NCBI GenBank assembly: GCA_030038255.1
Contig: JASHPH010000170.1
Coordinates: forward strand, 4,204-68,203
DNA: 64,000 nt
Direction: 5' to 3'
Origin: Candidatus Sulfotelmatobacter sp.
GTDB taxonomy: Bacteria; Acidobacteriota; Terriglobia; Terriglobales; Acidobacteriaceae
In this document: one piece after another, positions 1 through 64,000 of the stretch
How positions within the stretch are numbered: position 1 is the first letter of the stretch
Layout of the letters: the number at the start of each line of letters is the position of its first letter
The notes under the pieces: model-generated
What the model was told of the DNA's origin: nothing
The model's database searches: none
The model's input: the letters and a program-made list of their open reading frames with translations, nothing else
Made by a program: the position numbers and the translations under genes

Positions 1-476
1 ACCGAGCAGTTCAGTTGGGTCTCGGCCTTCATGCGCTGATGCAGCGCGTGGGCGGCCTTGAGCGGGGGCCCGTGCAGGCGCTCGGTGCCGGTCATGTCGA
101 GGTAGGCTTCGTCAATCGAAGCCATTTCCACTTGCGGAGAGAATGTGCCGAGCACTTTGTAGACTTTTTCCGAGCACTCGCGATAGCGCTCCGGATGGCC
201 GTCGACAAAGATGGCGTGCGGGCACATCTTGGCCGCCGTGCGCAGTGGCATGGCGGAGTGCACTCCGAACTTGCGGGCTTCGTAGGATGCAGCGGAGACC
301 ACGCCGCGCTCGTCGCGCTGGCCTCCGACCACAACCGCCTTCCCTTTCAGCGAGGGATCGTAGAGTTCCTCCACGGAGACGAAGAAGGCGTCCATGTCGA
401 CGTGGAAGATAGTGCGAAGAAAGCCAGGCTGAGGGAAGCCGGTGCGGGTGAGTGCGGGTTGGTGGGCGGCAGCCAT
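1..476 (-). CDS. dinB: DNA polymerase IV (Y-family), N-terminal part; the 3' end runs off the window
   Basis: Absent from the ORF track because it is open at the window edge. Minus-strand translation from the ATG at 476..474 reads MAAAHQPALTRTGFPQPGFLRTIFHVDMDAFFVSVEELYDPSLKGKAVVVGG...ASYEARKFGVHSAMP, the classic DinB N-terminal catalytic motif. The listed + ORF 15..548 is its antisense shadow. Confidence 0.85.
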   Translation of the reverse strand, partial: MAAAHQPALTRTGFPQPGFLRTIFHVDMDAFFVSVEELYDPSLKGKAVVVGGQRDERGVVSAASYEARKFGVHSAMPLRTAAKMCPHAIFVDGHPERYRECSEKVYKVLGTFSPQVEMASIDEAYLDMTGTERLHGPPLKAAHALHQRMKAETQLNCS

Positions 477-817
477 GCAATAGAAATTTTATCAGCCGAC
501 GAAATGTTCGGCCGGAGACGATTGGGTTTTCAGATCCATGACGATTAATGGGTAGCGGCGGAGAACACCGGGCGCCGACATCAAACCCGTCTCAAACATA
601 GCCGACCTGCGCGAACAATTTCAGCCTGTGACAAAAGTCATAGCTTCGGGCCGCCAGGGCCTCTAGCCTGCTCCAGGCGCCTAGCACAAGTTCGTTTCCC
701 CAATCGGGAGGCGAAGTTGGTGGCCTCTGTTCGTTAGTCTTGCTTCACCGGGCCTTGCAGAATAATGCTTTGCACGTAATGCCTTGCACATCATGCTCTG
801 AATCCTCAGGAGGTTCC

Positions 818-2101
818 ATGCGCCAGAGAGGCTTCTCTCTTGCAATTGTCGCGAGTTTGCTCGCACTCTGTTCGTCATCATTCCTGCTTGCAGTCGATGT
901 CTCCTCGCAGTGTGTTGACTGCCATAGCAAAACCACACCCAACATTGTTTCGGATTGGAAGCTGAGCAAGCACAGCCAGGCTGAGGTCACCTGTGTGGCG
1001 TGCCACGGCGACCAGCACCAATCGGCCGCCGACGTCTCGAAAGTGAAGATTCCAACGCCGGACACCTGCGCGCAATGCCACCAGGCGCAAGTGGAGCAAT
1101 ATCGGCATGGCAAGCACTCCAAGGCATGGGCGGCGATGATGGCGATGCCCACGATCCACTGGCAACCCATGGCCATGATCGAAGGGCAGAAGGGATGCGG
1201 CGGCTGCCATAAGATCGGAGAGAAGCCCGTCGAAGAGATCGCGAAGCTACGACAACAGGGCAGCGAGTTCGGCGCAGCTGCCTGCGACTCCTGCCACACG
1301 CGTCATACATTTTCGATTGAAGAAGCGAAGTCTCCCCAGGCCTGCGAAACCTGCCACATGGGATTCGACCATCCGCAATGGGAGATGTATTCGTCGTCAA
1401 AGCATGGAGTGCGCACGGATTTGAAACAGCGTGGCATCCTGCCCACCGGCGCCGCTGCTCCCACTTGTCAGACCTGCCATATGCAGAATGGGGACCACGG
1501 CGTAAGGACCGCCTGGGGATTTCTCGCCGTTCGCCTGCCGCTCCCGGAAGACAAGCAGTGGGCGGCGGATCGCGCTACTGTGCTGCAGGCTCTCGGCGTT
1601 CTGGATCCGGATGGAAAGCCGACTTCCCTCGTGGCTACTGTGCAGGCCGCCGATCTGGCACGTCTCAGTCAGGACGACTGGCAGAAAGAACGCGACAAAA
1701 TGCTCAAGACCTGCAATCAGTGCCATTCCGGCAATTTTGCGAAGCAGCAATTGCAGGCCGGCGATGACATGATCAAGAACGCCGACCATCTGATGGCCGA
1801 AGCCATCAGGATCGTTGCCAGTCTGTACAAGGATGGGGTTCTGCGGCAGCCCAAGAACTACAGTTATCCATTCCCGAATCTGCTGACGTTTCACGATGCT
1901 CCCACCGTGATCGAGCAAAAGCTGTTCGTCATGTACCTCGAACACCGCATGCGCACGTTCCAAGGCACATTCCACGGAAGCCCTGACTACGCTCTCTGGT
2001 ACGGATGGAGCGAGATGCAGAGAGACCTGACAGAGATCAAGGAACTGGCCAACGATATGCGGCGGAATCACACGCTGGCGGGGAAATCCTCGGGAAAGTG
2101 A
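818..2101 (+). CDS. Secreted octaheme c-type cytochrome, hydroxylamine-oxidoreductase (HAO)-like family
   Basis: Eight CxxCH motifs (CVDCH, CVACH, CAQCH, CGGCH, CDSCH, CETCH, CQTCH, CNQCH). Start moved to the ATG at 818, which is preceded by AGGAGG (809-814) and gives the signal peptide MRQRGFSLAIVASLLALCSSSFLLA. W..SKH and YSSSKHG strings are typical of HAO-type multihaem proteins. Confidence 0.7.
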   Translation: MRQRGFSLAIVASLLALCSSSFLLAVDVSSQCVDCHSKTTPNIVSDWKLSKHSQAEVTCVACHGDQHQSAADVSKVKIPTPDTCAQCHQAQVEQYRHGKHSKAWAAMMAMPTIHWQPMAMIEGQKGCGGCHKIGEKPVEEIAKLRQQGSEFGAAACDSCHTRHTFSIEEAKSPQACETCHMGFDHPQWEMYSSSKHGVRTDLKQRGILPTGAAAPTCQTCHMQNGDHGVRTAWGFLAVRLPLPEDKQWAADRATVLQALGVLDPDGKPTSLVATVQAADLARLSQDDWQKERDKMLKTCNQCHSGNFAKQQLQAGDDMIKNADHLMAEAIRIVASLYKDGVLRQPKNYSYPFPNLLTFHDAPTVIEQKLFVMYLEHRMRTFQGTFHGSPDYALWYGWSEMQRDLTEIKELANDMRRNHTLAGKSSGK

Positions 2102-2180
2102 GGGATGGCTGCAGGTCAACAAGGGTGACGTAACTGTCGGGCGATCGCCTTGGTGCTCGAAGGCTCGTGACTGTCCGCGC

Positions 2181-3662
2181 CTAGACGAGCACTCTCTCTG
2201 ACGAGGCAGTTATGGTTCCGCGCATCTGCCTGACTTTGTCGAACACCTTGCCGTACTCGCGGGCGGAGGCGGTCCAGGAGAAGTCCTTGCCCATGCCGTT
2301 GCGCATGAGCACCTGCCACGAAGTCTGATCGCGGAAGGCTTCGAGTGCCGCCTTGATGGTGAGCAGCAAAGATTCGCCGCTGTACTCGGTGAACTTGAAG
2401 CCGGTGCCCTTGCCCGAGCGGGCGTCCCAGGGCTCAATGGTGTCGTCGAGGCCGCCGGTGGCGCGGACAATCGGCACGGTGCCGTACTTCAGGCTGTAGA
2501 TCTGATTCAGGCCGCAGGGTTCGTAGCGCGACGGCATGAGGAACATGTCGGCGCCGGCCTCTATCTTGTGCGCGAGCGCATTGTCGTAGGCGACCTTGAC
2601 CGCGATCTTGTTGGGGAATTGCTTGTTCAGCCGCAGAAAGAGTTCTTCGTAGGGCTTGTCGCCGGCGCCGAGCGCCACCACGATCATCTCTTCGCGGGCC
2701 AGGCGGTCCATAATCAGGGCAATCAGGTCGAATCCTTTTTGCGCCGCAAAACGTGACACGATGCCAATCACCGGCAGCTTGGGGTCTGCGTTGGTTATGC
2801 CAAATGCGGTGAGCAGGTCCTGCTTGCATTTCGCCTTGCCGCTCAGGTCTTGTGGCGAGTATTTCGCGGCGATGAACTTGTCGGTCTGCGGACTCCATTC
2901 TTCATAGTCCACACCGTTGAGAATTCCTGTGACGGTAGCGGCGCGATCGTGCAGGACGCCTTCGAGGCCAAATCCGTATTCCGCCGTCTGAATCTCCTGG
3001 CTGTATTTGCGGCTGACGGTCGTGACGTAGTCGGCGTAAGCCAGCGCACCTTTGAGAAAATTGACCTGTCCGAAGAATTCCATCTTCGACATGGTGAACA
3101 GGTCCCAGGGCAGCATGAGCAGAGGCAACGTGTCTGGCGGGAACAGGCCCTGATATCCCATGTTGTGGATGGTGAACACGGTGCCCACGTCGCGGAAGGC
3201 CGGGTCCTCCGCATAAATGGTGCGCAGCAGAACCGGGATGAGCGCCGACTGCCAGTCGTGGCAGTGAAAAATTTGGGGGACACCCAGGATCTTGGATGCT
3301 TCGAGCACGGCGCGCGAGAACAAGGCGAATCGCTCACCGTTGTCCGGGTAGTCGCCGGCGGGAGTGCCGTAGAGTGCGTCGCGATCGAAGTATAGAGGGT
3401 AATCGACGAAGTAAAAGCGTACTCCGCCCTGGCCGCCTGCGGTCACGACCGAGGGGAAGCGATACTGGTCGTCAAAAGGAATCGTGATGCTGCGGACGAC
3501 CGTGGCCGCATCGGTAAGTTTCGTCTGGCGATACCGCGGCAGGTAAACGCTCACCTGATGGCCCAGAGCGGCGAGGGCGCGCGGCAGCGCGCCGACCACG
3601 TCGGCCAGGCCTCCCGTCTTGGAAAAGGGAACGCCTTCCGACGCGGCGAGTGCGATATGCAT
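2181..3662 (-). CDS. glgA: Glycogen synthase (ADP-glucose type, GT5)
   Basis: N-terminus MHIALAASEGVPFSKTGGLADVVGALPRAL (the KTGGL motif). Full-length 493 aa with GT-B C-terminal motifs (PSRYEPCGL). Confidence 0.9.
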   Translation of the reverse strand: MHIALAASEGVPFSKTGGLADVVGALPRALAALGHQVSVYLPRYRQTKLTDAATVVRSITIPFDDQYRFPSVVTAGGQGGVRFYFVDYPLYFDRDALYGTPAGDYPDNGERFALFSRAVLEASKILGVPQIFHCHDWQSALIPVLLRTIYAEDPAFRDVGTVFTIHNMGYQGLFPPDTLPLLMLPWDLFTMSKMEFFGQVNFLKGALAYADYVTTVSRKYSQEIQTAEYGFGLEGVLHDRAATVTGILNGVDYEEWSPQTDKFIAAKYSPQDLSGKAKCKQDLLTAFGITNADPKLPVIGIVSRFAAQKGFDLIALIMDRLAREEMIVVALGAGDKPYEELFLRLNKQFPNKIAVKVAYDNALAHKIEAGADMFLMPSRYEPCGLNQIYSLKYGTVPIVRATGGLDDTIEPWDARSGKGTGFKFTEYSGESLLLTIKAALEAFRDQTSWQVLMRNGMGKDFSWTASAREYGKVFDKVRQMRGTITASSERVLV

Positions 3663-3767
3663 GATGGCGAAGCCTCCGGAACGCGCCGTTCTTGCTGGCG
3701 CACGATATGATGGACAACAGTGGGGACCCGGTTGTCAGTCTAATTCTCGAAGAAATAAGGGGTCAAT

Positions 3768-4631
3768 GTGCCAAAGGTCGCGAGTGCATACCGTCCGCGG
3801 ACAAAGCCTAAATTGGGACAGCACTTCCTGACCAGCGACGACGCAGCGGCGCGCATTGTGGATGCTATCGGTGACGTCTCACAGAGCACGGTGCTTGAAA
3901 TCGGCCCCGGGCGCGGCATTCTCACTTCGCTCCTGGCCAAGCGGGCACGCCGTCTGATTGCGGTCGAACTCGATCGCGTGCTGGCCGCGCAGTTGCGGCT
4001 CAAGTTCGGCATGGCGCGGAATGTGGAGATCATCGAAGCCGACATTCTCGCCATTGATTTCGATTCGCTCTTCGGGCCGAAGCCCGGCCTGGGGCGGCCG
4101 GGCATCGAGATCAAGCCGGATCCGGTCAGGGTGGTCGGCAACCTGCCCTATTACATTACGTCGGACATTCTGCTGCGGATCTTTCATTACGCGAAATACT
4201 TTGAGAGCCTCGTGATCATGGTGCAGCGTGAAGTAGCCGACCGCATTGCAGCCGAGCCGGGAGGACGCGACTACGGGCTGCTCTCGGCCACAGCGCAGTT
4301 GTACGCGCGAGTAGAAAAATTGTTCACGCTGCCTCCGGGTGCGTTTTCGCCACCGCCGAAAGTGCACTCGACGGTGTTGCGGTTGACCATGGCGCCACGG
4401 CACGAGGAGTTGGGTGTGGCGGGCGATGGGTTCGTCGATTTTCTGCGGCTGTCATTTTCCCAGAAGCGCAAGACGCTGTGGAATAACCTGAAGGTGAAGT
4501 TTGACGAGCGCGAACTAAGGCGCGCTCTGGCCGATGCCAACGTGAAACCGACCTCGCGTGCTGAGACGCTGAGCCTGGAGGAGAGCGCGGCAGTTTATCG
4601 GGCATTGCGCCAAGCGGATGAACGCTCGTAG
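3768..4631 (+). CDS. rsmA: 16S rRNA (adenine1518/1519-N6)-dimethyltransferase
   Basis: GTG start. Contains KPKLGQHFLTSDDAAARIV, the SAM motif VLEIGPGRGILT, and NLPYYITS, all typical of KsgA/RsmA. Confidence 0.9.
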   Translation: MPKVASAYRPRTKPKLGQHFLTSDDAAARIVDAIGDVSQSTVLEIGPGRGILTSLLAKRARRLIAVELDRVLAAQLRLKFGMARNVEIIEADILAIDFDSLFGPKPGLGRPGIEIKPDPVRVVGNLPYYITSDILLRIFHYAKYFESLVIMVQREVADRIAAEPGGRDYGLLSATAQLYARVEKLFTLPPGAFSPPPKVHSTVLRLTMAPRHEELGVAGDGFVDFLRLSFSQKRKTLWNNLKVKFDERELRRALADANVKPTSRAETLSLEESAAVYRALRQADERS

Positions 4632-4666
4632 CATGGTCAGTGCAGGCGTAGCCGGAAGGAGGGCCT

Positions 4667-5488
4667 ATGGCTACCGTTACTCTCCGTCATCCCGCAGTCG
4701 CGGGACGATTCTATCCCCGCAACCCTGAAGACCTGCGCGCTGAAGCGCAGGGATATCTTTCGCAAGCCGACTCAAAACCGGTGGTCGAGGCGATTGGCTG
4801 CATCGCTCCACATGCGGGCTACATGTATTCGGGGCACGTGGCGGGAGCAGTCTTCGCCCGAGTGCAAATTCCGCCGCGATGCATTGTATTGTGTCCGAAC
4901 CACACCGGCATGGGCCGCGCACTCGCCATCATGAGCGAAGGCGCGTGGGAAACCCCGCTGGGCGAGGTTCCGATTGATGGTGAACTGGCCACCAGCCTGA
5001 AGCAGGAGTTCCCTGCCCTGCACGACGATTCGGCTGCGCATCGCGGCGAGCATGCCGCCGAAGTCGAGCTCCCCTTTATGCAACTGCGCCAGCCGGAGCT
5101 GCGATTTGTGCCGATCGCGCTGGGCACCGGGCAATTCGAGCCGCTGGAGCATCTGGGCCTGGCGCTGGCCAAGACGATCACCCGCATGAACGAGCCGGTG
5201 CTGATCGTGGCCTCGAGCGACATGAATCATTACGAGTCCGATGCAGTCACGCGGATGAAAGATCATCGCGCGATCGAGCGGATTCTCACCATCGATCCCC
5301 GTGGACTTTATGACGTGGTAACCGGGCAGGACATCAGCATGTGTGGCTTTGGGCCAGCAGTGGCCATGCTGACCGCGGCGCGACAGCTGGGCGCGAAGTC
5401 AGCCGAATTGGTGAAGTACGCGACCTCGGGCGACGTGTCCGGCGATCGGGACATGGTTGTGGGATACGCGGGAGTGGTGGTGCGGTAG
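4667..5488 (+). CDS. Memo-like / AmmeMemoRadiSam system protein B family
   Basis: PAVAGRFYP...APHAGYMYSG...H..EH..E and SSDMNHY motifs are characteristic of the Memo1/AmrB family. 273 aa. Confidence 0.75.
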   Translation: MATVTLRHPAVAGRFYPRNPEDLRAEAQGYLSQADSKPVVEAIGCIAPHAGYMYSGHVAGAVFARVQIPPRCIVLCPNHTGMGRALAIMSEGAWETPLGEVPIDGELATSLKQEFPALHDDSAAHRGEHAAEVELPFMQLRQPELRFVPIALGTGQFEPLEHLGLALAKTITRMNEPVLIVASSDMNHYESDAVTRMKDHRAIERILTIDPRGLYDVVTGQDISMCGFGPAVAMLTAARQLGAKSAELVKYATSGDVSGDRDMVVGYAGVVVR

Positions 5489-5569
5489 AGTCTCTGCGAC
5501 CGCGGAGCTAAAGCCCCCATCATGGACGCACCTTCATCGCAGCGCTGAAGCGCTACGCCACCCCAATCC

Positions 5570-7342
5570 CTATTGCACCACCGGCAACTCCAGCCGGCTG
5601 GGATGCGCCGCATCGTGATAGACCGTCACATGCGCCGTGCGCGCATCTTTGGCGGTCTCCTCTGCTACCACGCCGCCGCTGTTGTAATTCTTTTCTAGAT
5701 AAATCGTGTTCGGAGAATTCAGCACCAGCCGCAAGCGGCTGCCCTTGGCAATGCGGCGCGAAAAGAATGTGAAACCGCTGAAGACATACTCATTGATTTC
5801 CCCTGGCTTCACCAGCTTTTCCTGGCTCAGCGATTCGCGGTAACGGGCACGGATCGCGTCGCTGGTAAGCTCTACGCTGGTGCCGTCGGGAAGAATCTCG
5901 TACAGCGTGGCTGAGAAATCGGTATCGGGGACATCGATTGCGATCCAGTTAGTCAGCTTCACGAAGCCGGAAATCTCCGTGTCCGCGACAAAGGGCTCGC
6001 TGTGGTAAACCACGCCATTGCCGAACAGATTCAGCGCGTAGCGTTGGTCGGTCAAATTATTGGTGATGTCTTCCTTCTCGAGCTCTGCCGGGCGCACGTC
6101 GAGCGGATCATATACATACCGGTCCGGCTGCGTGCCAGCAGGTTTCGCATCGCTGAGGCGTCCCGAGTTGATGACGTCATTGGCGCGGCCGGAGTCGGAA
6201 TCGAGATAGAAAGTGCGCATGGAATTCGAAATACCCTCCAGCGTGTCGGCATATTTCCACTCATCAGCCGCCATCACGTAGTACGCGACGCGCTTCTTCA
6301 GGAATTCCGGCTTCGAGCCATTTTTCATCGTCCAGTCGTACCACTCCGTGTGCAGCTTATTCATGTCGAGCAGGCTGGCGTCGCCGAAGGTCAGGCCACC
6401 AACTTCTTTTTTCGGCGTGCGAGTTCCAGCATGGTCCCAGGGACCGATGATCAAGTAATGCTGCTCCTTGGCCGCGTCCGTGCCGTATTTCATGTGATTG
6501 CGGTAGTAAGCGAAGGCGCCGGCTTGGTCGCCATCGTAGCTGCCGGTGATAGTAAGAATCAGAACGTGGATGGCGCGGTACTGCTCGGGAGAAATGGCCA
6601 GACTCTGCCAGACGGAATCCACCGAGGGATGGCTGACCCACAGCTGAAAGGTCGGCGATGGGTTGCCGACGATCTGGTCGAGCTCCTTGAACGGGCGATG
6701 CTGCAAGTACAGCTCGCTGAATTTCGAAATCCAAAACGAAGACTCGCCGAAAAGATGGTCGTTGCCGGTCGCGCCGCTGACGAGCGTGAGCCACTGCATC
6801 TCGTACGGACCGAAGATGTTCTTGAACATCGGAAAATCCACGCCGGCGTGGGCTGAGGCAACAGGAACGATCGTGGCCAGGTGTTCGGGAGCCTCGCGCA
6901 GGGTCATCCACTGATCGAAACCCGCGTAAGAACCACCCCACATCGTCACTTTGCCGTTGCACCAGGGCTGGCGGGCCAGCCATTCGATGACGTCGTGGCC
7001 ATCATGTGGCTCCTGGAAGAACGGATCAAACTTCCCTTCCGAGTTGCCGCGGCCCCGCACATCCACAAGCGCGAAGACATAGCCGTGCTGCGCGAAATAG
7101 TAAGCCCGCGCGTGATAGCTGTCGCTGATATAGGGCGTGAGCTCGAAGATGACCGGCAGGGGATCTTTCTGCTCATGCGGACGGTAGACCGTGGCATTGA
7201 GCCGGACTCCGTCACGCATAGGAATCTTGACCGCCCACATCAGGTCCACGGTTTTGGGCGATTCGGGCTTCTTGTCGGACTGGGCGAATGCAATGAGGCA
7301 AAGGAGAGTGAGAGAAACGACGACAATTCGGCACCGGCGCAT
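5570..7342 (-). CDS. CocE/NonD family hydrolase (S15 X-Pro dipeptidyl-peptidase-like), secreted
   Basis: RDGVRLNATVYRP...PVIFELTPY...DVRGRGNSEG...MWGGSYAG (nucleophile elbow GxSYxG) plus the large C-terminal beta-sandwich region. ATG at 7342 with a GAGGA RBS gives the signal peptide MRRCRIVVVSLTLLCLIAFAQ. The track start at 7357 is a TTG. Confidence 0.8.
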   Translation of the reverse strand: MRRCRIVVVSLTLLCLIAFAQSDKKPESPKTVDLMWAVKIPMRDGVRLNATVYRPHEQKDPLPVIFELTPYISDSYHARAYYFAQHGYVFALVDVRGRGNSEGKFDPFFQEPHDGHDVIEWLARQPWCNGKVTMWGGSYAGFDQWMTLREAPEHLATIVPVASAHAGVDFPMFKNIFGPYEMQWLTLVSGATGNDHLFGESSFWISKFSELYLQHRPFKELDQIVGNPSPTFQLWVSHPSVDSVWQSLAISPEQYRAIHVLILTITGSYDGDQAGAFAYYRNHMKYGTDAAKEQHYLIIGPWDHAGTRTPKKEVGGLTFGDASLLDMNKLHTEWYDWTMKNGSKPEFLKKRVAYYVMAADEWKYADTLEGISNSMRTFYLDSDSGRANDVINSGRLSDAKPAGTQPDRYVYDPLDVRPAELEKEDITNNLTDQRYALNLFGNGVVYHSEPFVADTEISGFVKLTNWIAIDVPDTDFSATLYEILPDGTSVELTSDAIRARYRESLSQEKLVKPGEINEYVFSGFTFFSRRIAKGSRLRLVLNSPNTIYLEKNYNSGGVVAEETAKDARTAHVTVYHDAAHPSRLELPVVQ

Positions 7343-7526
7343 GAAAATTCCTCGCAAAAACGGAGGCAGTCTAACATTCGGCGCGGAGAAAGCGAAATGC
7401 TCAAGAAGCTGAAATAACCAGAAAAATCCCGGTAAACCCGGCCAAAACCGCGCGTTTGACCATCGTCCGTCGGTAACTTTCTTGCGCTCCAGCCGGCCGT
7501 TAACCTAGCCGGAAGGAGGGGTGTGC

Positions 7527-8360
7527 ATGGGGAATCGAAGGTCGGCTTCAACAGGCGGGAGATCGGCAGCATGGTCCGTCGCATTGAGTCTGGGAGCAGC
7601 GATCGTTCTTACGGCCTTTGTCGGATTCTGCGCCGCACAGGCTCAACAGGGCGGCTCGCTGGGCGATGCGGCCCGACAGGCACGAGCCCAGAAAGCCCAG
7701 GGCCCCGGCGGCACCAGCGACGCCCAGAGCAAAGCGTTACAGACTGCAAACGAACTTTCAGAAGATCAGAACAGGCAGAGCGCGTCCCACGCACCTCAAG
7801 CCTCGGCACAGCCGGCAGCAGCGAATGCGCCGGAAAACCCGGCGCCGGCCCCCGCCGCTGCCAATCCGGCGGGCAGCACAATTCCAGCGGGCTTCAAGGT
7901 GCACGCCTTCAACTACTGCAAGAGTCGCACCGAGTGCTGGAATGCGTCGGTGCTCGTGCCTGCCGATGCCAAGCTTGTCAATTCCACCTGCAAGCAGTCC
8001 GCGTTCGAGACCAAGGTTCAGGGCACCACATTTCTGCTCATGGCCGGTCCTGCGGCCGCCGATTGTGACGGCGACGGGGGCCCTGATCTGGTGCGCTGGA
8101 AGCAGCTGGTCGATCCAGAGAATAAGCGCGCTCCGGGCACGTACTCGCTGATCAGCAGCCTGAACACGAGTCTTGCCGGGAAGCCGGCGGTCGTCACCAC
8201 CATGAGTTTCCGGAAGGGCCTGGATTCCTGGATGGGCAAGCGCGGCGAAGTGGAAAGCAACGGAGTGCCGCTGGTTGTAGGCTGCATGGCGCCACGCGAT
8301 CACTTCGCCGACGGAGATGCCGTTTGCTCCAGGCTGATCGAGTCTCTAGTATTGCCATGA
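7527..8360 (+). CDS. Secreted hypothetical protein, paralog A of a tandem pair
   Basis: AGGAGG at 7514-7519, ATG at 7527 (alternative GTG at 7521). Signal peptide ...AIVLTAFVGFCAAQAQQ, then an A/P/Q-rich linker and a Cys-containing C-terminal domain shared with the next gene. Confidence 0.6.
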   Translation: MGNRRSASTGGRSAAWSVALSLGAAIVLTAFVGFCAAQAQQGGSLGDAARQARAQKAQGPGGTSDAQSKALQTANELSEDQNRQSASHAPQASAQPAAANAPENPAPAPAAANPAGSTIPAGFKVHAFNYCKSRTECWNASVLVPADAKLVNSTCKQSAFETKVQGTTFLLMAGPAAADCDGDGGPDLVRWKQLVDPENKRAPGTYSLISSLNTSLAGKPAVVTTMSFRKGLDSWMGKRGEVESNGVPLVVGCMAPRDHFADGDAVCSRLIESLVLP

Positions 8361-9340
8361 GCCAAACGGGCTCAGTTCGCGGCGGTTTCCGGATGGCAGC
8401 CCTGCTGCTGTGCCTGACGCCTGCCGTGTGGGCACAAGACTCCTCGCCCATTTCGACAGCCGATTCGTCGTCCTCGTCGGTTTTCTCCGCGGATTCTTCT
8501 CCGGCACCATCTCTGGGCGAGGTGGCGCGCCAAACCCGGGCGCAACATGCCCGCGAGAACGCTCAAAAGGCGCAGGCGGCAGCCGACGCGCGCGATTGGG
8601 ATGAGCCAACCACGTTCCAGATGTGTGATGACGCCATCTGCCCCTCGATGCAACTGACGGAAGACGTCGTGGTGCCTCCAGCGATGTCGTCCGAGCCAAG
8701 CACTCCAAAGGTTGTTCCGACAGCATTGCAGGATACTTCCCTGATTACGGAAGGATCGGACGGGCCTTCGTTGGCCGAACTGGCGCGGCAGACGCGTCAG
8801 ACAGCACACGGCCAGGCGCACGAAACGCTCGACAGCGGCGAGGCAGTCCGGAGGGTTCCGGCAGGGTTCCAGTCGTTCCTCATCCAATATTGTTTGAACC
8901 CGCAGATGTGCTCGGAGGCTGCGGTTGTGATCCCGGAGAATGCCGAGGTGGTGTCGCGAGTCAACGGCCAGCACGTGTTCAAAGTCATCCTGAACGACGA
9001 GGCCGCCATGTTCTACGCCGGACCGGCTGACGTGAATGCGCCCTACCGCAGCATGACCGACCCGGATTACATCCGCATGCGCGACCTGGCAAATGGAAAC
9101 GGAGGATCACGCGAGAAGGCTGACGGCCTCAGCACACAGGAGATGGATCTCGAGGGAAGGCACGCAGTTGTCACGCACTTCCGCTACCAGCGTGATGAAA
9201 AACAGTGGTGGATTGGCGAGCGCGCGCTGATCGAGATGGAGGGAGCGCAGTTTCTGTTGGGCTGCACAGCTCCAGAAGAGAACTTTGCTGCTGCGGAAGC
9301 GCAGTGCACGACGCTGATCAACTCGTTGCGCCTGCGTTAA
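8357..9340 (+). CDS. Secreted hypothetical protein, paralog B of a tandem pair
   Basis: The ATG at 8357 overlaps the upstream TGA (ATGA). Signal peptide MSQTGSVRGGFRMAALLLCLTPAVWAQ. Shares LG(D/E)xARQ(A/T)RAQ, PAGF...YC....C and GC.AP..(H/N)FA....C..LI.SL motifs with paralog A. Confidence 0.6.
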   Translation: MSQTGSVRGGFRMAALLLCLTPAVWAQDSSPISTADSSSSSVFSADSSPAPSLGEVARQTRAQHARENAQKAQAAADARDWDEPTTFQMCDDAICPSMQLTEDVVVPPAMSSEPSTPKVVPTALQDTSLITEGSDGPSLAELARQTRQTAHGQAHETLDSGEAVRRVPAGFQSFLIQYCLNPQMCSEAAVVIPENAEVVSRVNGQHVFKVILNDEAAMFYAGPADVNAPYRSMTDPDYIRMRDLANGNGGSREKADGLSTQEMDLEGRHAVVTHFRYQRDEKQWWIGERALIEMEGAQFLLGCTAPEENFAAAEAQCTTLINSLRLR

Positions 9341-9409
9341 GTGTAGGCGTTCCTTGGAGTCATGCCTTAACGCCGCCACTTCCCCTTACGATAACAAGAA
9401 GACCCCAGT

Positions 9410-10717
9410 TTAGTGGTGCCCACCACCGCCACCGGAAGCGTGTCCGCCACCCGAAGCATGGCCCATCGATGAACCGGCCATCGAGCTGTGCGACATGCCG
9501 AAGCCACCCGCTCTGGCCGCGCTAGTCGAGAACTGGGGCGCCGAGTGCACCTGGGCAAATCCGTTCTTCGCCACTTCGTGGTTCAAATGACTGAGATTCG
9601 AGATCGAGCCACGCGGAATCCCGAATCCCGCTGAACCGTTGCGCACGGTCTGCGAAGTCGATGTCGCAGACATCGCTCCGCCCCTGCCCACCATGACCGT
9701 GTTCACCGTCCCTGTAGGCGCAATCAGCGGGTGAACGTGCACCAGTGGCGTCGGAGTATAAAGCGGAATCGGCGACCACATGTTCCATCCGCCGGGTTGC
9801 CACATCCAGCCGAAGCCCGGGACGAATATCCAGTTTCCATAGCGGTAAGGCAGCCATCCCCAGGGATAAGCCGACGCGAACATGTACCCCATGCCGGGAT
9901 ACCAGCCCCACGCGCCGTCCATAAACGGATCCCAACCCACGCCGGTGAAATAGGGCTGCCACAGCATGCCGAAGCCGGGAACGTTGTAGTAGCCGCCGTA
10001 ATAATTCAGGTCGCTCATCCCGTAGCCGTAAGGAGACGAATTATCCGACGGCTTCGTCCTGGCATACTGATCGTGGTACGCGATGGCCTCCCGATCCCAG
10101 GAGTCCAGCGGCGCTTCGGCAATGTTATCGGCGAGCGTGTACTTGTCATCGGCTGAAGGATCGAAAGTCGCCGTTCTATTCTTCGTGACGACCACCTTGC
10201 CGGAAGGACCTTCGGCCTCGACGTCGCCCTTGAAAACCGCCAGCCGGGCCGCCTGCTCTGATGTGTCGACGCGAAAATGAGCCCCGCGGTCGAGCGAAAT
10301 TTTCTCGCTTGAGAAATTCAGAGTAAAGACATCGCCGCTCTTGCCCAGCCAGTTGACGTATGCCATGCCCTCGACCAGGTTCAACACCGAGATGCGTTTG
10401 CCGGCGTCACTGAGACTGAGCGTGCTGAACTCGAGGTCCGTATTGGGCGCGATGCGCAGCGTGCTGCCGTCTTCGAACTCGACCTCAGCGCGACCGTTCG
10501 CGCCCGTTTTCAACTCAACGCCCTGCGTCACCGGAAGATTCAGGAAGGCGTTTTCGAATCCCGTGCCCGAATTCTTATTGATCTGCACCATTCCCTGCAC
10601 ATCGCTCAGGCGAACGATGCGGGCCTGCGAGTCGGCCAGAGCGGGCAGCGCGAAAAGCAGGCAGACCGCGGCAGAGAACAGAAGAAACCTGATTCTGGAG
10701 AAGACTGGAGTGGCCAT
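9410..10717 (-). CDS. Secreted FecR-domain protein with a Trp/Gly/Tyr/Pro-rich C-terminal region
   Basis: The ATG at 10717 gives the signal peptide MATPVFSRIRFLLFSAAVCLLFALPALA. RIVRLSDVQGMVQIN...GANGRAEVEFEDGSTLRIAPNTDLEF matches the FecR (PF04773-type) fold. The tail ends in GGGHASGGGGGHH. Confidence 0.65.
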   Translation of the reverse strand: MATPVFSRIRFLLFSAAVCLLFALPALADSQARIVRLSDVQGMVQINKNSGTGFENAFLNLPVTQGVELKTGANGRAEVEFEDGSTLRIAPNTDLEFSTLSLSDAGKRISVLNLVEGMAYVNWLGKSGDVFTLNFSSEKISLDRGAHFRVDTSEQAARLAVFKGDVEAEGPSGKVVVTKNRTATFDPSADDKYTLADNIAEAPLDSWDREAIAYHDQYARTKPSDNSSPYGYGMSDLNYYGGYYNVPGFGMLWQPYFTGVGWDPFMDGAWGWYPGMGYMFASAYPWGWLPYRYGNWIFVPGFGWMWQPGGWNMWSPIPLYTPTPLVHVHPLIAPTGTVNTVMVGRGGAMSATSTSQTVRNGSAGFGIPRGSISNLSHLNHEVAKNGFAQVHSAPQFSTSAARAGGFGMSHSSMAGSSMGHASGGGHASGGGGGHH

Positions 10718-10806
10718 GGCGACCCCCAAGACGTTCTTGACCTTATTAAAGCACGTTTCTTGGCGAGGAGTTGTAAAAGTTGAGTCTACGCCGTCTAGCC
10801 TCCCCG

Positions 10807-11451
10807 TCACCGGTTGCCGGCGCCGTTGCCCATCTCCATGATTCTCAGGGCGCGGGCCCGGACGATATTAATGACGGCGGGGTCGTCGTAGATCTCCTGC
10901 AGGATCGGCTTTACCGCCTGCAGCTCGGCTAGGTCGCCTTTGTGGGCCTGCGCTTCCATGGTCTTCAATTCTTCATCGAGGGCGAGCTTCTGGTAGCGGT
11001 GCAGGTGGACGAGCCGGCGGCCGAACTCCAGCGTGGCTCCGATATTCTGGAACAAAGTGGTTAGCTGCTGCACCGCAGGGACCGGAGAATAATTGTATTC
11101 GGCGGAGAAATCGCGGGTGTCGTCTTTGTAACTCAGCTTCTTGGTCCCGGTGAACGCCACCTTCTTGTTGCCCGCGTCGATTTTGCCGGAGAAATACTGG
11201 GCCTGCGCGGCGAGGTCCAGAATTTTATGCCGGGTCGCCTCCGAGAATTGGAACGTGGTCTGGTAGGTTTCGGTGTCCTCGGAATCTTGCGAAATCTTCC
11301 CGACGCACTCGTAGGCGCCGCTTCCGTCAGCCTTCAATGAAATGGAATAGTGCTCGGGGTCGGAGCCGGGGAAGTCCTGCGTGTATGTGACCGCGCTGGA
11401 GTCAGCTGCCAGAGCCGGAGTCGCCACGCATCCGAGCCACATCGCGACCAA
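10807..11451 (-). CDS. Hypothetical secreted protein; start uncertain
   Basis: Coding-looking ORF with no motif I recognise. The frame stays open upstream to 11538 and would encode a better signal peptide (..WTSGLAVGLVAMWLGCVATPALA), but there is no canonical start codon there (only CTG). The track start at 11451 is a TTG. Confidence 0.45.
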   Translation of the reverse strand: MVAMWLGCVATPALAADSSAVTYTQDFPGSDPEHYSISLKADGSGAYECVGKISQDSEDTETYQTTFQFSEATRHKILDLAAQAQYFSGKIDAGNKKVAFTGTKKLSYKDDTRDFSAEYNYSPVPAVQQLTTLFQNIGATLEFGRRLVHLHRYQKLALDEELKTMEAQAHKGDLAELQAVKPILQEIYDDPAVINIVRARALRIMEMGNGAGNR

Positions 11452-11638
11452 CCCAACCGCAAGACCACTCGTCCATCCCGCGCACAGGTTGGTTTGACGA
11501 GTAACGATGGTCGATCTGGGACTCAGGCCGGACTTTCCTCAGCGGCTGAAGCCGCGATCCATCTAAACTGCTGGCGGCGCGACCGAAGTCGTGCCCTTCC
11601 CACGTTAGAAGCGGGACTTCGCTCTCAGGTTACTAATT

Positions 11639-12142
11639 CTACCGCCCGACGGCACGCCGTCGCTGGAATGTTGTTGCAGTGTGAAGATGGCAGATGGCAA
11701 TGGCGAGAGCGTCCGAGACATCCAGAGGCTCGGGAGGAGCAGGAAGCTCGAGGAGCCGGGTCACCATGAGCTGCACCTGGTGCTTTTCGGCGCGTCCGTA
11801 GCCGACCACCGACGATTTGATGGTCAGCGGCGAGTATTCGGAAACTTCGAGCCCGGCGGCTGCGGCGGCCAGCATGGCGACACCGCGAACCTGCCCCAGC
11901 TTCAGCGCCGACTTCACGTTGAGGGCATAGAAGACGTCCTCGATGGCGACTTCATCGGGCTGGTGCTCGGCGATTACCGCTCCCAACTGCGTATAGATAC
12001 GCGACAGGCGGCGGGGTAGAGCCTCGCGCGGGGAAAGCTTGATGGCGCCGCAGGCAAGACAGCGAAGCTTGCCGGCAGGATGCATCTCGACTACGCCATA
12101 ACCGGTATACTCCCCGCCACAATCTACTCCCAGGACTCGCAT
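11639..12142 (-). CDS. ruvC: Crossover junction endodeoxyribonuclease RuvC
   Basis: MRVLGVDCGGEYTGYGVVE...VAIEDVFY...SDALAIAICH shows the RuvC catalytic Asp/Glu pattern. 167 aa. Confidence 0.9.
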   Translation of the reverse strand: MRVLGVDCGGEYTGYGVVEMHPAGKLRCLACGAIKLSPREALPRRLSRIYTQLGAVIAEHQPDEVAIEDVFYALNVKSALKLGQVRGVAMLAAAAAGLEVSEYSPLTIKSSVVGYGRAEKHQVQLMVTRLLELPAPPEPLDVSDALAIAICHLHTATTFQRRRAVGR

Positions 12143-12185
12143 GTCTTTGCAGTGTATCGCGGAAACGGCCGGGTTCCTAGCTCAA

Positions 12186-12225
12186 CCGGCAGGAGGTGGT
12201 GTCCTAAGGACACTACCCGGCAGGA
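12186..12225. repeat. Hairpin (10-bp stem with one G-T pair, 3-nt loop) flanked by a 9-nt direct repeat CCGGCAGGA
   Basis: CCGGCAGGA (12186-12194), GGTGGTGTCC-TAA-GGACACTACC (12195-12217), CCGGCAGGA (12217-12225). Lies in the divergent ruvC/pfk intergenic region. Confidence 0.4.
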
Positions 12226-12414
12226 ACACGACGCGCCCTTTCTGTATGAATCTCGAAAAGTCCCGCTCAATTTCTGCTTCCCTTGTTTTGATGTTACCCT
12301 AGACTTTCCAGACGAGTGACACTGGTGTGTGAGTCCCATTTCATGCAGGCCTCGACGCTGAGTGCACTCCGGGGCTTTTCATTCAGCATTCTCTAAGTTC
12401 CTGCCAAGGAGCAG

Positions 12415-13488
12415 ATGATGAAAATCGGCATGTTAACCGGCGGAGGCGATTGCCCCGGCTTGAATGCGGTCATTCGCGCCGTGGTCCGCAAAGGAGTCTT
12501 CCATTATCACGATGAATTTGTGGGCTTCCTCGAAGGGTGGCGCGGCATGGTCGAGGATATGAGCACGCCGCTGGATCTGGACACCGTCAGCGGCATTCTG
12601 CCGCGGGGCGGGACTATCCTGCGCACCTCACGAACCAACCCCTCCAAGCGCCCGGACGGCCTCGACCGCTGCATCGCCACGCTAGGCAAGCACAAGATTG
12701 AAGCGCTGGTAGCGATCGGAGGCGACGACACGTTGTCGGTCGCACAGAAGCTGCACGAAAAAGGAGTCAAGGTGGTGGGTGTCCCGAAGACGATTGACAA
12801 TGACCTGGGAGGCACCGACTACACCTTCGGATTCGACACCGCCTGCAACGTGGTGTGCGAGGCTATTGACCGAGTACACACAACCGCCGAGGCGCACAAC
12901 CGCGTGATGGTGGTCGAGGTCATGGGACGGGATGCCGGCTGGATCGCGCTCTACAGCGGCATTGCCGGCGGCGCTGATGTGATTCTGATTCCCGAGCGGC
13001 CGTTCGACGTGGACAAGGTCGCCGACTCGATTCGACAGCGGCACGAGCGAGGCCGTTATTTTTCGATTATTGTCGTCGCTGAGGGTGCAAAGTTTTCGTC
13101 AGAGTCGGGGAATGGCGCTCCCATTCTGCAGGATATGGGCAAAGACGAATTCGGTCATGCCAAGCTGGGCGGTATCGCCAACATTCTGGCGCGGGAGATC
13201 GAGAAACGCACCGGGTTTGAAACACGCGCGGTGGTGCTGGGACACATCCAGCGCGGCGGTTCGCCCAGCGCCTTTGACCGCGTGCTGGCGACGCGCTACG
13301 GTCTGGGCGCCATTGACATGGTGCATCGCAGCGAGTTCGGCTGCATGGCGGCGTTGCGCGCGAACAAGATTGTTTCCATCCCGCTGAAAGAGGCCATCGC
13401 CCGCAATCGCACCGTGGACGACGAAATGATTGAGGTTGCCGAGGGGTTGTTTGAAGAAGTCGGAGTGAAAGAAGCAGCAAGCAAGTAG
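12415..13488 (+). CDS. pfkA: 6-phosphofructokinase (group III type; active-site residues suggest PPi dependence)
   Basis: MKIGMLTGGGDCPGLNAVIRAVV, IGGDDT and PKTIDNDL motifs. 357 aa. Confidence 0.85.
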   Translation: MMKIGMLTGGGDCPGLNAVIRAVVRKGVFHYHDEFVGFLEGWRGMVEDMSTPLDLDTVSGILPRGGTILRTSRTNPSKRPDGLDRCIATLGKHKIEALVAIGGDDTLSVAQKLHEKGVKVVGVPKTIDNDLGGTDYTFGFDTACNVVCEAIDRVHTTAEAHNRVMVVEVMGRDAGWIALYSGIAGGADVILIPERPFDVDKVADSIRQRHERGRYFSIIVVAEGAKFSSESGNGAPILQDMGKDEFGHAKLGGIANILAREIEKRTGFETRAVVLGHIQRGGSPSAFDRVLATRYGLGAIDMVHRSEFGCMAALRANKIVSIPLKEAIARNRTVDDEMIEVAEGLFEEVGVKEAASK

Positions 13489-13548
13489 CTACGGTACACT
13501 ACACAGCATGGCCACGTATCGTAGTGTGACAGGCCGTGCTTTGACGGA

Positions 13549-15322
13549 TTGTTGTTTGACCGATCACGGTCTGACAAATCATCGCCTGACGGCAAGAATC
13601 TTCGCGTCTCCCGCCCCGTGACAGCACCCATCCTGGAAGCGTTGCTGGTGACCGCGTGTATAGCGTTGACCGTCCGCTCGCTACGAAAGAAGGTCCCCGG
13701 ACGTGAGCCGCCTGTCTTTCTACCGTGGTACGGCCGTTTTTCCCGACTTGCCCGCCGAAAAACCCTGGCCGTTTTTCTCGTCGGAGCAGGCACTTTGGCT
13801 CTCCGCGTAGCCATCATTCCGATCTGGAGCGTTCCTCAGCCCGCCTGGCATGACGAGTTCAGCTACTTGCTGGCCGCCGATACGTTTGCTCATGGCCGGC
13901 TGACGAATCCCACGCACCCGATGTGGATTCACTTCGAAAGTTTCCACATCATCCAGCACCCGACCTACATGTCGATGTATCCGCCCGGCCAGGGATTGGT
14001 GCTCGCGGCCGGCCACTTACTGGGAAACCCATGGACTGGCGAACTGCTCACCACGGCGCTGATGTGTTCCTGCGTGTGCTGGATGCTGCAGGCTTGGGTA
14101 CCGGCGCCTTGGGCGCTGCTGGGAGCGTGTCTGGCAGCATTGCGCGTAGGAGTTCTGAGCTACTGGATGAACGGGTTTTTCGCGACTTCGCTTCCGGCCC
14201 TGGGCGGAGTGCTGGTAGTGGGAGCCTTGCCGCGAATTCAACGCTTTGCCCGTATACGCGATGCGTTGCTGATGGGTCTGGGCCTGGCCATTCTAGCCAA
14301 TACGCGGCCGTATGAAGGTTTCGTTTTCAGCGTTCCGGTCGTTGCCGTCCTGCTGGTTTGGATGATCTCGCAAAAGCGGCTGCCGGCTTCGGTTGTCATC
14401 AGCCGCGCGCTTCTGCCGCTCGTCTTACTTCTCGGAGTGACGGGCGCCGCGACGAGCCACTACTTCTGGCGCGTTACCGGGAATGCGTTCGTCATGCCTT
14501 ACCAGGTCGACCGTCAGACCTATGCCATCGCGCCCTACTTTGTGTGGCAGAAGCCTCGGCCGGAACCGATTTATCACCACCCCGAGATGCGCGACTTCTA
14601 CGTCAATTACGAACTGAAAGACTATGAGTCCGAGGGCGAGCGCGCTCGGATTCGTGCAGCACATTGGCCGCAAGTTAAGCGATCTCTGGTCATTTTATGT
14701 GGGGCCCGTCTTCACTTTGCCGATGCTCGCCCTCCCGTGGCTCTTTCGCGACCGAAAGATGCAAGTGCCGCTTCTAATCGGCGGTACGGTTGCCGTCGGA
14801 TCGTTGATCGAAACCTGGACGCAGCCGCACTATCTCGCGCCGGCTTTCGGGCTGTTCATTCTCTTTCTCGTCCAATCCATGCGCCATCTGCGCCTGTGGC
14901 GATGGCGCGGACAGCCGGTTGGCTACGGCCTGGCACGAGCCATGCCTCTGGTCTGCGCCGCCATGATTGTTCTACGTGTTTCGGCGGTCGCCGCCGGCGT
15001 AAGGATCGAACCGCTCGGCTCGCGGGGAATTTCGCCGAGGGGCGTTGTGCAACGCGAACTCGAAGCGATGCCGGGCGAGCAACTCGTGATCGTGCACTAC
15101 GGTCCCAAGCACATTCCGCATGAAGACTGGGTGTATAACAAGGCCGACATTGATGCCGCGAAGATTGTCTGGGCGCGGGATATGGGTGCGGACGGCAACA
15201 AAGAATTGCTGGCTTATTTCAAGGATCGCCACGCATGGCGCGTCTATCCTGACGAGCATCCTGCCTGGCCGGAGGACTACGTCCCAGCTCCAGGAAAGAC
15301 TGGGTTCGCGGCGACTCCTTGA
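13549..15322 (+). pseudogene. GT-C/PMT-like polytopic membrane protein, copy 1, interrupted by a frameshift near 14625-14640
   Basis: ORF 13549..15123 matches the N-terminal ~360 aa of the downstream paralog, and ORF 14624..15322 (next frame) matches its C-terminal ~225 aa. Compare RASALGFVQHIGRKLSDLWSFYVGP with [24 protein letters not shown]. After the junction the first frame becomes Arg/Ala-rich junk. The start is a TTG and is uncertain. Confidence 0.7.
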
Positions 15323-15334
15323 CGTCGGCAGAGA

Positions 15335-17098
15335 ATGATGATCGAATGCCTCCTCGCCCACGGCCAAATGCAGATCCTCTATCAGCGCATCGCTCCGGAG
15401 TTGATCGCGGTCATCGAACTGATCCTGACGGTTGCCGCGGGATTATTAATTCTGCACGCACAACGGCGTGCGAAGAGCCATCGCAAGAGGTCAGACCCCC
15501 AATATCTTGAGCGCGCATTCACCTCCCTGGCGAACCGGCGGAGCCTCGCGGTTCTGGCAGTTGGCGCGGGCGTCGTGGTAATTCGCGTTGGACTCATTCC
15601 CGTCCTTGGGATTTCTCAACCACGATGGAACGATGAGTTCAGCTACCTGCTGGCCGCCGATACGTTTGCTCATGGACGGCTCACAAATCCCACTCATCCG
15701 ATGTGGGTTCATTTCGAAAGCTTCCACATCATCGAACACCCGACTTACATGTCCATGTATCCGCCGGCTCAGGGATTGGTGCTGGCCGCGGGGCAGCTGC
15801 TCGGGCATCCGTGGATCGGACAGATCCTCATCACGGGGGCGATGTGCGCGGCGATCTGCTGGATGCTGCAGGCCTGGCTGCCGCCGCGATGGGCCTTGCT
15901 TGGCGCTGTCCTTGCTGCATCGCGGCTCGGCATCCTCAGTTACTGGATGAATACTTATTGGTGCGCATCCGTCGCGGCGCTGGGTGGCGCGCTTATGCTG
16001 GGAGCGTGGCTGCGGCTGCGGCGGGATGTCTCCGTAAGCCATTCGCTGATTCTCGCCCTCGGTCTGGTGATTCTGGCCAACAGCCGTCCGTACGAAGGAT
16101 TCGTTTTCGCCCTTCCAGTGGCGCAGGTCATGTGCGTCTGGCTGGTTGGGCCTGATCGTCCGCCGCTCCGCGCAGGCTTGCTGAGCGTGGCCGCTCCAAT
16201 CGTCCTGCTGCTACTCGTGGGTGGTGCGGCCACGGGACTCTACTATCACCGCGTCACGGGCTCGCCCTTTGTTATGACCTACCAGATGAACCGCTCTCAG
16301 TATGCAATGGCCCCATACTTTATTTGGCAGAAGCCGCGGCCGGAGCCCATGTATCACCATGCAGTGATGCGTGACTATTATCGCTGGGAACTGGGGGAGT
16401 TTTACCGCAATCGAACGCTAACCGGCTACGTGCAACGCGCCGGTGAGAAGCTTGTGAGTTGGTGGCAGTTCTATCTGGGTCCACTGTTGACCGTGCCCTT
16501 TCTGGCGCTATGCCCCCTGATTCGGAGCAGAAAGACGAGGCTGCCCCTTTTGCTCTGTGGCACCATGGCTGCGGGTTTCGCGGTCCAAACATGGACTCTG
16601 CCCCATTACTTCTCTCCGGCGACAGGCGCGCTCTACATTTTGCTTGTGCAAGGGCTGCGTTACCTGCGGACGTGGCGCAGAAGTCACAGTTCTCCCGGTC
16701 GGCGCTTGGTTCGCGCTGTCCCGCTTCTGGCGTGCGGAATGATTCTGCTCCGTGTGATGGCAGTCCTTAGCCACACACAGATCGAACCGGAGTGGCCGCG
16801 CGGCAATCTGGATCGGGCGCGGTTGCTGACGCAGCTCCGTCAGCTTCCGGGCAGCCATCTCGTGCTGGTCCGCTACGGAGATCACCACGATGTGGACCAC
16901 GAATGGGTATGGAACGAAGCTTCGATTGACGACGCAAAGGTCGCGTGGGCTCGCGACATGGGCGAGCAGAATCAGGAGCTGCTGCAATATTTTAAGACCC
17001 GGCATGTGTGGCGGATGAATGGCGACGATGCCCCGCCGCGGCTGGAAGCGATCCCCGCTGAGACCACCGTTGTCCAAAGTCACGCGGGCGGCCAATGA
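15335..17098 (+). CDS. GT-C/PMT-like polytopic membrane protein, copy 2 (intact)
   Basis: 587 aa with many TM helices. W(N/H)[25 protein letters not shown] follows TM1 and resembles the acidic DE loop-1 motif of PMT/ArnT-type GT-C enzymes. The family assignment is tentative. Confidence 0.6.
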
Positions 17099-18381
17099 AC
17101 ATCGACGGAAAACCACTTGTCTGGCTGAATGCGAAGCGTCTGCGCGCCCACGGGACAATCCTTGCGGCGTGCCTGTGGTCGCTATATGTGTGGACGCTCG
17201 CCACGCCCGGCCTGCGAGATCGCAACGGCAATCTTAAGGGAACCGATTTTCTGCACTTCTACACGCTTGGCTCGCTGGCGATCGAACATCGCGGGACTGA
17301 TTTGTACGACATGAGCGCGCAGGCAGCGCTGGCCGCGCAGCGCGTCCCGCAGTCTGCCGGCATCCGGTACTTGCCGCTGTATCCGCCGCATGTCTCGCTT
17401 TTCTTCGCGCCGCTGGCACTTCTTCCCTATCCTGTGGCGCTGGCGCTGTGGTGGGGATACACCACACTGGTCTACGGTATTTGCTGTTACAGCCTGTGGC
17501 TGGCGTGTCCGCGATTGCGCGAATACGGCCTGCTCGTGGCGATTCTTGCGGTTGCTTTTCCAGCGTTCTTTCACTTGATCGCCTGGGGACAAACTTCGGC
17601 CCTGGCATTGGCGTGCTTCACGGTAATGTTCTTCCTTTTGCGCGAGCAGCGCGAATTTGCCGCGGGACTCGTGCTGGGTTGCCTGATTTTCAAGCCACAG
17701 TTGGGATTGGCAGCCGCAGCCATTTTCATCGGCATCGGCGCATGGAGGATTTTGGGCGGAGCAGCGCTCTCGGCAGCGGTGCAACTTTTGGGGGGAGTGG
17801 TCTACTACGGCGTGGAACCGCTGCGTCGCTGGTTCGACCTGCTGCGGAACATTCGCGCGGTGATGCCGTTAGCCGAGCCGAAGCCTTACCAGACGCATTG
17901 CCTGCGGACGTTCTGGTCGATGCTGATCCCGTGGCCGCAATTCTCTTTCGTCCTCTACCTCCTGAGTGCAATCGCGATCCTCGGGCTGACGATCGCCTGC
18001 TGGAGGAAGGGTTCATCAGCGCCGCTAGCTCTACGCTATTCGGCGCTGCTCGTAGCAACGGCGCTGGTGGCGCCGCATTTGACCGTCTACGATCTGGTGA
18101 TCCTGGCTCCGGCATTTTTGTTGCTGGCTGACTGGCTGTTGGGGCAGCCGTCAAATTCTTCCACTCGATGGCTGGGAACCCTGCTTTACCTGATCTATGC
18201 CCTGCCGCTGATTGGGCCGCTGGCGCGATGGACGCACGTGCAACTGTCGGTCATCGCTATGACCGCCAGTTTGTATTTAATCGCACAGATGAGCCGCGCG
18301 GCAGGATCAGAAATCAGTGGCCGAACAGAAACGTCAGCGCTTCGGGAAAACGCCGCGCCCACGCGGATTCGTGATGCGTAG
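17095..18381 (+). CDS. GT87/DUF2029-like membrane glycosyltransferase
   Basis: The ATG at 17095 overlaps the upstream stop (ATGA). [26 protein letters not shown] after TM1 and a polytopic profile are typical of the DUF2029 mannosyltransferase-like family. Confidence 0.6.
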
Positions 18382-19168
18382 CGCCGTCTTCAATGACTAA
18401 GCGCAATCGCTTTTCGTCGAGTCCCCGGTGCCGCAGAATACCAGCGAGTTCGCGGACATCGTCCACCACGCTCTGATCGCGATCCTTCCGTCCGGCTTCG
18501 GCAGTGCCTACGCCGAGAAAAACGCGTTCCGGCCAGCACTGGACCTTGCGGCTCTCCTTGATCGCCTGCCGGCTTGAGGCCCACAGCGAGGGGCTTTCGA
18601 GCAGCAGCCGGCCAAAAACTCCCGGGCGCACGCTGGCGGTGTAAAGGGCGACGAGCGCGCCGAGAGACGAACCGCCCAGGCCGGTGTTCTCCGGCCCGGT
18701 GGCGACCCGGTAGTTGCGAGCCACAAACGGCATGACTTCCTGGATCAAGAATTTCGGATAACGGTTGCCCTGTGCCCGCAGCGTGATCGGGTGCAGCGAT
18801 CGGTGCGGCATGTATTCGCGAATGCGGTCTCGACCGGCGTTATCGAGACCTACAATGATCATCGGGGGAGTTGCTCCCTCGCGGATCAGCTTGTCCGCCG
18901 TCTCATCCACTTGCCACTCGACGTGAGTGAATGAGCTCGCTGCTTCAAACAGGTTTTGGCCATCGTTCAGGTACAGCACCGGATATCGCCGCCCGATGTT
19001 CGCGGGGTCGTCATAGCCTGGGGGCAGCCAAACGCGAAGGTAACGGCTGTTGCGGAACGTGCGGCTGCGAAACTGGTGCAGGCGCAAGTCTCCCGTTGCC
19101 CCTTGTGCAGCGGTAAACGGTGCGATGGCCGGAACAGGGAAGCTTTGAGTCTGCTGGATTTCTGCCAT
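18314..19168 (-). CDS. Alpha/beta hydrolase, 'putative esterase' (enterochelin-esterase/IroE-like) family
   Basis: YLRVWLPPGYD...YPVLYLNDGQNLF... and GGSSLGAL (GxSxG nucleophile elbow). 284 aa. Confidence 0.7.
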   Translation of the reverse strand: MAEIQQTQSFPVPAIAPFTAAQGATGDLRLHQFRSRTFRNSRYLRVWLPPGYDDPANIGRRYPVLYLNDGQNLFEAASSFTHVEWQVDETADKLIREGATPPMIIVGLDNAGRDRIREYMPHRSLHPITLRAQGNRYPKFLIQEVMPFVARNYRVATGPENTGLGGSSLGALVALYTASVRPGVFGRLLLESPSLWASSRQAIKESRKVQCWPERVFLGVGTAEAGRKDRDQSVVDDVRELAGILRHRGLDEKRLRLVIEDGATHHESAWARRFPEALTFLFGH

Positions 19169-19224
19169 TCAGGGAAAAAGTTCTTACAGAATACAACGGC
19201 AGGCTGTGGAAGGGGGCTTAGACC

Positions 19225-19689
19225 TCATGCCCTGGCCGATCTCACCTTCACGGCGACCGCGAGCAGGCTGATGGAGGCGATTAGTGCCAGCGAAATCAGG
19301 CACAAGATGCACCACGTCGTCAGAACATACGCCTCGATGTAGGTCAGATACAGCGCAAAGGCCAATCCGGCAAATGCCGCTCCCAGCAGCCAGTTTGGCG
19401 TGTCCGGCCGCGAGCGCCACAACGTGGCCAGCAGAAGCAGCGCGGCATATCCGGCGACGCCCATGCCTGCCACTGGAATTCCCATAATGCTTGAGTACTC
19501 GCTGCGGTTCACAATATCGCAACTGAACCTCTGGCTGAAATCGCAGAATTCCGTTGCCGACCTGGCGTAATGGCGTTGCAGGGACACCGCGGACACGATC
19601 AATCCGGCCGCGGCAAGGAGGGCAATCAGCGCAAAGAGAATTCGATTAGACTGCGGACGCGCTTCAGTTGTAACGCTAGACTCGCTCAC
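19225..19689 (-). CDS. Vitamin K epoxide reductase (VKOR) family membrane protein
   Basis: The GTG at 19689 overlaps the upstream TGA (GTGA). Loop cysteines CDFSQRFSC and the active-site CILC lie in a 4-5 TM protein. The longer track ORF (to 19947) would overlap the thioredoxin-like gene. Confidence 0.7.
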   Translation of the reverse strand: MSESSVTTEARPQSNRILFALIALLAAAGLIVSAVSLQRHYARSATEFCDFSQRFSCDIVNRSEYSSIMGIPVAGMGVAGYAALLLLATLWRSRPDTPNWLLGAAFAGLAFALYLTYIEAYVLTTWCILCLISLALIASISLLAVAVKVRSARA

Positions 19690-20105
19690 GGCAAGGTGCA
19701 CCCAGTCTTGCCGCTCAGAGTATCCATCTCCAGGATTCCTTCTTTCGGCGGGTCCCCACCAAATTGCCAGCTGGGAAACAGTTTGACTCCGGCCATCTTG
19801 CACGCCGGTGCAAGCTCTTTCGAGTCCTTGATGGCGCACTCTACGTACGTAACGTAGCGGAACGAGGCGCCAAACTTTTCTTTCTGCTCGGCGCAATGCG
19901 GGCACCAATAGAGGCCGTACATCTTGGCGCCCCTCGCCGTCAAACACTGGGCGAAGGCGTCGTACTTGTGATTCCTGTGATACCAGCCGAGGGCGTATGC
20001 TGCAGCCAGCAGAATCGCAATCGCGCCCCAGGTGAGATATTTCTTTCCCTTTCCGTCATTCGACCCTTCGCGCTCCGCTTGCCGTCTTCTCCGCTCTTCT
20101 GACAT
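19686..20105 (-). CDS. Membrane-anchored thioredoxin-like protein (CPHC)
   Basis: One N-terminal TM helix (YLTWGAIAILLAAAYALGWY) followed by a Trx-like domain with YWCPHCAEQKE. Equivalent to the Trx domain fused to bacterial VKORs. Confidence 0.65.
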   Translation of the reverse strand: MSEERRRRQAEREGSNDGKGKKYLTWGAIAILLAAAYALGWYHRNHKYDAFAQCLTARGAKMYGLYWCPHCAEQKEKFGASFRYVTYVECAIKDSKELAPACKMAGVKLFPSWQFGGDPPKEGILEMDTLSGKTGCTLP

Positions 20106-20179
20106 CGCTCCCTTTCATCTCATTTTCGTAAAGCCTAGACATGCCGCCAATCTATGGCCGACGAACGCAAGACTCCAGG

Positions 20180-20950
20180 TCAATGCGGCGGCGCAAGAGC
20201 TTTACGAATGCGATCGTTGATGTCAGGATATCCGGCGTTTTCCACGATCCATTTTGCGGATACGAAGCGCCGAACATACCTGTAGAACTTTGCGTACTGG
20301 ATGTAGACCGGGGCCTCCACTTTTCCCTTGTCTTCAGCCGCAAGAAACTTATTAAATTCGTCTACTGTTATCTTGTTCAGCTCGTCTTCGCTGGTTGGAA
20401 GCTGACCACTCGCATCGATCGCCATTCCTTCGAAAAGCCATTGCGGACCCATCCCGTCCTCGGTGCCGAACAGTCGCGTCGCCACGATGGCATGGGCGCT
20501 GTGAATCATCTCATGGGTCATGAGCTTCTCGTATTCGTCGTCACTCCAGCGATCGGGCCCGTAGAGGCGAGTGAAGTTCTCTTTGTAGATTTCGGGGGAT
20601 ACGACATAAAGGGTTGCTTTTTGCACAGTGCCGCTGAAAGTGGCGGGCACGTCCGTGTCCTGTGCATGGAACACGGTCGCGAGCATCCGACGAGCCGACT
20701 CTGAAGTACAAAACACCTCCACCTTGCTCGCGATGTCCTCCACTTTCAGTTCAAACCCCATCTCCGCAAAATACTTTGCAACCTTGTTTCGAGCGCTTGC
20801 CGCAAATCCCGAGAAAGGCTCCCTGCGTTGCCCGCACTCGTGCAACGTAACCTGCGGTTCTGCCGGCTCGGCCAGCCCCGATGCGGCAAAGCTCAACAGA
20901 CAGCAAATCGGTAAAACAAATCTTCTCGGCATTTTTCTTCGTGGAAGCAT
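20180..20950 (-). CDS. Secreted zinc metallopeptidase-like protein (Peptidase_MA_2-like, HExxH)
   Basis: The ATG at 20950 (or 20932) gives the signal peptide MLPRRKMPRRFVLPICCLLSFAASGLA. HEMIH is followed by WLFEGMA, the HExxH...EG.A arrangement of MA-clan peptidases. Confidence 0.5.
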   Translation of the reverse strand: MLPRRKMPRRFVLPICCLLSFAASGLAEPAEPQVTLHECGQRREPFSGFAASARNKVAKYFAEMGFELKVEDIASKVEVFCTSESARRMLATVFHAQDTDVPATFSGTVQKATLYVVSPEIYKENFTRLYGPDRWSDDEYEKLMTHEMIHSAHAIVATRLFGTEDGMGPQWLFEGMAIDASGQLPTSEDELNKITVDEFNKFLAAEDKGKVEAPVYIQYAKFYRYVRRFVSAKWIVENAGYPDINDRIRKALAPPH

Positions 20951-21005
20951 GGCGTCGGCGATTGCACTTATCAAGCGGGTAGCTTTTCCACTTATATCAC
21001 GACCG

Positions 21006-21995
21006 CTAGGCCACGACATTGAGCGCGCCGGGAAGCACATCGAGTTCCTCACAGTGCAGCGTGAGCACTTCACCATCCACCATGACATCTACGGGAGCGT
21101 CCAGATTGAACTCGACGCGACGCACGCCCTTGCGCTCTGCCAACCGGTGCTCGATGTGCGTGCCGTCGTAAAGTCCGGGGAGATTGCGAATCAGCCCCAA
21201 GCGCCCGATCGGTCCCCAGCGAACGTATTCGATCAGGCCGTCGTCGATCTCAGCCTTGGGTGCAATCATCATGGAACCACCGGTGAACTTGCTGTTATTG
21301 AAGGTGAGAAACAGACATCGGCGTTCGTCAAACTTGGCGTCGCCTTCGACCCGCAGTGGAAACGCGCGGCGATTAAAGCGTGCAAGAGTCAGGAAAATCG
21401 AACTCAGGTATCCAAATTCTCCCCAGCCGCTGAAGCGCCGAGCGCGCAGTGTGGCGACGTCGGCGGCAAATCCCATGCTCAACAAATTGATGTAATAGAG
21501 AACGCCACCACGGTGACGCAGGCGCAGCACGTCGGAGACACGACGGCGATTGGCGAGCAGTGACTCAATCGCGTATTCGACACCGCGATCACTGAAGTCG
21601 CGCAGGAAAGAATTGCCAGTGCCGAGCGGAAGAAATGCCAGCGTCGGCCGCTCGCCGCCCTGAGCCGAAGCAGCGAACGCCGGCGGGAAAAGACCGTTCA
21701 CGATTTCGTAGGCGGTACCATCGCCGCCTACCGCAATAAAGTTGCGAATGCCGTGCGCATAGGACTCGCGCGCGATTTCCGTGGCCGCGCCCGCAGCGCG
21801 GGTTTCAAGAACCTCGACCGTAATACCGCCGGCCCGCAGCCGTTCCAGCGCAGGGTTCAGCAGCTTGACGCTGCGCCCGCCTCCCGCGGCCGGATTCACA
21901 ATCGCAAGATAGGTTTGCCCCAAGATTTCGAGATCCCGCTCGGCTTGAGCCTGGCTACAACCCCACGATTGCTCCACGTTCAAGCGACTTTCCAA
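21006..21995 (-). CDS. Diacylglycerol-kinase-family lipid kinase (YegS/BmrU-like)
   Basis: [14 protein letters not shown]...[17 protein letters not shown]...LGTGNSF (DAGK catalytic domain). The ATG at 21995 overlaps the upstream gene by 41 nt; an in-frame TTG at 21923 is an alternative start. Confidence 0.75.
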
Positions 21996-23664
21996 TTTCC
22001 TCCCCCAGCATCTGCCGTTTCACTTTCATCGAAGCCGTCCGGGGAAAGTCCTTGTCCCACAGCAGGTATCCACCCACGCGTTTGAAGTCGGGCAGGCGGC
22101 GGTTGCGAGCGGAGATGTCCTCAAGCAACGCCGCGTCGAAATGCTGGTTCTGCTCGAGTCTGAGGACCAGAACCAGAATTTCACCGCCCAGTTCCTTTCG
22201 CGGCCAGATGTAGTTTGCAGCAAAAACGCAATACTCCTTCACCGGCAGGCCGTCGAACACGTTTTCAATGTCTTCCGGGTAGATGTTCTTCCCACCTTCG
22301 GTGACAACCATGTTCTTCTTGCGCCCGAAAAGCTGCAGATGTCCGTGGCCGTCGAAGCGGCCGAGATCACCCGTCAAGAGCCATCCGTCGACGATCGTTT
22401 CCAGCGTGAGTTCGGGATCGTCGAGATAGTGCGACATCACGGTAGCGCTGCGCGCGGCGACTTCCCCGATTCCCTCGGCATCCGGGTTGAGAATGCGCAG
22501 TTCGACCCCAGGCAGCGGCTTGCCGACCGTGTCGGCGCGGAACGGTTTGAGATCGTTGAGCGTGAGCGCGGTGCCAGCTTCGGTCAGGCCGTATCCGTTG
22601 ACCACCGGGATGCCGAGATCGTAGAAGAACTGCATGGTCGAGGGCTCCATGAATGCCCCGCCCGTGATCAAGGCCAGCAACTCTCCACCGAATGCGCGAT
22701 GCACGCTGCTCAGCAGCATCCGGCTGAGCTTCACCTTGGGCCGGCGCCGCGTCAGCAGTTTGTTGGTTGCGACCATCGTGTTCAGAAACGCGTGTTTCCA
22801 CGACGGAAGCTCGTCGAACTTGGCGCGCAAGCCGCGCTCGAGATTCTTCACAATCATCGGCACCAGAGAAACGTAGGTGATGCGGTATCGCACGAAAGCG
22901 TCGCGGACGAACTCCGGACGCAGCGTGCGCAGATGCACCACGCACGCTCCGCACACGAACGGCCCGATGAAGCCCACCATGAAATCAATGGCATGGTTGG
23001 TCGGGAGAATACTCAAATAGCGCACGCCCGGCCAGAATGGATACCACGCCGTCAGCGCACGGCACTGCTCGAGGTAATTTTCGTGAGTGAGGACGCAGCC
23101 CTTGGGCGGCCCGCCTGTACCCGACGAATAAACGATGCAGGCCATGTCCTCCCGCTGCCGCATCACGAAGTCGGGTGCACCCTTGCGCCGGAAGTCTTCC
23201 CAGCGGAACGCACCCGCCAAATCCGCGCCAAGCGGGGCTTCCGTGACCAGCACAATTCGGGTACCGATCTTCTGGAAATCCGGCGATTGCGTGATCGCCC
23301 GCCACAGATGGTATTCGACGATGAGGATCTTGGCCTTGGAGTGGGCGAGCAGTTGCAGATGCTCGGCCGCGCTGAGTTTGTAATCCAGCGGCACGAGCAC
23401 ACCGCCACAGTAAAAGATGGCGTAGGCTGAAATCAGCCACTTCGACTGGTTCGTCATGATGATCGCGGCACGGTCGCCGGCATCGAAATCCGCATCCTCC
23501 AACGCGCGTGCCAGCGGCAATGCAATTTCTTTGAAATCGGAATACGTCAGGCGGACCTTTTCGCGGTCGCGATCGGCCTCGATCAGGCACACTTCCGAGG
23601 AAAAACGGTCAAGTGCATCGCGCAAAGCCGCGCCCAGACATGTGTACGAGCCGAGATCGAGCAT
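21955..23664 (-). CDS. Long-chain fatty-acid AMP/CoA ligase (adenylate-forming), copy 2
   Basis: AMP-binding motif [60 protein letters not shown]. 569 aa. Confidence 0.8.
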
Positions 23665-23775
23665 ATGAAAACGCCGATTTCAGTGTAGATTGCAAACTAA
23701 GTTAACCGCAGACCGCCGTAAAGCAATGTGCCCTAGCAATCAACAACCGGGAGTCAGCGATCAATAGGGAATCCT

Positions 23776-24024
23776 TTACAACCGTGCCTGGATTTTGCCC
23801 GCCAGGGTGCGGAAATCGCTCACGCCCTGCAGTTCATAGTCGGGCAACTCAACCCGGAAATGATTTTCCAGCTTGGTCAGCAGATCGAGCGTCTGCAGGC
23901 TGTCGATGCCCAGCGCCTTGAAGAAATCGTCGTCGGGAGAGAGTTTTTCGCGCGGCACCTTGAAATGCGCAGCCGCGAGCGTGAGGATTTCATCTAGCGT
24001 CTTTTCGGCAGTTTCCATAGACAT
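23776..24024 (-). CDS. Free-standing acyl/peptidyl carrier protein
   Basis: 82 aa with the phosphopantetheine attachment motif LGIDSLQTLDL. Confidence 0.8.
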   Translation of the reverse strand: MSMETAEKTLDEILTLAAAHFKVPREKLSPDDDFFKALGIDSLQTLDLLTKLENHFRVELPDYELQGVSDFRTLAGKIQARL

Positions 24025-24069
24025 TTATTGTAGTTGAGTCATTCGACTTTGGTTCGCTTCAGTCCGAAC

Positions 24070-24894
24070 TCACGGCAAATAGGGCTGCGCATCAGTGCTC
24101 TCGACAAATTTCTTCAGCCCGGCTTCGACTGCAGGAGAAGTGAACAGCTCGCAGAATAGATCAATTTCTCGCTTCAGTTCGTCATGTGGAATCGGCTTGA
24201 TGAACCTCTTGGCGGCCGCGGCGGTGTGCCGGTCAAACTTGCCGATCTGCGCCGCAGTGGCTCGTGCTGCTCGCAACGCTTCGCCTTCGCCGACCACCTG
24301 GCTCACCAGTCCGATCTGCTGCGCCTTTGTGGCATTGAAACTACGCCCCGTCAGCAGCAGGTCGCGCACGATGGCATTGCCCAGATCCCGCTTCAGTCGC
24401 GGGATTCCACCGAATCCGGGAATCAGTCCCAGCCTCAGTTCGGGGAAGCAGAAGCGGGCCATCTTGTCGGCGATCATCAGGTCGCAGGCCAGGGCAAGCT
24501 CGAATCCCCCACCGAAAGTCACGCCGTGCACGGCGGCGATCGTGGTAAGTGGCGAGGAATCGATGCGATTTAGCACGTGATGGATTCTCTGCAGAAACTC
24601 ACGCACGCCGCGTTGAGCCGCGGCTTTCTCCATGGCTTGCGAGCGTTCATAGAGCTCCCGTAAATCGGCGCCGGCGCAGAAACCGGCCTTCATTTCGCTG
24701 TAGATGATGAGCGCATGCGCCTCCCGCTCCAGATCGCACAGGGCGGAGGCGAAGGTCTCGAGTTCGTCCAGTGACAGGGATCCCAACTCGTTGCAGGGCT
24801 CGCGATGGAGCGCGAGTTCGATCACTCCCGCTTCGATCTTCCACGACAGCGCCTGACCTTGACACTGTTTCACGCTCATTGCGACTCCGCACAC
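24070..24894 (-). CDS. Enoyl-CoA hydratase/isomerase (crotonase) family protein
   Basis: FCAGADLRE...AAVHGVTFGGGFELALACDLMIA...F.FPELRLGLIPGFGG, the oxyanion-hole motifs of crotonases. The start could be the ATG at 24879. Confidence 0.8.
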   Translation of the reverse strand: MCGVAMSVKQCQGQALSWKIEAGVIELALHREPCNELGSLSLDELETFASALCDLEREAHALIIYSEMKAGFCAGADLRELYERSQAMEKAAAQRGVREFLQRIHHVLNRIDSSPLTTIAAVHGVTFGGGFELALACDLMIADKMARFCFPELRLGLIPGFGGIPRLKRDLGNAIVRDLLLTGRSFNATKAQQIGLVSQVVGEGEALRAARATAAQIGKFDRHTAAAAKRFIKPIPHDELKREIDLFCELFTSPAVEAGLKKFVESTDAQPYLP

Positions 24895-24897
24895 ACC

Positions 24898-26544
24898 TTA
24901 CACCGCCTGCTTCACGCGGTACATCTCATCGATTTCGTTCTTCATCCTTGCCGCAATCAGTTCGCGCTTCAGCTTTCCGTTCGCCGTCAGCAGGCCGTTC
25001 TCAATGGAGAATGGCTCAGGCCGCAAGCAGAACGCGCGCACCTGCTTGTAATGCGGTAACTGTGGATTGACCGCATCGAGGGCGGCTTGTACCCGGTCTT
25101 GCGGCGCACTGCCCGTAACGATCGCAGAAAGATATCCGCGCCCGTTGCCAACCACCACGACTTGCTGTGCACCCGGCAGATGGCGCGCGATTTCTTCCTC
25201 GATCGTTTCCGGCGCGATCTTGTGGCCGGAGCCGAGCACGATCAGATTCTTGATCCTCCCGGCAATCCGCCAGTTGCCGGAAGCATCCATCTCGCCCTGG
25301 TCGCCGGTGTGAAACCACCCTTCGCGCAGCACTTCCGCCGTCTGCTGTGGACGATTCCAATATCCGGGAAAGACATTGGGTCCGCGCACGACGATTTCGT
25401 CGTTTTCGCTCAACCGCATCTCCATACCCGGAATGGCCGGTCCCACGCGCCCAGGCACAGGATTGGAGGGGTCATCCATGGTACAGATGCCCGTCGTTTC
25501 CGTCAGGCCGTAGACCTGCAACACTGGGATGCCGAGCATGGCGAAATAGTCCTGCGTATCGGGAGTCAGCGGCGCCGAACCGCTAATCAGAGCCTTCAGA
25601 TTTTCTCCGAGCATTTTCCTTCTGATCGTCGGAAACACCAGCGAATTTGCCAGCCACAACCAGATCGCATCGCCCGCTTGCGGTTGAGTTCCCTTCCGCT
25701 CCCACGCGGCCTTTGCACGTAAGTACACGGCCTGCGTCAGCCCACCCTTTTGCGCGACCTGCTCGTCTACGCCTCGGCGCATGCGCTCGAGCAGTTGCGG
25801 CACGTTCAGGAAGTAATGTGGCGCGACCACAGGCATATCGTTCGGAATCTTCGTCAGATCGGCGTTCAGCGTGACCAGGCTGCCGCGCTTCAGAAACGTC
25901 AGCACGGCAATCCACGACGCGCAAAAACTGAACGGCAAGTAATGAAAGACGCGATCCTGGCCCGTGCGGTCGCCCATCAATTGGTCGAGCCGCGCTGAAG
26001 TACGCTCGAGCATGAAGCCGACATTCGCCGCCGTGAGCACAACGCCCTTCGCCTCGCCCGACGTGCCCGAGGTATAGATGATGGTCACCGCATCTTCATT
26101 GCGAACCTGCGGCCGATCCAGTTGGACGCCATCCACACCGGCGAAAATCTCGTCGAACAGAAATGTGGGCGGCGCACTGTGCCAGCTCTGCCGTATGGAA
26201 TCACGAAGCGCCGCATCGCCGCAGCACACCAGCGAAGGCATGCTGTCTTTCATCATGGCAACCAGTTCGACGGGAGCCTGCCGCGAGTAAAGCGGCACCA
26301 CGATCAGGCCCTCGGCCATTGCCGCCAAGTCCATCGCAACCCAGCGAATGCTGTTCGCGGCCAGCAGGCCGCACCGGTCGCCTTTCTGCAAACCTCTCGA
26401 AGCAAGAAACGTACGTGCCTTGCGAACCATCTCGAGGAGTTCGCTCCCGGTTACGCCTGCCACTTGACCGCTGTGGATTTCCTGCAGCACGGTCGTGCCC
26501 GCACCGGCTTTCAGTTGCGAAAATATATCTCCGACGAATGGCAT
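24898..26544 (-). CDS. Long-chain fatty-acid AMP/CoA ligase (adenylate-forming), copy 1
   Basis: IIYTSGTSGEAKGVVLT, VYGLTET, TGDQGEMDASGNWRIAGRIKNLIVLGSGHKIAPETIE. 548 aa. Confidence 0.8.
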   Translation of the reverse strand: MPFVGDIFSQLKAGAGTTVLQEIHSGQVAGVTGSELLEMVRKARTFLASRGLQKGDRCGLLAANSIRWVAMDLAAMAEGLIVVPLYSRQAPVELVAMMKDSMPSLVCCGDAALRDSIRQSWHSAPPTFLFDEIFAGVDGVQLDRPQVRNEDAVTIIYTSGTSGEAKGVVLTAANVGFMLERTSARLDQLMGDRTGQDRVFHYLPFSFCASWIAVLTFLKRGSLVTLNADLTKIPNDMPVVAPHYFLNVPQLLERMRRGVDEQVAQKGGLTQAVYLRAKAAWERKGTQPQAGDAIWLWLANSLVFPTIRRKMLGENLKALISGSAPLTPDTQDYFAMLGIPVLQVYGLTETTGICTMDDPSNPVPGRVGPAIPGMEMRLSENDEIVVRGPNVFPGYWNRPQQTAEVLREGWFHTGDQGEMDASGNWRIAGRIKNLIVLGSGHKIAPETIEEEIARHLPGAQQVVVVGNGRGYLSAIVTGSAPQDRVQAALDAVNPQLPHYKQVRAFCLRPEPFSIENGLLTANGKLKRELIAARMKNEIDEMYRVKQAV

Positions 26545-26566
26545 GATTTCTCAGAAAGCAAAGTCG

Positions 26567-27976
26567 CTAGCTGTACGCCGCCACTAACTGGCGCAAGGAG
26601 TCGTTCATCGGCGGCAAGTAATCTTCCCACCCCCACTCGCCGCGGCGCGTCGGAAACTCGGGATAGCACCGCTGCACCTCTTCCTCAAAATAAACACCCA
26701 TTCGCGCCATGACTTTCAGATTTCTTACCACCGTACGCGCAATTCCGTCGGCGATACGCTCGCCTTGCGTGGCCAGCATTTCGAGAGCGGCCAGCAATCT
26801 GGGTTCGAGATCGGGATCGTCCACGTTCATCAGCAACTCCTGATGGCCGCGCTCGCGCATCAGGTTGCGGATGCGTTCGTCCATGGTGATTCCCGCCGAA
26901 GGCACCAGCGCTGGCATCGAAGTCACAATGCCGTGATAGCGCGACGACGCCATCAAGTGACAGGCGCGCAGAATGCTAACCAGCTCGTACATGTTGTACT
27001 GATCCGAGGTCAATACCGGCACGCCTCCGAGCTTCTCCGAAATGCGACTAGCCGGGCGCGCATCCAGGCGCTCGGTCGCAACCAGAATGACGAACACGGT
27101 GCGCTGCTTGCGGAATGCATCCACCGCATTTGCGATGGAGGTCAGATAGTGTTGATAGGCGCGGTCGGCAGCCGGTCCGGAATTATGAAAGTAGACCGTG
27201 CGGTAGTGGCTGTCTGTGTAGGCTCCAGTCAGACTGTGCAGCGCGTATTTCGCCACCGACGCCTTCACCGGCCACTCAAACGGATTGATGGGGCAGACCA
27301 CCAGGACGGGAGTTCGACCGTCCCAGCCAACCTGCCGCAAGACGCTTTGGCCGTACTCCGCAGGCCGCGACTCGAAAGTCCACGCCGTGTCGGTGCCGAG
27401 CTCCGTAGGCACTCCCAGGTCCCGCAGAATGGTTCGCGATTCTTCATTGCGCGTGATGATGAGCGAATTCTTGCAGTACCGGCTGCACATCTTGGCCACG
27501 AGCGGATCCATGTGGCCGGCTTCGGCGCCGTAGCCGACGGAAAGCTTGTTCTCGACCGCGGCAATGCCAAGGGACCCGATCATCATGGTGGTCAGGGCAT
27601 TGGCAAACTTGCTCTTGAACATGGAGCCTTCGCAGGCCACGACGCCATGATGCTGCGGCACTTCCTCCGCCAGAAATGGCGGGAAAATGTCAGGCAGGTG
27701 TACCTGCCGCGTGCCGTCGAAGTATCCCTTGGAGAATTCGAACACCTGGCTCATCACGCTGAAGTCGACGCGCTCGGCGCCGAGGATGTGACGGATCTGA
27801 CGCAGCATTTCTTCGACGCGCACGTCTGATCCCATGTTGCGCGTGCCGTTATAGCCAGCGAAAAGAAGGTTTAATTTTTCGCCAGACCGCCAGCGTTTGC
27901 CGGCCCCGAGCATCCACCGGGCTTTGGCGCGTTCGATGTTGCCGCTGACCCACGCCTCCAGAATGAAGTCCATCAT
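26567..27976 (-). CDS. Polysaccharide-pyruvyl-transferase-like protein (tentative)
   Basis: The ATG at 27976 overlaps the upstream TGA (ATGA). The N-terminal [21 protein letters not shown] resembles the GYyG..N.GD motif of the PS_pyruv_trans family. 469 aa, longer than typical members. Confidence 0.45.
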
Positions 27977-29106
27977 GCGGCCGTACCTCCGGCCTTCGCG
28001 GGCCAGGGCGCGTACTTGTACTGGAAATGATTTTCGCGGCTGAATTTCAAGAGCGCATAGCTGTACTGTGAAAACGGCACCGGCTGGCGCCCAAGCTCTG
28101 ACGTCACGCGCCGGTTGTCGAAAACCGTGTTCCACACCAAGTACGGCATGAACACTTTCAGGAGCGAAGCGCCGTAGCCGAGTGCTCCCTTGCGATTGGA
28201 GAGAAAATTCACGGAACGAGTGAAAGGCTTCTCGGTGAAAGGCAAAAATACCGGAGCGCGCTTCTGTTGGGCCGCAGCCAGAGCGGTGGTCAACTGGCGG
28301 AATGTTTGCGATGAAGTGCCCGACGAAAGATGGTACGTGTCGAACTTCGGTTGATCTTTCTGATGCAGCGCCGCAATCGCATCGGCCACGAAGTCCACGT
28401 TGACGATATCGATCTTGTCGGTAGGGCGGAAGGGCAGCGCGGGCAACCCTGCAAGAAACACAAACGACTTCACCATATCAAACTGTGTGGTGGCGGCGTA
28501 ACGGCTGTCGCCGAGCACGATGCTGGGGCGAAAAATCGTTTTCGGCGTATCCGGCAGCAGCACGCGCGTCATGTGCTCGCAGAATTTCTTTGTCCGCGCG
28601 TAAGGATCGTAGTCCGAGCGGTTCCAGTCGATTGCGGCATCTTCGGTTACGACTTCGTTGCTGCGCTTGCCGGCCACGGCCACCGTGCTGACTTCGCTGA
28701 AGCGGCGCAGGCCGTGGTAGTGTTCGGCGTGGCGCGCCAGCGTCAATACTTCGAGCGTGCCGCGCAGATTCACGTTCAGGCAGCTCTTTTCCGATTTGCG
28801 GTTCAGCGAAGCGGCGCAATGAATCACGGAATCGGTCGTATGCACCAGGCGGTCGTATTCATCGCGGCTCAGGCCAAAACCGGGCGAAGTCAGATCGCCG
28901 ACGAACACGCGTATTTTCGTCTGCAGGTACTCGTAGAAACGTGGAAACTCCAGATGCAGCTGCATTGCCTGCCACAGGCGCAACTGCGCCTCCTGCAGAT
29001 CGCGCGCTCGCACCAGCAGGTTCAGCGATGCGCCGTATCCCTCCAGCAAGTTGGCGGCGACATGCGCGCCGATGTATCCGGTCGAACCGGTCAGGAATAT
29101 CGCCAC
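27973..29106 (-). CDS. SDR-type thioester/acyl reductase (NAD_binding_4-like)
   Basis: [21 protein letters not shown] (Rossmann TGxxGxxG), ..LNLLVRA.., catalytic YARTK (YxxxK). The architecture resembles terminal reductase domains. Confidence 0.7.
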
Positions 29107-31430
29107 GTTGCTCCGTTGGTCCCGGTCTTTACGGCGTCGCCGTTCGTAGGCGCAAGTTGAAAGCTACGAGGCGGGCGGGCTTCGAGCGGCCTGCCTTCGA
29201 TCAGCGGATAGGTCCACCGCCGCAGCGCCGGAATATGAACGTTAATCCAGTAGTCCCACCAATCGAGCGAGCGCGTGTCGTAGCCGAAATCCTTGCGCTC
29301 TTCCGGCACAAGCGCGTACGACAGTTTTTCGATGTTCTCCGCGGCGAAGTCATGCTCGTTCAGCAAAATGAAGGGCTCAAACAACTCAATCAGCTTTTCC
29401 ACACGCTCCAGGTTGCGCTCGGCTTTCGCCAGCGGTGCCTTCTTCAACGGCAGGGGCGACATGATGCGCTGAATCGACTTTACGATTGCTCTCTGTGCCG
29501 GCGCCGACATGCGGTTGTAGCGCTGCTTCGAAACCGGAATCGCATCAAAACGCAGGCGCAGCCAGGATTCCAGTCCTTCCTGGGCGCGGTAGTGGCGGCG
29601 ATGCGCGAGCGAGGTCAATTCGATGGACCGCCCCATGTCGCAGGGATTCGTGACGGATGTCGCCAGCTGATAAAGCGGATCGTGCCGCCGTTCCATCACG
29701 GCAGCGGCGATCAGTGTCATGCCCGCGCAAACCGCATCCACCGGAATGATGTCGAGGCGCTTGCTCTCGTTCGACGGCAACTGCCGGAAATAGGTGCCCA
29801 GAAGATATGAGAGCGAGGCTGAGGTGTTGATGCCCTCGTTCCATCCGCGAAACGGTTTAGCCACCGAGGTCTCAACAATTGCCGGGCGCACCACCGCCAC
29901 CGGCAATCCCGCGCCGTATTTCGCGATGAGCGACTCGGCCAGGCTCTTGGTCAGCGTATACGTATTCGGCCAGCCCAGTTCCTTGGCGCGGCGTGTGCCC
30001 GCTTCGGTGAGGTAGGTCTTCAGCCAGCGGACACGGTTCTTGCGAATCTGGTTCTCCAGAGCCGCGCCCTGCAGGCCTTTTGCCGCATGCTCCTTCGCTA
30101 GTGACTGCATGCGCAAGCCGGAGGTCACTTCGGCGCTTTCGGATTGTACTTCGGCCTGCTTGATGAGCTCATGTAGCGCGTTCCACTCGCGCTCGGCATC
30201 GAACTCGGCCAGTCCGCGAGGACTGTAGTTGGGAACCAGTTTTTCGCTGACGCGCCCATCCTGCTCGCCGGCCACGTAACAGGTCGAAAGATGCAACAGG
30301 CCGGAGTGGCCTGTGGTGCGAACGAATTCGAGAACGTTGAGCGCAGCGTCGGTGTTCGTGGCGAGCGCGTCCCGCAGATCCGGATTGAAATCCGTCAGCC
30401 CGGAACTGTTCACTATCAGATCGAGATGTTTCTGCAGGCGGGCCGCGACCTCAGGGCTCAGCCCCAGCCCCGGCTGGGTCACATCGCCTTCCACGACTTC
30501 GATTTTTTCGTGCAGAAAATCCGAAAGCCGGCTTCCATAGCGCTCGAACAGCGGATCGAAAACAGGTGAATCTTCCACCATCTTCTCGAAGCGGCGTTCG
30601 GCGGGATTCGACTTTTGCCGCCGGATGAGCAAATAGATCCGCTCGATGCCGGGCAGGTCGAGGAGCGTGTTGGCCAGCCAGACCTTGCCGATGAATCCTG
30701 TAACGCCGATCAGCATGACATGTCTGCCCGCAAAGGCACGGCGAACGGAAAATCCCTGAGCCTGCCGGCTGCTTTCAAAATGAACGATCGGCCGCACCGG
30801 CGCTGGAACTTGCCGCTCGGCGGGAATTGTCGCGGCACGCAGATCGTCGAGAGAAATGTCCAGGTGACGTGCCAGCGTCTTCGGTGCGCGGCGGCCATCG
30901 GGCATGTTTTCGCGGAATGGGGCGAAAGCTCCGCGGGGGCGGATGACCGGCTCCAGCAGCCGGCCCGTGGCCGTGCCATCGCGGAACTCCAGGCGATTGG
31001 CGACGATGTGCTTGACGCCCAGATGTTCCGCCAGCGGCCGCATGATGTGATCCAGGGCCTGACTGACGAGCACGACATCGACCCCGCTTTGCACCAGTTC
31101 TTGCACCTTCCGCACACCTTCGCGCTTCAACCTCGGCTTCAGCTTGTACTGGAAATACTCGTCCCCAAGCAAGTCGAGCCGGTCGGCCGAGACTCCGCGC
31201 AAAGCCGTGTGCACCACGCGAGTGGCAAACTTGCGGTTCGTGGAATAAAGGAACGGGCGCAGCAACGCCATCAGGAAGATGAGACCGCGCCGCCGGAAGC
31301 GCTCGGTGAAGGTCTGGGCGTTCCAGGTGAAGAAAGCCACCGGGCGGACTACGGTAAGGTCGAGAAGACTGCCCTCCACCCGCCAGTAGACGGTGGGGGC
31401 CGCACTGGAATTGTGGTTTGGCGGTTCCAA
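29091..31430 (-). CDS. Fusion protein: N-terminal HAD-IB-like domain (degenerate catalytic motif) plus fatty acyl-CoA/ACP reductase (male-sterility NAD_binding_4) plus C-terminal FAR-type domain
   Basis: Residues ~15-190 are HAD-IB-like, but motif I reads WRVEGSLLD instead of DxDxT. Residues ~235 onward: [20 protein letters not shown]...[18 protein letters not shown] (YxxxK). 779 aa. Confidence 0.7.
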
Positions 31431-31587
31431 ATCGTTTATCGTCCGGGGTTCAGGGTTACCTCAGCTCCCAGACGAAACCTATATTGTAAACAATTGAGGG
31501 GATTGAGCGAAGTGGAAGTCGAGCAGTTTCCATGCGGTTACCCGACTCATAAAGCACACGCCGTGGAAAACCGGCCGATTAGGCTCC

Positions 31588-32697
31588 CTACAGCGGCGGA
31601 GGCGCCATGCCGGAGGTCGCACCCGCCCGGACCGGCATCGCTGGCACCGCAGGATACAGGACAGCGCTCAGTTGGGGATATCGTCCTGCAAAGAAGTATA
31701 TGGAATATGCAGGAAAAAACACGATGGCGGGCACGGACACCAACGACACCAGATAGAGAAAAATTCCCAGCAAAATGCAGCCCACCACGATTGCCAGCGT
31801 GATGGTGTACACGTTCCACGTCAGACCTGCGGATTTGCCCGTCAGGATGGCAAGAAGGCTGAGTCCAACGGTAGGAATGGCAAAAAACAACCCCACGATG
31901 AGCGCGGCGATTCCAATGATGATGCCCACCACGATCGCGAGCACGATCTTCATCGCAATGTAGCCGACATAGGCTCCCATCTCAGCCTGCATCATGGCCC
32001 ATAGACGCCGCCAGCCCTCGAACGCGTCAACGCCTTCTAAAGCCATCTGGGGAACGACAAAATCCTTGGTCAAGACAAAAATGACTGCCGTGGCCAGCAG
32101 CCAGGCAAGAAAGAACGAGAATAAGAAGACTCCGCCGACTACCAGCGGAGCCACATGCTCCTTTGGTTGCTTCAGCCATCCGTTGGCGAAGGCAAAGGCC
32201 AACGGGACGCCAATCAGCACCGCGAGGCCTGCAAAAGAAACCACAACGTAAATCAGCTTCCACACGAAGTATTGCCACCCAGGGCCCATGCGACGGCCCC
32301 AGCTCCAGCGGATGTGACACTCTCTCGCGATAATGCTGTCGAACAGAACGAAGCGCATCACGCTGCTCACATACATCAGAATGATCCCGATGGCGAATGC
32401 GGCCAGGACGGCAGCCACGGCCGCGGACATAATCGCCGCCATAAGAGCGGGATCGATCCCCAGGGATCCGATACCCGGAAAGTTTGACCATGGGCCCGGG
32501 ATTTGGGTGTGCGGCACAGCTCCGCCATGCGCGGGAAAGTGGAAGTTGTTGCGATTGCATCCGTTGGAGCCAAGTTCTCCCGCCAATAGCCCAACAAACG
32601 CCAGCTTCGTCCACTGCCCGATCCGGAAGGGCTGGAACAGTTGTTGCTTCGTGTGTTCGATGGCAGGCGTGATCGCGTCGGCGGCGGAGATCGGCAA
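31588..32697 (-). CDS. Polytopic membrane protein of unknown function
   Basis: 369 aa with at least 6 predicted TM helices; TTG start. No motif recognised. First gene of the same-strand lipid-type cluster. Confidence 0.5.
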   Translation of the reverse strand: MPISAADAITPAIEHTKQQLFQPFRIGQWTKLAFVGLLAGELGSNGCNRNNFHFPAHGGAVPHTQIPGPWSNFPGIGSLGIDPALMAAIMSAAVAAVLAAFAIGIILMYVSSVMRFVLFDSIIARECHIRWSWGRRMGPGWQYFVWKLIYVVVSFAGLAVLIGVPLAFAFANGWLKQPKEHVAPLVVGGVFLFSFFLAWLLATAVIFVLTKDFVVPQMALEGVDAFEGWRRLWAMMQAEMGAYVGYIAMKIVLAIVVGIIIGIAALIVGLFFAIPTVGLSLLAILTGKSAGLTWNVYTITLAIVVGCILLGIFLYLVSLVSVPAIVFFPAYSIYFFAGRYPQLSAVLYPAVPAMPVRAGATSGMAPPPL

Positions 32698-32881
32698 CTG
32701 GCACCTCGGCTACGAACTGATTCAGCAGCAAGGTACTAAGAATCGAGCCGCGGATCAAACGAATTCTGACCGCGTACCGAGATGCGAGGACAACGGTGTT
32801 ATCCCGAGCGGAGCCGTATTTCAGGCGGAGCGAGAGCCTGCCCTGAGCGAACTCCGAGCGTACGCGAGGAGGAGTCGAATG

Positions 32882-32923
32882 GGGATCTCGCGTGGAGTGT
32901 CACGGAAGTGCGCGCGAGATCCC
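32882..32923. repeat. Perfect 11-bp inverted repeat (GGGATCTCGCG-N20-CGCGAGATCCC) in a 300-bp intergenic spacer
   Basis: Read directly: 32882-32892 pairs with 32913-32923. A flanking 8-bp complementarity exists between GAGGAGTC (32869-32876) and GACTCCTC (32956-32963). Confidence 0.6.
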
Positions 32924-32997
32924 TCGGCCGCTGGTGAGTGCGCGGGCGTCGGGATGACTCCTCGACAAAAGCGAGATTCAAGTTGAAAGACTGTCGC

Positions 32998-34032
32998 TTA
33001 TTTCTTCGCGTAGGTTGTCTCTTCGCCGGTCCGGCCGTTCGTAACTGTGAATGTACCGTCGTCCTTGGCCGAGACTTTGATGTACTTACCCTGGCAGTTT
33101 TCTTTCACATTGGCGATGCACTCATCAGCGACGTTGTGATCGCGATCCGACTCGGCGGCGTAGTGCAGCTGCCACAGGTCCTCGAGGCCCGGAGCATCAT
33201 GCACGATCTGCCAAGCAACGGGGCTCGCTCCCTTGCGCGGGCCGTTGTCGATGACCGCAACCCGCGGATGCAAGGCCCAGTCCAGAGCTTTGGCATTGGA
33301 AGAGTCGGACCCGTGGTGCGTGACCAAAAAAAGATCGACCGTGCCCAGCAGATTGTTGGGACAGGCGAGTTCCAGCTCTTTCTTTTTCGTCAGATCCGCG
33401 AGATCGAGAAAGCGAAATTTCCCGTAGCTGACCAGAATGCCCACGGAACGGGCATTTTCGGTGTTGTCGACTTCAGCTGCAGGCTCTTTGGCGCAGTACG
33501 GATTTGCGTCTCCGGCTCCGGGCAGCGGGCTGGTGATGTGATCGCCACCGGAAGTGAGAAATCGCACTTCAATCCCTTTGATGGGCAACTTCCATCCCGG
33601 CTTGACGACCACGTGCGCGTGGCCTTCGACCGTCTTCTGATACGCAGCGTAGTCGGCGCGGGTGACCTCGGAGTCCTCCATGTTCGGGCCGTGATCCAGA
33701 AATGTTCCGATCTTGATGCCGTCGGCCAGCTGCGGAACACCGCCGACGTGGTCGCGGTGGTAGTGGGTAATCAGAACGTAGTCGAGCTGCTGAATACCGG
33801 CCTGGTGGGCTGCCGCGATGATGCGGTCGGCGTCGCGTCCCTCGTAGCCAGGCCAGCCCGCGTCGATGAGCAGCGATTGACCGGACGGGCTCACGATCAG
33901 GGTGGATTGCCCTCCTTCCACGTCGATGAAATAAATCTGTAGAGACTTAGCTGCGACGGGTGCAGCTGCGGCGTAAGGCGATACGAACGTCAGAAGAACA
34001 AGGCTGAGAGCGAGGCTCAGGACTCGAGGCAT
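32998..34032 (-). CDS. Secreted MBL-fold metallo-hydrolase
   Basis: Signal peptide MPRVLSLALSLVLLTFVSPYAAA. The metallo-beta-lactamase motif LITHYHRDHVGG, with later H/D ligands (HHGSD). Confidence 0.75.
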   Translation of the reverse strand: MPRVLSLALSLVLLTFVSPYAAAAPVAAKSLQIYFIDVEGGQSTLIVSPSGQSLLIDAGWPGYEGRDADRIIAAAHQAGIQQLDYVLITHYHRDHVGGVPQLADGIKIGTFLDHGPNMEDSEVTRADYAAYQKTVEGHAHVVVKPGWKLPIKGIEVRFLTSGGDHITSPLPGAGDANPYCAKEPAAEVDNTENARSVGILVSYGKFRFLDLADLTKKKELELACPNNLLGTVDLFLVTHHGSDSSNAKALDWALHPRVAVIDNGPRKGASPVAWQIVHDAPGLEDLWQLHYAAESDRDHNVADECIANVKENCQGKYIKVSAKDDGTFTVTNGRTGEETTYAKK

Positions 34033-34149
34033 GACGTGACACCTGATTGGGGATATTGTCGAAGATTATGCCATGCCATGGAACACGGTGGCTGTGGATG
34101 TCTCGCACGGGAGTTGCCCAGCAAGAGTCCCCAAGACGCGGGGATCGCT

Positions 34150-34416
34150 CTACCAGTCGTTATTGGACTTCTCGGACTCTCGCAGTGCGTTGGTCCGGTT
34201 GCGCTTCTTGTAGGCTAGGTAGGTGATTCCCACCGACATGAACATGGGAGGAACAATCAGGACAAGGATTCCGGTGCGCAGACCTTGAATCAGGCGATGA
34301 CCGGCGCCCGCGGCCTGGGTGTAGCACAGGGCGCAGCTTTGGGCCTGGGCGAAGACGTTCGCCAGCACGACCAGACCGGTGGACAAAATATTTCTAAGCG
34401 GACAAGAAAAACCCAT
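34150..34416 (-). CDS. Small two-TM membrane protein with a CxxC motif, downstream of the oxidase genes
   Basis: 88 aa; TM1 LSTGLVVLANVFA, then CALC, then TM2 GILVLIVPPMFMSVGITYLAY. Starts 24 nt after the subunit IV stop. Confidence 0.4.
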   Translation of the reverse strand: MGFSCPLRNILSTGLVVLANVFAQAQSCALCYTQAAGAGHRLIQGLRTGILVLIVPPMFMSVGITYLAYKKRNRTNALRESEKSNNDW

Positions 34417-34440
34417 ACGTCACCTCTACTTCTTAACTTC

Positions 34441-34737
34441 TTACTTCGCAAACGGCCGCAATACCATCAGGCGGAAACTGTCCGCCCAGATCATGTTCAA
34501 CATGACGAGCACAAACAAGGTGCCGGGAATCAGCGCCAGCCGCAGCGTCGATTTCTCGTCGCGCAGATGCATGAAGAACATGACGGCTAGATAGGCCTGA
34601 ATCACGGCCAGAATCAGCATGCGGCCAAGCGAAGGCCCCATCGCCATGGCGACGACGACCTGGATGACAGCGATGGCAAGAATCACTGCGTAAACAATGT
34701 AAGTGGTACCCATGCCGTTCGAGTTTTGCGCGCTCAT
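34441..34737 (-). CDS. Cytochrome c oxidase subunit IV (bacterial small-subunit family)
   Basis: 98 aa, 3 TM helices (YIVYAVILAIAVIQVVVAMAM...AVIQAYLAVMFFMHL), located directly after the subunit III genes. Confidence 0.65.
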   Translation of the reverse strand: MSAQNSNGMGTTYIVYAVILAIAVIQVVVAMAMGPSLGRMLILAVIQAYLAVMFFMHLRDEKSTLRLALIPGTLFVLVMLNMIWADSFRLMVLRPFAK

Positions 34738-34779
34738 TCTGTGCTCCTCTTTCTTTGTTACGCGAGCTTTGTGTCCAAG

Positions 34780-35406
34780 CTACCGCTTCATATTCAACAG
34801 GTAGATCAACGGCACCACGAACATCCATACCAGGTCAACGAAGTGCCAGTACAGAGACCAGATCTCGATGTGCCGGAAGGCGTAGCGCCCGGCCTTGTAG
34901 CCGGAGCCGACCACCAGCAGGGCGATCACGCCGCCCATGACGTGCGCCATGTGCAGACCGGTTACGGAAAAGAACGCGGCGCCAAACATGGGCGCACCCC
35001 AGGGATTCTGGAACATGCGAACGCCTTCGCCGATAAGAGACAGCCATTCGCGGACGTGCAGCACGGTAAACAGAAGACCCATACCGGCCGTGATCAGCGT
35101 CCAGCGAAACGCCCCAGCGCGATCGTCGTTCCGCGCGTCTCTGACGGCAAACAGTACCGTCAGGCTGCTGCTGACCAGGATGAAGGTCATGATCAGCGAA
35201 TTCCAGATGCTGCCCGACTCGAAAACCAGAGGCCAGTCCGCGGCCGAGTTGCGGATATATCCGTATGCGAACAGGACCGCGCCGAACGTGCAAGCGTCCG
35301 AAATGATAAACAGCCACATCACGAGTTTGCTGGAAGGAATGGCAAACGGGCGTTCTTCCATGACTCCCGCGCCATGTACGGCATGATCCATTGTCGCTTC
35401 GCTCAC
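34780..35406 (-). CDS. ctaE: Heme-copper oxidase subunit III
   Basis: 208 aa. WLFIISDACTFGA...FFSVTGLHMAHVMGGVI...YWHFVDLVWMF is typical of subunit III. Confidence 0.8.
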   Translation of the reverse strand: MSEATMDHAVHGAGVMEERPFAIPSSKLVMWLFIISDACTFGAVLFAYGYIRNSAADWPLVFESGSIWNSLIMTFILVSSSLTVLFAVRDARNDDRAGAFRWTLITAGMGLLFTVLHVREWLSLIGEGVRMFQNPWGAPMFGAAFFSVTGLHMAHVMGGVIALLVVGSGYKAGRYAFRHIEIWSLYWHFVDLVWMFVVPLIYLLNMKR

Positions 35407-35437
35407 AGTGCCTCCGTTGAAATTCAGGTTCTATGGC

Positions 35438-36142
35438 CTACAGCTTCAGCCACAAAACGAACAGCAGATAAACCCACAACGCACCCATGAAATGCCAGTA
35501 ATACGAGGTCGCGTCCACCGTGCTGCGGCGCAGAGGCAGCACGAGGATACTCGATGCAGTACTGCGGAACTTCACGATGACGCGCGTCAGGCCCCCCAGG
35601 CCACCCAATACGTGAACTGCATGGACGCCGGTCAGCAGATAGAAAAAGGAACTGTTGGGGTTGGTCGGGAGGTAAAGGCCCTGCGCCCGTAACTGCAGCC
35701 ACGCCACATACTGCCCTGCTACGAACACGAGGCCGAGCAGCAAGGTCGCGTTCAGCCAGAGCATGGCCGGAGCACGATCGCGTTGCTTCCCGCGCATCGA
35801 ATCTGCAACACGATGGCGGGCGAACTCCAGCGTGATGCTGCTCGCGATCAAGGCCAGCGTGTTGAACACGAGAATCGGGGGAAGCGTGATATGGGTCCAG
35901 TCGCTGTAGCCGCTGCCTTCGCGCACATAGAGCGCGCTGGTAAGCGCGGCAAACGTCATCGTGATCGCGGCCAGCCCAACCCAGATTCCGGTCCGAACGG
36001 GCTCACCTTTGGGGTCGGCTACCGCTCGCAGATCACCAGTCTCCGGAACGAGTCCGCGGAAGCCTCCGCCGCCGTTTCCGTCGTGCAAACGTTCCTGCTC
36101 TTCCTCTTCGTGTTGAACTGGCGGTGGTAACGTCGTTGCCAT
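35438..36142 (-). CDS. Second heme-copper oxidase subunit III family protein
   Basis: 234 aa. FFYLLTGVHAVHVLGGL...YYWHFMGALWVYLL carries the same family signature as the downstream gene. Confidence 0.7.
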   Translation of the reverse strand: MATTLPPPVQHEEEEQERLHDGNGGGGFRGLVPETGDLRAVADPKGEPVRTGIWVGLAAITMTFAALTSALYVREGSGYSDWTHITLPPILVFNTLALIASSITLEFARHRVADSMRGKQRDRAPAMLWLNATLLLGLVFVAGQYVAWLQLRAQGLYLPTNPNSSFFYLLTGVHAVHVLGGLGGLTRVIVKFRSTASSILVLPLRRSTVDATSYYWHFMGALWVYLLFVLWLKL

Positions 36143-36225
36143 TGATGGTCCGATTCCCTTCCCTTACTCGATTCGTTGGCGCTCGTTTATTTACTGCCGA
36201 GGAATGCCAAGCCGCCGTACTTCGG

Positions 36226-37998
36226 CTACGGCGTTTCGCCGGCGCGTTCGGGCGAAGTCTGCATCAGGTAGTCGCCGGTGGAGCTTTTCACGCCGTATTG
36301 ATACGGGTCGTGGTGAACCACCGGGTGCTGGCCGCCGAAATTGTTGAATGGCGGCGGAGACGAGGGCGTCGACCACTCCAGAGATGTGCATTCCCACGGG
36401 TTCTCCGGTGCCTTTGGCCCTTTGAACCGGCTGTAGATCAGGTTGACGATGAAGATCAATTGCGCGGCGCCTGTAAACAGTGCCGCGTAAGTGATGAACT
36501 TATGTACCGGCACCAGCGGCACCAGGAAGTCGTCGGTAAATGCAGAGTAGCGGCGCACATTGCCCGCCAGCCCAAGGTAGTGGAAGGGCATGAAGATCGC
36601 GTACGTGCCGATCAGGGTGAGGAAGAAGTGCCACTTCCCCAGCGTCTCATTCATCATGCGCCCGAACATCTTCGGGAACCAGAAGTAGGTCGCGGCAAAG
36701 ACACCCATGATGGCGGCCACGCCCATCACCATATGGAAATGGCCGACCACGAAGTATGTCGCATGCAGGTAGATGTCAATCGTGGGTTGTGCCAGGAAAA
36801 ATCCGCTGACGCCACCCGAGACGAACATCGAGATGAACCCCAGGCAGAACAGCGACGCTGAGTTAATCCGCAGGTTCGAACCATACAGGCTGCCCAGCCA
36901 GATCAGCGTCATGATGGTCGCGGGGATGGTGATCATCAGCGTCGGGAACGAGAAAACCAGCGCGGAGAACGGATTCATGCCGCTCAGGAACATGTGGTGT
37001 CCCCACACCATATAGCTGAGGAAGCCGATCGCCATCATGCAATAGATGATGACTTTGTGGCTCAACATGTTCTTGCGCATGTTGCAGATCAGGATGTGGC
37101 TGACGATGCCGATGGACGGCAGAATGGCGATGTACACCTCAGGATGGCCGAAGAACCAGAACAGGTGCTGCCAGAGCAGCGGCGAGCCACCCTGGTGGTT
37201 CTGCAGATGGTCGCTGATGTTCAGCCCCGAAGGAATAAAGAAGCTCGTGCCGGCAACCCGGTCCAAAACCAGCAGCAGGCAGGCCGGCAGGAGTACCGCG
37301 AAGGCCAGCAGCGAGATGCAAGCAGTAATGAACCAGGCCCAGGTCACGATCGGCATACGCGCCAGAGTCATACCCTTGGTGCGCAGATCGAGGGTGGTGG
37401 AGATGAAGTTCAACGATCCCAACAGCGAGCCGATACAGAAGATGAAGATGGAAAGCCCCCACAAGGTCTGCCCCACAGCCTGTCCCGGGCCGGATTCTCC
37501 GCCAACAGCGCTCAGGGGAGCGTAAGCGGTCCAACCGGAAAGCGGCGGCCCGTCGCCCACGAAGAACGCCGAGATCAGAACAAGGAATCCGGCGAACGTA
37601 GTCCAGAACGACATCATGTTAAAGCGGGGGAAGGCCATATCTTCGGCGCCGATCTGGATGGGCAGGATGTAATTGCCGAAGGCGGCGAAAGGCGCGTTGG
37701 TCAGCACGAAGAAGACCATCAGCGTCCCGTGCATGGTCATGAGCGAGAGATAGTACTCGGGCGTCATCACCCCGCCCGGCGCACCCACCTTCGACAACAA
37801 CTGCAGCCCGGGGATCGGCCAATTCGGCGCGATCAGATGAATTCGCATGAGCCAGGACAAGACCATCCCGGCGACCACTGCAACTAGGGCTAGGCCGTAA
37901 TACTGCAACCCGATGGTCTTGTGGTCGAGGCTGAAAATGTACTTGCGAATGAACGTTGTCGGTGCTGCATGTACTGCGTGTGTTGACGCCTCAGGCAT
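36226..37998 (-). CDS. ctaD: Cytochrome c oxidase subunit I (A-type heme-copper oxidase)
   Basis: 590 aa. DHKTIGLQY, MVFF, WFFGHPEVYI and GHHMF..G, the canonical His ligand regions. Confidence 0.95.
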   Translation of the reverse strand: MPEASTHAVHAAPTTFIRKYIFSLDHKTIGLQYYGLALVAVVAGMVLSWLMRIHLIAPNWPIPGLQLLSKVGAPGGVMTPEYYLSLMTMHGTLMVFFVLTNAPFAAFGNYILPIQIGAEDMAFPRFNMMSFWTTFAGFLVLISAFFVGDGPPLSGWTAYAPLSAVGGESGPGQAVGQTLWGLSIFIFCIGSLLGSLNFISTTLDLRTKGMTLARMPIVTWAWFITACISLLAFAVLLPACLLLVLDRVAGTSFFIPSGLNISDHLQNHQGGSPLLWQHLFWFFGHPEVYIAILPSIGIVSHILICNMRKNMLSHKVIIYCMMAIGFLSYMVWGHHMFLSGMNPFSALVFSFPTLMITIPATIMTLIWLGSLYGSNLRINSASLFCLGFISMFVSGGVSGFFLAQPTIDIYLHATYFVVGHFHMVMGVAAIMGVFAATYFWFPKMFGRMMNETLGKWHFFLTLIGTYAIFMPFHYLGLAGNVRRYSAFTDDFLVPLVPVHKFITYAALFTGAAQLIFIVNLIYSRFKGPKAPENPWECTSLEWSTPSSPPPFNNFGGQHPVVHHDPYQYGVKSSTGDYLMQTSPERAGETP

Positions 37999-38059
37999 TG
38001 CCCTTTCCCCCGTTAGAGTCGGAACTTGCGTTGTTGAGCTCGTTAGGTTTGCGGTTTAG

Positions 38060-38869
38060 CTAGCTCGACTGCGACTTCAGCCATTTGTCGAAATCTTCCT
38101 GCGACATCACGTTCAAATAGGCTTTCATGTTGTAGTGGCCAAGGCCGCAAAGCTGCGTGCAAACGATCTCATACTTGCCGATCTTGGTGGCCGTGAAATG
38201 GAGCGAAAGATCGAGGCCGGGAACAAAATCCTGCTGAATGCGCATCTCGCGGATGTAAAAAGAATGGCCTACGTCCTTGGCGTGCATCATCAGATGGATT
38301 TCTTTGTTCACCGGGATGACAAACTCGCCGGACTGAATGTCGTCGCGAGCGTCCACATCGTTCGCGGGATCGAGGCCAAAGTAGTTCGCGTTGCCCTCAT
38401 CGATCTTGTCGGGATGAAGAGCGCCGAACTTTCCGTCCGGACCGGGATAGTGGAAGTAGAAAGCGAACTGCCCGGCCTGGACCTGGACGGGCAGTGCATC
38501 GGCCGATGCCGGCTTGAAGTAAACCGTGGCCCACGCCTTGGTGCCGATGGCGCCAAGAGCGATGGCCTCAGCGCCTACGAGCAGGAGAGCGGCGATCACG
38601 AGATACTTGGCACCGCCGGGAAAATTCTTGAGCGGCCCATCCTTGCGTCCACCAAACTGCCACACGAAGAAGCCCAGCACCAACTGAGCGGCGAGGAAAG
38701 ACAAGCCAGCCTCGACCATGGTCTCGTCCATCTGCTTGTCAATCTCCGCCCCGTGCGTGGAGATATCTTCCGGCGGGGCCACGGTAGCACCCAGGAAGGT
38801 ATGCGTAATGATTGGAACCGCTGAGGCCAACGCAATCACGATCATCAGCACCGCAAATAGCTTGCCCAT
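38060..38869 (-). CDS. ctaC: Cytochrome c oxidase subunit II (CuA; no fused cytochrome c domain)
   Basis: CuA motif DVGHSF...CTQLCGLGHYNM. The ATG at 38869 is preferred; the track start at 38926 is a TTG. Confidence 0.9.
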   Translation of the reverse strand: MGKLFAVLMIVIALASAVPIITHTFLGATVAPPEDISTHGAEIDKQMDETMVEAGLSFLAAQLVLGFFVWQFGGRKDGPLKNFPGGAKYLVIAALLLVGAEAIALGAIGTKAWATVYFKPASADALPVQVQAGQFAFYFHYPGPDGKFGALHPDKIDEGNANYFGLDPANDVDARDDIQSGEFVIPVNKEIHLMMHAKDVGHSFYIREMRIQQDFVPGLDLSLHFTATKIGKYEIVCTQLCGLGHYNMKAYLNVMSQEDFDKWLKSQSS

Positions 38870-38950
38870 GTTCCCCACCTGCGCTTCGGTTTGCCCGAAG
38901 CCACTGTTTGCAATTCGACTCGCCAACGCGGACTACTAGAAAATTGATGG

Positions 38951-39661
38951 TTAGTACGGCTTCAGCGCGAAACTGAAGTCAACAGTCTTGGTCTCGTTTC
39001 CGGTAATGGTCACGTCCTGAGTTTTGCTCTCTCCGCCGCCCGTAGTGCCTTCGTGCCAGGCCGTAATCGTGTATTTGCCCGGCGGCAGGTTGGGCAGAGT
39101 GTAAGCCCCGTCGCCGGAAGTGACTGCGTAGTGGTTGGTTTTGAGCACCGCGAACCAGCCGTGCATCCAAGGATGGATGTTGCACTTTACCTCGATAAAT
39201 TCGGGCTGATCCCATTTGTCCTTGATGGGCGGACTGCCAGGCGGCTGAGACTTATTCCACTCGCGGTTGACTTTGGCGAGGGGATGAATGTTGTGAGATG
39301 TCTGGTCCTCGTTAAGCACGTCAAGTTCCTGGCCGGTGTGCATGGTCACAACGTGCGGGATGTATTGGCACCCTTTCTGAGTGAAAGTTATGGCCTGAGC
39401 CGGCGCATTGGCATCATCGGCGCCAGCAGACACGTAAACCACAACGTTGTCCAAGGCATTGTTGGCGCCGGTTACCACGCCCTCGGTCATGACCGGAGTC
39501 GCGTGCTGCTTGGCGCAGGATGGCTCCTTTGACATGTCGATGGGGTGCTGCTTGGCCGGAGTTCCGGTATAAGTCACCTTGCCGCTGATCGTGCCGCCGA
39601 ACATCAGGGCAGGGCCTACTACCAGTGCTAGTAATGTCACTAAACACTGCCGCGTACGCAT
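38951..39661 (-). CDS. Secreted cupredoxin-like (type-1 copper motif) protein with a carboxypeptidase-regulatory-like beta-sandwich
   Basis: LNEDQTSHNIHP...KCNIHPWMHG (compare amicyanin C-T-P-H-P-F-M). The C-terminal GAYTLPNLPPGKYTITAWHE is CarboxypepD_reg-like. Signal peptide present. Confidence 0.55.
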   Translation of the reverse strand: MRTRQCLVTLLALVVGPALMFGGTISGKVTYTGTPAKQHPIDMSKEPSCAKQHATPVMTEGVVTGANNALDNVVVYVSAGADDANAPAQAITFTQKGCQYIPHVVTMHTGQELDVLNEDQTSHNIHPLAKVNREWNKSQPPGSPPIKDKWDQPEFIEVKCNIHPWMHGWFAVLKTNHYAVTSGDGAYTLPNLPPGKYTITAWHEGTTGGGESKTQDVTITGNETKTVDFSFALKPY

Positions 39662-39671
39662 GGAGTGCCTC

Positions 39672-40643
39672 CTAAAAAATTGTGTTCAACTTTCCGCCGC
39701 CGGCCGTCCTGGCATCGGACTGGCCCGCCGGCGCTTCGGCTTGTTTTTCGACGTAGGGAGGAATTTTTCCTCCTGCTGCTTTCAGCACGTCGTTCTCTTT
39801 GCTGTGACGGTGCACCTGCAACGTGCGCAGGAAATGAACCAAATCCCACGCATCGGCAGGTTGGATGGTATCCGCGAACGAAGGCATCGGGGTTCCATCC
39901 ACGCCGGTCATGAAAATTTTGTAGATGTCCGCGTTGGTCGAGCCGCACTTAAAGCGCGAATCGTCTTTCCCGGCAGCAAAATTATACGGCCGGATGGGAT
40001 TGTCCTGGCTGTCGGTCAAAGTTGACGCGGAGGGCCCATCGCCCTTGCCTTGTGGCCCATGACACTTCCAGCATTCCAGCTTGGTGAACAGCGCCTTGCC
40101 GTGGGAAATGCTCTCAATCGTGACCGGCGGCTCGGGTGGAATCTTGATCGGGTCGCCAGGTTTTTCCTTCTGCCAGCGCGGCGAAAACGTCTTAATCAGA
40201 GCGACGAGGTCGGCACGGTCCTGGCGAGAGAGCGTGTTCCAGGTCGGCATGTTCGAGTTGGTGAGGCCGCGCTCGATGCTGTTGAACAGATCCTCATCGG
40301 TGGGCAGCGTGCCGGTCGGCGTGGAACGGCACTTGAAGGTGGCCAGCGTGAAGTTTCGGGGCTTGGGATCAAGCCATGGCGTGTTCTCGCCCTGGCCATC
40401 GCCCAGCTCGCCGTGACAGCCGGCGCAATAACGGCGATAGATGAAGCCAGCATTGTCGGAATCGGAGTTCCCCGTGAGATTGCCGATGTGGCTCTCCATA
40501 TGAGGCGGAGGCATCGGCGGATGAGGGCCCACATCTGGGACCTCCTGCGCTCGCGCCACGGTGAATCCGGCCGCGAGAATGAAACTGAGAATCGCGCTGA
40601 CCGAGGGCATCGCTTTCGAATTGTTCATTGGCAGCATCCTCAA
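39672..40643 (-). CDS. Periplasmic dihaem class-I cytochrome c
   Basis: Signal peptide plus two motifs, CAGCHGELGDGQG and CWKCHGPQGKGDG, each followed by a distal Met region. Confidence 0.8.
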   Translation of the reverse strand: MRMLPMNNSKAMPSVSAILSFILAAGFTVARAQEVPDVGPHPPMPPPHMESHIGNLTGNSDSDNAGFIYRRYCAGCHGELGDGQGENTPWLDPKPRNFTLATFKCRSTPTGTLPTDEDLFNSIERGLTNSNMPTWNTLSRQDRADLVALIKTFSPRWQKEKPGDPIKIPPEPPVTIESISHGKALFTKLECWKCHGPQGKGDGPSASTLTDSQDNPIRPYNFAAGKDDSRFKCGSTNADIYKIFMTGVDGTPMPSFADTIQPADAWDLVHFLRTLQVHRHSKENDVLKAAGGKIPPYVEKQAEAPAGQSDARTAGGGKLNTIF

Positions 40644-40682
40644 AGTGAATTTTTGCCGGACGATCCGGCCGTTTCATTCTCG

Positions 40683-42224
40683 TTAGAAATCGAAGTCAAA
40701 GCCCAATAAGAGCTCGTTGGTATTGGTGTTTACGTTGGGGTACACGGCCGTCGACCCTGGGTAGGCCGGCCCCGTGCCGACTTGGTGGAAGATGTTGTAT
40801 TCGGCCTGCAACGCCAGACCCGCCCGGCTGGTCATAAACGGGTTGTAGCGAATGAGGAAGTCATAGTTGTTGATATTTCCCAGGTTCGAAGGCATGGGGC
40901 CGGTGTACCCATTCGCTCCGGTAACAGTGGTTAGGTAACCGGGACCGTTGGCTTGGCGCGACATCCGCTCCGCCTCGTATTCGCCGATAAAGATGAGCTG
41001 CGGACTGAAGACGTAGCGCGCCTCGACCGTGTAGCCGTTCCAGGTTGGGCCCTGCGATCCCTGCGGAAGAGTGAGCAAAGGATTGCTGTTGGGCAGGCAA
41101 CCAGTCGGAGTGGCGGGAGTACAGGTGGGGATTCCGTTCTCAGCGCTGCCGGGATTGATGGCGTCGCCATAACCCTGCCCGAACCAGGCGTTATCTAGGC
41201 CGTGCTGGGTCACGAAGTTCACGTCAAAGTGGGGGCCGAAGTAGAACTGACCGGTAAAGCCCACACGGCTGAAGCTCTTGTTGCCGATCCCGGAACCAGG
41301 GATGGGCACACCGGCGGACGTCCGGTAGTACGTTGCCGCCTGTCCGATAAAGGCGTAAGCCCCCAGGCGATCGACGCCCAACTTGCCTGCATCAATCCCC
41401 TGGTCGAACGTGAAGAACCCGCTGTATGAGTTCGCACCGGTAATCAGGTTCTCATTGCCATCGCTGGAACTGAGCAAGGCCGCTGAGATGCGTGTCCGAT
41501 CATCGTACGAGTGGCCCACATACTCCGCGCCCAATTGATTGGATCCCATCTGACCGAAGATGTTGCCGTCCCCGAGTGGGATGAAGTGATAGGTCTGATA
41601 CATCCCGCCGTATGCGGTGAGCTGGACCATGCGCTTTTCCGAGAGCAGGTTGTTAAGCTCGAACCGGCCCATCTTGATGTTGAGCCACGGAGTGCCCAGG
41701 ATGTTATCGAAGCGCGCCATCACGGTTTCGAAATGGAAGGTTGCCGTCGGATCTGATGACGGGAGCACATAGAACGAGATGTTCTTCTCCAGCGTTCCAC
41801 CGGTGTGGAAGTCGAGACCGCTGAGGTCAAACCCGCTACTGGTGATGCGTTCGAGCGCGCCGTTTGTAGTGTACGTTGTCGGAGAGGTGTACACGTCTAC
41901 GGCGCTGAGGCTGCTATAGCGGTGCCAGATGGGCGTGATGCGGAACGTGACTGGCCAGTACGACGGATTCTGCCAGATCGGGGCATCGCGATCGTTCATT
42001 AGCTGATAGCCGTTGTCCCTGAACTTCAGCCCAAAGTTGTTCAGTATCGGCCAAGTTTCGTGACAGGCCGAGCAGCGCAAGCCGTATTTGCGCGCAAAGG
42101 CCGGTAAGGCATTGGCCCGCTGATTGCCGGCTAGCATGACGAATACGACAATCATCGCTGCGGTTAGAAGGTATCGAATGGACCACGGATTCCGGGAAAG
42201 GCGAGACTGCGTGCCGATACGCAT
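40683..42224 (-). CDS. Putative outer-membrane beta-barrel protein with an N-terminal CxxCH haem-binding motif
   Basis: ATG at 42224 with a GAGGAG RBS. Signal peptide ...VFVMLAGNQRANA, then LPAFARKYGLRCSACHETWPILNNFGLKFRDNGY. A long Gly/Tyr/Asn/Thr-rich region with alternating pattern ends in ...LLLGFDFDF (terminal Phe). Confidence 0.5.
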   Translation of the reverse strand: MRIGTQSRLSRNPWSIRYLLTAAMIVVFVMLAGNQRANALPAFARKYGLRCSACHETWPILNNFGLKFRDNGYQLMNDRDAPIWQNPSYWPVTFRITPIWHRYSSLSAVDVYTSPTTYTTNGALERITSSGFDLSGLDFHTGGTLEKNISFYVLPSSDPTATFHFETVMARFDNILGTPWLNIKMGRFELNNLLSEKRMVQLTAYGGMYQTYHFIPLGDGNIFGQMGSNQLGAEYVGHSYDDRTRISAALLSSSDGNENLITGANSYSGFFTFDQGIDAGKLGVDRLGAYAFIGQAATYYRTSAGVPIPGSGIGNKSFSRVGFTGQFYFGPHFDVNFVTQHGLDNAWFGQGYGDAINPGSAENGIPTCTPATPTGCLPNSNPLLTLPQGSQGPTWNGYTVEARYVFSPQLIFIGEYEAERMSRQANGPGYLTTVTGANGYTGPMPSNLGNINNYDFLIRYNPFMTSRAGLALQAEYNIFHQVGTGPAYPGSTAVYPNVNTNTNELLLGFDFDF

Positions 42225-42630
42225 ACCGAGCTCCTCATGGAAACTCTGTGTTAAACACAACCTGGTGTTGAACAATGCCTGCATCCCACGAATGCAAAGA
42301 CAAGTTTTTTGACAGCGGCGACGAAGCTGGTTGTCTGCGGAACCCCTGCCGCAGACTGTTTCGCGCTGTTTCGCGCGAAGTAGGAGCGCGTGAAGTTTTC
42401 ACTGTCTGTAGCGGTACTGCCACTACCGGCGTAGCCGCCGCAGGTCCTACCACCGTACCGGGGCGGAATCCTACTACGGGTCTGCAACAACTTGCAAGAG
42501 GGTCTTCACATTTTTTGATATTGTCTCGCGGTGCCGCAGTTCCTCCCCAGGGCTGGATATCAAGAAAGAGTGCCCGACGAGTTGACAGATCGCAACGGAG
42601 TTGAGAATCTTTGCTTCGGAAAGGAGCCTC

Positions 42631-43599
42631 GTGCGGAAACCAGAATGCCAACGCAAGACATACACTGGCCGCAGTTTGCCGCGCCTGTGCAAGGGGTTGC
42701 TTGCGATGGCATGTGCGTTGACGGCGCTGCCACTGGCCGGGAGCGGGAAAGAAGGCATTCAGTGGGGAGCGGGACTTATCATGAATGTCCCATTTTCCGA
42801 AAAGGAAGTTGCGCAGGTCGTCGAGGACGTGGCTCAAAACGGGATCATCCGGGGAACCAAAGAGTACAACAAGGACGAGTACATTACTGGCGCTGCCGCA
42901 GTCAGCTCCACCCACGTGTTCCCCGAAAAGATGCAGGGCAAGGTCTTCTATAAGGTCCGCCTGAACACGCTCGATCCACGTAACTTTAAAGACAGCACCG
43001 ACATGGGCACTCTGGCCGTGCGGTATGTGCTTCAGCCTCAGGGCGATAAGAATACGATTTTGCGTATCGACGCGCGGTTTGTTGAGGATTTCCGGCGAGT
43101 TTCCCATGCCTCCAATGGCAGCGTGGAAAGCGCCGAGTACAAAGACATTCATGATCGCCTGGAATCGCTCCAGTTGATGAAAGCCGAGACCGTCGAAGCG
43201 GAAAAGGAGAAACAGGAGTATCTGGCGAGAAAGCAACAACTCGCGCCCATGAATGAGTCTGGATCATCGAGTTCCGCGTCAAGCGGCGATTCCAGCAGCG
43301 CGGCGCAGGTCCGGGAAAATGTGGGCGTAACCGCAGCGTCCCTCAACGAAGGCGCGCCAGTCGTTCCGCAGACACTCGAAGAACATGTCAAGGATCTTCG
43401 GCGGCAAGTCGAGCGAACCGTAAAATCGCCCGGCGCGCCCCTGAAATCGGCTCCCTTCAACACGGCGAGCACATTGCAGACTCTGCCCGCAGGCACCGAA
43501 GTCCTGATCGTGATTTCGACGCCCTACTGGCTGGGAATTGAGACCCACGATGGCCAGCACGGATGGATATTGCGAGACGACTTGGAGTTGTTGCCATGA
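42631..43599 (+). CDS. Secreted protein with a C-terminal SH3-like domain
   Basis: GTG at 42631 preceded by AAGGAG (42621-42626). Signal peptide ..LLAMACALTALPLAGSG, a ~150-aa domain, a coiled/Ser-rich linker, then LPAGTEVLIVISTPYWLGIETHDGQHGWILRDDLELL (bacterial SH3-like). Confidence 0.6.
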   Translation: MRKPECQRKTYTGRSLPRLCKGLLAMACALTALPLAGSGKEGIQWGAGLIMNVPFSEKEVAQVVEDVAQNGIIRGTKEYNKDEYITGAAAVSSTHVFPEKMQGKVFYKVRLNTLDPRNFKDSTDMGTLAVRYVLQPQGDKNTILRIDARFVEDFRRVSHASNGSVESAEYKDIHDRLESLQLMKAETVEAEKEKQEYLARKQQLAPMNESGSSSSASSGDSSSAAQVRENVGVTAASLNEGAPVVPQTLEEHVKDLRRQVERTVKSPGAPLKSAPFNTASTLQTLPAGTEVLIVISTPYWLGIETHDGQHGWILRDDLELLP

Positions 43600-45017
43600 C
43601 GCTCGGATCGCATGTACTTCGCGTCGTGGCCTCGGGCACGATTTTGGCGGGGCTCATGGCCGCAGCCGTTTGGGCGCAGGACAGCCCGCATGAACGCATA
43701 TTTCCGCAACGTAAAGCTACCGTAGAGAAGGTCCTTCAAACGTTGCAGCCGAGTCTGGCCGGCCACTTGCCCACGCTTGAGGGATTCGCCAGGCTGGGAG
43801 ATCACCCGCTCGAACGCTATCAGCGCGGCTATTACCAGACTACTGTGGAGGTCAGCGTGATGGCCGACGGAAGTTCACTGGTACGGGCCACGTCGAAAGT
43901 GACCGCCTGGTATTCCGATCCCGCAGGATTCCATTCCGGATATCAGTTGCTCACGTCCAACGGGCGCATCGAGGAAGATCTGCTCGATCAGTTGGCGGAT
44001 CAGCTTGCTCGGGCTTCAGGGGAGCAAGCCAATCGGGGTGCTCCCGTCGCCGCATCGAAAGTAGCCCCCGAGACACGTGCGTCCGCGTCCGGTGTTGGGT
44101 CCCTCCCGCCTGATGAGGGTAACCGCAGCAATTCTTCCGCTTCAACCGCGAAGCCGGTTGCTACCGCGCCACCACCGACCGGCTCAGACATTTTGGCTCC
44201 GTCAGCGGTTTCGCGCGCCGAAGAATTCGCCGCATCGTCCAACCCGAACTTGAGTTCGGCCGAGCAGGCAAGTGCGCACGACTCGACGCAGCCCAACCTG
44301 AATCAACCAAACAGCGACAAGGCAAATAGCGCCTTGCGGGCCGAAGCCGAGAGTCTGGAGGAGATCCTCAGAAATCAGGCTCACCCCAACAATCTCGTGG
44401 CTGTTAGGAAATCGGGGACGCCCGTGGTGAACTCACCCAGCATTACGGCGAAGCCTCTGTTTCTGGCCAGCATGCACGATGAGTTTGAGTTGCTGGACTT
44501 CAGCCGCGACTGGGTGCACGTGCGTATCTCCGGCCTTTCGCGTGGCTGGATCTGGCGCGATAGCGTCGAGATGCCCAACGGCATCCCGGACACCGTTGTG
44601 CAGAATGGTCCGGCGCCGGCGGCGGCAGCCGATCTATTCCGCGTTGTGCGGGAGGAAACAGCGCCCTTCCCTGGCGACTGGGAGCCGCTTCGCGGCAAGA
44701 CCGTGAAAATTTTCTCCGTGCAGGAGGCTGACGAAAGGGCCAAGAACACGAGTCCGACCGAACGCCTGGCCTATGCGAAGTTCCTCCTTGACAAAAGCTA
44801 TGCGGAGATGACGCAGAAAGCGGCAAACGAGAAGACTCAGGCATTGACCGGCATCGTGCTGATCTTCGACTCCGCTGATGGCGGCATGATCGCGGCGACC
44901 ATGGCGGCTTTGCAGCAGTGGAAAGCCGGGGCTCTTTCGGATTCAGCGCTGTGGCATAGGTGCTTCTTTGATCCTCCGGAAATATTTGATTCAGCGGGAA
45001 CTTCCGGGAGTCAGTAG
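43596..45017 (+). CDS. Secreted protein with an internal SH3-like domain and an Ala/Ser/Pro-rich linker
   Basis: The ATG at 43596 overlaps the upstream TGA (ATGA). Signal peptide MTLGSHVLRVVASGTILAGLMAAAVWAQ. FELLDFSRDWVHVRISGLSRGWIWRDSVEM is SH3-like. Confidence 0.6.
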   Translation: MTLGSHVLRVVASGTILAGLMAAAVWAQDSPHERIFPQRKATVEKVLQTLQPSLAGHLPTLEGFARLGDHPLERYQRGYYQTTVEVSVMADGSSLVRATSKVTAWYSDPAGFHSGYQLLTSNGRIEEDLLDQLADQLARASGEQANRGAPVAASKVAPETRASASGVGSLPPDEGNRSNSSASTAKPVATAPPPTGSDILAPSAVSRAEEFAASSNPNLSSAEQASAHDSTQPNLNQPNSDKANSALRAEAESLEEILRNQAHPNNLVAVRKSGTPVVNSPSITAKPLFLASMHDEFELLDFSRDWVHVRISGLSRGWIWRDSVEMPNGIPDTVVQNGPAPAAAADLFRVVREETAPFPGDWEPLRGKTVKIFSVQEADERAKNTSPTERLAYAKFLLDKSYAEMTQKAANEKTQALTGIVLIFDSADGGMIAATMAALQQWKAGALSDSALWHRCFFDPPEIFDSAGTSGSQ

Positions 45018-45124
45018 CGGCAGCGAGAAATCGACAACGCGCGTCTGATAGGTTGCATTCAGGTACGCGATTGCGTTTTCTCTTGACTTTGGAATATCTT
45101 CGGAGTACCTATGCAATCCTTGAG

Positions 45125-45157
45125 CACGCAACGGCGTGGGGTCTTGCGTGTCTTTTT
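45125..45157 (+). terminator. Candidate intrinsic terminator or attenuator hairpin
   Basis: CACGCAA-N12-TTGCGTG (7-bp stem) followed by TCTTTTT. Lies 108 nt after the SH3-protein stop and 40 nt before the ctaB start. Confidence 0.4.
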
Positions 45158-45196
45158 CCGGTGATTCGACTCTAAGAGAATAATACGGCCTAATTC

Positions 45197-46129
45197 ATGA
45201 GCACTACCACACTGCCTCTCTCTGGTTTGAGCACTCGAACGGTTTCCCTGTTTCGCGACTATGCCGAACTGACCAAACTGCGGGTCACCACGTTAATCGT
45301 GATGACCGCCTGGTGCGGATACTTCTTCGGCGCGCACAAGGCCGGCGTTCCCTGGTTTAGCTCTGGGCTATTCCACGCTCTGCTGGGCATTGGGCTGGTT
45401 TCCAGCGGCACTGCGGCGCTGAACGAAGTGATGGAGCACGACGTGGATGCGAATATGCGCCGCACTGCGCGGCGTCCCATTCCTGCGGGGCGTATGAGCT
45501 TGTTGCATGCCGGTTTGGCGGGCGTGCTGGCGGCTGTGGGAGGTTCGATCTACCTTGCGGTATTCACGAACCCGCTGACGGGATTGCTCACGTTCCTGAC
45601 TTCCGTGGTGTATCTGGCCGCTTACACTCCGCTGAAGCGCATTTCTCCCATTTGCACGTTCGTAGGGGCTTTTCCTGGAGCCATGCCGGGCGTGCTGGGC
45701 TGGACGGCTGCGCGCGGTCAACTGGAATGGGGCACGCTGGTGCTCTTTGCCATCCTGTTCGTGTGGCAGTTTCCGCACTTCTTTTCAATCGCGTGGCTGT
45801 ACCGCGAGGACTATGCCCGTGGCGGAGTCCGCATGCTGCCTGTCGTGGAAGAGGATGGGCGCTCGACCGCCCGCCGCATCCTCATCTACTCGGTAGCACT
45901 GATTCCAATCAGTGTGCTACCCAGCCTCATGGGCATGGCCGGCAGAATTTACTTTGTGGGCGCGGTCGCGCTCGGTTTTGCGCTGCTGTATTTCGGAATT
46001 CGTCTGGCCTTTCAGAAGATGCCTGTGGCCAGCGCGCCCTCAAAGATGCGGGCCCGCCACGTACTGCAGGCGACAGTGATCTACCTGCCGATACTCTTCG
46101 CTCTGATGATGGGCAACTCGCTGCGGTAA
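45197..46129 (+). CDS. ctaB: Protoheme IX farnesyltransferase (heme O synthase)
   Basis: YAELTKLRVTTLIVMTAWCGY...ALNEVMEHDVDANMRRTARRPIP...FVWQFPHFFSIAW, UbiA-family CyoE/CtaB motifs. Confidence 0.9.
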   Translation: MSTTTLPLSGLSTRTVSLFRDYAELTKLRVTTLIVMTAWCGYFFGAHKAGVPWFSSGLFHALLGIGLVSSGTAALNEVMEHDVDANMRRTARRPIPAGRMSLLHAGLAGVLAAVGGSIYLAVFTNPLTGLLTFLTSVVYLAAYTPLKRISPICTFVGAFPGAMPGVLGWTAARGQLEWGTLVLFAILFVWQFPHFFSIAWLYREDYARGGVRMLPVVEEDGRSTARRILIYSVALIPISVLPSLMGMAGRIYFVGAVALGFALLYFGIRLAFQKMPVASAPSKMRARHVLQATVIYLPILFALMMGNSLR

Positions 46130-46208
46130 GACACCGGGGAACTTTCGAATCGCTTCCCGTCCAGTTTCTGTTTCCCGCTCTCCTCCGGGGAATCTCCTTA
46201 GCTTCAAG

Positions 46209-47345
46209 CTATCGATTCTGCGCGGTTTGTTTTGGCGCCAGGTCTGGCGGAGGTCCAAGAGTCTCGGGCATCTTCGCCGTCAGCGATTCCAGAAATGCCA
46301 GCAGGTCGTCCCGCTCGTCGAAGCTGAGGAAGTCGAGCGCGTGGATTTCCTTGTCTAGGTTCTTGTTCATGTTTCCGCCGCCGATGTAGTGTCCCAGTGC
46401 ATCTTTCAGTGTCGGGAAACTGCCGTCGTGCATGTACGGAGCGCGCTTGGCGATGTTGCGTAGCGTGGGAGTTTTGAACGCTCCCCAATCGGCGTCATTC
46501 TTGGTCTGATCGTAACGGCCCAGGTCGGTCATGTTGCCGCGCGTGTCTGCACCGACGCCGAGGTTATGGAATTTGTTGTCGGTGAAAAGCGCGTACTCCT
46601 TGCCGATCGTGTGACAGGTGGTGCAGTCTCCCTTCTTCGGGTCTATGAACAATTTCAATCCTCGTTGCGCCGAGGCCGAAAGCGCGGTTTTGTCGTCACC
46701 ATAATAGAAGCGATCAAAAGCGGAGTTGCCGCACAGCACGGTGCGTTCGAACGATGCAATGGATTTCACAACCAGATCGATCGTGATCTGGTCCGTCCCC
46801 CAGGCTTGCTTGAATAGAGAAACGTATTTGGGGTCGGCTTGCAGGCGCTTGACGACGTCGGCATGGGTTGAGGCCATTTCTACCGGGTTGATGATCGGTC
46901 CCTTGGCCTGCTCCTCTAGGCTGGGAGCACGACCATCCCAGAATTGCAAAGAGTTATAGGCGGAATTGATCACGGTTGGGGAGTGGCGAGTACCTTTCTT
47001 GCCTCCGACACCGGTCGATACGGGATGCGTATCGGTAAATCCGAATGGCGCGTGGCATGAAGCACACGAAACCGTGTTGTCCGCAGACAGCACAGGGTCG
47101 TAATAAAGGCGGCGCCCAAGCGCGACGCTGGCGGCTGTGGGAGGGTTGTCAGGCGGAATCGGGACCGGTGGCAGTCCCAGCGGCGCTTTGATTTCGAGCG
47201 GCGGCCCAACGGGCATCGCGCCGGCGACTGTTGGCGCCACGCCCCGACTCGAGGCAGGCACCGGGTTATAGCCAATAGCTAATGCGACGAGTGCAAACAG
47301 GAACAGAGAAAACACAAGAAGACGGATTCTTTCCGGAGATCGCAT
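46209..47345 (-). CDS. Dihaem cytochrome c peroxidase (CCP/MauG family)
   Basis: The ATG at 47345 is preceded by AGGAGG; the track start at 47369 is a TTG. CASCH and CTTCH motifs, FKTPTLRNIA..APYMHDG is typical of bacterial CCP. Confidence 0.85.
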   Translation of the reverse strand: MRSPERIRLLVFSLFLFALVALAIGYNPVPASSRGVAPTVAGAMPVGPPLEIKAPLGLPPVPIPPDNPPTAASVALGRRLYYDPVLSADNTVSCASCHAPFGFTDTHPVSTGVGGKKGTRHSPTVINSAYNSLQFWDGRAPSLEEQAKGPIINPVEMASTHADVVKRLQADPKYVSLFKQAWGTDQITIDLVVKSIASFERTVLCGNSAFDRFYYGDDKTALSASAQRGLKLFIDPKKGDCTTCHTIGKEYALFTDNKFHNLGVGADTRGNMTDLGRYDQTKNDADWGAFKTPTLRNIAKRAPYMHDGSFPTLKDALGHYIGGGNMNKNLDKEIHALDFLSFDERDDLLAFLESLTAKMPETLGPPPDLAPKQTAQNR

Positions 47346-47354
47346 AGAACCTCC

Positions 47355-47370
47355 TTTGCGGGATCGCAAA
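47355..47370 (-). promoter_or_regulatory. 16-bp perfect palindrome TTTGCG-N4-CGCAAA abutting the ccp Shine-Dalgarno sequence
   Basis: The minus-strand mRNA would read UUUGCGAUCCCGCAAA-GGAGG-UUCU-AUG. Confidence 0.35.
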
Positions 47371-47395
47371 AATTCTATGTTTCGGAATCAGTATT

Positions 47396-47417
47396 GGATG
47401 TGTTTGGAATCACATCC
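47396..47417. repeat. 7-bp inverted repeat GGATGTG-N8-CACATCC between the EBP stop and the ccp start
   Basis: Read directly. No U-tract on the minus strand, so it is not a classic terminator. Confidence 0.35.
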
Positions 47418-47446
47418 GGCCATCTGGAGTGCCAAGAGCGAAACGG

Positions 47447-49258
47447 CTAGGCGGGAAATTCCCAGCCTTCTTCCTTCATTTTGCGATTGGTCCAGCGCTG
47501 GAGTTGTTCGAAGAGCGCGGGCTCGATGACAACGAAGCGCAGGCCAACGCGGCCTTCCTCACCGATCCACATCAATCGCGCCTTGGCCTGGAATGCGACA
47601 TCGCTGTCGGGCAGAACGAAACTGGCATCGAGCAGGCCAGAGAGGCGCAGCGGTTCCTTCACCTCGGCCAGTCCCATGCCTCCCGTGCTCAGATTCACTG
47701 CCTGCACCGAAACCTGCTCGCCCTTGGAATTTGTGATCGTGACAGGAATCTGAACGCGCGCGCGGAAAAATTTCTGCTGCTCGTTGCTGATGAAGCCGAG
47801 CGTGGCGGTGGTGTCTCCGGGAGCGAAGCTGATGTTGTATTCCTTGAGTTTGCGGCTGAGAGTACGGCGGGAAATGCCGAGTTGTTCGGCTGCCTGGCCG
47901 CGGTGTCCGCCGGTGCGCTCGAGGGCCTTGATGATCATCTGCTCTTCCATGCTGTCGAGGTTGCCGACCGGCATGGACGCAGTCTGACGAAGTGCAGCGG
48001 GTTCGCCCGTGAGCGCGCTGCTCAGGCGCGGGAAGTCAATTTCGGTCTCGGAGGACTCCATGGCGAGCTTCGCGACCAGGTTGCGCAGTTCGCGAATGTT
48101 CCCCGGCCACGCATGCGACAGTAGGGCGGAAATGGCCTGTGCGGAAAAATGTTTGCCTGCCGCTTTGAGACCCAGGAAGTGCTCGGCCAGCGCCACGATG
48201 TCTTCCGGCCTTTCGCGCAGCGGCGGAACGCGCAGATGAAACTGGCTCAGCCGGTGGAAAAGATCCTGGCGAAAGCGGCCTTCCGCGACCGCGGCTTCGA
48301 GATTCTGGTTGGTGGCCGCGACCACGCGGACGTCGACTTTGATCTTGCGGTGTCCGCCGAGACGATAGAACGGCTGGCCATCGAGTACGCGCAACAGCTT
48401 CACTTGCGTGTGCAGTTGCAATTCGCCGATTTCATCCAAGAATAAGGTGCCTTTGTCGGCCAGTTCGAAGAGACCAGGCTTCGACGAGTCGGCACCGCTG
48501 AACGCGCCTTTCTCATAGCCGAAGAGTTCGCTCTCGACCAGGTTCTCCGGCAGCGCGGCGCAGTTGATGTCGATCCACGGGTGGCTGCGGCGGTGCGACG
48601 ATTCGTGAATGGTGCGCGCAATGAGTTCTTTGCCGGTTCCGGTCTCACCTGTAATCAGGACGGTTTCTGAGTGCTCCGCAACACGATCCACCAGACCCAT
48701 GAACTTGTGCATGACCGGGCTGGCCAGAATGAACTGCGTGTCGTCGATTCTGCGAGAGGTAACGCCGGAGTTGGCGGTTTTTGTGCCGGCAGCCTGCGCT
48801 GCAGGAAGTGCGCCCGATGCCCGTTCCCTGGCGGGCCGAATGATGGCGACGATCGCGGAGGGACGGCCTGAGGAATCGCGAAGCAGTGTCGCCGTAAGGT
48901 CGATCGGAAAGCTACCGCCGGACTTGGGCCGCGCAAAAAGAGTTCCGTGATAATCGCCGTGCACTGTGACCGCCGTCAAAATTTGGTCACTTTTCTGGCC
49001 GCGTTCCGCATCGCCCTCCTCCGAACGAGCAAATGAAGCAGTAAAGCTCTTGCTCATCAGCTCTTTCGCCGAATACCCGAGGAGGTCCGCAAAAGCTTGA
49101 TTGCAGGCGTTGAAGGATCCTAAGGGGTCCGCGAAGCAGACGGCCATTTCCGTTGAGGCGTGGGGTGGGAGAACGCCCGGTCCGGCGGCGGGCACGGTGC
49201 CAGCTCGCGCGGGGCCGAGCGGGGAGCCCTGGTCCGAGTTGCGATTGGACGGCGGCAT
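47447..49258 (-). CDS. Sigma-54-dependent enhancer-binding protein: PAS - AAA+ - Fis-type HTH - C-terminal PilZ-like domain
   Basis: Walker [24 protein letters not shown] (GAFTGA variant), [22 protein letters not shown]. About 120 further residues follow, with [10 protein letters not shown]...NLSTGGMGL (PilZ-type N-x-S-x-x-G). Confidence 0.8.
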
Positions 49259-49609
49259 TCAGGCGTTTGGAATTGATGTTGACACAGGGGAGGGCCTTCG
49301 ACCGAGAGACGCTTCAGGCGCTCGGTAACGAAGGTAATCCGTCGGCCTTCGAGCAGGAGAAGAAATTTCCCACACGGGCAGACCGAAATAGAGGGCATGG
49401 CGCGAACGGGCCATTACCTCGGTAAGCTTCTGACGGCCTGATCCTTGGCCTACGATTCCAGCAAGGCCCCGAGACGGAAGTGTGTCCGCGGGCCGGCACG
49501 GACCGCGGAGTCCGCGCACAGCGGATGATTTTGTCTTCGCTGGCGATAGCGAGGGCGTGGTTAAGTAACGCATTTCCAGGCTCGGAGGGCCGCAGCAGTC
49601 AAGGTGTAG

Positions 49610-52081
49610 ATGAAACTAGCGGCGGATGATCTCTCACTGAAGACCAAGGCCTTTGTCGCCGTCACCGTGTCGCTTGGCATTGTGGTGCTGGCGCTGGCGT
49701 TGCCGCACTGGCAGTCGCACGACCTGGCGCGATTCGTCTGTTACCTCCTGGTAGCGGTGCTGGCGTCGGGGTTGAAGGTGCAACTGCCGGGCATCGACGG
49801 CACGATGTCGGTGAATTTCCTGTTCATCCTGCTGGGCGTGCTGGAGTTGAGCCTCCCCGAGACGGTAGTCATCGGCTGCACCGCGAGCCTGGTGCAGAGC
49901 GTCTGGCAGCTGCGCAAGCGGCTCGATCCCATCAAAGTTCTTTTCAACGTAGCCGGCATGATGGCCAATGCCAGCGCGCTGACGTACGTCACTTACCACT
50001 GGCTCTCGGCCCGGGCCGGAGGGAACAGACCGTTTCTTCTGATGGTGGCGGCACTGGTGTTCTTCTTCGCCAACACCCTCCCCATCTCAATGGTGATCGC
50101 GCTGACCGAGGCCAAGTCTGCACGCCGGGTGTGGTCCGAGTGCTACTTCTGGTCGTTCCCTTACTACCTCGTGGGAGCAGCGGCGGTGGGGTTGGTGGGG
50201 TTCATCAACCGCTCGGCTGGTTGGGAAACTTCGCTGCTGGTGCTGCCGTTGATCTATTGGGTCTACCGCTCGTACCGACAGTATTTAGGTCGCCTCGAAG
50301 CTGAGAAACAGTGGGTGGAAGTGGAGAAACGCCATGTTGAGGAAATCGCCTCGCTGAACATGCGGACGATTGAAGCGCTTGCGCTGGCCATTGAGGCCAA
50401 GGATCACACGACGCACACCCACTTGCAGAGGGTGCGCACGTATGCGCTGGAAGTCGCCAAGGAGTTGAATCTTCCGGAACACGAGACGGAGGCCCTGCGT
50501 GCGGCGGCCTTGCTGCACGACATCGGAAAACTGGCCGTGCCCGAACAGATCATCAACAAGCCAGGGAAGTTGACGCCGGAAGAATTCGAGAAGATGAAAG
50601 TGCATCCGCTGGTAGGGGCGGAGATTCTCGAGCGAGTTGCATTTCCCTACCCTGTTGCCCCGATTGTGCGTTCGCACCACGAAAGATGGGATGGCACGGG
50701 ATATCCGGAAGGATTGGCAGGCGAGCAAATTCCCATGGGGGCGCGCATTCTGGCCGCCGTTGACTGCCTGGACGCGCTCGCGTCGGACCGGCAATATCGC
50801 CCGGCGCTGCCGGTCGCCGAGGCGATGTCACGGCTGAGGGAACGCGCAGGAAGCTGGTTCGACCCACAAGTTGTCGAAGTGCTCGAGCGGCGCTACCAGG
50901 AACTGGAGCATCTGGCCAAGACGAACGAGGAGTCCGTTGCGCCGCAGGGACTTTCGAGAGCGGTGCGGGTGGAGCGGGGCATGGCGCCCGCGGCAGGATT
51001 CGAGCGTTCGGAGCCGCTGAGCGGACCGGACAACTCGGACTTTCTGTCTCAGATCGCTTCTGCGCGCCAGGAAGCGCAAACCATGTTCGAACTGAGCCAG
51101 GATCTAGGCGTGTCGCTCAGCCTGAGCGAGACGTTGTCGGTGCTCTCCATGCGGCTGCGCAGGATGATCCCGTACGACTCGATCGCGGTGTTCGTCAATC
51201 GCAATGGCTGGCTGCTGCCGGAACTGGTGAGCGGGGAAAACTTCCGCGCCTTGTCGTCGTTGAAAATCCGCGTGGGCGAGGGCCTGTGCGGATGGGTCGC
51301 AGAAAACTGCAAGCCGATTGTGAACGGAAATCCGGAAGTCGAGGCCGGTTACGTCGTCGACCGCGACAAGCCCGCTGCGTTGCAATCGGCGCTGGCCGTG
51401 CCGCTCGAGGGCCTCAACGGAGTGGTCGGCGTGCTGGCCATGTATCACGCCAATCGCGACGCGTTTACGCCCGACCACCTGAGAATCCTGCTGGCGGTGG
51501 CGTCGAAGGTAGCGATGTCGGTGGAGAACGCGCTCAAGTATCAGCAGGCGGAAAGTTCCGCCACTACCGACTATCTTACGGGCCTGCCCAACGCGCGTTC
51601 GCTTTTTGTGCACCTGGCACTGGAAGTGGCGCGGAGCCGGCGCATGAAGACTCCGTTGGCGGTGATGGTGTGCGACATCGACGGATTCAAGCAGATCAAC
51701 GATTCCTTCGGACACGTCGAAGGCGACAAATTACTGCGCGAGTTCAGCACGCGGCTGAAAGAGGCTTGCCGCGGCTACGACTACGTGGCGCGCATGGGTG
51801 GAGACGAATTTGTGATCACCGCGCCGGGACTGACGTTCGAAGCGGCTCAGGAAAAAGCGCACCGGCTCAATCAGGCAGCCATCGAGGCAGGAAGACACGT
51901 CTGCGGGCGCGACCTCATCACGCTCAGCGTGGGAACGGTGTTCTGTCCGGAGGATGGATTTGACGTGGAGCGCCTGCTGGCCGAAGCCGATCGCCGGATG
52001 TACGCGATGAAGCAGACGCACCACGCGGAAACCGCTGCGCGCGAGCAGGAGTTGAAAGTGCGCGGGGCGTCTGTGAGATAA
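49610..52081 (+). CDS. Membrane-anchored c-di-GMP turnover protein: polytopic N-terminal sensor module - HD-GYP - GAF - GGDEF
   Basis: About 220 aa of TM helices. HDIGKLAVPE...HHERWDGTGYPEGL (HD-GYP), a GAF-like region (GEGLCGWVAEN...), RGYD-x5-GGDEF (I-site plus an intact GGDEF). Confidence 0.85.
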   Translation: MKLAADDLSLKTKAFVAVTVSLGIVVLALALPHWQSHDLARFVCYLLVAVLASGLKVQLPGIDGTMSVNFLFILLGVLELSLPETVVIGCTASLVQSVWQLRKRLDPIKVLFNVAGMMANASALTYVTYHWLSARAGGNRPFLLMVAALVFFFANTLPISMVIALTEAKSARRVWSECYFWSFPYYLVGAAAVGLVGFINRSAGWETSLLVLPLIYWVYRSYRQYLGRLEAEKQWVEVEKRHVEEIASLNMRTIEALALAIEAKDHTTHTHLQRVRTYALEVAKELNLPEHETEALRAAALLHDIGKLAVPEQIINKPGKLTPEEFEKMKVHPLVGAEILERVAFPYPVAPIVRSHHERWDGTGYPEGLAGEQIPMGARILAAVDCLDALASDRQYRPALPVAEAMSRLRERAGSWFDPQVVEVLERRYQELEHLAKTNEESVAPQGLSRAVRVERGMAPAAGFERSEPLSGPDNSDFLSQIASARQEAQTMFELSQDLGVSLSLSETLSVLSMRLRRMIPYDSIAVFVNRNGWLLPELVSGENFRALSSLKIRVGEGLCGWVAENCKPIVNGNPEVEAGYVVDRDKPAALQSALAVPLEGLNGVVGVLAMYHANRDAFTPDHLRILLAVASKVAMSVENALKYQQAESSATTDYLTGLPNARSLFVHLALEVARSRRMKTPLAVMVCDIDGFKQINDSFGHVEGDKLLREFSTRLKEACRGYDYVARMGGDEFVITAPGLTFEAAQEKAHRLNQAAIEAGRHVCGRDLITLSVGTVFCPEDGFDVERLLAEADRRMYAMKQTHHAETAAREQELKVRGASVR

Positions 52082-52084
52082 ACC

Positions 52085-52981
52085 ATGGCAAGGCACAAAG
52101 AACTCGCATCCAGCCCCATCCTGCAAAGAATCGCGCGCCACGGTTTGGCCTTGGTGGCGACCGTTTTGCTGGGAGGATTCCTGGCGGCGGTTCTGGTCCG
52201 GTTGGCGCCGGGCTTCGACGTCGATGAACAGCAACTGGATCCGCGCCTGAACGCCGAAAGTGTCCATGCGCTCGTTCAAGCGCGGGCCGCACAGCAGAAC
52301 ATCTTCTCATTCTATTTTCACTCCCTTGAGCGTGCCGTGCACGGCGATCTTGGAACTTCGATTTCCCTGGGTCAGCCTATAAGCGCTCTGCTACGAGACC
52401 GCGCTCCGCTCACACTGAGACTGGTGGCGCTGGGGCTGCTGCTGAGTTGGACGGCTGCAATGGCGTTAGCTCTCAGCGCAGCGTGGCTGCGTGTTTCGGC
52501 CTACGATGCGCTGACCACGGTGCTGAGCGGAACTTTTCTTTGTATTCCTGCAGCCGTGCTGGCGCTGTTGTCCGTGCTGTGGAACGTGCCCGGCGCGTTG
52601 GCCATCGCGCTGATCGTGTTTCCGCGGGTTCACCGCTATGCGCGGAATCTTCTGGCGAAGGCTTACAGCCTGCCTCACATTATTACGGCGCGCGCCAAGG
52701 GCTTATGCGAGTCGAGGATTCTGTTTTGGCATGTGGTTCCGGTCGTTGCACCGCAGTTGCTGGCCGTGGCCGGAGTTTCGGTGAGCACCGCGGTCGGCGC
52801 GGCCATTCCCGTAGAAGCATTGTGCGGGCTGGCCGGAGTTGGACAGCTGGCGTGGCAGGCAGCGCTGGCGCGCGATCTTCCCTTGCTGATGAACGTCACG
52901 ATTCTCGTGACGCTGGTAACCTTGCTGGCCAATTCCGGGGCCGATTTAATCGGACGTGTGCTGCGGAGTGAGGAAGCATGA
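52085..52981 (+). CDS. ABC transporter permease (peptide/nickel, DppB/OppB-like)
   Basis: 298 aa with 6 TM helices and an EAA-type loop (ARAKGLCESRILFWHVVP). Starts 3 nt after the upstream stop. Confidence 0.75.
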   Translation: MARHKELASSPILQRIARHGLALVATVLLGGFLAAVLVRLAPGFDVDEQQLDPRLNAESVHALVQARAAQQNIFSFYFHSLERAVHGDLGTSISLGQPISALLRDRAPLTLRLVALGLLLSWTAAMALALSAAWLRVSAYDALTTVLSGTFLCIPAAVLALLSVLWNVPGALAIALIVFPRVHRYARNLLAKAYSLPHIITARAKGLCESRILFWHVVPVVAPQLLAVAGVSVSTAVGAAIPVEALCGLAGVGQLAWQAALARDLPLLMNVTILVTLVTLLANSGADLIGRVLRSEEA

Positions 52982-53802
52982 GGCTGCTCCGCACCAATGC
53001 GTGGCGCACGCTGGCGTGTGCGGTTTTGCTGTTGGTCGTTAGTGTGTCGCTGGCCGCGAATTGGCTCGCGCCTGGGGGATATGCAAAGCAGTATCGCGAG
53101 GCCGCAGATGCGGCTCCTTCGCGGCAGCACTGGCTGGGAACGGATGAAATCGGCCGCGACCGGTTTGCCCGTGTTCTATACGGCACGAGGATTTCACTCT
53201 TGCTGGCGCCAGCTGCGGCGCTGCTATCGAGCCTGATGGCCGCGCTGATCGGCGGGCTGGCGGGTTATCTGGGCGGTGCGTGGGCGCGGGCAGCAATGGC
53301 AGTGACGGATTTGTTTCTCTCACTGCCCTGGCTGTTTTTATTGATCACGGTTCGAGCGGTGATGCCGCTGAACGTATCGCCGCTGGCTTCCGTGCTGGTG
53401 ACGTTTCTCTTGTTGGGGCTTCTCGGGTGGACCAGCGCGGCGCGGGTTCTGTGCGCGACGGCTGGATTGCTGCGGGACTCCGATTTCGTGCGGCAGGCAC
53501 GCGCGTCGGGAGTCCGCGCATCGCGGTTGTTCTGGGTGCATGTGCTGCCCAATCTGAAGCCGGTGCTGTATGCGCAATTTTGGATTTCGATTCCGGTGTT
53601 CATTTTGAGCGAGGCGAACCTGGGAATTCTGGGACTGGGCGTCGCCGAGCCGTTGCCGTCGTGGGGAAGTTTGTTGAAGGAGTTGGAAGGTTTGGTTTCA
53701 GTAGGCGAGGAACCGTGGAAGTTCGTTCCTCTGGTGCTGCTGGTCGTGGTCGTAACGTCGTTTCAATTTTTGCTTTCCGAGCAGGAGCAGGCGGCCACTT
53801 AA
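52978..53802 (+). CDS. ABC transporter permease (DppC/OppC-like)
   Basis: ATGA overlap with the upstream gene. HWLGTDEIGRDRFARVLYG and ARASGVRASRLFWVHVLPN motifs. Confidence 0.8.
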   Translation: MRLLRTNAWRTLACAVLLLVVSVSLAANWLAPGGYAKQYREAADAAPSRQHWLGTDEIGRDRFARVLYGTRISLLLAPAAALLSSLMAALIGGLAGYLGGAWARAAMAVTDLFLSLPWLFLLITVRAVMPLNVSPLASVLVTFLLLGLLGWTSAARVLCATAGLLRDSDFVRQARASGVRASRLFWVHVLPNLKPVLYAQFWISIPVFILSEANLGILGLGVAEPLPSWGSLLKELEGLVSVGEEPWKFVPLVLLVVVVTSFQFLLSEQEQAAT

Positions 53803-53824
53803 GCCGCCGGAGAGGTCGGCAGTC

Positions 53825-55474
53825 ATGGCAGTGAAGTCGAAAACAACCATTCTTGTTTCAACGCTCCGGGTTTCGGCACTGTGCCTATTTCTAGCTGGAT
53901 TCGCAGCGGCGCAGGGCGGAGGCGAACTGCGGTTTTGCCTGCATTCAGAGCCGAAAACATTTGATCCGCTGCAAGTGGAAGACGATGCCTCGGTGTCGAT
54001 CCGGTATTTAACCGGCGGCGTGTTGCTTCGCATCAACCGGCAGACGCAGGCGCTGGAGCCGGAACTGGCGCAGTCATGGAAAGTTTCGAAGGATGCGAAG
54101 CAGATCACGTTCAAGCTGCGCAGCGGGATTTCGTTCTCCGATGGCACGCCGTTTTCGGCTGCAGATGTCGCTTACACCCTGCGGCAGCTGATGGATCCGG
54201 CATTGCACTCTCCTACCGGAGACTCCTTCCGATCTGGCCCGGGCGAGGTGGAAACACGAATCATTTCTCCAACCGAGATTTCGATCACATTCCCCGCACC
54301 GGTGGCCGGTCTCGACCGGCAGTTCGATCAGGTTGCCATTCTCTCGGCGCATTCGCCGAAAAAAGAAATGGCGGTGCTCGGGCCGTTCATGGTCTCCGAT
54401 TACAAACCCGGAGCAACTGTGCTGCTCGTGCGCAATCCGAACTACTGGAAGACGGATGCGCAAGGCAAGAAGCTGCCTTATCTCGATTCGATCCGGTTAG
54501 ATATTCAGCCTAATCGCGACGTGGAAATGTTGCGCTTCCGGCGTGGAGAAGTGGATCTGATCAATTCGCTGGACAGCGAGTATTTCGACAAGCTGTGGCA
54601 GACCGCTCCGCAGGTCGTGCACGACGCGGGGCCGTCGCTCGACAGCGAGCAGATGTGGTTCAACCAGGTCGAGAAGTCTCCGCTGCCTGCGTATAAGAAG
54701 ACCTGGTTCCGCTCGGCGGCTTTTCGCCGTGCGATTTCGAAGGCGATCAACCGCGATGATCTGAGCCGCGTGGTATTTCGCGGACACGCGCAACCGGCGG
54801 TCGGGCCCATCTCGCCGGCCAACAAATTCTGGTTCAACGCGAAGTTGAGCCCCGCAACGTATTCGCCCGATACCGCGCTGAAAGCCCTGCAGGGTGAAGG
54901 CTTCCGGCTGCAGAACGGCACGCTGAAAGATAAAGACGGCAACGACGTTGTTTTCTCGATCATCACCAACTCGGACAATAAGTACCGCGAGCGCATGGCC
55001 ACGATGATTCAGGAAGACCTTGGGAAGATCGGAATCAAAGTGAACGTGGTCACGCTCGACTTCCCTTCCCTGATCGAGCGCATGACGCAGACGTTTGACT
55101 ACGAAGCGATCCTGCTCGGGCTGACGAATACCGGTCTCGATCCGAACGAGCAGATGAACGTGTGGCTGAGTTCATCGGAGAATCATCAATGGAATCCGTC
55201 GGAGAAGGCTCCAGAAACCGCGTGGGAAGCCGAGATTGACAAGCTGATGCGCGAGCAAGCGTCTTCCGCCGATCCGAAGACGCGCAAGAAAGCCTTCGAT
55301 CGTGTGCAGGAGATCGTGGTGGAGCAGGCGCCGTTCATCTATCTGGTGAACCGCAATGCTTTGTCGGCGATTGCGGCCGAAGTGCAGGGGGCGAGCCCGG
55401 TCATTCTCTCGCCGCAGACATTCTGGAATGCGGAGCGGCTGGAAGTGAAGGGAGAGCGACTGGCGCTGAAATAA
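53825..55474 (+). CDS. ABC transporter substrate-binding protein, family 5 (peptide/nickel type)
   Basis: Signal peptide; 549 aa. ...RNPNYWK...PYLDSI...I.PN typical SBP_bac_5 strings. Confidence 0.8.
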   Translation: MAVKSKTTILVSTLRVSALCLFLAGFAAAQGGGELRFCLHSEPKTFDPLQVEDDASVSIRYLTGGVLLRINRQTQALEPELAQSWKVSKDAKQITFKLRSGISFSDGTPFSAADVAYTLRQLMDPALHSPTGDSFRSGPGEVETRIISPTEISITFPAPVAGLDRQFDQVAILSAHSPKKEMAVLGPFMVSDYKPGATVLLVRNPNYWKTDAQGKKLPYLDSIRLDIQPNRDVEMLRFRRGEVDLINSLDSEYFDKLWQTAPQVVHDAGPSLDSEQMWFNQVEKSPLPAYKKTWFRSAAFRRAISKAINRDDLSRVVFRGHAQPAVGPISPANKFWFNAKLSPATYSPDTALKALQGEGFRLQNGTLKDKDGNDVVFSIITNSDNKYRERMATMIQEDLGKIGIKVNVVTLDFPSLIERMTQTFDYEAILLGLTNTGLDPNEQMNVWLSSSENHQWNPSEKAPETAWEAEIDKLMREQASSADPKTRKKAFDRVQEIVVEQAPFIYLVNRNALSAIAAEVQGASPVILSPQTFWNAERLEVKGERLALK

Positions 55475-55541
55475 AGCGGCTTCTCGACCGCTGGAACTCT
55501 TCGGAGAACGCGCAAGATTTCAGCGGACAAAATCGCCGAAG

Positions 55542-56390
55542 ATGAACTCTTCCTCGCAATCCTCTGACGTTCTGCTGGCAGCGCGGATTTCCGTCCGCTA
55601 TGGCGACAAGCCTGCCGTGCTGCGCGACGTGGAACTCGACCTTCGCACAGGAGAAGTGCTCGGACTTGTAGGCCAAAGCGGCTCCGGCAAGAGCACGCTC
55701 GCGATGACGATCCTTGGGCTGCTCGATCGGAAGCGGGCGCAGGTCGAAGGCACCATCCAGTTCTTGGGCCACAATCTGGTCGGCCTCAGCGAAAGCGAGT
55801 TGCGTGAACTGCGTGGGCGAAAGATCGCGCTGGTCCTGCAGAGCCCTTTGTCATCGTTGAATCCGGCGCTGAAAATCAGGACCCAGTTGAAGGAAGCATG
55901 GAAGGCGCATGCTTCCGGGACGGCTCCCGAGTGCGACACCGCGATTGAAAATGCACTGAAGAGTGTGAGCCTGTCCGCGAGCGATGAATTCCTCAGGAAA
56001 TATCCGTCGCAGATGAGCGTGGGCCAGGCGCAGCGGGTGCTGATCGCCATGGCCATCCTGCACCGCCCGGCGTTGCTCATCGCCGACGAAGCCACCAGCG
56101 CGCTCGATGTAATCACGCAGTCGGAAATTCTCGCGCTGTTTCGCGAACTCAATCGCACGACCAGCATGGCCATTCTCTACATCTCGCACGACCTCGCGTC
56201 GGTGGCGGGAATCTGCGACCGGATCGCAATTCTGCACGAAGGGCAGATCCTTGAACTGGCCGCTGCGCAGCAGGTTCTGACGAATCCGCAGCACGAATAC
56301 ACGCAAAGGCTAATGGCGGCACTGCCGCGCGTGCCACAGCCACAAACCGTCTCGCCGCAAAGCAGTGCGGCCGCGGCCGGGAGGAAATAG
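55542..56390 (+). CDS. ABC transporter ATP-binding protein (DppD/OppD-like); the only ATPase of the set
   Basis: Walker A GQSGSGKST, signature SVGQAQRV, Walker B LLIADEATSALD. Confidence 0.85.
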   Translation: MNSSSQSSDVLLAARISVRYGDKPAVLRDVELDLRTGEVLGLVGQSGSGKSTLAMTILGLLDRKRAQVEGTIQFLGHNLVGLSESELRELRGRKIALVLQSPLSSLNPALKIRTQLKEAWKAHASGTAPECDTAIENALKSVSLSASDEFLRKYPSQMSVGQAQRVLIAMAILHRPALLIADEATSALDVITQSEILALFRELNRTTSMAILYISHDLASVAGICDRIAILHEGQILELAAAQQVLTNPQHEYTQRLMAALPRVPQPQTVSPQSSAAAAGRK

Positions 56391-56547
56391 CTTCCGAGCT
56401 TCTCAGCACCCACTCATTTCGCACTCACCCCGCGGAATAACCTGCAACGTAGAGCCGCGGCCTAATGTCGCGTCTCGCCGCCCCTCACTTCCCTGCTCGC
56501 CCCATTCGTCACCAGCAAATGAAACTGAGGTCATGAAGCTATCGCGT

Positions 56548-56592
56548 GGGACAGACTGTCCCATGCCCACGCGGGCGGGACAGACTGGCCCA
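56548..56592. promoter_or_regulatory. Two copies of GGGACAGACTG(T/G)CCC 30 bp apart; the first is a 7-N1-7 palindrome
   Basis: 56548-56562 is GGGACAGACTGTCCC, nested in CGTGGG...CCCACG. 56578-56592 is GGGACAGACTGGCCC. Both lie 150-190 bp upstream of the S8 peptidase start. Confidence 0.4.
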
Positions 56593-56739
56593 AACAAACC
56601 AGTGAATAACCACCCAATCTCCAATGGATTCAATTACTTTCACGATCTGAATTGGCGTATGCCGTGCAACAGGAATGGCGTACGGTGCGCGATCTTTACC
56701 CCGTACGTTTCAGTAAGTAAGCAAGAAAGGGTGAGATTT

Positions 56740-58569
56740 ATGGTGGGTACACAGAAGCCACAGAAACCAGGTCGCGGGGAGCGTCATAGCGCGGCGTGGG
56801 GCAAACGACTGAGCTTGGTGCTGCTGTTGGCGACCAGCATGGCCTTTGGACAGCGCTCCGGCGCCCCCGGCAAATGGTCCACCTTGGACAAGCTTTCGCC
56901 CGACCTGGTGCAGATCGTGAATGCGAGCCCCCACCTTGCGGGATTTCAGGCCAAGACGTCCGTGAACGCGATCATTCAGTACAGGACGAATCCCAGAGCC
57001 GAGGACTTTTCCAAGGTACAAAAACTGGGCGGCAAGGTTACGAGACAGTTAAACCTGGTCAAGGGTGCCGCGATCAGCGTGCCCACCAGTTCTCTGCTTG
57101 AACTGGCAAGCGATCCAAGAGTGACCTTTGTTAGCGTCGACCATCCGATGCAGGTGGCGGACGATCTGACCAACGGCGCCACCGGCGTAGCGGCAGCCTG
57201 GAACGCAGGATACACAGGAGCCGGCGTGGGCGTGGCAGTGATTGATAGCGGTATCAACGATAGCCATCCCGATCTTTGGAATTCGAGCGAGACTACTTCG
57301 CGTGTGGTGTACCACCAGGATTTCACCGGAACGCCGACCACCAACTCCAACGGAGCCAAATACGACCTCTACGGCCACGGCACGCATGTGGCCGGCATCA
57401 TTGGCGGCAACGGCTATCTTTCCGGCGGCGAATACGCGGGTGTGGCACCGGGAGTGACTCTGGTCGACTTGCGGGCGCTGGACGAGAACGGTGCGGGCAC
57501 CGACAGCACCGTGATCGCGGCCATTCAGGAAGCAATCGCGCTGCAGAACACCTACAACATTCGTGTCATCAATCTCTCGCTGGGCCGTGGAATCTTCGAA
57601 AGTTACACACAGGATCCTCTGTGTCAGGCGGTGGAGTCGGCATGGAAAAGCGGCATCGTAGTGGTGATTGCCGCGGGCAATTACGGCCGGTTGAGTGTGG
57701 ATGGAAGTGACGGCTATGGAACCATCACTGCTCCGGGCAACGATCCTTTTGTGATCACCGTGGGTGCGACCAAGGACAATGGCTCAGCTTCCCCCTCGGC
57801 GGAGACATTAGCCAGCTATAGCTCGAAGGGACCCACGACGTACGACCACATCGTTAAACCCGATCTGGTCGCTCCTGGTAATGATGTGGTTTCTCTCGCG
57901 GCTCCTGGTGCAACACTCGAACTGGCGTTTCCAGCCGAACTTGTTACCGGAACCGACGGCAATAACGACTACTTCACTCTGAGCGGGACCAGCATGGCGA
58001 CTCCCGGCGTGGCGGGAGCCGTCGCTTTGATGCTGCAGGAACAGAGCGCGCTCACTCCGGATCAGGTGAAAGCGCGCCTGATGAAAACCACCTACAAGAT
58101 GGGCTTGACCTCCACATCAGCGTACGTACCGCACCTCCAGCAGACCTTCGTGGACTATTACGATCTGTTCGCGGTGGGATCGGGCTTGTTGGATGTGCAG
58201 ACCGCCATCACGAATACCGATCTGGCTCCGGCCACGGTCGGAGCGGCTCTGTCGCCGACCGCTGTGTATAACCCGCAGACGGGCGTAGTTTCGCTGGTGT
58301 ACGGAAACTCGAGCGTGGCTTCGAACTCCGTGGTTTGGGGATCGTCGCTGGTCTGGGGCACAGCCATCGTTTGGGGCAGCGCAGAAGTCAATGGCACTTC
58401 CATCGTCTGGGGCAGCTCTCTGCCATGGAGCGACAACCTCCTCAGTGCGTTCAGCGTGGTCTGGGGATCGAGTACGGGCAGCGCAACTACGGCCAGCAGC
58501 CTGGTGTGGGGCGCTGCTGTGGGAAATGCCGACGCCGCATTCTCTGATGCTGGAGACGACGAACAATAG
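56740..58569 (+). CDS. Secreted S8 (subtilisin-family) serine peptidase with a C-terminal VWG-repeat region
   Basis: The ATG at 56740 gives a signal-like LSLVLLLATSMAFGQ. Catalytic triad motifs VAVIDSGI, HGTHVAGII, SGTSMATPGVAG. The track ORF start at 56365 adds an implausible Pro/Arg/Ser-rich extension. Confidence 0.85.
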   Translation: MVGTQKPQKPGRGERHSAAWGKRLSLVLLLATSMAFGQRSGAPGKWSTLDKLSPDLVQIVNASPHLAGFQAKTSVNAIIQYRTNPRAEDFSKVQKLGGKVTRQLNLVKGAAISVPTSSLLELASDPRVTFVSVDHPMQVADDLTNGATGVAAAWNAGYTGAGVGVAVIDSGINDSHPDLWNSSETTSRVVYHQDFTGTPTTNSNGAKYDLYGHGTHVAGIIGGNGYLSGGEYAGVAPGVTLVDLRALDENGAGTDSTVIAAIQEAIALQNTYNIRVINLSLGRGIFESYTQDPLCQAVESAWKSGIVVVIAAGNYGRLSVDGSDGYGTITAPGNDPFVITVGATKDNGSASPSAETLASYSSKGPTTYDHIVKPDLVAPGNDVVSLAAPGATLELAFPAELVTGTDGNNDYFTLSGTSMATPGVAGAVALMLQEQSALTPDQVKARLMKTTYKMGLTSTSAYVPHLQQTFVDYYDLFAVGSGLLDVQTAITNTDLAPATVGAALSPTAVYNPQTGVVSLVYGNSSVASNSVVWGSSLVWGTAIVWGSAEVNGTSIVWGSSLPWSDNLLSAFSVVWGSSTGSATTASSLVWGAAVGNADAAFSDAGDDEQ

Positions 58570-58603
58570 CCGTGTGAAATTCCAGGAGAAAGGAGGCCAA
58601 TCA

Positions 58604-59347
58604 TTGAAAAACACACGGCGAATTCAGGCGTTCATCGGCGCGATGATGCTGGCGGCGGCAACCACGGCAGCTTACGCGGGAATGCTGAGCCACACGCTGC
58701 ACGGCTATTTCGCACTGGCAGTGCTCGCGCTGGCGGCGGCCACGTCGAGGATGAAAGTTAAATTGCCGGGCATTAACGGCAACATGTCGGTCAATCTTCC
58801 CTTCCTGCTGACGGCGGTGGTTAATCTCAGCCCTGCGGAAGCGATTCTGATCACATGGGTTTCCACCGCGGTGCAATGCTGGCCGCGAAAAAACGCGAAG
58901 TTCAACTCACAGCAGATGGCATTCAACATCAGCATGATGACGTTTGCCAGCTGCCTCGCGAGTCTGATGTTCCACGGAGAAGCGTTGCATGGCTGGGCGT
59001 GGATGTCCTTTGCTTGGAAGTCCACTCCCTTGAGTCTGGCCCTAGCGACGCTCACCCTGTTCGTGGGACAAACCGTCCCCGTGGCAGCGATCATTGCGCT
59101 GAGCGAGGGCAAGGCGGTCGGGCCACTTTGGGCCAGCATGGCGCAGCTGTCATTCCCCTATTACGTATTGAGCGCGGGAATCAGTTCCATGGTCGAAACC
59201 GTCAGCGCGCACATGGGCTGGCAACTGGCGCTCGCCGTCTTCCCTGTGATGTACGCCATTCACCGGTCGTACAAGCTATATTTCGCAAAGACGGCGGAAA
59301 CACAACGCGCGGACGTGCTGGTCCGAGCGGCTAGAGCGGGTGCGTAG
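58604..59347 (+). CDS. Stand-alone polytopic membrane protein homologous to the N-terminal sensor module of the HD-GYP/GGDEF protein
   Basis: TTG at 58604, 7 nt after AGGAGG (58591-58596). Shares KV.LPGI.G.MSVN..F.L, ..IAL.E.K...W and SFPYY strings with residues ~40-210 of the 49610..52081 product. Confidence 0.6.
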   Translation: MKNTRRIQAFIGAMMLAAATTAAYAGMLSHTLHGYFALAVLALAAATSRMKVKLPGINGNMSVNLPFLLTAVVNLSPAEAILITWVSTAVQCWPRKNAKFNSQQMAFNISMMTFASCLASLMFHGEALHGWAWMSFAWKSTPLSLALATLTLFVGQTVPVAAIIALSEGKAVGPLWASMAQLSFPYYVLSAGISSMVETVSAHMGWQLALAVFPVMYAIHRSYKLYFAKTAETQRADVLVRAARAGA

Positions 59348-59472
59348 TTGCTGTAGCGAGGGTTGAGTCAAGGAGGAGGGCGGTATGGCGGTGCTTTCGG
59401 CCCGCTGCCGCCCTTCCTTTATTTCGACTGCATTTCTTTTTAGCGGGGCGCGATGCTGCCAGCCCGGGTTGA

Positions 59473-61344
59473 TCAGTGACGCGCCCGCAGCGCGTCGCAG
59501 CGCTCGCGAGCCTCGGTCATGCCGGGAGCCAGTTGTAGCGCGGCTTCATAAGCATTGATCGCGGCTTCGAACTGACCCTTGTCCTCCAAAGCGCGGCCCA
59601 ACCAGAAATCGGCTGGCGCCATCGGTGCGATCTTTGCCGCGCGGGAAAAATCCGCCACAGCCGCGTCCAGATTTCCCAGGCGATACTCCGCCGTGCCGCG
59701 GCCGAACAGGCTGTTTTGCTTGTCGGGATAGATCTGAAGCGCAGCGCTGAACTGTTCAATCGCCGGCTTCAGATTGCCCTGATTCAACCATAGAAACCCG
59801 AGATTGTTGTGGGCTCTCGCCGCTCCGTTCTCGTCGGACGCGTACCGCAGCGCAAGCTGGTATTCTCGCGCGGCGTCGTCGAGATGCCCCTGCTGTTGCG
59901 CCAGAATACCGAGGTTGTAATGTGCCCCGGACAGCTGCGGCATAAACGTCACCGCAGCCTGGAAGTGCGGCAGGGCGAGGTCAGGCCTGCCCATTTCCAC
60001 GAGCGTGGTGCCAAGATTGTCCTCAGCGATCGCGTTGTGTTCGGTCACCTGCAATGCGTGCGCAAACAGCCGGTAACTGTCGTGCCAGTAAGTAATCTGC
60101 AGGATTGCCATCGAAGCGTAAGCTACCAGCGGCGCCGCTACCAGCACGACCTGAACCGGCCGTGCCAGCTCGAACCGCCGAAACAGGTCGGCGCACCCCC
60201 AGACCGCGATGATGAACAAACCAATGAACGGGAGATACGCGTAACGATCCGCCATGGCCTGCCTTCCCACCTGCACGACGCCAATCATCGGAACCATGGC
60301 GACGACATACCACAGCCACCCGGTCAGCAGGTAACGGCAGCGTTCACGGTTGAGCCAAACCAACAATGTGATCGCCGCAAGCAGCAATCCGGCCGCCAGA
60401 ACTTTCCAGAGCGCCAGTGTGTTTTCCGGGTGCGGATAGAACACCGCCAGCCGCGAAGGCCAAACTCCTTTGACGAGATAACTGAAGTACGAATAGATGG
60501 CATTGGCGACGCGCTGCCTGAGAGGAAGGACAGCAGTAAGGGCCATCGCCCCTCCCCGCCGCTGAGCGTAAATGGTGATCGCGGAACTGGCCGCCGACAA
60601 GACCAGCAGAGAAATTTTCTCTCCCACGAGACGGGCGAAGCTCGGCCGCCGCGACGCTTCTGTGTTTGCACTCAAGCTCCGCAACGGCCAGTAGTCCCAA
60701 AGCAGCAGAAGAAACGGCAGAGTCACAACCATGGGCTTGGCCGCCAGTCCCAAGGCAAAGAGCACCGCCAGCGCTGCATAGCGGTCGGCACTTCGGTAGC
60801 TTGCATACCTCTCGTAGGCCGACAGAGCCAGAAGAAAAAATAGCATGGAGAGCAGCGATTTCCGTTCCGCCACCCACGCTACGCATTCCACGTTCAAAGG
60901 ATGGACTGCAAACAGCGCAGCCACTAATGCGCTGCGCGCAACATTGCGCGTCGCCCGCCGCAGCACAAGAAACAGAAGCACCACGTTCAGAGCATGCAGC
61001 AGAACGCTTACCAGATGGTGGCCGCAGGGATGAGTTCCGAAGAATTGCACATCCGCCATGTGGGAGATCCACGTCAGCGGATGCCAATTCGCTTCCCCCG
61101 TAGTTGTGAATGCCCACGCGATGTTGCTCCACGAGAGCCCTCCCAGCACATGGGTATTCGCCGTGACGTACCCATCATCGTCGTAGTTCAGGAAATTGGC
61201 GCCCAGAGCCGGAATATAGAGGATCAGCGTCCCGGCAAAGAGGATGATCGACGCCACGACTGGTGAATTCAGGCTTGGGAAGGTGATTTTTCCGTCGCCC
61301 TGGTTCGCGGAACTTTCAGAAGCGGAATTTTGAGGATCAGTCAT
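59473..61344 (-). CDS. TMTC/PMT-like GT-C membrane glycosyltransferase with C-terminal TPR repeats
   Basis: The N-terminal polytopic domain has a NYDDDGYV acidic loop motif (DUF1736/PMT_2-like). The C-terminal ~220 aa are TPR repeats (AHYNLGIL..., AHNNLGFLW...). Confidence 0.7.
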   Translation of the reverse strand: MTDPQNSASESSANQGDGKITFPSLNSPVVASIILFAGTLILYIPALGANFLNYDDDGYVTANTHVLGGLSWSNIAWAFTTTGEANWHPLTWISHMADVQFFGTHPCGHHLVSVLLHALNVVLLFLVLRRATRNVARSALVAALFAVHPLNVECVAWVAERKSLLSMLFFLLALSAYERYASYRSADRYAALAVLFALGLAAKPMVVTLPFLLLLWDYWPLRSLSANTEASRRPSFARLVGEKISLLVLSAASSAITIYAQRRGGAMALTAVLPLRQRVANAIYSYFSYLVKGVWPSRLAVFYPHPENTLALWKVLAAGLLLAAITLLVWLNRERCRYLLTGWLWYVVAMVPMIGVVQVGRQAMADRYAYLPFIGLFIIAVWGCADLFRRFELARPVQVVLVAAPLVAYASMAILQITYWHDSYRLFAHALQVTEHNAIAEDNLGTTLVEMGRPDLALPHFQAAVTFMPQLSGAHYNLGILAQQQGHLDDAAREYQLALRYASDENGAARAHNNLGFLWLNQGNLKPAIEQFSAALQIYPDKQNSLFGRGTAEYRLGNLDAAVADFSRAAKIAPMAPADFWLGRALEDKGQFEAAINAYEAALQLAPGMTEARERCDALRARH

Positions 61345-61632
61345 TCCGAGGCTGGGGAATCACCTCCCATGGTGACACTTTCTCCTCGGAAAAGGCGTGT
61401 CGAGCAAGATGCGTCGAGAGAAAATTCTTCATTCGCGGAGGCGCGGTTGGCGAGGCGAAAACCGGCCGCCCTTGCGAACACTCCCGGTCGGCGGTTCCTC
61501 GCTTGACAATAGACCAGCCCAGTTGGCGAGGGTCGCGTCGCCACACTCCATGCTAACCTACAGTCGTTTGTGCTCGTGCTGTGGCTCAGCGAATGGACCG
61601 CTTGAAACAAGTGAAGCTACAGTGGAGGCGCT

Positions 61633-62706
61633 ATGAGGCTAAAAGCGCTAGATTCTCTGCTCAGCGTTAAGTCGAAGGTGTCCAAATCCTCTTTGTTTCC
61701 GCCACTGCGGTGCGTGCCTTTCGTCATTTTCAGCATCTGCACCGCCCACCTCCAGGCCCAGAACACCGTGATCGTCGGTTCGGGATCCAGCGTACCGGCT
61801 CCGCTTTACAACCGCTGGGCGCAGGAGTACGGCAAACGCAACCCGAAAATTCAGCTGCGTTATGTGCCCATCGGAACGAGTGAAGGAATTAAACAGATTT
61901 CTCACGGCACCGGCGACTTCGGCGCCGGCGAAGCCCGGCTTACCGACAAAGAAAGGAAAGAAGGCGGCCTGATCGAGCTGCCGGCAGTGCTCATCGGCAT
62001 CGTGCCGATTTACAACCTTCCCGAAGTTCACCAGGAACTGCGGCTTTCCGGCGAGGTTCTGGCCGAGATCTTTCTCGGCGAAATCAAGACCTGGAACACA
62101 GCGCCCATCGCAAAGCTGAACCCGGACGTGGCCTTGCCCAATCTTCGAATCCAGGTGATCAACCGCCCAGGCGGCAAGGGATCGAACTACGTTTTCACTG
62201 ATTTCCTCTCCAAGATCAGCCCCAAGTTCCGCGCCCAGATCGGGGTGACAGCTTCGCCGAGCTGGCCTGTCGGCACGCCCGCCGAACGCAGTTCCGACAT
62301 GGTGGACAAGGTGAAGAGCGAAGCGGGCACGATCGGCTTTGTGGAACTGCAGTATGCGCTCAAAGCAAACATTTCCACCGCGGCAGTTTTGAACCCGGCC
62401 GGAAAATATGTCCGGGCGTCGGCTGAAAGCATTTCGGCGGCCTGTGAAGCGGTGGAGGCGCCGCGCTGGAACAGCTTTGGTGCGTCGCTGACGAACGCTT
62501 CCGGTGCTGATTCGTTCCCCATCAGCAGCTTCACCTGGATTTATTTGCGAACCGAGTCGTCGGATTCGGCGCGATCCGCGGCGCTGCACAATTTACTGGA
62601 CTGGATCTACTCCGACGGTCAGCGGTATGCGTCAGAAGAAGGTTATTCTGAGCTGCCCCAGCCGCTGCTCGCCGCAGCTCGAAAGAGGATTCAGGAGTTG
62701 CACTAG
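61633..62706 (+). CDS. pstS: Phosphate ABC transporter substrate-binding protein
   Basis: VGSGSSVPAPLYNRWAQEY....QLRYVPIGTSEGIKQ....DFGAGE; 357 aa with a signal peptide. No pstCAB follows within the window. Confidence 0.8.
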   Translation: MRLKALDSLLSVKSKVSKSSLFPPLRCVPFVIFSICTAHLQAQNTVIVGSGSSVPAPLYNRWAQEYGKRNPKIQLRYVPIGTSEGIKQISHGTGDFGAGEARLTDKERKEGGLIELPAVLIGIVPIYNLPEVHQELRLSGEVLAEIFLGEIKTWNTAPIAKLNPDVALPNLRIQVINRPGGKGSNYVFTDFLSKISPKFRAQIGVTASPSWPVGTPAERSSDMVDKVKSEAGTIGFVELQYALKANISTAAVLNPAGKYVRASAESISAACEAVEAPRWNSFGASLTNASGADSFPISSFTWIYLRTESSDSARSAALHNLLDWIYSDGQRYASEEGYSELPQPLLAAARKRIQELH

Positions 62707-62752
62707 GACCGATCTGCTCCATCCTGATGAAGCTTTCTTCCGCTTTGGAGGC

Positions 62753-63298
62753 ATGATGCGAAATTCCATGATCTGCGTCTGTTTTGCCGTGCTGACGTGC
62801 TTTGCTCTCGCGCAACAACCGTCAAGCCAGGCGAATTCGGCTCAGTCTAATCCCCCCCAAGCTAGTCCTACTCAGGCCAAAACAACCCCAGACAAACCTG
62901 GCCGAAACGCACCCTCCGCCGACGGGGACGCGGCTCTGAAAGCCATCTTCGAGGCCAAGATTACAGCGGAATGGGAGGCCATCAAGAACAAGGACAAGAA
63001 AGCCTACGGCGAACTGCTGGCGGACGAATATCAGGGCGTCGAAACCGATGGCCGCGGCGAGCGCAACAAGCTCCAGGCGATCAACGAACTGGTGGACACG
63101 AATGTCTTTACCTACACGCTGTGGGGGATGAAAGTAATTCCTGTCAGCCTGGACGCCACTTTCGTCATCTATGAGGTCACGATGCAATTCCCGCCGAAGT
63201 CCCAGGTGCGCTATTCACGAGTCTACATTGGAGCACTCTGGGTGAAGCGCGGCGGAGAGTGGAAAGAACTGCATTACCAGGAAACGCACGTAAAGTAG
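62753..63298 (+). CDS. Secreted NTF2-like (DUF4440/SnoaL-like) protein
   Basis: The ATG at 62753 follows GGAG. Signal peptide MMRNSMICVCFAVLTCFALAQ, a low-complexity linker, then a ~120-aa NTF2-like core (...ALWVKRGGEWKELHYQET). Confidence 0.55.
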   Translation: MMRNSMICVCFAVLTCFALAQQPSSQANSAQSNPPQASPTQAKTTPDKPGRNAPSADGDAALKAIFEAKITAEWEAIKNKDKKAYGELLADEYQGVETDGRGERNKLQAINELVDTNVFTYTLWGMKVIPVSLDATFVIYEVTMQFPPKSQVRYSRVYIGALWVKRGGEWKELHYQETHVK

Positions 63299-63391
63299 TT
63301 CCCTGCCGGTCCCGCGGGGCCCAGTTTTAGCAACCGGGGAGTAATTCTGATCATCAATTTAAGCATGGCGTCCGTGACTAGGAGGTGTGCC

Positions 63392-63757
63392 ATGAGGCCA
63401 CTCGTGTTGGCAATGCTGCTGCTTTCCGCCAGTTTTGCCGTGGCGCAGAACCCCAATGCTTCGCCTGCAGACAATTCCAAACATGACAAGGGAGAGATCA
63501 CGATTCAGGGCTGCGTCACGCGATTCAGCGGTGACTACGTCCTGATGAAGCAAGACCCAGGAGTCAGCTACGAACTGCTGGCGACCGGCAAGATCAAACT
63601 CAAGGACTACCTCGGTCAGCGGGTCGAAGTAACCGGAGAACAATCGCCCACTCTGAGCAGCAGTTCCGACGCCATGAACCGGGTCGGATCCGCCAGCCCG
63701 GTGACGATTACCATCCGCTCGATTAAGACGCTAGATAGGGAATGCCCGTTGCGATAG
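63392..63757 (+). CDS. Small secreted hypothetical protein
   Basis: AGGAGG lies upstream of the ATG at 63392. Signal peptide MRPLVLAMLLLSASFAVAQ. No motif recognised. Confidence 0.5.
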   Translation: MRPLVLAMLLLSASFAVAQNPNASPADNSKHDKGEITIQGCVTRFSGDYVLMKQDPGVSYELLATGKIKLKDYLGQRVEVTGEQSPTLSSSSDAMNRVGSASPVTITIRSIKTLDRECPLR

Positions 63758-63809
63758 CGGCGTCAGCGAATGTTGGACCGTCGTGGTTAACGTGGCTGAT
63801 CCAGATTTC

Positions 63810-64000
63810 CTAATCGCAATCTGGGGGCATGGCCATGATTTCTGCGTTGGAATCACATGGCGATTTCTTTTTCTCGGGCTCGAGTCGGGCGGGACGGTTG
63901 TAACGCAGAACCCACAATCCCTGGTCGTTGGTAAGGTAGATCAGCCCGTGGCGCCCGTCGGGAAGAAGGCTGGTGACCTTGGTGAAGGTTTCCAGCGTCT
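63810..64000 (-). CDS. C-terminal fragment of a hypothetical protein; the 5' end lies beyond the window
   Basis: The minus-strand frame is open from the window edge to the TAG at 63812..63810: TLETFTKVTSLLPDGRHGLIYLTNDQGLWVLRYNRPARLEPEKKKSPCDSNAEIMAMPPDCD*. The other two minus frames hit stops earlier. Confidence 0.35.
   Translation of the reverse strand, partial: TLETFTKVTSLLPDGRHGLIYLTNDQGLWVLRYNRPARLEPEKKKSPCDSNAEIMAMPPDCD

Follow-up and report, generated by a model that had tools for sequence, protein, structure and literature searches.

Organization of the gene cluster

Which product is assembled by a series of closely spaced lipid-type genes that could not be matched to a named pathway is the question raised by positions 21006-32697 of the window, the whole 64,000-nucleotide stretch of Candidatus Sulfotelmatobacter sp. 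DNA analysed here. The initial annotation had described nine minus-strand genes in this interval; the ORF list reproduced all nine together with their junctions, and Pfam searches confirmed every domain call. In the direction of transcription, the features are:

31588..32697, minus strand: DUF7544 polytopic membrane protein (PF24400, 1.3e-61), outside the conserved unit
31431..31587, minus strand: 157-nt intergenic region upstream of FAR, the sole long gap on the 5' side
29091..31430, minus strand: gene 1, degenerate HAD-like domain fused to an alcohol-forming FAR (NAD_binding_4 plus Sterile), 779 aa (PF12710, 3.9e-13; PF07993, 1.1e-52; PF03015, 1.8e-10)
27973..29106, minus strand: gene 2, stand-alone thioester-reductase-type SDR (TR; NAD_binding_4), 377 aa (PF07993, 6.8e-42)
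26567..27976, minus strand: gene 3, pyruvyl-transferase-like GT-B enzyme (PT), 469 aa (PF04230, 31.9 bits, cut-off 25.3)
24898..26544, minus strand: gene 4, adenylating enzyme lig5 (AMP-binding plus AMP-binding_C_3; FadD11/ACSL-like), 548 aa (PF00501, 1.1e-56; PF23562, 4.3e-09)
24070..24894, minus strand: gene 5, crotonase-fold enoyl-thioester hydratase, 274 aa (PF00378, 1.4e-43)
23776..24024, minus strand: gene 6, free acyl carrier protein (ACP), 82 aa (PF00550, 7.3e-12)
21955..23664, minus strand: gene 7, adenylating enzyme lig8, 569 aa (PF00501, 5e-65)
21006..21995, minus strand: gene 8, DAGK/YegS-family lipid kinase (PF00781, 2.7e-23; PF19279, 8e-25)

Eight of these genes (21006-31430, minus strand), in the order pseudo-HAD::FAR, thioester reductase, PT, ligase, crotonase, ACP, ligase and DAGK-type kinase, constitute the conserved unit, and we propose that they form one operon. 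FAR and TR overlap by 16 nt, and TR and PT share an ATGA overlap, the PT start at ATG 27976 giving a product of the same length as its homologues. The following gaps measure 22 nt (PT/lig5), 3 nt (lig5/crotonase), 45 nt (crotonase/ACP) and 111 nt (ACP/lig8), while lig8 and the kinase either overlap or are narrowly separated, according to whether the kinase starts at the TTG at 21995 or at a later codon that would yield about 282-303 aa, as in relatives. Transcription likely starts within the 157-nt gap between the DUF7544 gene and FAR, where a scan with the sigma-70 consensus gave no match. A TACAAT-like hexamer is visible in the same gap and might be read as a promoter element. On reading the sequences, catalytic motifs appeared intact in both ligases (TSGT..KG), both reductases (YxxxK and glycine-rich motifs), the crotonase, the ACP, PT and the kinase. 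KS, AT and C domains are absent, as first annotated, and the cluster is thus neither polyketide nor NRPS.

Conservation and distribution

The same-strand, operon-like character of the unit is real: all eight genes are collinear and on one strand in 88 of the 98 related loci with enough flank (TR was likewise found in 88 of the 98), an arrangement far beyond chance. The ninth gene, initially counted as a member, has to be left out. The DUF7544 protein gave no tblastn match in any related locus fetched, which makes its gene a neighbour, and the position upstream of FAR is variable, being occupied by dNK-like and MFS genes in relatives. Host genomes are mostly Terriglobia MAGs, from soil Acidobacteria not in culture, together with Myxococcota MAGs (71% GC) and a 38%-GC organism. 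A GTDB search returned at least 588 confirmed matches, and the cluster is present in all 80 species representatives among the matches listed. In its fullest form it comprises ten genes, encoding a HAD-like protein, FAR, TR, PT, ligase, crotonase, ACP, ligase, lipid kinase and a PlsC-type acyltransferase; the Myxococcota MAG version has both the free-standing HAD-like gene and the acyltransferase. At the other extreme, a compact four-gene cluster in Pseudobacteriovorax consists of FAR::PT, crotonase, ACP and a lig8-type ligase, hence with a single reductase, and dispenses with the kinase, TR, lig5 and the acyltransferase. A further variant (L084) carries a PT::ligase fusion and a short-chain dehydrogenase, and has no crotonase. 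No published description or curated model of this gene set was found, and no match to it emerged among characterised clusters and pathways.

It is very unlikely that the eight genes are chance neighbours, or are held together by conserved synteny only, with no common pathway. In favour of this explanation, genes for VKOR, an esterase and GT87 downstream of the unit show synteny within Terriglobia too, with no obvious functional link. Against it, the cluster keeps its gene order across phyla, in genomes of 38%, about 59% and 71% GC, while the flanks differ; start and stop codons overlap; and three independent gene fusions tie the cluster together.

Quite unlikely, too, is a derivative of a fatty alcohol or aldehyde that is secreted or stored, as a wax, signal or surfactant, and comes from an A-T-R arrangement of the NRPS-like kind, with no membrane-phospholipid role and only loose links to the kinase and the other genes. 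Ligase, ACP and thioester reductase are what genome miners class as NRPS-like, and the cluster shares with carboxylic acid reductases and A-T-R proteins the adenylation, carrier-protein tethering and NAD(P)H-dependent reduction of a thioester, but here the domains are on separate proteins, duplicated, and accompanied by PT, a crotonase and a lipid kinase. The adjacency of ligase and crotonase recalls RpfB/RpfF of DSF signalling, and the compact Pseudobacteriovorax cluster adjoins a transposase. Yet the neighbours of the unit are housekeeping genes, which encode tRNA synthetases in L091 and include those for cytochrome oxidase and glycolysis in the window; its occurrence in every listed species representative is more like core lipid metabolism, and in related loci the kinase and the PlsC-type acyltransferase lie translationally close to the remaining genes. 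Moreover, an exporter is not conserved, the upstream MFS gene being found only in some relatives.

Reductases, HAD-like domain and relation to the elb operon

The best PDB match of gene 1 is the fatty acyl-CoA reductase 7eoz (2.7e-41). Its assignment as HAD::FAR stands as a domain call, but the HAD domain is probably not a phosphatase, since the nucleophile Asp is missing: motif I reads YWRVEGSLL (RVEGSL) in the window and FFRAEGVLL in a Myxococcales MAG, against the canonical FFDxDGTL, and the alignment to the Pfam model spans positions 6-155 of 189, missing both model ends. A gene of its own (225 aa), again with the R-x-E-G motif, encodes the HAD-like part in that Myxococcales MAG (L173), whereas L091 has no such part. 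The second reductase matches the thioester reductase domain TIGR01746 at 125.6 bits, below the cut-off.

The closest known system is the myxobacterial ether-lipid operon elbABCDE of Myxococcus xanthus (MIBiG BGC0000871). Compared by domain repertoire (PMC9131029, PMC13012113), both are fatty-acid-derived systems with a HAD-like domain, FAR/thioester reductase, acyl ligase, ACP and NAD-epimerase-family reductase, the AGPAT/PlsC acyltransferase of elb having its counterpart in relatives of the window cluster only. Both occur in Myxococcota and Acidobacteriota, and elb-like clusters are reported to have a kinase and an acyltransferase nearby, DAG-kinase genes adjoining those of sponge symbionts (bioRxiv 10.64898/2026.06.23.733905). 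The two differ in that the four core domains are fused in ElbD and encoded by separate genes in the window, and in ElbC, a protein with no assigned role. Nor have a pyruvyl-transferase-like enzyme, a crotonase, a second ligase or a DAGK-type kinase been reported in the elb operon, whereas the window cluster has all four.

These likenesses could suggest a disaggregated elb-type pathway, in which ligase, ACP, reductases, HAD-like domain, kinase and acyltransferase would act like ElbB/D/E in Myxococcus, while the role of PT and crotonase would be confined to changes in the chain or head group, such as the addition of pyruvate to a diol. The overlap with HAD-like ElbB, FAR-ACS-ACP-AGPAT ElbD and NAD-epimerase-type ElbE, the presence of the cluster in Myxococcota MAGs and the kinase and acyltransferase genes beside elb-like clusters speak for it. 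We nevertheless regard it as unlikely, given the enzymes not reported for elb and the fact that the minimal cluster keeps PT and crotonase while losing the kinase, TR, lig5 and the acyltransferase. The conservation and fusions of PT described below would also be unusual for peripheral tailoring.

PT as the signature enzyme

With a mean identity of 85.5% among related loci, PT stands at the top of the set after the short ACP and is the best conserved of the enzymes. It is fused in FAR::Sterile::PT (P0274), Sterile::PT (P0134) and PT::ligase (P0181), the ligase of the last being of the lig5 type. Since PT is the best conserved enzyme and is fused to FAR and to a ligase, it is probably central to the pathway, and the late decorating role first assigned to it is not borne out. 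Its family is small, with only 825 representatives (50% clustering, E<=0.001), and PT itself matches CsaB (TIGR03609) at 55 bits over nearly the whole model, far below the cut-off. The AF2 model (pLDDT 95.9) retrieved only generic GT-B folds from the PDB, and an SSRYH motif was read in the sequence. PT also occurs alone, outside the cluster, in Schlesneria, Endozoicomonas and other genomes, so the family extends beyond this pathway.

Within PF04230, the enzymes DxpH and ChtnH (dioxanopeptins and chitinimines) and a megapolipeptin homologue are PEP-dependent and act on hydroxyls of long alkyl chains and not on sugars; one homologue has been proposed to modify a single hydroxyl. These enzymes tailor PUFA-synthase/NRPS lipopeptides after assembly, whereas PT is accompanied by FAR, TR, crotonase, ACP, two ligases and a lipid kinase and by neither a PKS nor an NRPS. 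PT is one of a small, distinct subfamily whose members are about 470 aa long.

Ligases, crotonase, ACP and lipid kinase

The two ligases are of different types. The best NCBIfam match of lig5 is FadD11 (233 bits, below the cut-off), with malonyl-CoA synthetase and FadD13 as PDB matches; those of lig8 are feruloyl-CoA synthetase/fatty-acyl-CoA synthase and FadD13. It is the lig8 type that stays with the ACP in compact clusters, the Pseudobacteriovorax ligase being 37% identical to lig8 and 25% to lig5. The crotonase has both catalytic Glu residues (GGGFE, FPE), and the solved structures closest to it are those of short-chain hydratases, namely EchA8, methylglutaconyl-CoA hydratase and 3-hydroxypropionyl-CoA dehydratase. 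In the ACP, the phosphopantetheine site is the DSL serine in GIDSLQTLDL.

Directly after the kinase (GGDGT motif; TIGR00147, 102 bits), six loci (L091, L096, L140, L144, L152 and L173), from Acidobacteria-like contigs, Myxococcota and the 38%-GC organism, encode a PF01553 PlsC-type acyltransferase that has the motifs HX4D (NHVNLMD) and FPEAHRT. The cluster had been described as having no acyltransferase, which is true for the window but not for these orthologous clusters. The acyltransferase points to a glycerolipid-like end product, and its succession to the kinase implies a backbone with two free hydroxyls.

Two possible routes, via a pyruvate ketal or an enolpyruvyl ether

The generic route first suggested, in which a fatty acid is activated, tethered, modified, reduced and then decorated or phosphorylated, is plausible. 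The main rival among its specific versions is a dioxane lipid, with a pyruvate ketal on an alkane-1,3-diol. In this scheme lig8 would charge the ACP with a fatty (2-enoic) acid, which the crotonase would turn into the 3-hydroxyacyl-ACP; a reductase would yield the alkane-1,3-diol, and PT with PEP would close a 2-methyl-1,3-dioxane-2-carboxylate. In long clusters lig5 would activate the carboxylate of this ketal for reduction by the second reductase, and phosphorylation by the kinase would then result in an anionic head group with no need for glycerol. Every enzyme would perform a textbook reaction, and the PT step has a direct precedent in recombinant DxpH, which in vitro uses PEP to convert a lipid 1,3-diol to its 1,3-dioxane ketal (PMC12964715), the same reaction being proposed for ChtnH. 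The compact cluster would be a full pathway, the FAR::PT and PT::lig5 fusions would both join consecutive steps, and the dehydrogenase that replaces the crotonase in L084 is as expected if the beta-hydroxyl matters. The ketal nonetheless appears doubtful. No version of the cluster has a dehydrogenase or oxidase making the 2-enoyl substrate of the crotonase, and known lipid pyruvyltransferases sit in PUFA-synthase/NRPS clusters, absent here. Once the ketal has been formed, reduced and phosphorylated, no hydroxyl is left, and the PlsC-type acyltransferase would lack an acceptor. We also know of no DAGK-family kinase for which a hindered ketal carbinol serves as substrate.

We tentatively favour, with a probability of about 0.33, a route in which the operon would build a glycerolipid-type precursor from fatty acid and PEP via an enolpyruvyl ether, with no glycerol phosphate, each step of which we infer. 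Lig5 would convert a fatty acid to acyl-CoA and FAR would reduce this to the fatty alcohol, on whose single hydroxyl PT would place the enolpyruvyl group of PEP, halting at the enol ether, a 2-alkoxyacrylate. Lig8 would load this unsaturated acid on the dedicated ACP, the crotonase would hydrate the acrylyl double bond to give 2-O-alkyl-glyceroyl-ACP, and the carrier-protein-dependent TR would reduce this to 2-O-alkylglycerol. The kinase would then phosphorylate one primary hydroxyl and the PlsC-type acyltransferase, presumably encoded elsewhere in this genome, would acylate the other, yielding an alkyl-acyl-glycerophosphate.

A double bond derived from PEP would explain a hydratase with no acyl dehydrogenase, and the enolpyruvyl-ether route would likewise account for two ligases, two reductases and a lipid kinase directly before the acyltransferase. 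The order of the FAR-PT fusion is the one that the route predicts, and each gene would be given a job in its usual cofactor form: ACSL-like ligases and alcohol-forming FARs act on CoA esters, TR-type reductases work with free ACPs, and 3-hydroxypropionyl-CoA dehydratase acts on acrylyl-CoA. Also in favour of the route are the conserved order of the eight genes, the conservation and fusions of PT, the overlap in domains with elb, the DAG-kinase genes beside elb-like clusters of sponge symbionts, and the precedent of DxpH for a PF04230 enzyme using PEP on lipid hydroxyls. The PT step would resemble the chemistry of MurA/MurB, where a PEP-derived enol ether is formed on a hydroxyl and its double bond then processed; MurA, however, has the EPSP-synthase fold and not GT-B, and in the MurA/MurB case the double bond is reduced, whereas here the acceptor would be a lipid and the double bond would be hydrated on a thioester. 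The logic is also that of the eukaryotic and myxobacterial FAR-GNPAT-AGPS pathway (FAR alcohol, ether to a C3 unit, reduction, AGPAT acylation), but neither FAD-linked AGPS nor GNPAT is found in the window cluster, the C3 donor would be PEP instead of acyl-DHAP, the ether would be at C2 instead of sn-1, and a hydratase and a kinase would take the place of the acyl/alkyl-DHAP reductase.

Several observations count against the enolpyruvyl-ether route. Release of an enolpyruvyl ether is known for no PF04230 enzyme, and DxpH, the only lipid-acting member to have been assayed, makes a ketal on a 1,3-diol. To our knowledge, Acidobacteria and myxobacteria have been reported to make ether lipids with the ether at sn-1, whereas this route would place it at C2. 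The substrates of lig5 and lig8 are not readable from sequence, the single reductase of the compact cluster would require FAR to act twice or the product to stay an acid, and P0181 joins to PT a ligase of the lig5 type, which in this scheme does not serve the step after PT. L084 fits a beta-hydroxy/diol logic at least as well, and the occurrence of PT alone in other genomes weakens its bond to any one pathway.

If the enolpyruvyl-ether route is true, PT would form the ether and the C3 backbone would come from PEP. Overall, the cluster may follow a new route to a phospholipid precursor linked through an ether or a ketal.

Gene content of the cluster

The initial annotation had described nine minus-strand genes joined by overlaps or short gaps; its junctions were reproduced exactly in our ORF map, and the domain call of every gene was borne out by Pfam. 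The genes are as follows.

Genes of the cluster (coordinates in the window, strand, product, supporting match)
31588–32697, minus, DUF7544 membrane protein (Pfam, 1.3e-61)
29091–31430, minus, HAD-like domain fused to a fatty acyl reductase, FAR (Pfam HAD; NAD_binding_4, PF07993, 1.1e-52; Sterile, PF03015, 1.8e-10)
27973–29106, minus, thioester-reductase-type short-chain dehydrogenase, TR (Pfam NAD_binding_4)
26567–27976, minus, pyruvyl-transferase-like protein, PT (PS_pyruv_trans, PF04230, 31.9 bits, cut-off 25.3)
24898–26544, minus, ligase beside PT, lig5 (Pfam AMP-binding and AMP-binding_C_3)
24070–24894, minus, crotonase (ECH_1, PF00378, 1.4e-43)
23776–24024, minus, acyl carrier protein, ACP (Pfam PP-binding)
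21955–23664, minus, second ligase, beside ACP, lig8 (Pfam AMP-binding)
21006–21995, minus, lipid kinase (DAGK_cat, PF00781; YegS_C, PF19279)

Catalytic motifs, read from the translations, are intact, including the DSL serine of the ACP, GGDGT in the kinase, SSRYH in PT, YxxxK in both reductases and P-loop-like motifs in both ligases. The FAR protein combines a NAD_binding_4 Rossmann domain with a C-terminal Sterile domain, and its PDB match is the fatty acyl-CoA reductase 7eoz (2.7e-41). The crotonase has the ECH_1 fold and, as read from its sequence, two glutamates (GGGFE and FPE) which we take to be catalytic from their roles in rat ECH. Both DAGK_cat and YegS_C domains and the GGDG motif place the kinase in the DAGK/YegS family, though it reaches no NCBIfam equivalog cut-off. 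Indeed, NCBIfam returned sub-threshold matches alone, with no curated equivalog naming any cluster protein, and neither NCBIfam nor PDB matches assign a substrate to lig5 or lig8.

The N-terminal HAD-like domain departs from the phosphatase superfamily to which Pfam relates it. The match is incomplete, covering model positions 6–155 of 189 with both ends missing, and where motif I is canonically FFDxDGTL, the window protein has YWRVEGSLL and the free-standing protein of the Myxococcales metagenome-assembled genome (MAG) L173 has FFRAEGVLL. Neither the DxD nucleophile of motif I nor the acidic residues of motif IV were found, the latter motif being likewise degenerate (YGAHGTD in L173). Since R-x-E-G replaces D-x-D-G in both Acidobacteria (N-terminus of 29091–31430) and Myxococcota (L173, 6428–7105), we read the domain as a conserved pseudo-phosphatase with a putative binding or scaffolding role. 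It is absent from the version of the cluster on a 38%-GC contig (L091), and an ORF upstream of FAR in locus L118, considered as a HAD gene, proved to be an Arg-rich wrong-frame artefact.

Extent and conservation of the unit

By the source names attached to near-identical proteins, the window derives from an uncultured acidobacterium of Terriglobia, of Candidatus Sulfotelmatobacter type. Related loci (n=173) were gathered from genome representatives, metagenomes and exact-protein look-ups, with the best 80 loci taken from each of the genome and metagenome scans; there were at least 588 confirmed GTDB matches. Sufficient flanking sequence to either side of PT was present in 98 loci, of which 88 carry all eight genes from FAR to the kinase, collinear and on one strand. 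The initial proposal of a nine-gene cluster holds for these eight genes and fails for the ninth, as none of the related loci fetched has a match to the DUF7544 gene. In close relatives a dNK/AAA-like gene and an MFS transporter occupy its position, which marks it as a lineage-specific replacement bordering the operon on the 5' side. At the other end, the kinase gene is overlapped at its 3' end by a minus-strand ORF of 302 aa (20180–21088). Pfam has no match for this ORF and NCBIfam only a weak one, of HExxH/flagellinolysin type (21.8 bits); none of the examined relatives has it, the close ones having a 140-aa ORF there. As neither flanking gene has a counterpart in the relatives examined, the unit is delimited to 21006–31430. 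The 157-nt gap at 31431–31587 is a probable promoter region; the promoter and terminator scan gave signals at or below background.

Further downstream (17095–19947) come genes for a VKOR-family protein and a putative esterase and, on the opposite strand, one for a GT87 glycosyltransferase. This conserved synteny extends to most Terriglobia loci (L001–L083) and not to other phyla.

PT shows a mean identity of 85.5% across 84 close loci, which makes it the best conserved enzyme of the operon, only the short ACP being higher. The 38%-GC contig bears the same eight genes in identical order among tRNA-synthetase genes, with a PT 45% identical to that of the window; an overlapping ninth gene there encodes an acyltransferase of PlsC type (PF01553). 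The Myxococcales MAG (71% GC), whose relatives are labelled Nannocystaceae or Myxococcota, has ten genes encoding a free-standing HAD-like protein, FAR, TR, PT, ligase, crotonase, ACP, ligase, kinase and acyltransferase. A kinase followed by an acyltransferase recurs in two Acidobacteria-like contigs and in two further high-GC contigs, the PT relatives of the latter being labelled Myxococcota. These acyltransferases show HX4D and FPExxR motifs; Pfam detected no acyltransferase in the window cluster. An apparent DAGK::PlsC fusion ORF in locus L152 was discarded as wrong-frame read-through, the two genes being separate and 9 nt apart in L144.

More divergent arrangements were also found. A compact form in a Pseudobacteriovorax MAG consists of a 1014-aa FAR::Sterile::PT fusion followed by crotonase, ACP and a ligase. 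The last is of lig8 type, sharing 37% identity with lig8 against 25% with lig5. Contig L084 encodes a PT::ligase fusion of lig5 type, followed by TR, a 240-aa protein, a short-chain dehydrogenase and a CAR-like protein. The 240-aa protein (L084, 4534–5256) has no Pfam match and a conserved position between TR and the short-chain dehydrogenase, and it might replace the crotonase.

A shared pathway is very likely, given that gene order is kept over 38–71% GC, that stop codons overlap start codons and that there are three independent fusions. We are highly confident that the cluster is one conserved lipid-biosynthetic operon, and mere synteny of these genes appears extremely improbable. Matches in three protein searches came almost exclusively from MAG proteins, and no cultured host of the cluster was found among the matches listed. 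The PT homologues of the cultured Schlesneria paludicola and Endozoicomonas atrinae were rejected as cluster carriers, both genes being solitary. That of S. paludicola (JH636435.1), 52% identical, has an alkyl-sulfatase-type MBL gene on one side and PEP carboxylase on the other, a PEP-metabolising neighbour that may be a coincidence.

Other features of the window

A cytochrome c oxidase set (34433–46129; subunits I, II and III) is encoded together with a cytochrome c and a UbiA-family prenyltransferase, the latter probably haem O synthase. The set separates an MBL-fold gene from a di-haem peroxidase gene, and since these two adjoin in the close relatives L001–L003, a rearrangement or insertion is indicated. 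A minus-strand sigma-54 activator with a C-terminal PilZ domain (47447–49258; PAS-AAA-HTH-PilZ) adjoins a plus-strand protein with HD-GYP-type HD_5, GAF and GGDEF domains (49610–52081), so that the two appear to form a back-to-back c-di-GMP signalling pair. Putative long ORFs of 524, 587, 533, 334 and 484 aa at 13549–17098, 40683–43239 and 43563–45017 gave no Pfam match, and Rfam and tRNA scans of the entire window found nothing.

The pyruvyl-transferase-like protein

The PT protein exceeds the PF04230 gathering threshold (31.9 bits against 25.3), and most of its listed homologues carry a precomputed assignment to the same family. Equivalence to a named pyruvyltransferase was not supported, as the CsaB model TIGR03609 gave 55 bits against a cut-off of 213 and the WcaK models about 19 bits against 399 and 727; a sequence search of the PDB returned no match at E ≤ 1. 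An AlphaFold (AF2) model built on 31 diverse sequences reached a pLDDT of 95.9, and its fold matches in the PDB were generic GT-B structures only (UGTs and UDP-GlcNAc 2-epimerases, TM about 0.5), hence giving no clue to the substrate. In the 31-sequence alignment R54, R177, D197, H349, D367 and R369 are invariant and R347 nearly so; we assume, from the Pvg1p structure, that these residues (R-x-H and others) lie at the PEP site. The subfamily is small, with 825 of 1.84 billion cluster representatives matching at E ≤ 0.001.

Experimental precedent for a lipid substrate in this family comes from recombinant DxpH, which with PEP forms a pyruvate ketal (1,3-dioxane) on a lipid-tail 1,3-diol; the same ketal reaction has been proposed for ChtnH, and a homologue of the megapolipeptin pathway has been proposed to act on a single hydroxyl (PMC12964715 for DxpH). 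DxpH and ChtnH are encoded in pfa-type PUFA synthase/NRPS clusters, whereas the PT of the window is not.

Comparison with known pathways

The closest described system, compared here by description, is the Myxococcus ether-lipid operon elbABCDE, comprising a HAD-like ElbB, a FAR-ACS-ACP-AGPAT protein ElbD, NAD-epimerase-type ElbA and ElbE, and ElbC of unknown function, with steps to alkyl ether lipid that are proposed only (PMC9131029; PMC13012113). The window cluster shares this repertoire in disaggregated form. The domains united in ElbD lie on separate genes, with the acyltransferase present as a separate PF01553 gene in relatives; as possible counterparts of ElbB and ElbE there are a HAD-like domain or gene lacking the nucleophile and TR, which matches PF01370/PF07993. 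In contrast to elb, for which none of these has been reported, the cluster adds PT, crotonase, a second ligase and a DAGK-type kinase. The defining ElbD architecture being missing, we have not filed it as an elb cluster. An elb-like pathway with PT and crotonase as tailoring enzymes seems unlikely.

Other known routes were rejected because their diagnostic domains are missing from the cluster. No FAD-linked alkylglycerone-phosphate synthase domain of the AGPS pathway occurs in the cluster genes or flanks, and no KS, AT, C or PfaA-D-like gene, as expected of PKS/NRPS or PUFA-synthase clusters, occurs in the cluster or the Pfam-scanned parts of the window. Full-text searches of an open-access library yielded no description of this gene combination, which is absence of evidence and not proof of novelty. 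The initial proposal, cautiously worded, that a pre-made fatty acid is activated, reduced and decorated to give an unusual lipid, is partly supported and can be made more precise.

A proposed route to a 2-O-alkylglycerol lipid

We consider it somewhat better than an even chance that the product has a C3 unit from PEP linked via oxygen to a reduced fatty chain. The reading we favour, at a probability of roughly one in three, leads through an enolpyruvyl ether to a 2-O-alkylglycerol phospholipid precursor. Lig5 and FAR would make a fatty alcohol, onto which PT would transfer enolpyruvyl from PEP, halting at the enol ether; lig8 would load the resulting 2-alkoxyacrylate onto the ACP, crotonase would hydrate it, and TR would reduce the thioester to 2-O-alkylglycerol, to be phosphorylated by the kinase and acylated by a PlsC-type enzyme. 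Such a route requires no enzyme beyond the cluster, and accounts for a hydratase without dehydrogenase, for two ligases and two reductases each with its usual cofactor form, and for the kinase-acyltransferase pair, while resembling known ether-lipid pathways both in logic and in domain repertoire. However, release of an enol ether has no known precedent, the compact cluster has one reductase only, the PT::lig5 fusion would join non-consecutive steps, and the ether would sit at C2.

A dioxane route we regard as a less probable competitor. Here lig8, ACP, crotonase and a reductase would yield an alkane-1,3-diol to be ketalised by PT; lig5 and the other reductase would then reduce the carboxylate of the ketal, and the kinase would phosphorylate the alcohol so formed. 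Both the compact cluster and the two fusions fit, and its PT step has the precedent of DxpH, but it demands a desaturation step for which no enzyme was identified and leaves the acyltransferase without an acceptor. A related diol-phospholipid, with the kinase acting on C1 and the acyltransferase on C3 of the alkane-1,3-diol, was rejected because it gives no function to PT, to lig5 or to the second reductase. A secreted fatty-alcohol derivative appears less likely still than an elb-like product.

Returning to the enol-ether route, PT may, tentatively, be a new kind of ether-bond former which alkylates PEP with a fatty alcohol, the operon then building glycerol in place by hydration, reduction, phosphorylation and acylation. 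If so, C2 (sn-2-type) alkyl glycerophospholipids would be reached by a route that is independent of oxygen and dispenses with DHAP, AGPS and PlsA/Ger. Branched tetraethers are attributed to Acidobacteria, and to our knowledge no enzyme has been identified for the sn-2 ether bond of these lipids or of bacterial dialkyl glycerol ethers; PT would then be a candidate for it in both, and might also be relevant to how elb-type pathways form their ether.

Significance

The cluster is a real, widespread and uncharacterised lipid operon, conservatively at minimum a new variant among fatty-acid-reducing (ether-lipid-type) clusters, with a credible chance of encoding new ether-forming or ketal-head-group chemistry. 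Peat and acid soils are rich in Acidobacteria of this clade, which are uncultured, so that knowledge of their lipids is only indirect; they are also the suspected source of ether lipids serving as palaeoclimate proxies. An operon that couples, across phyla, fatty-acid reduction to a PEP-type transferase, a hydratase and a lipid kinase, with an acyltransferase in relatives, is therefore a concrete and testable candidate for a missing lipid pathway, and its small size (8–10 genes, about 10.4 kb) makes synthesis and expression feasible. Either leading reading would be new, the one as a glycerol ether backbone that has PEP as its source, the other as a phosphorylated 1,3-dioxane serving as head group of a membrane lipid and not as decoration of a lipopeptide. 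Both would take PF04230 enzymes beyond sugars and into primary lipid metabolism.
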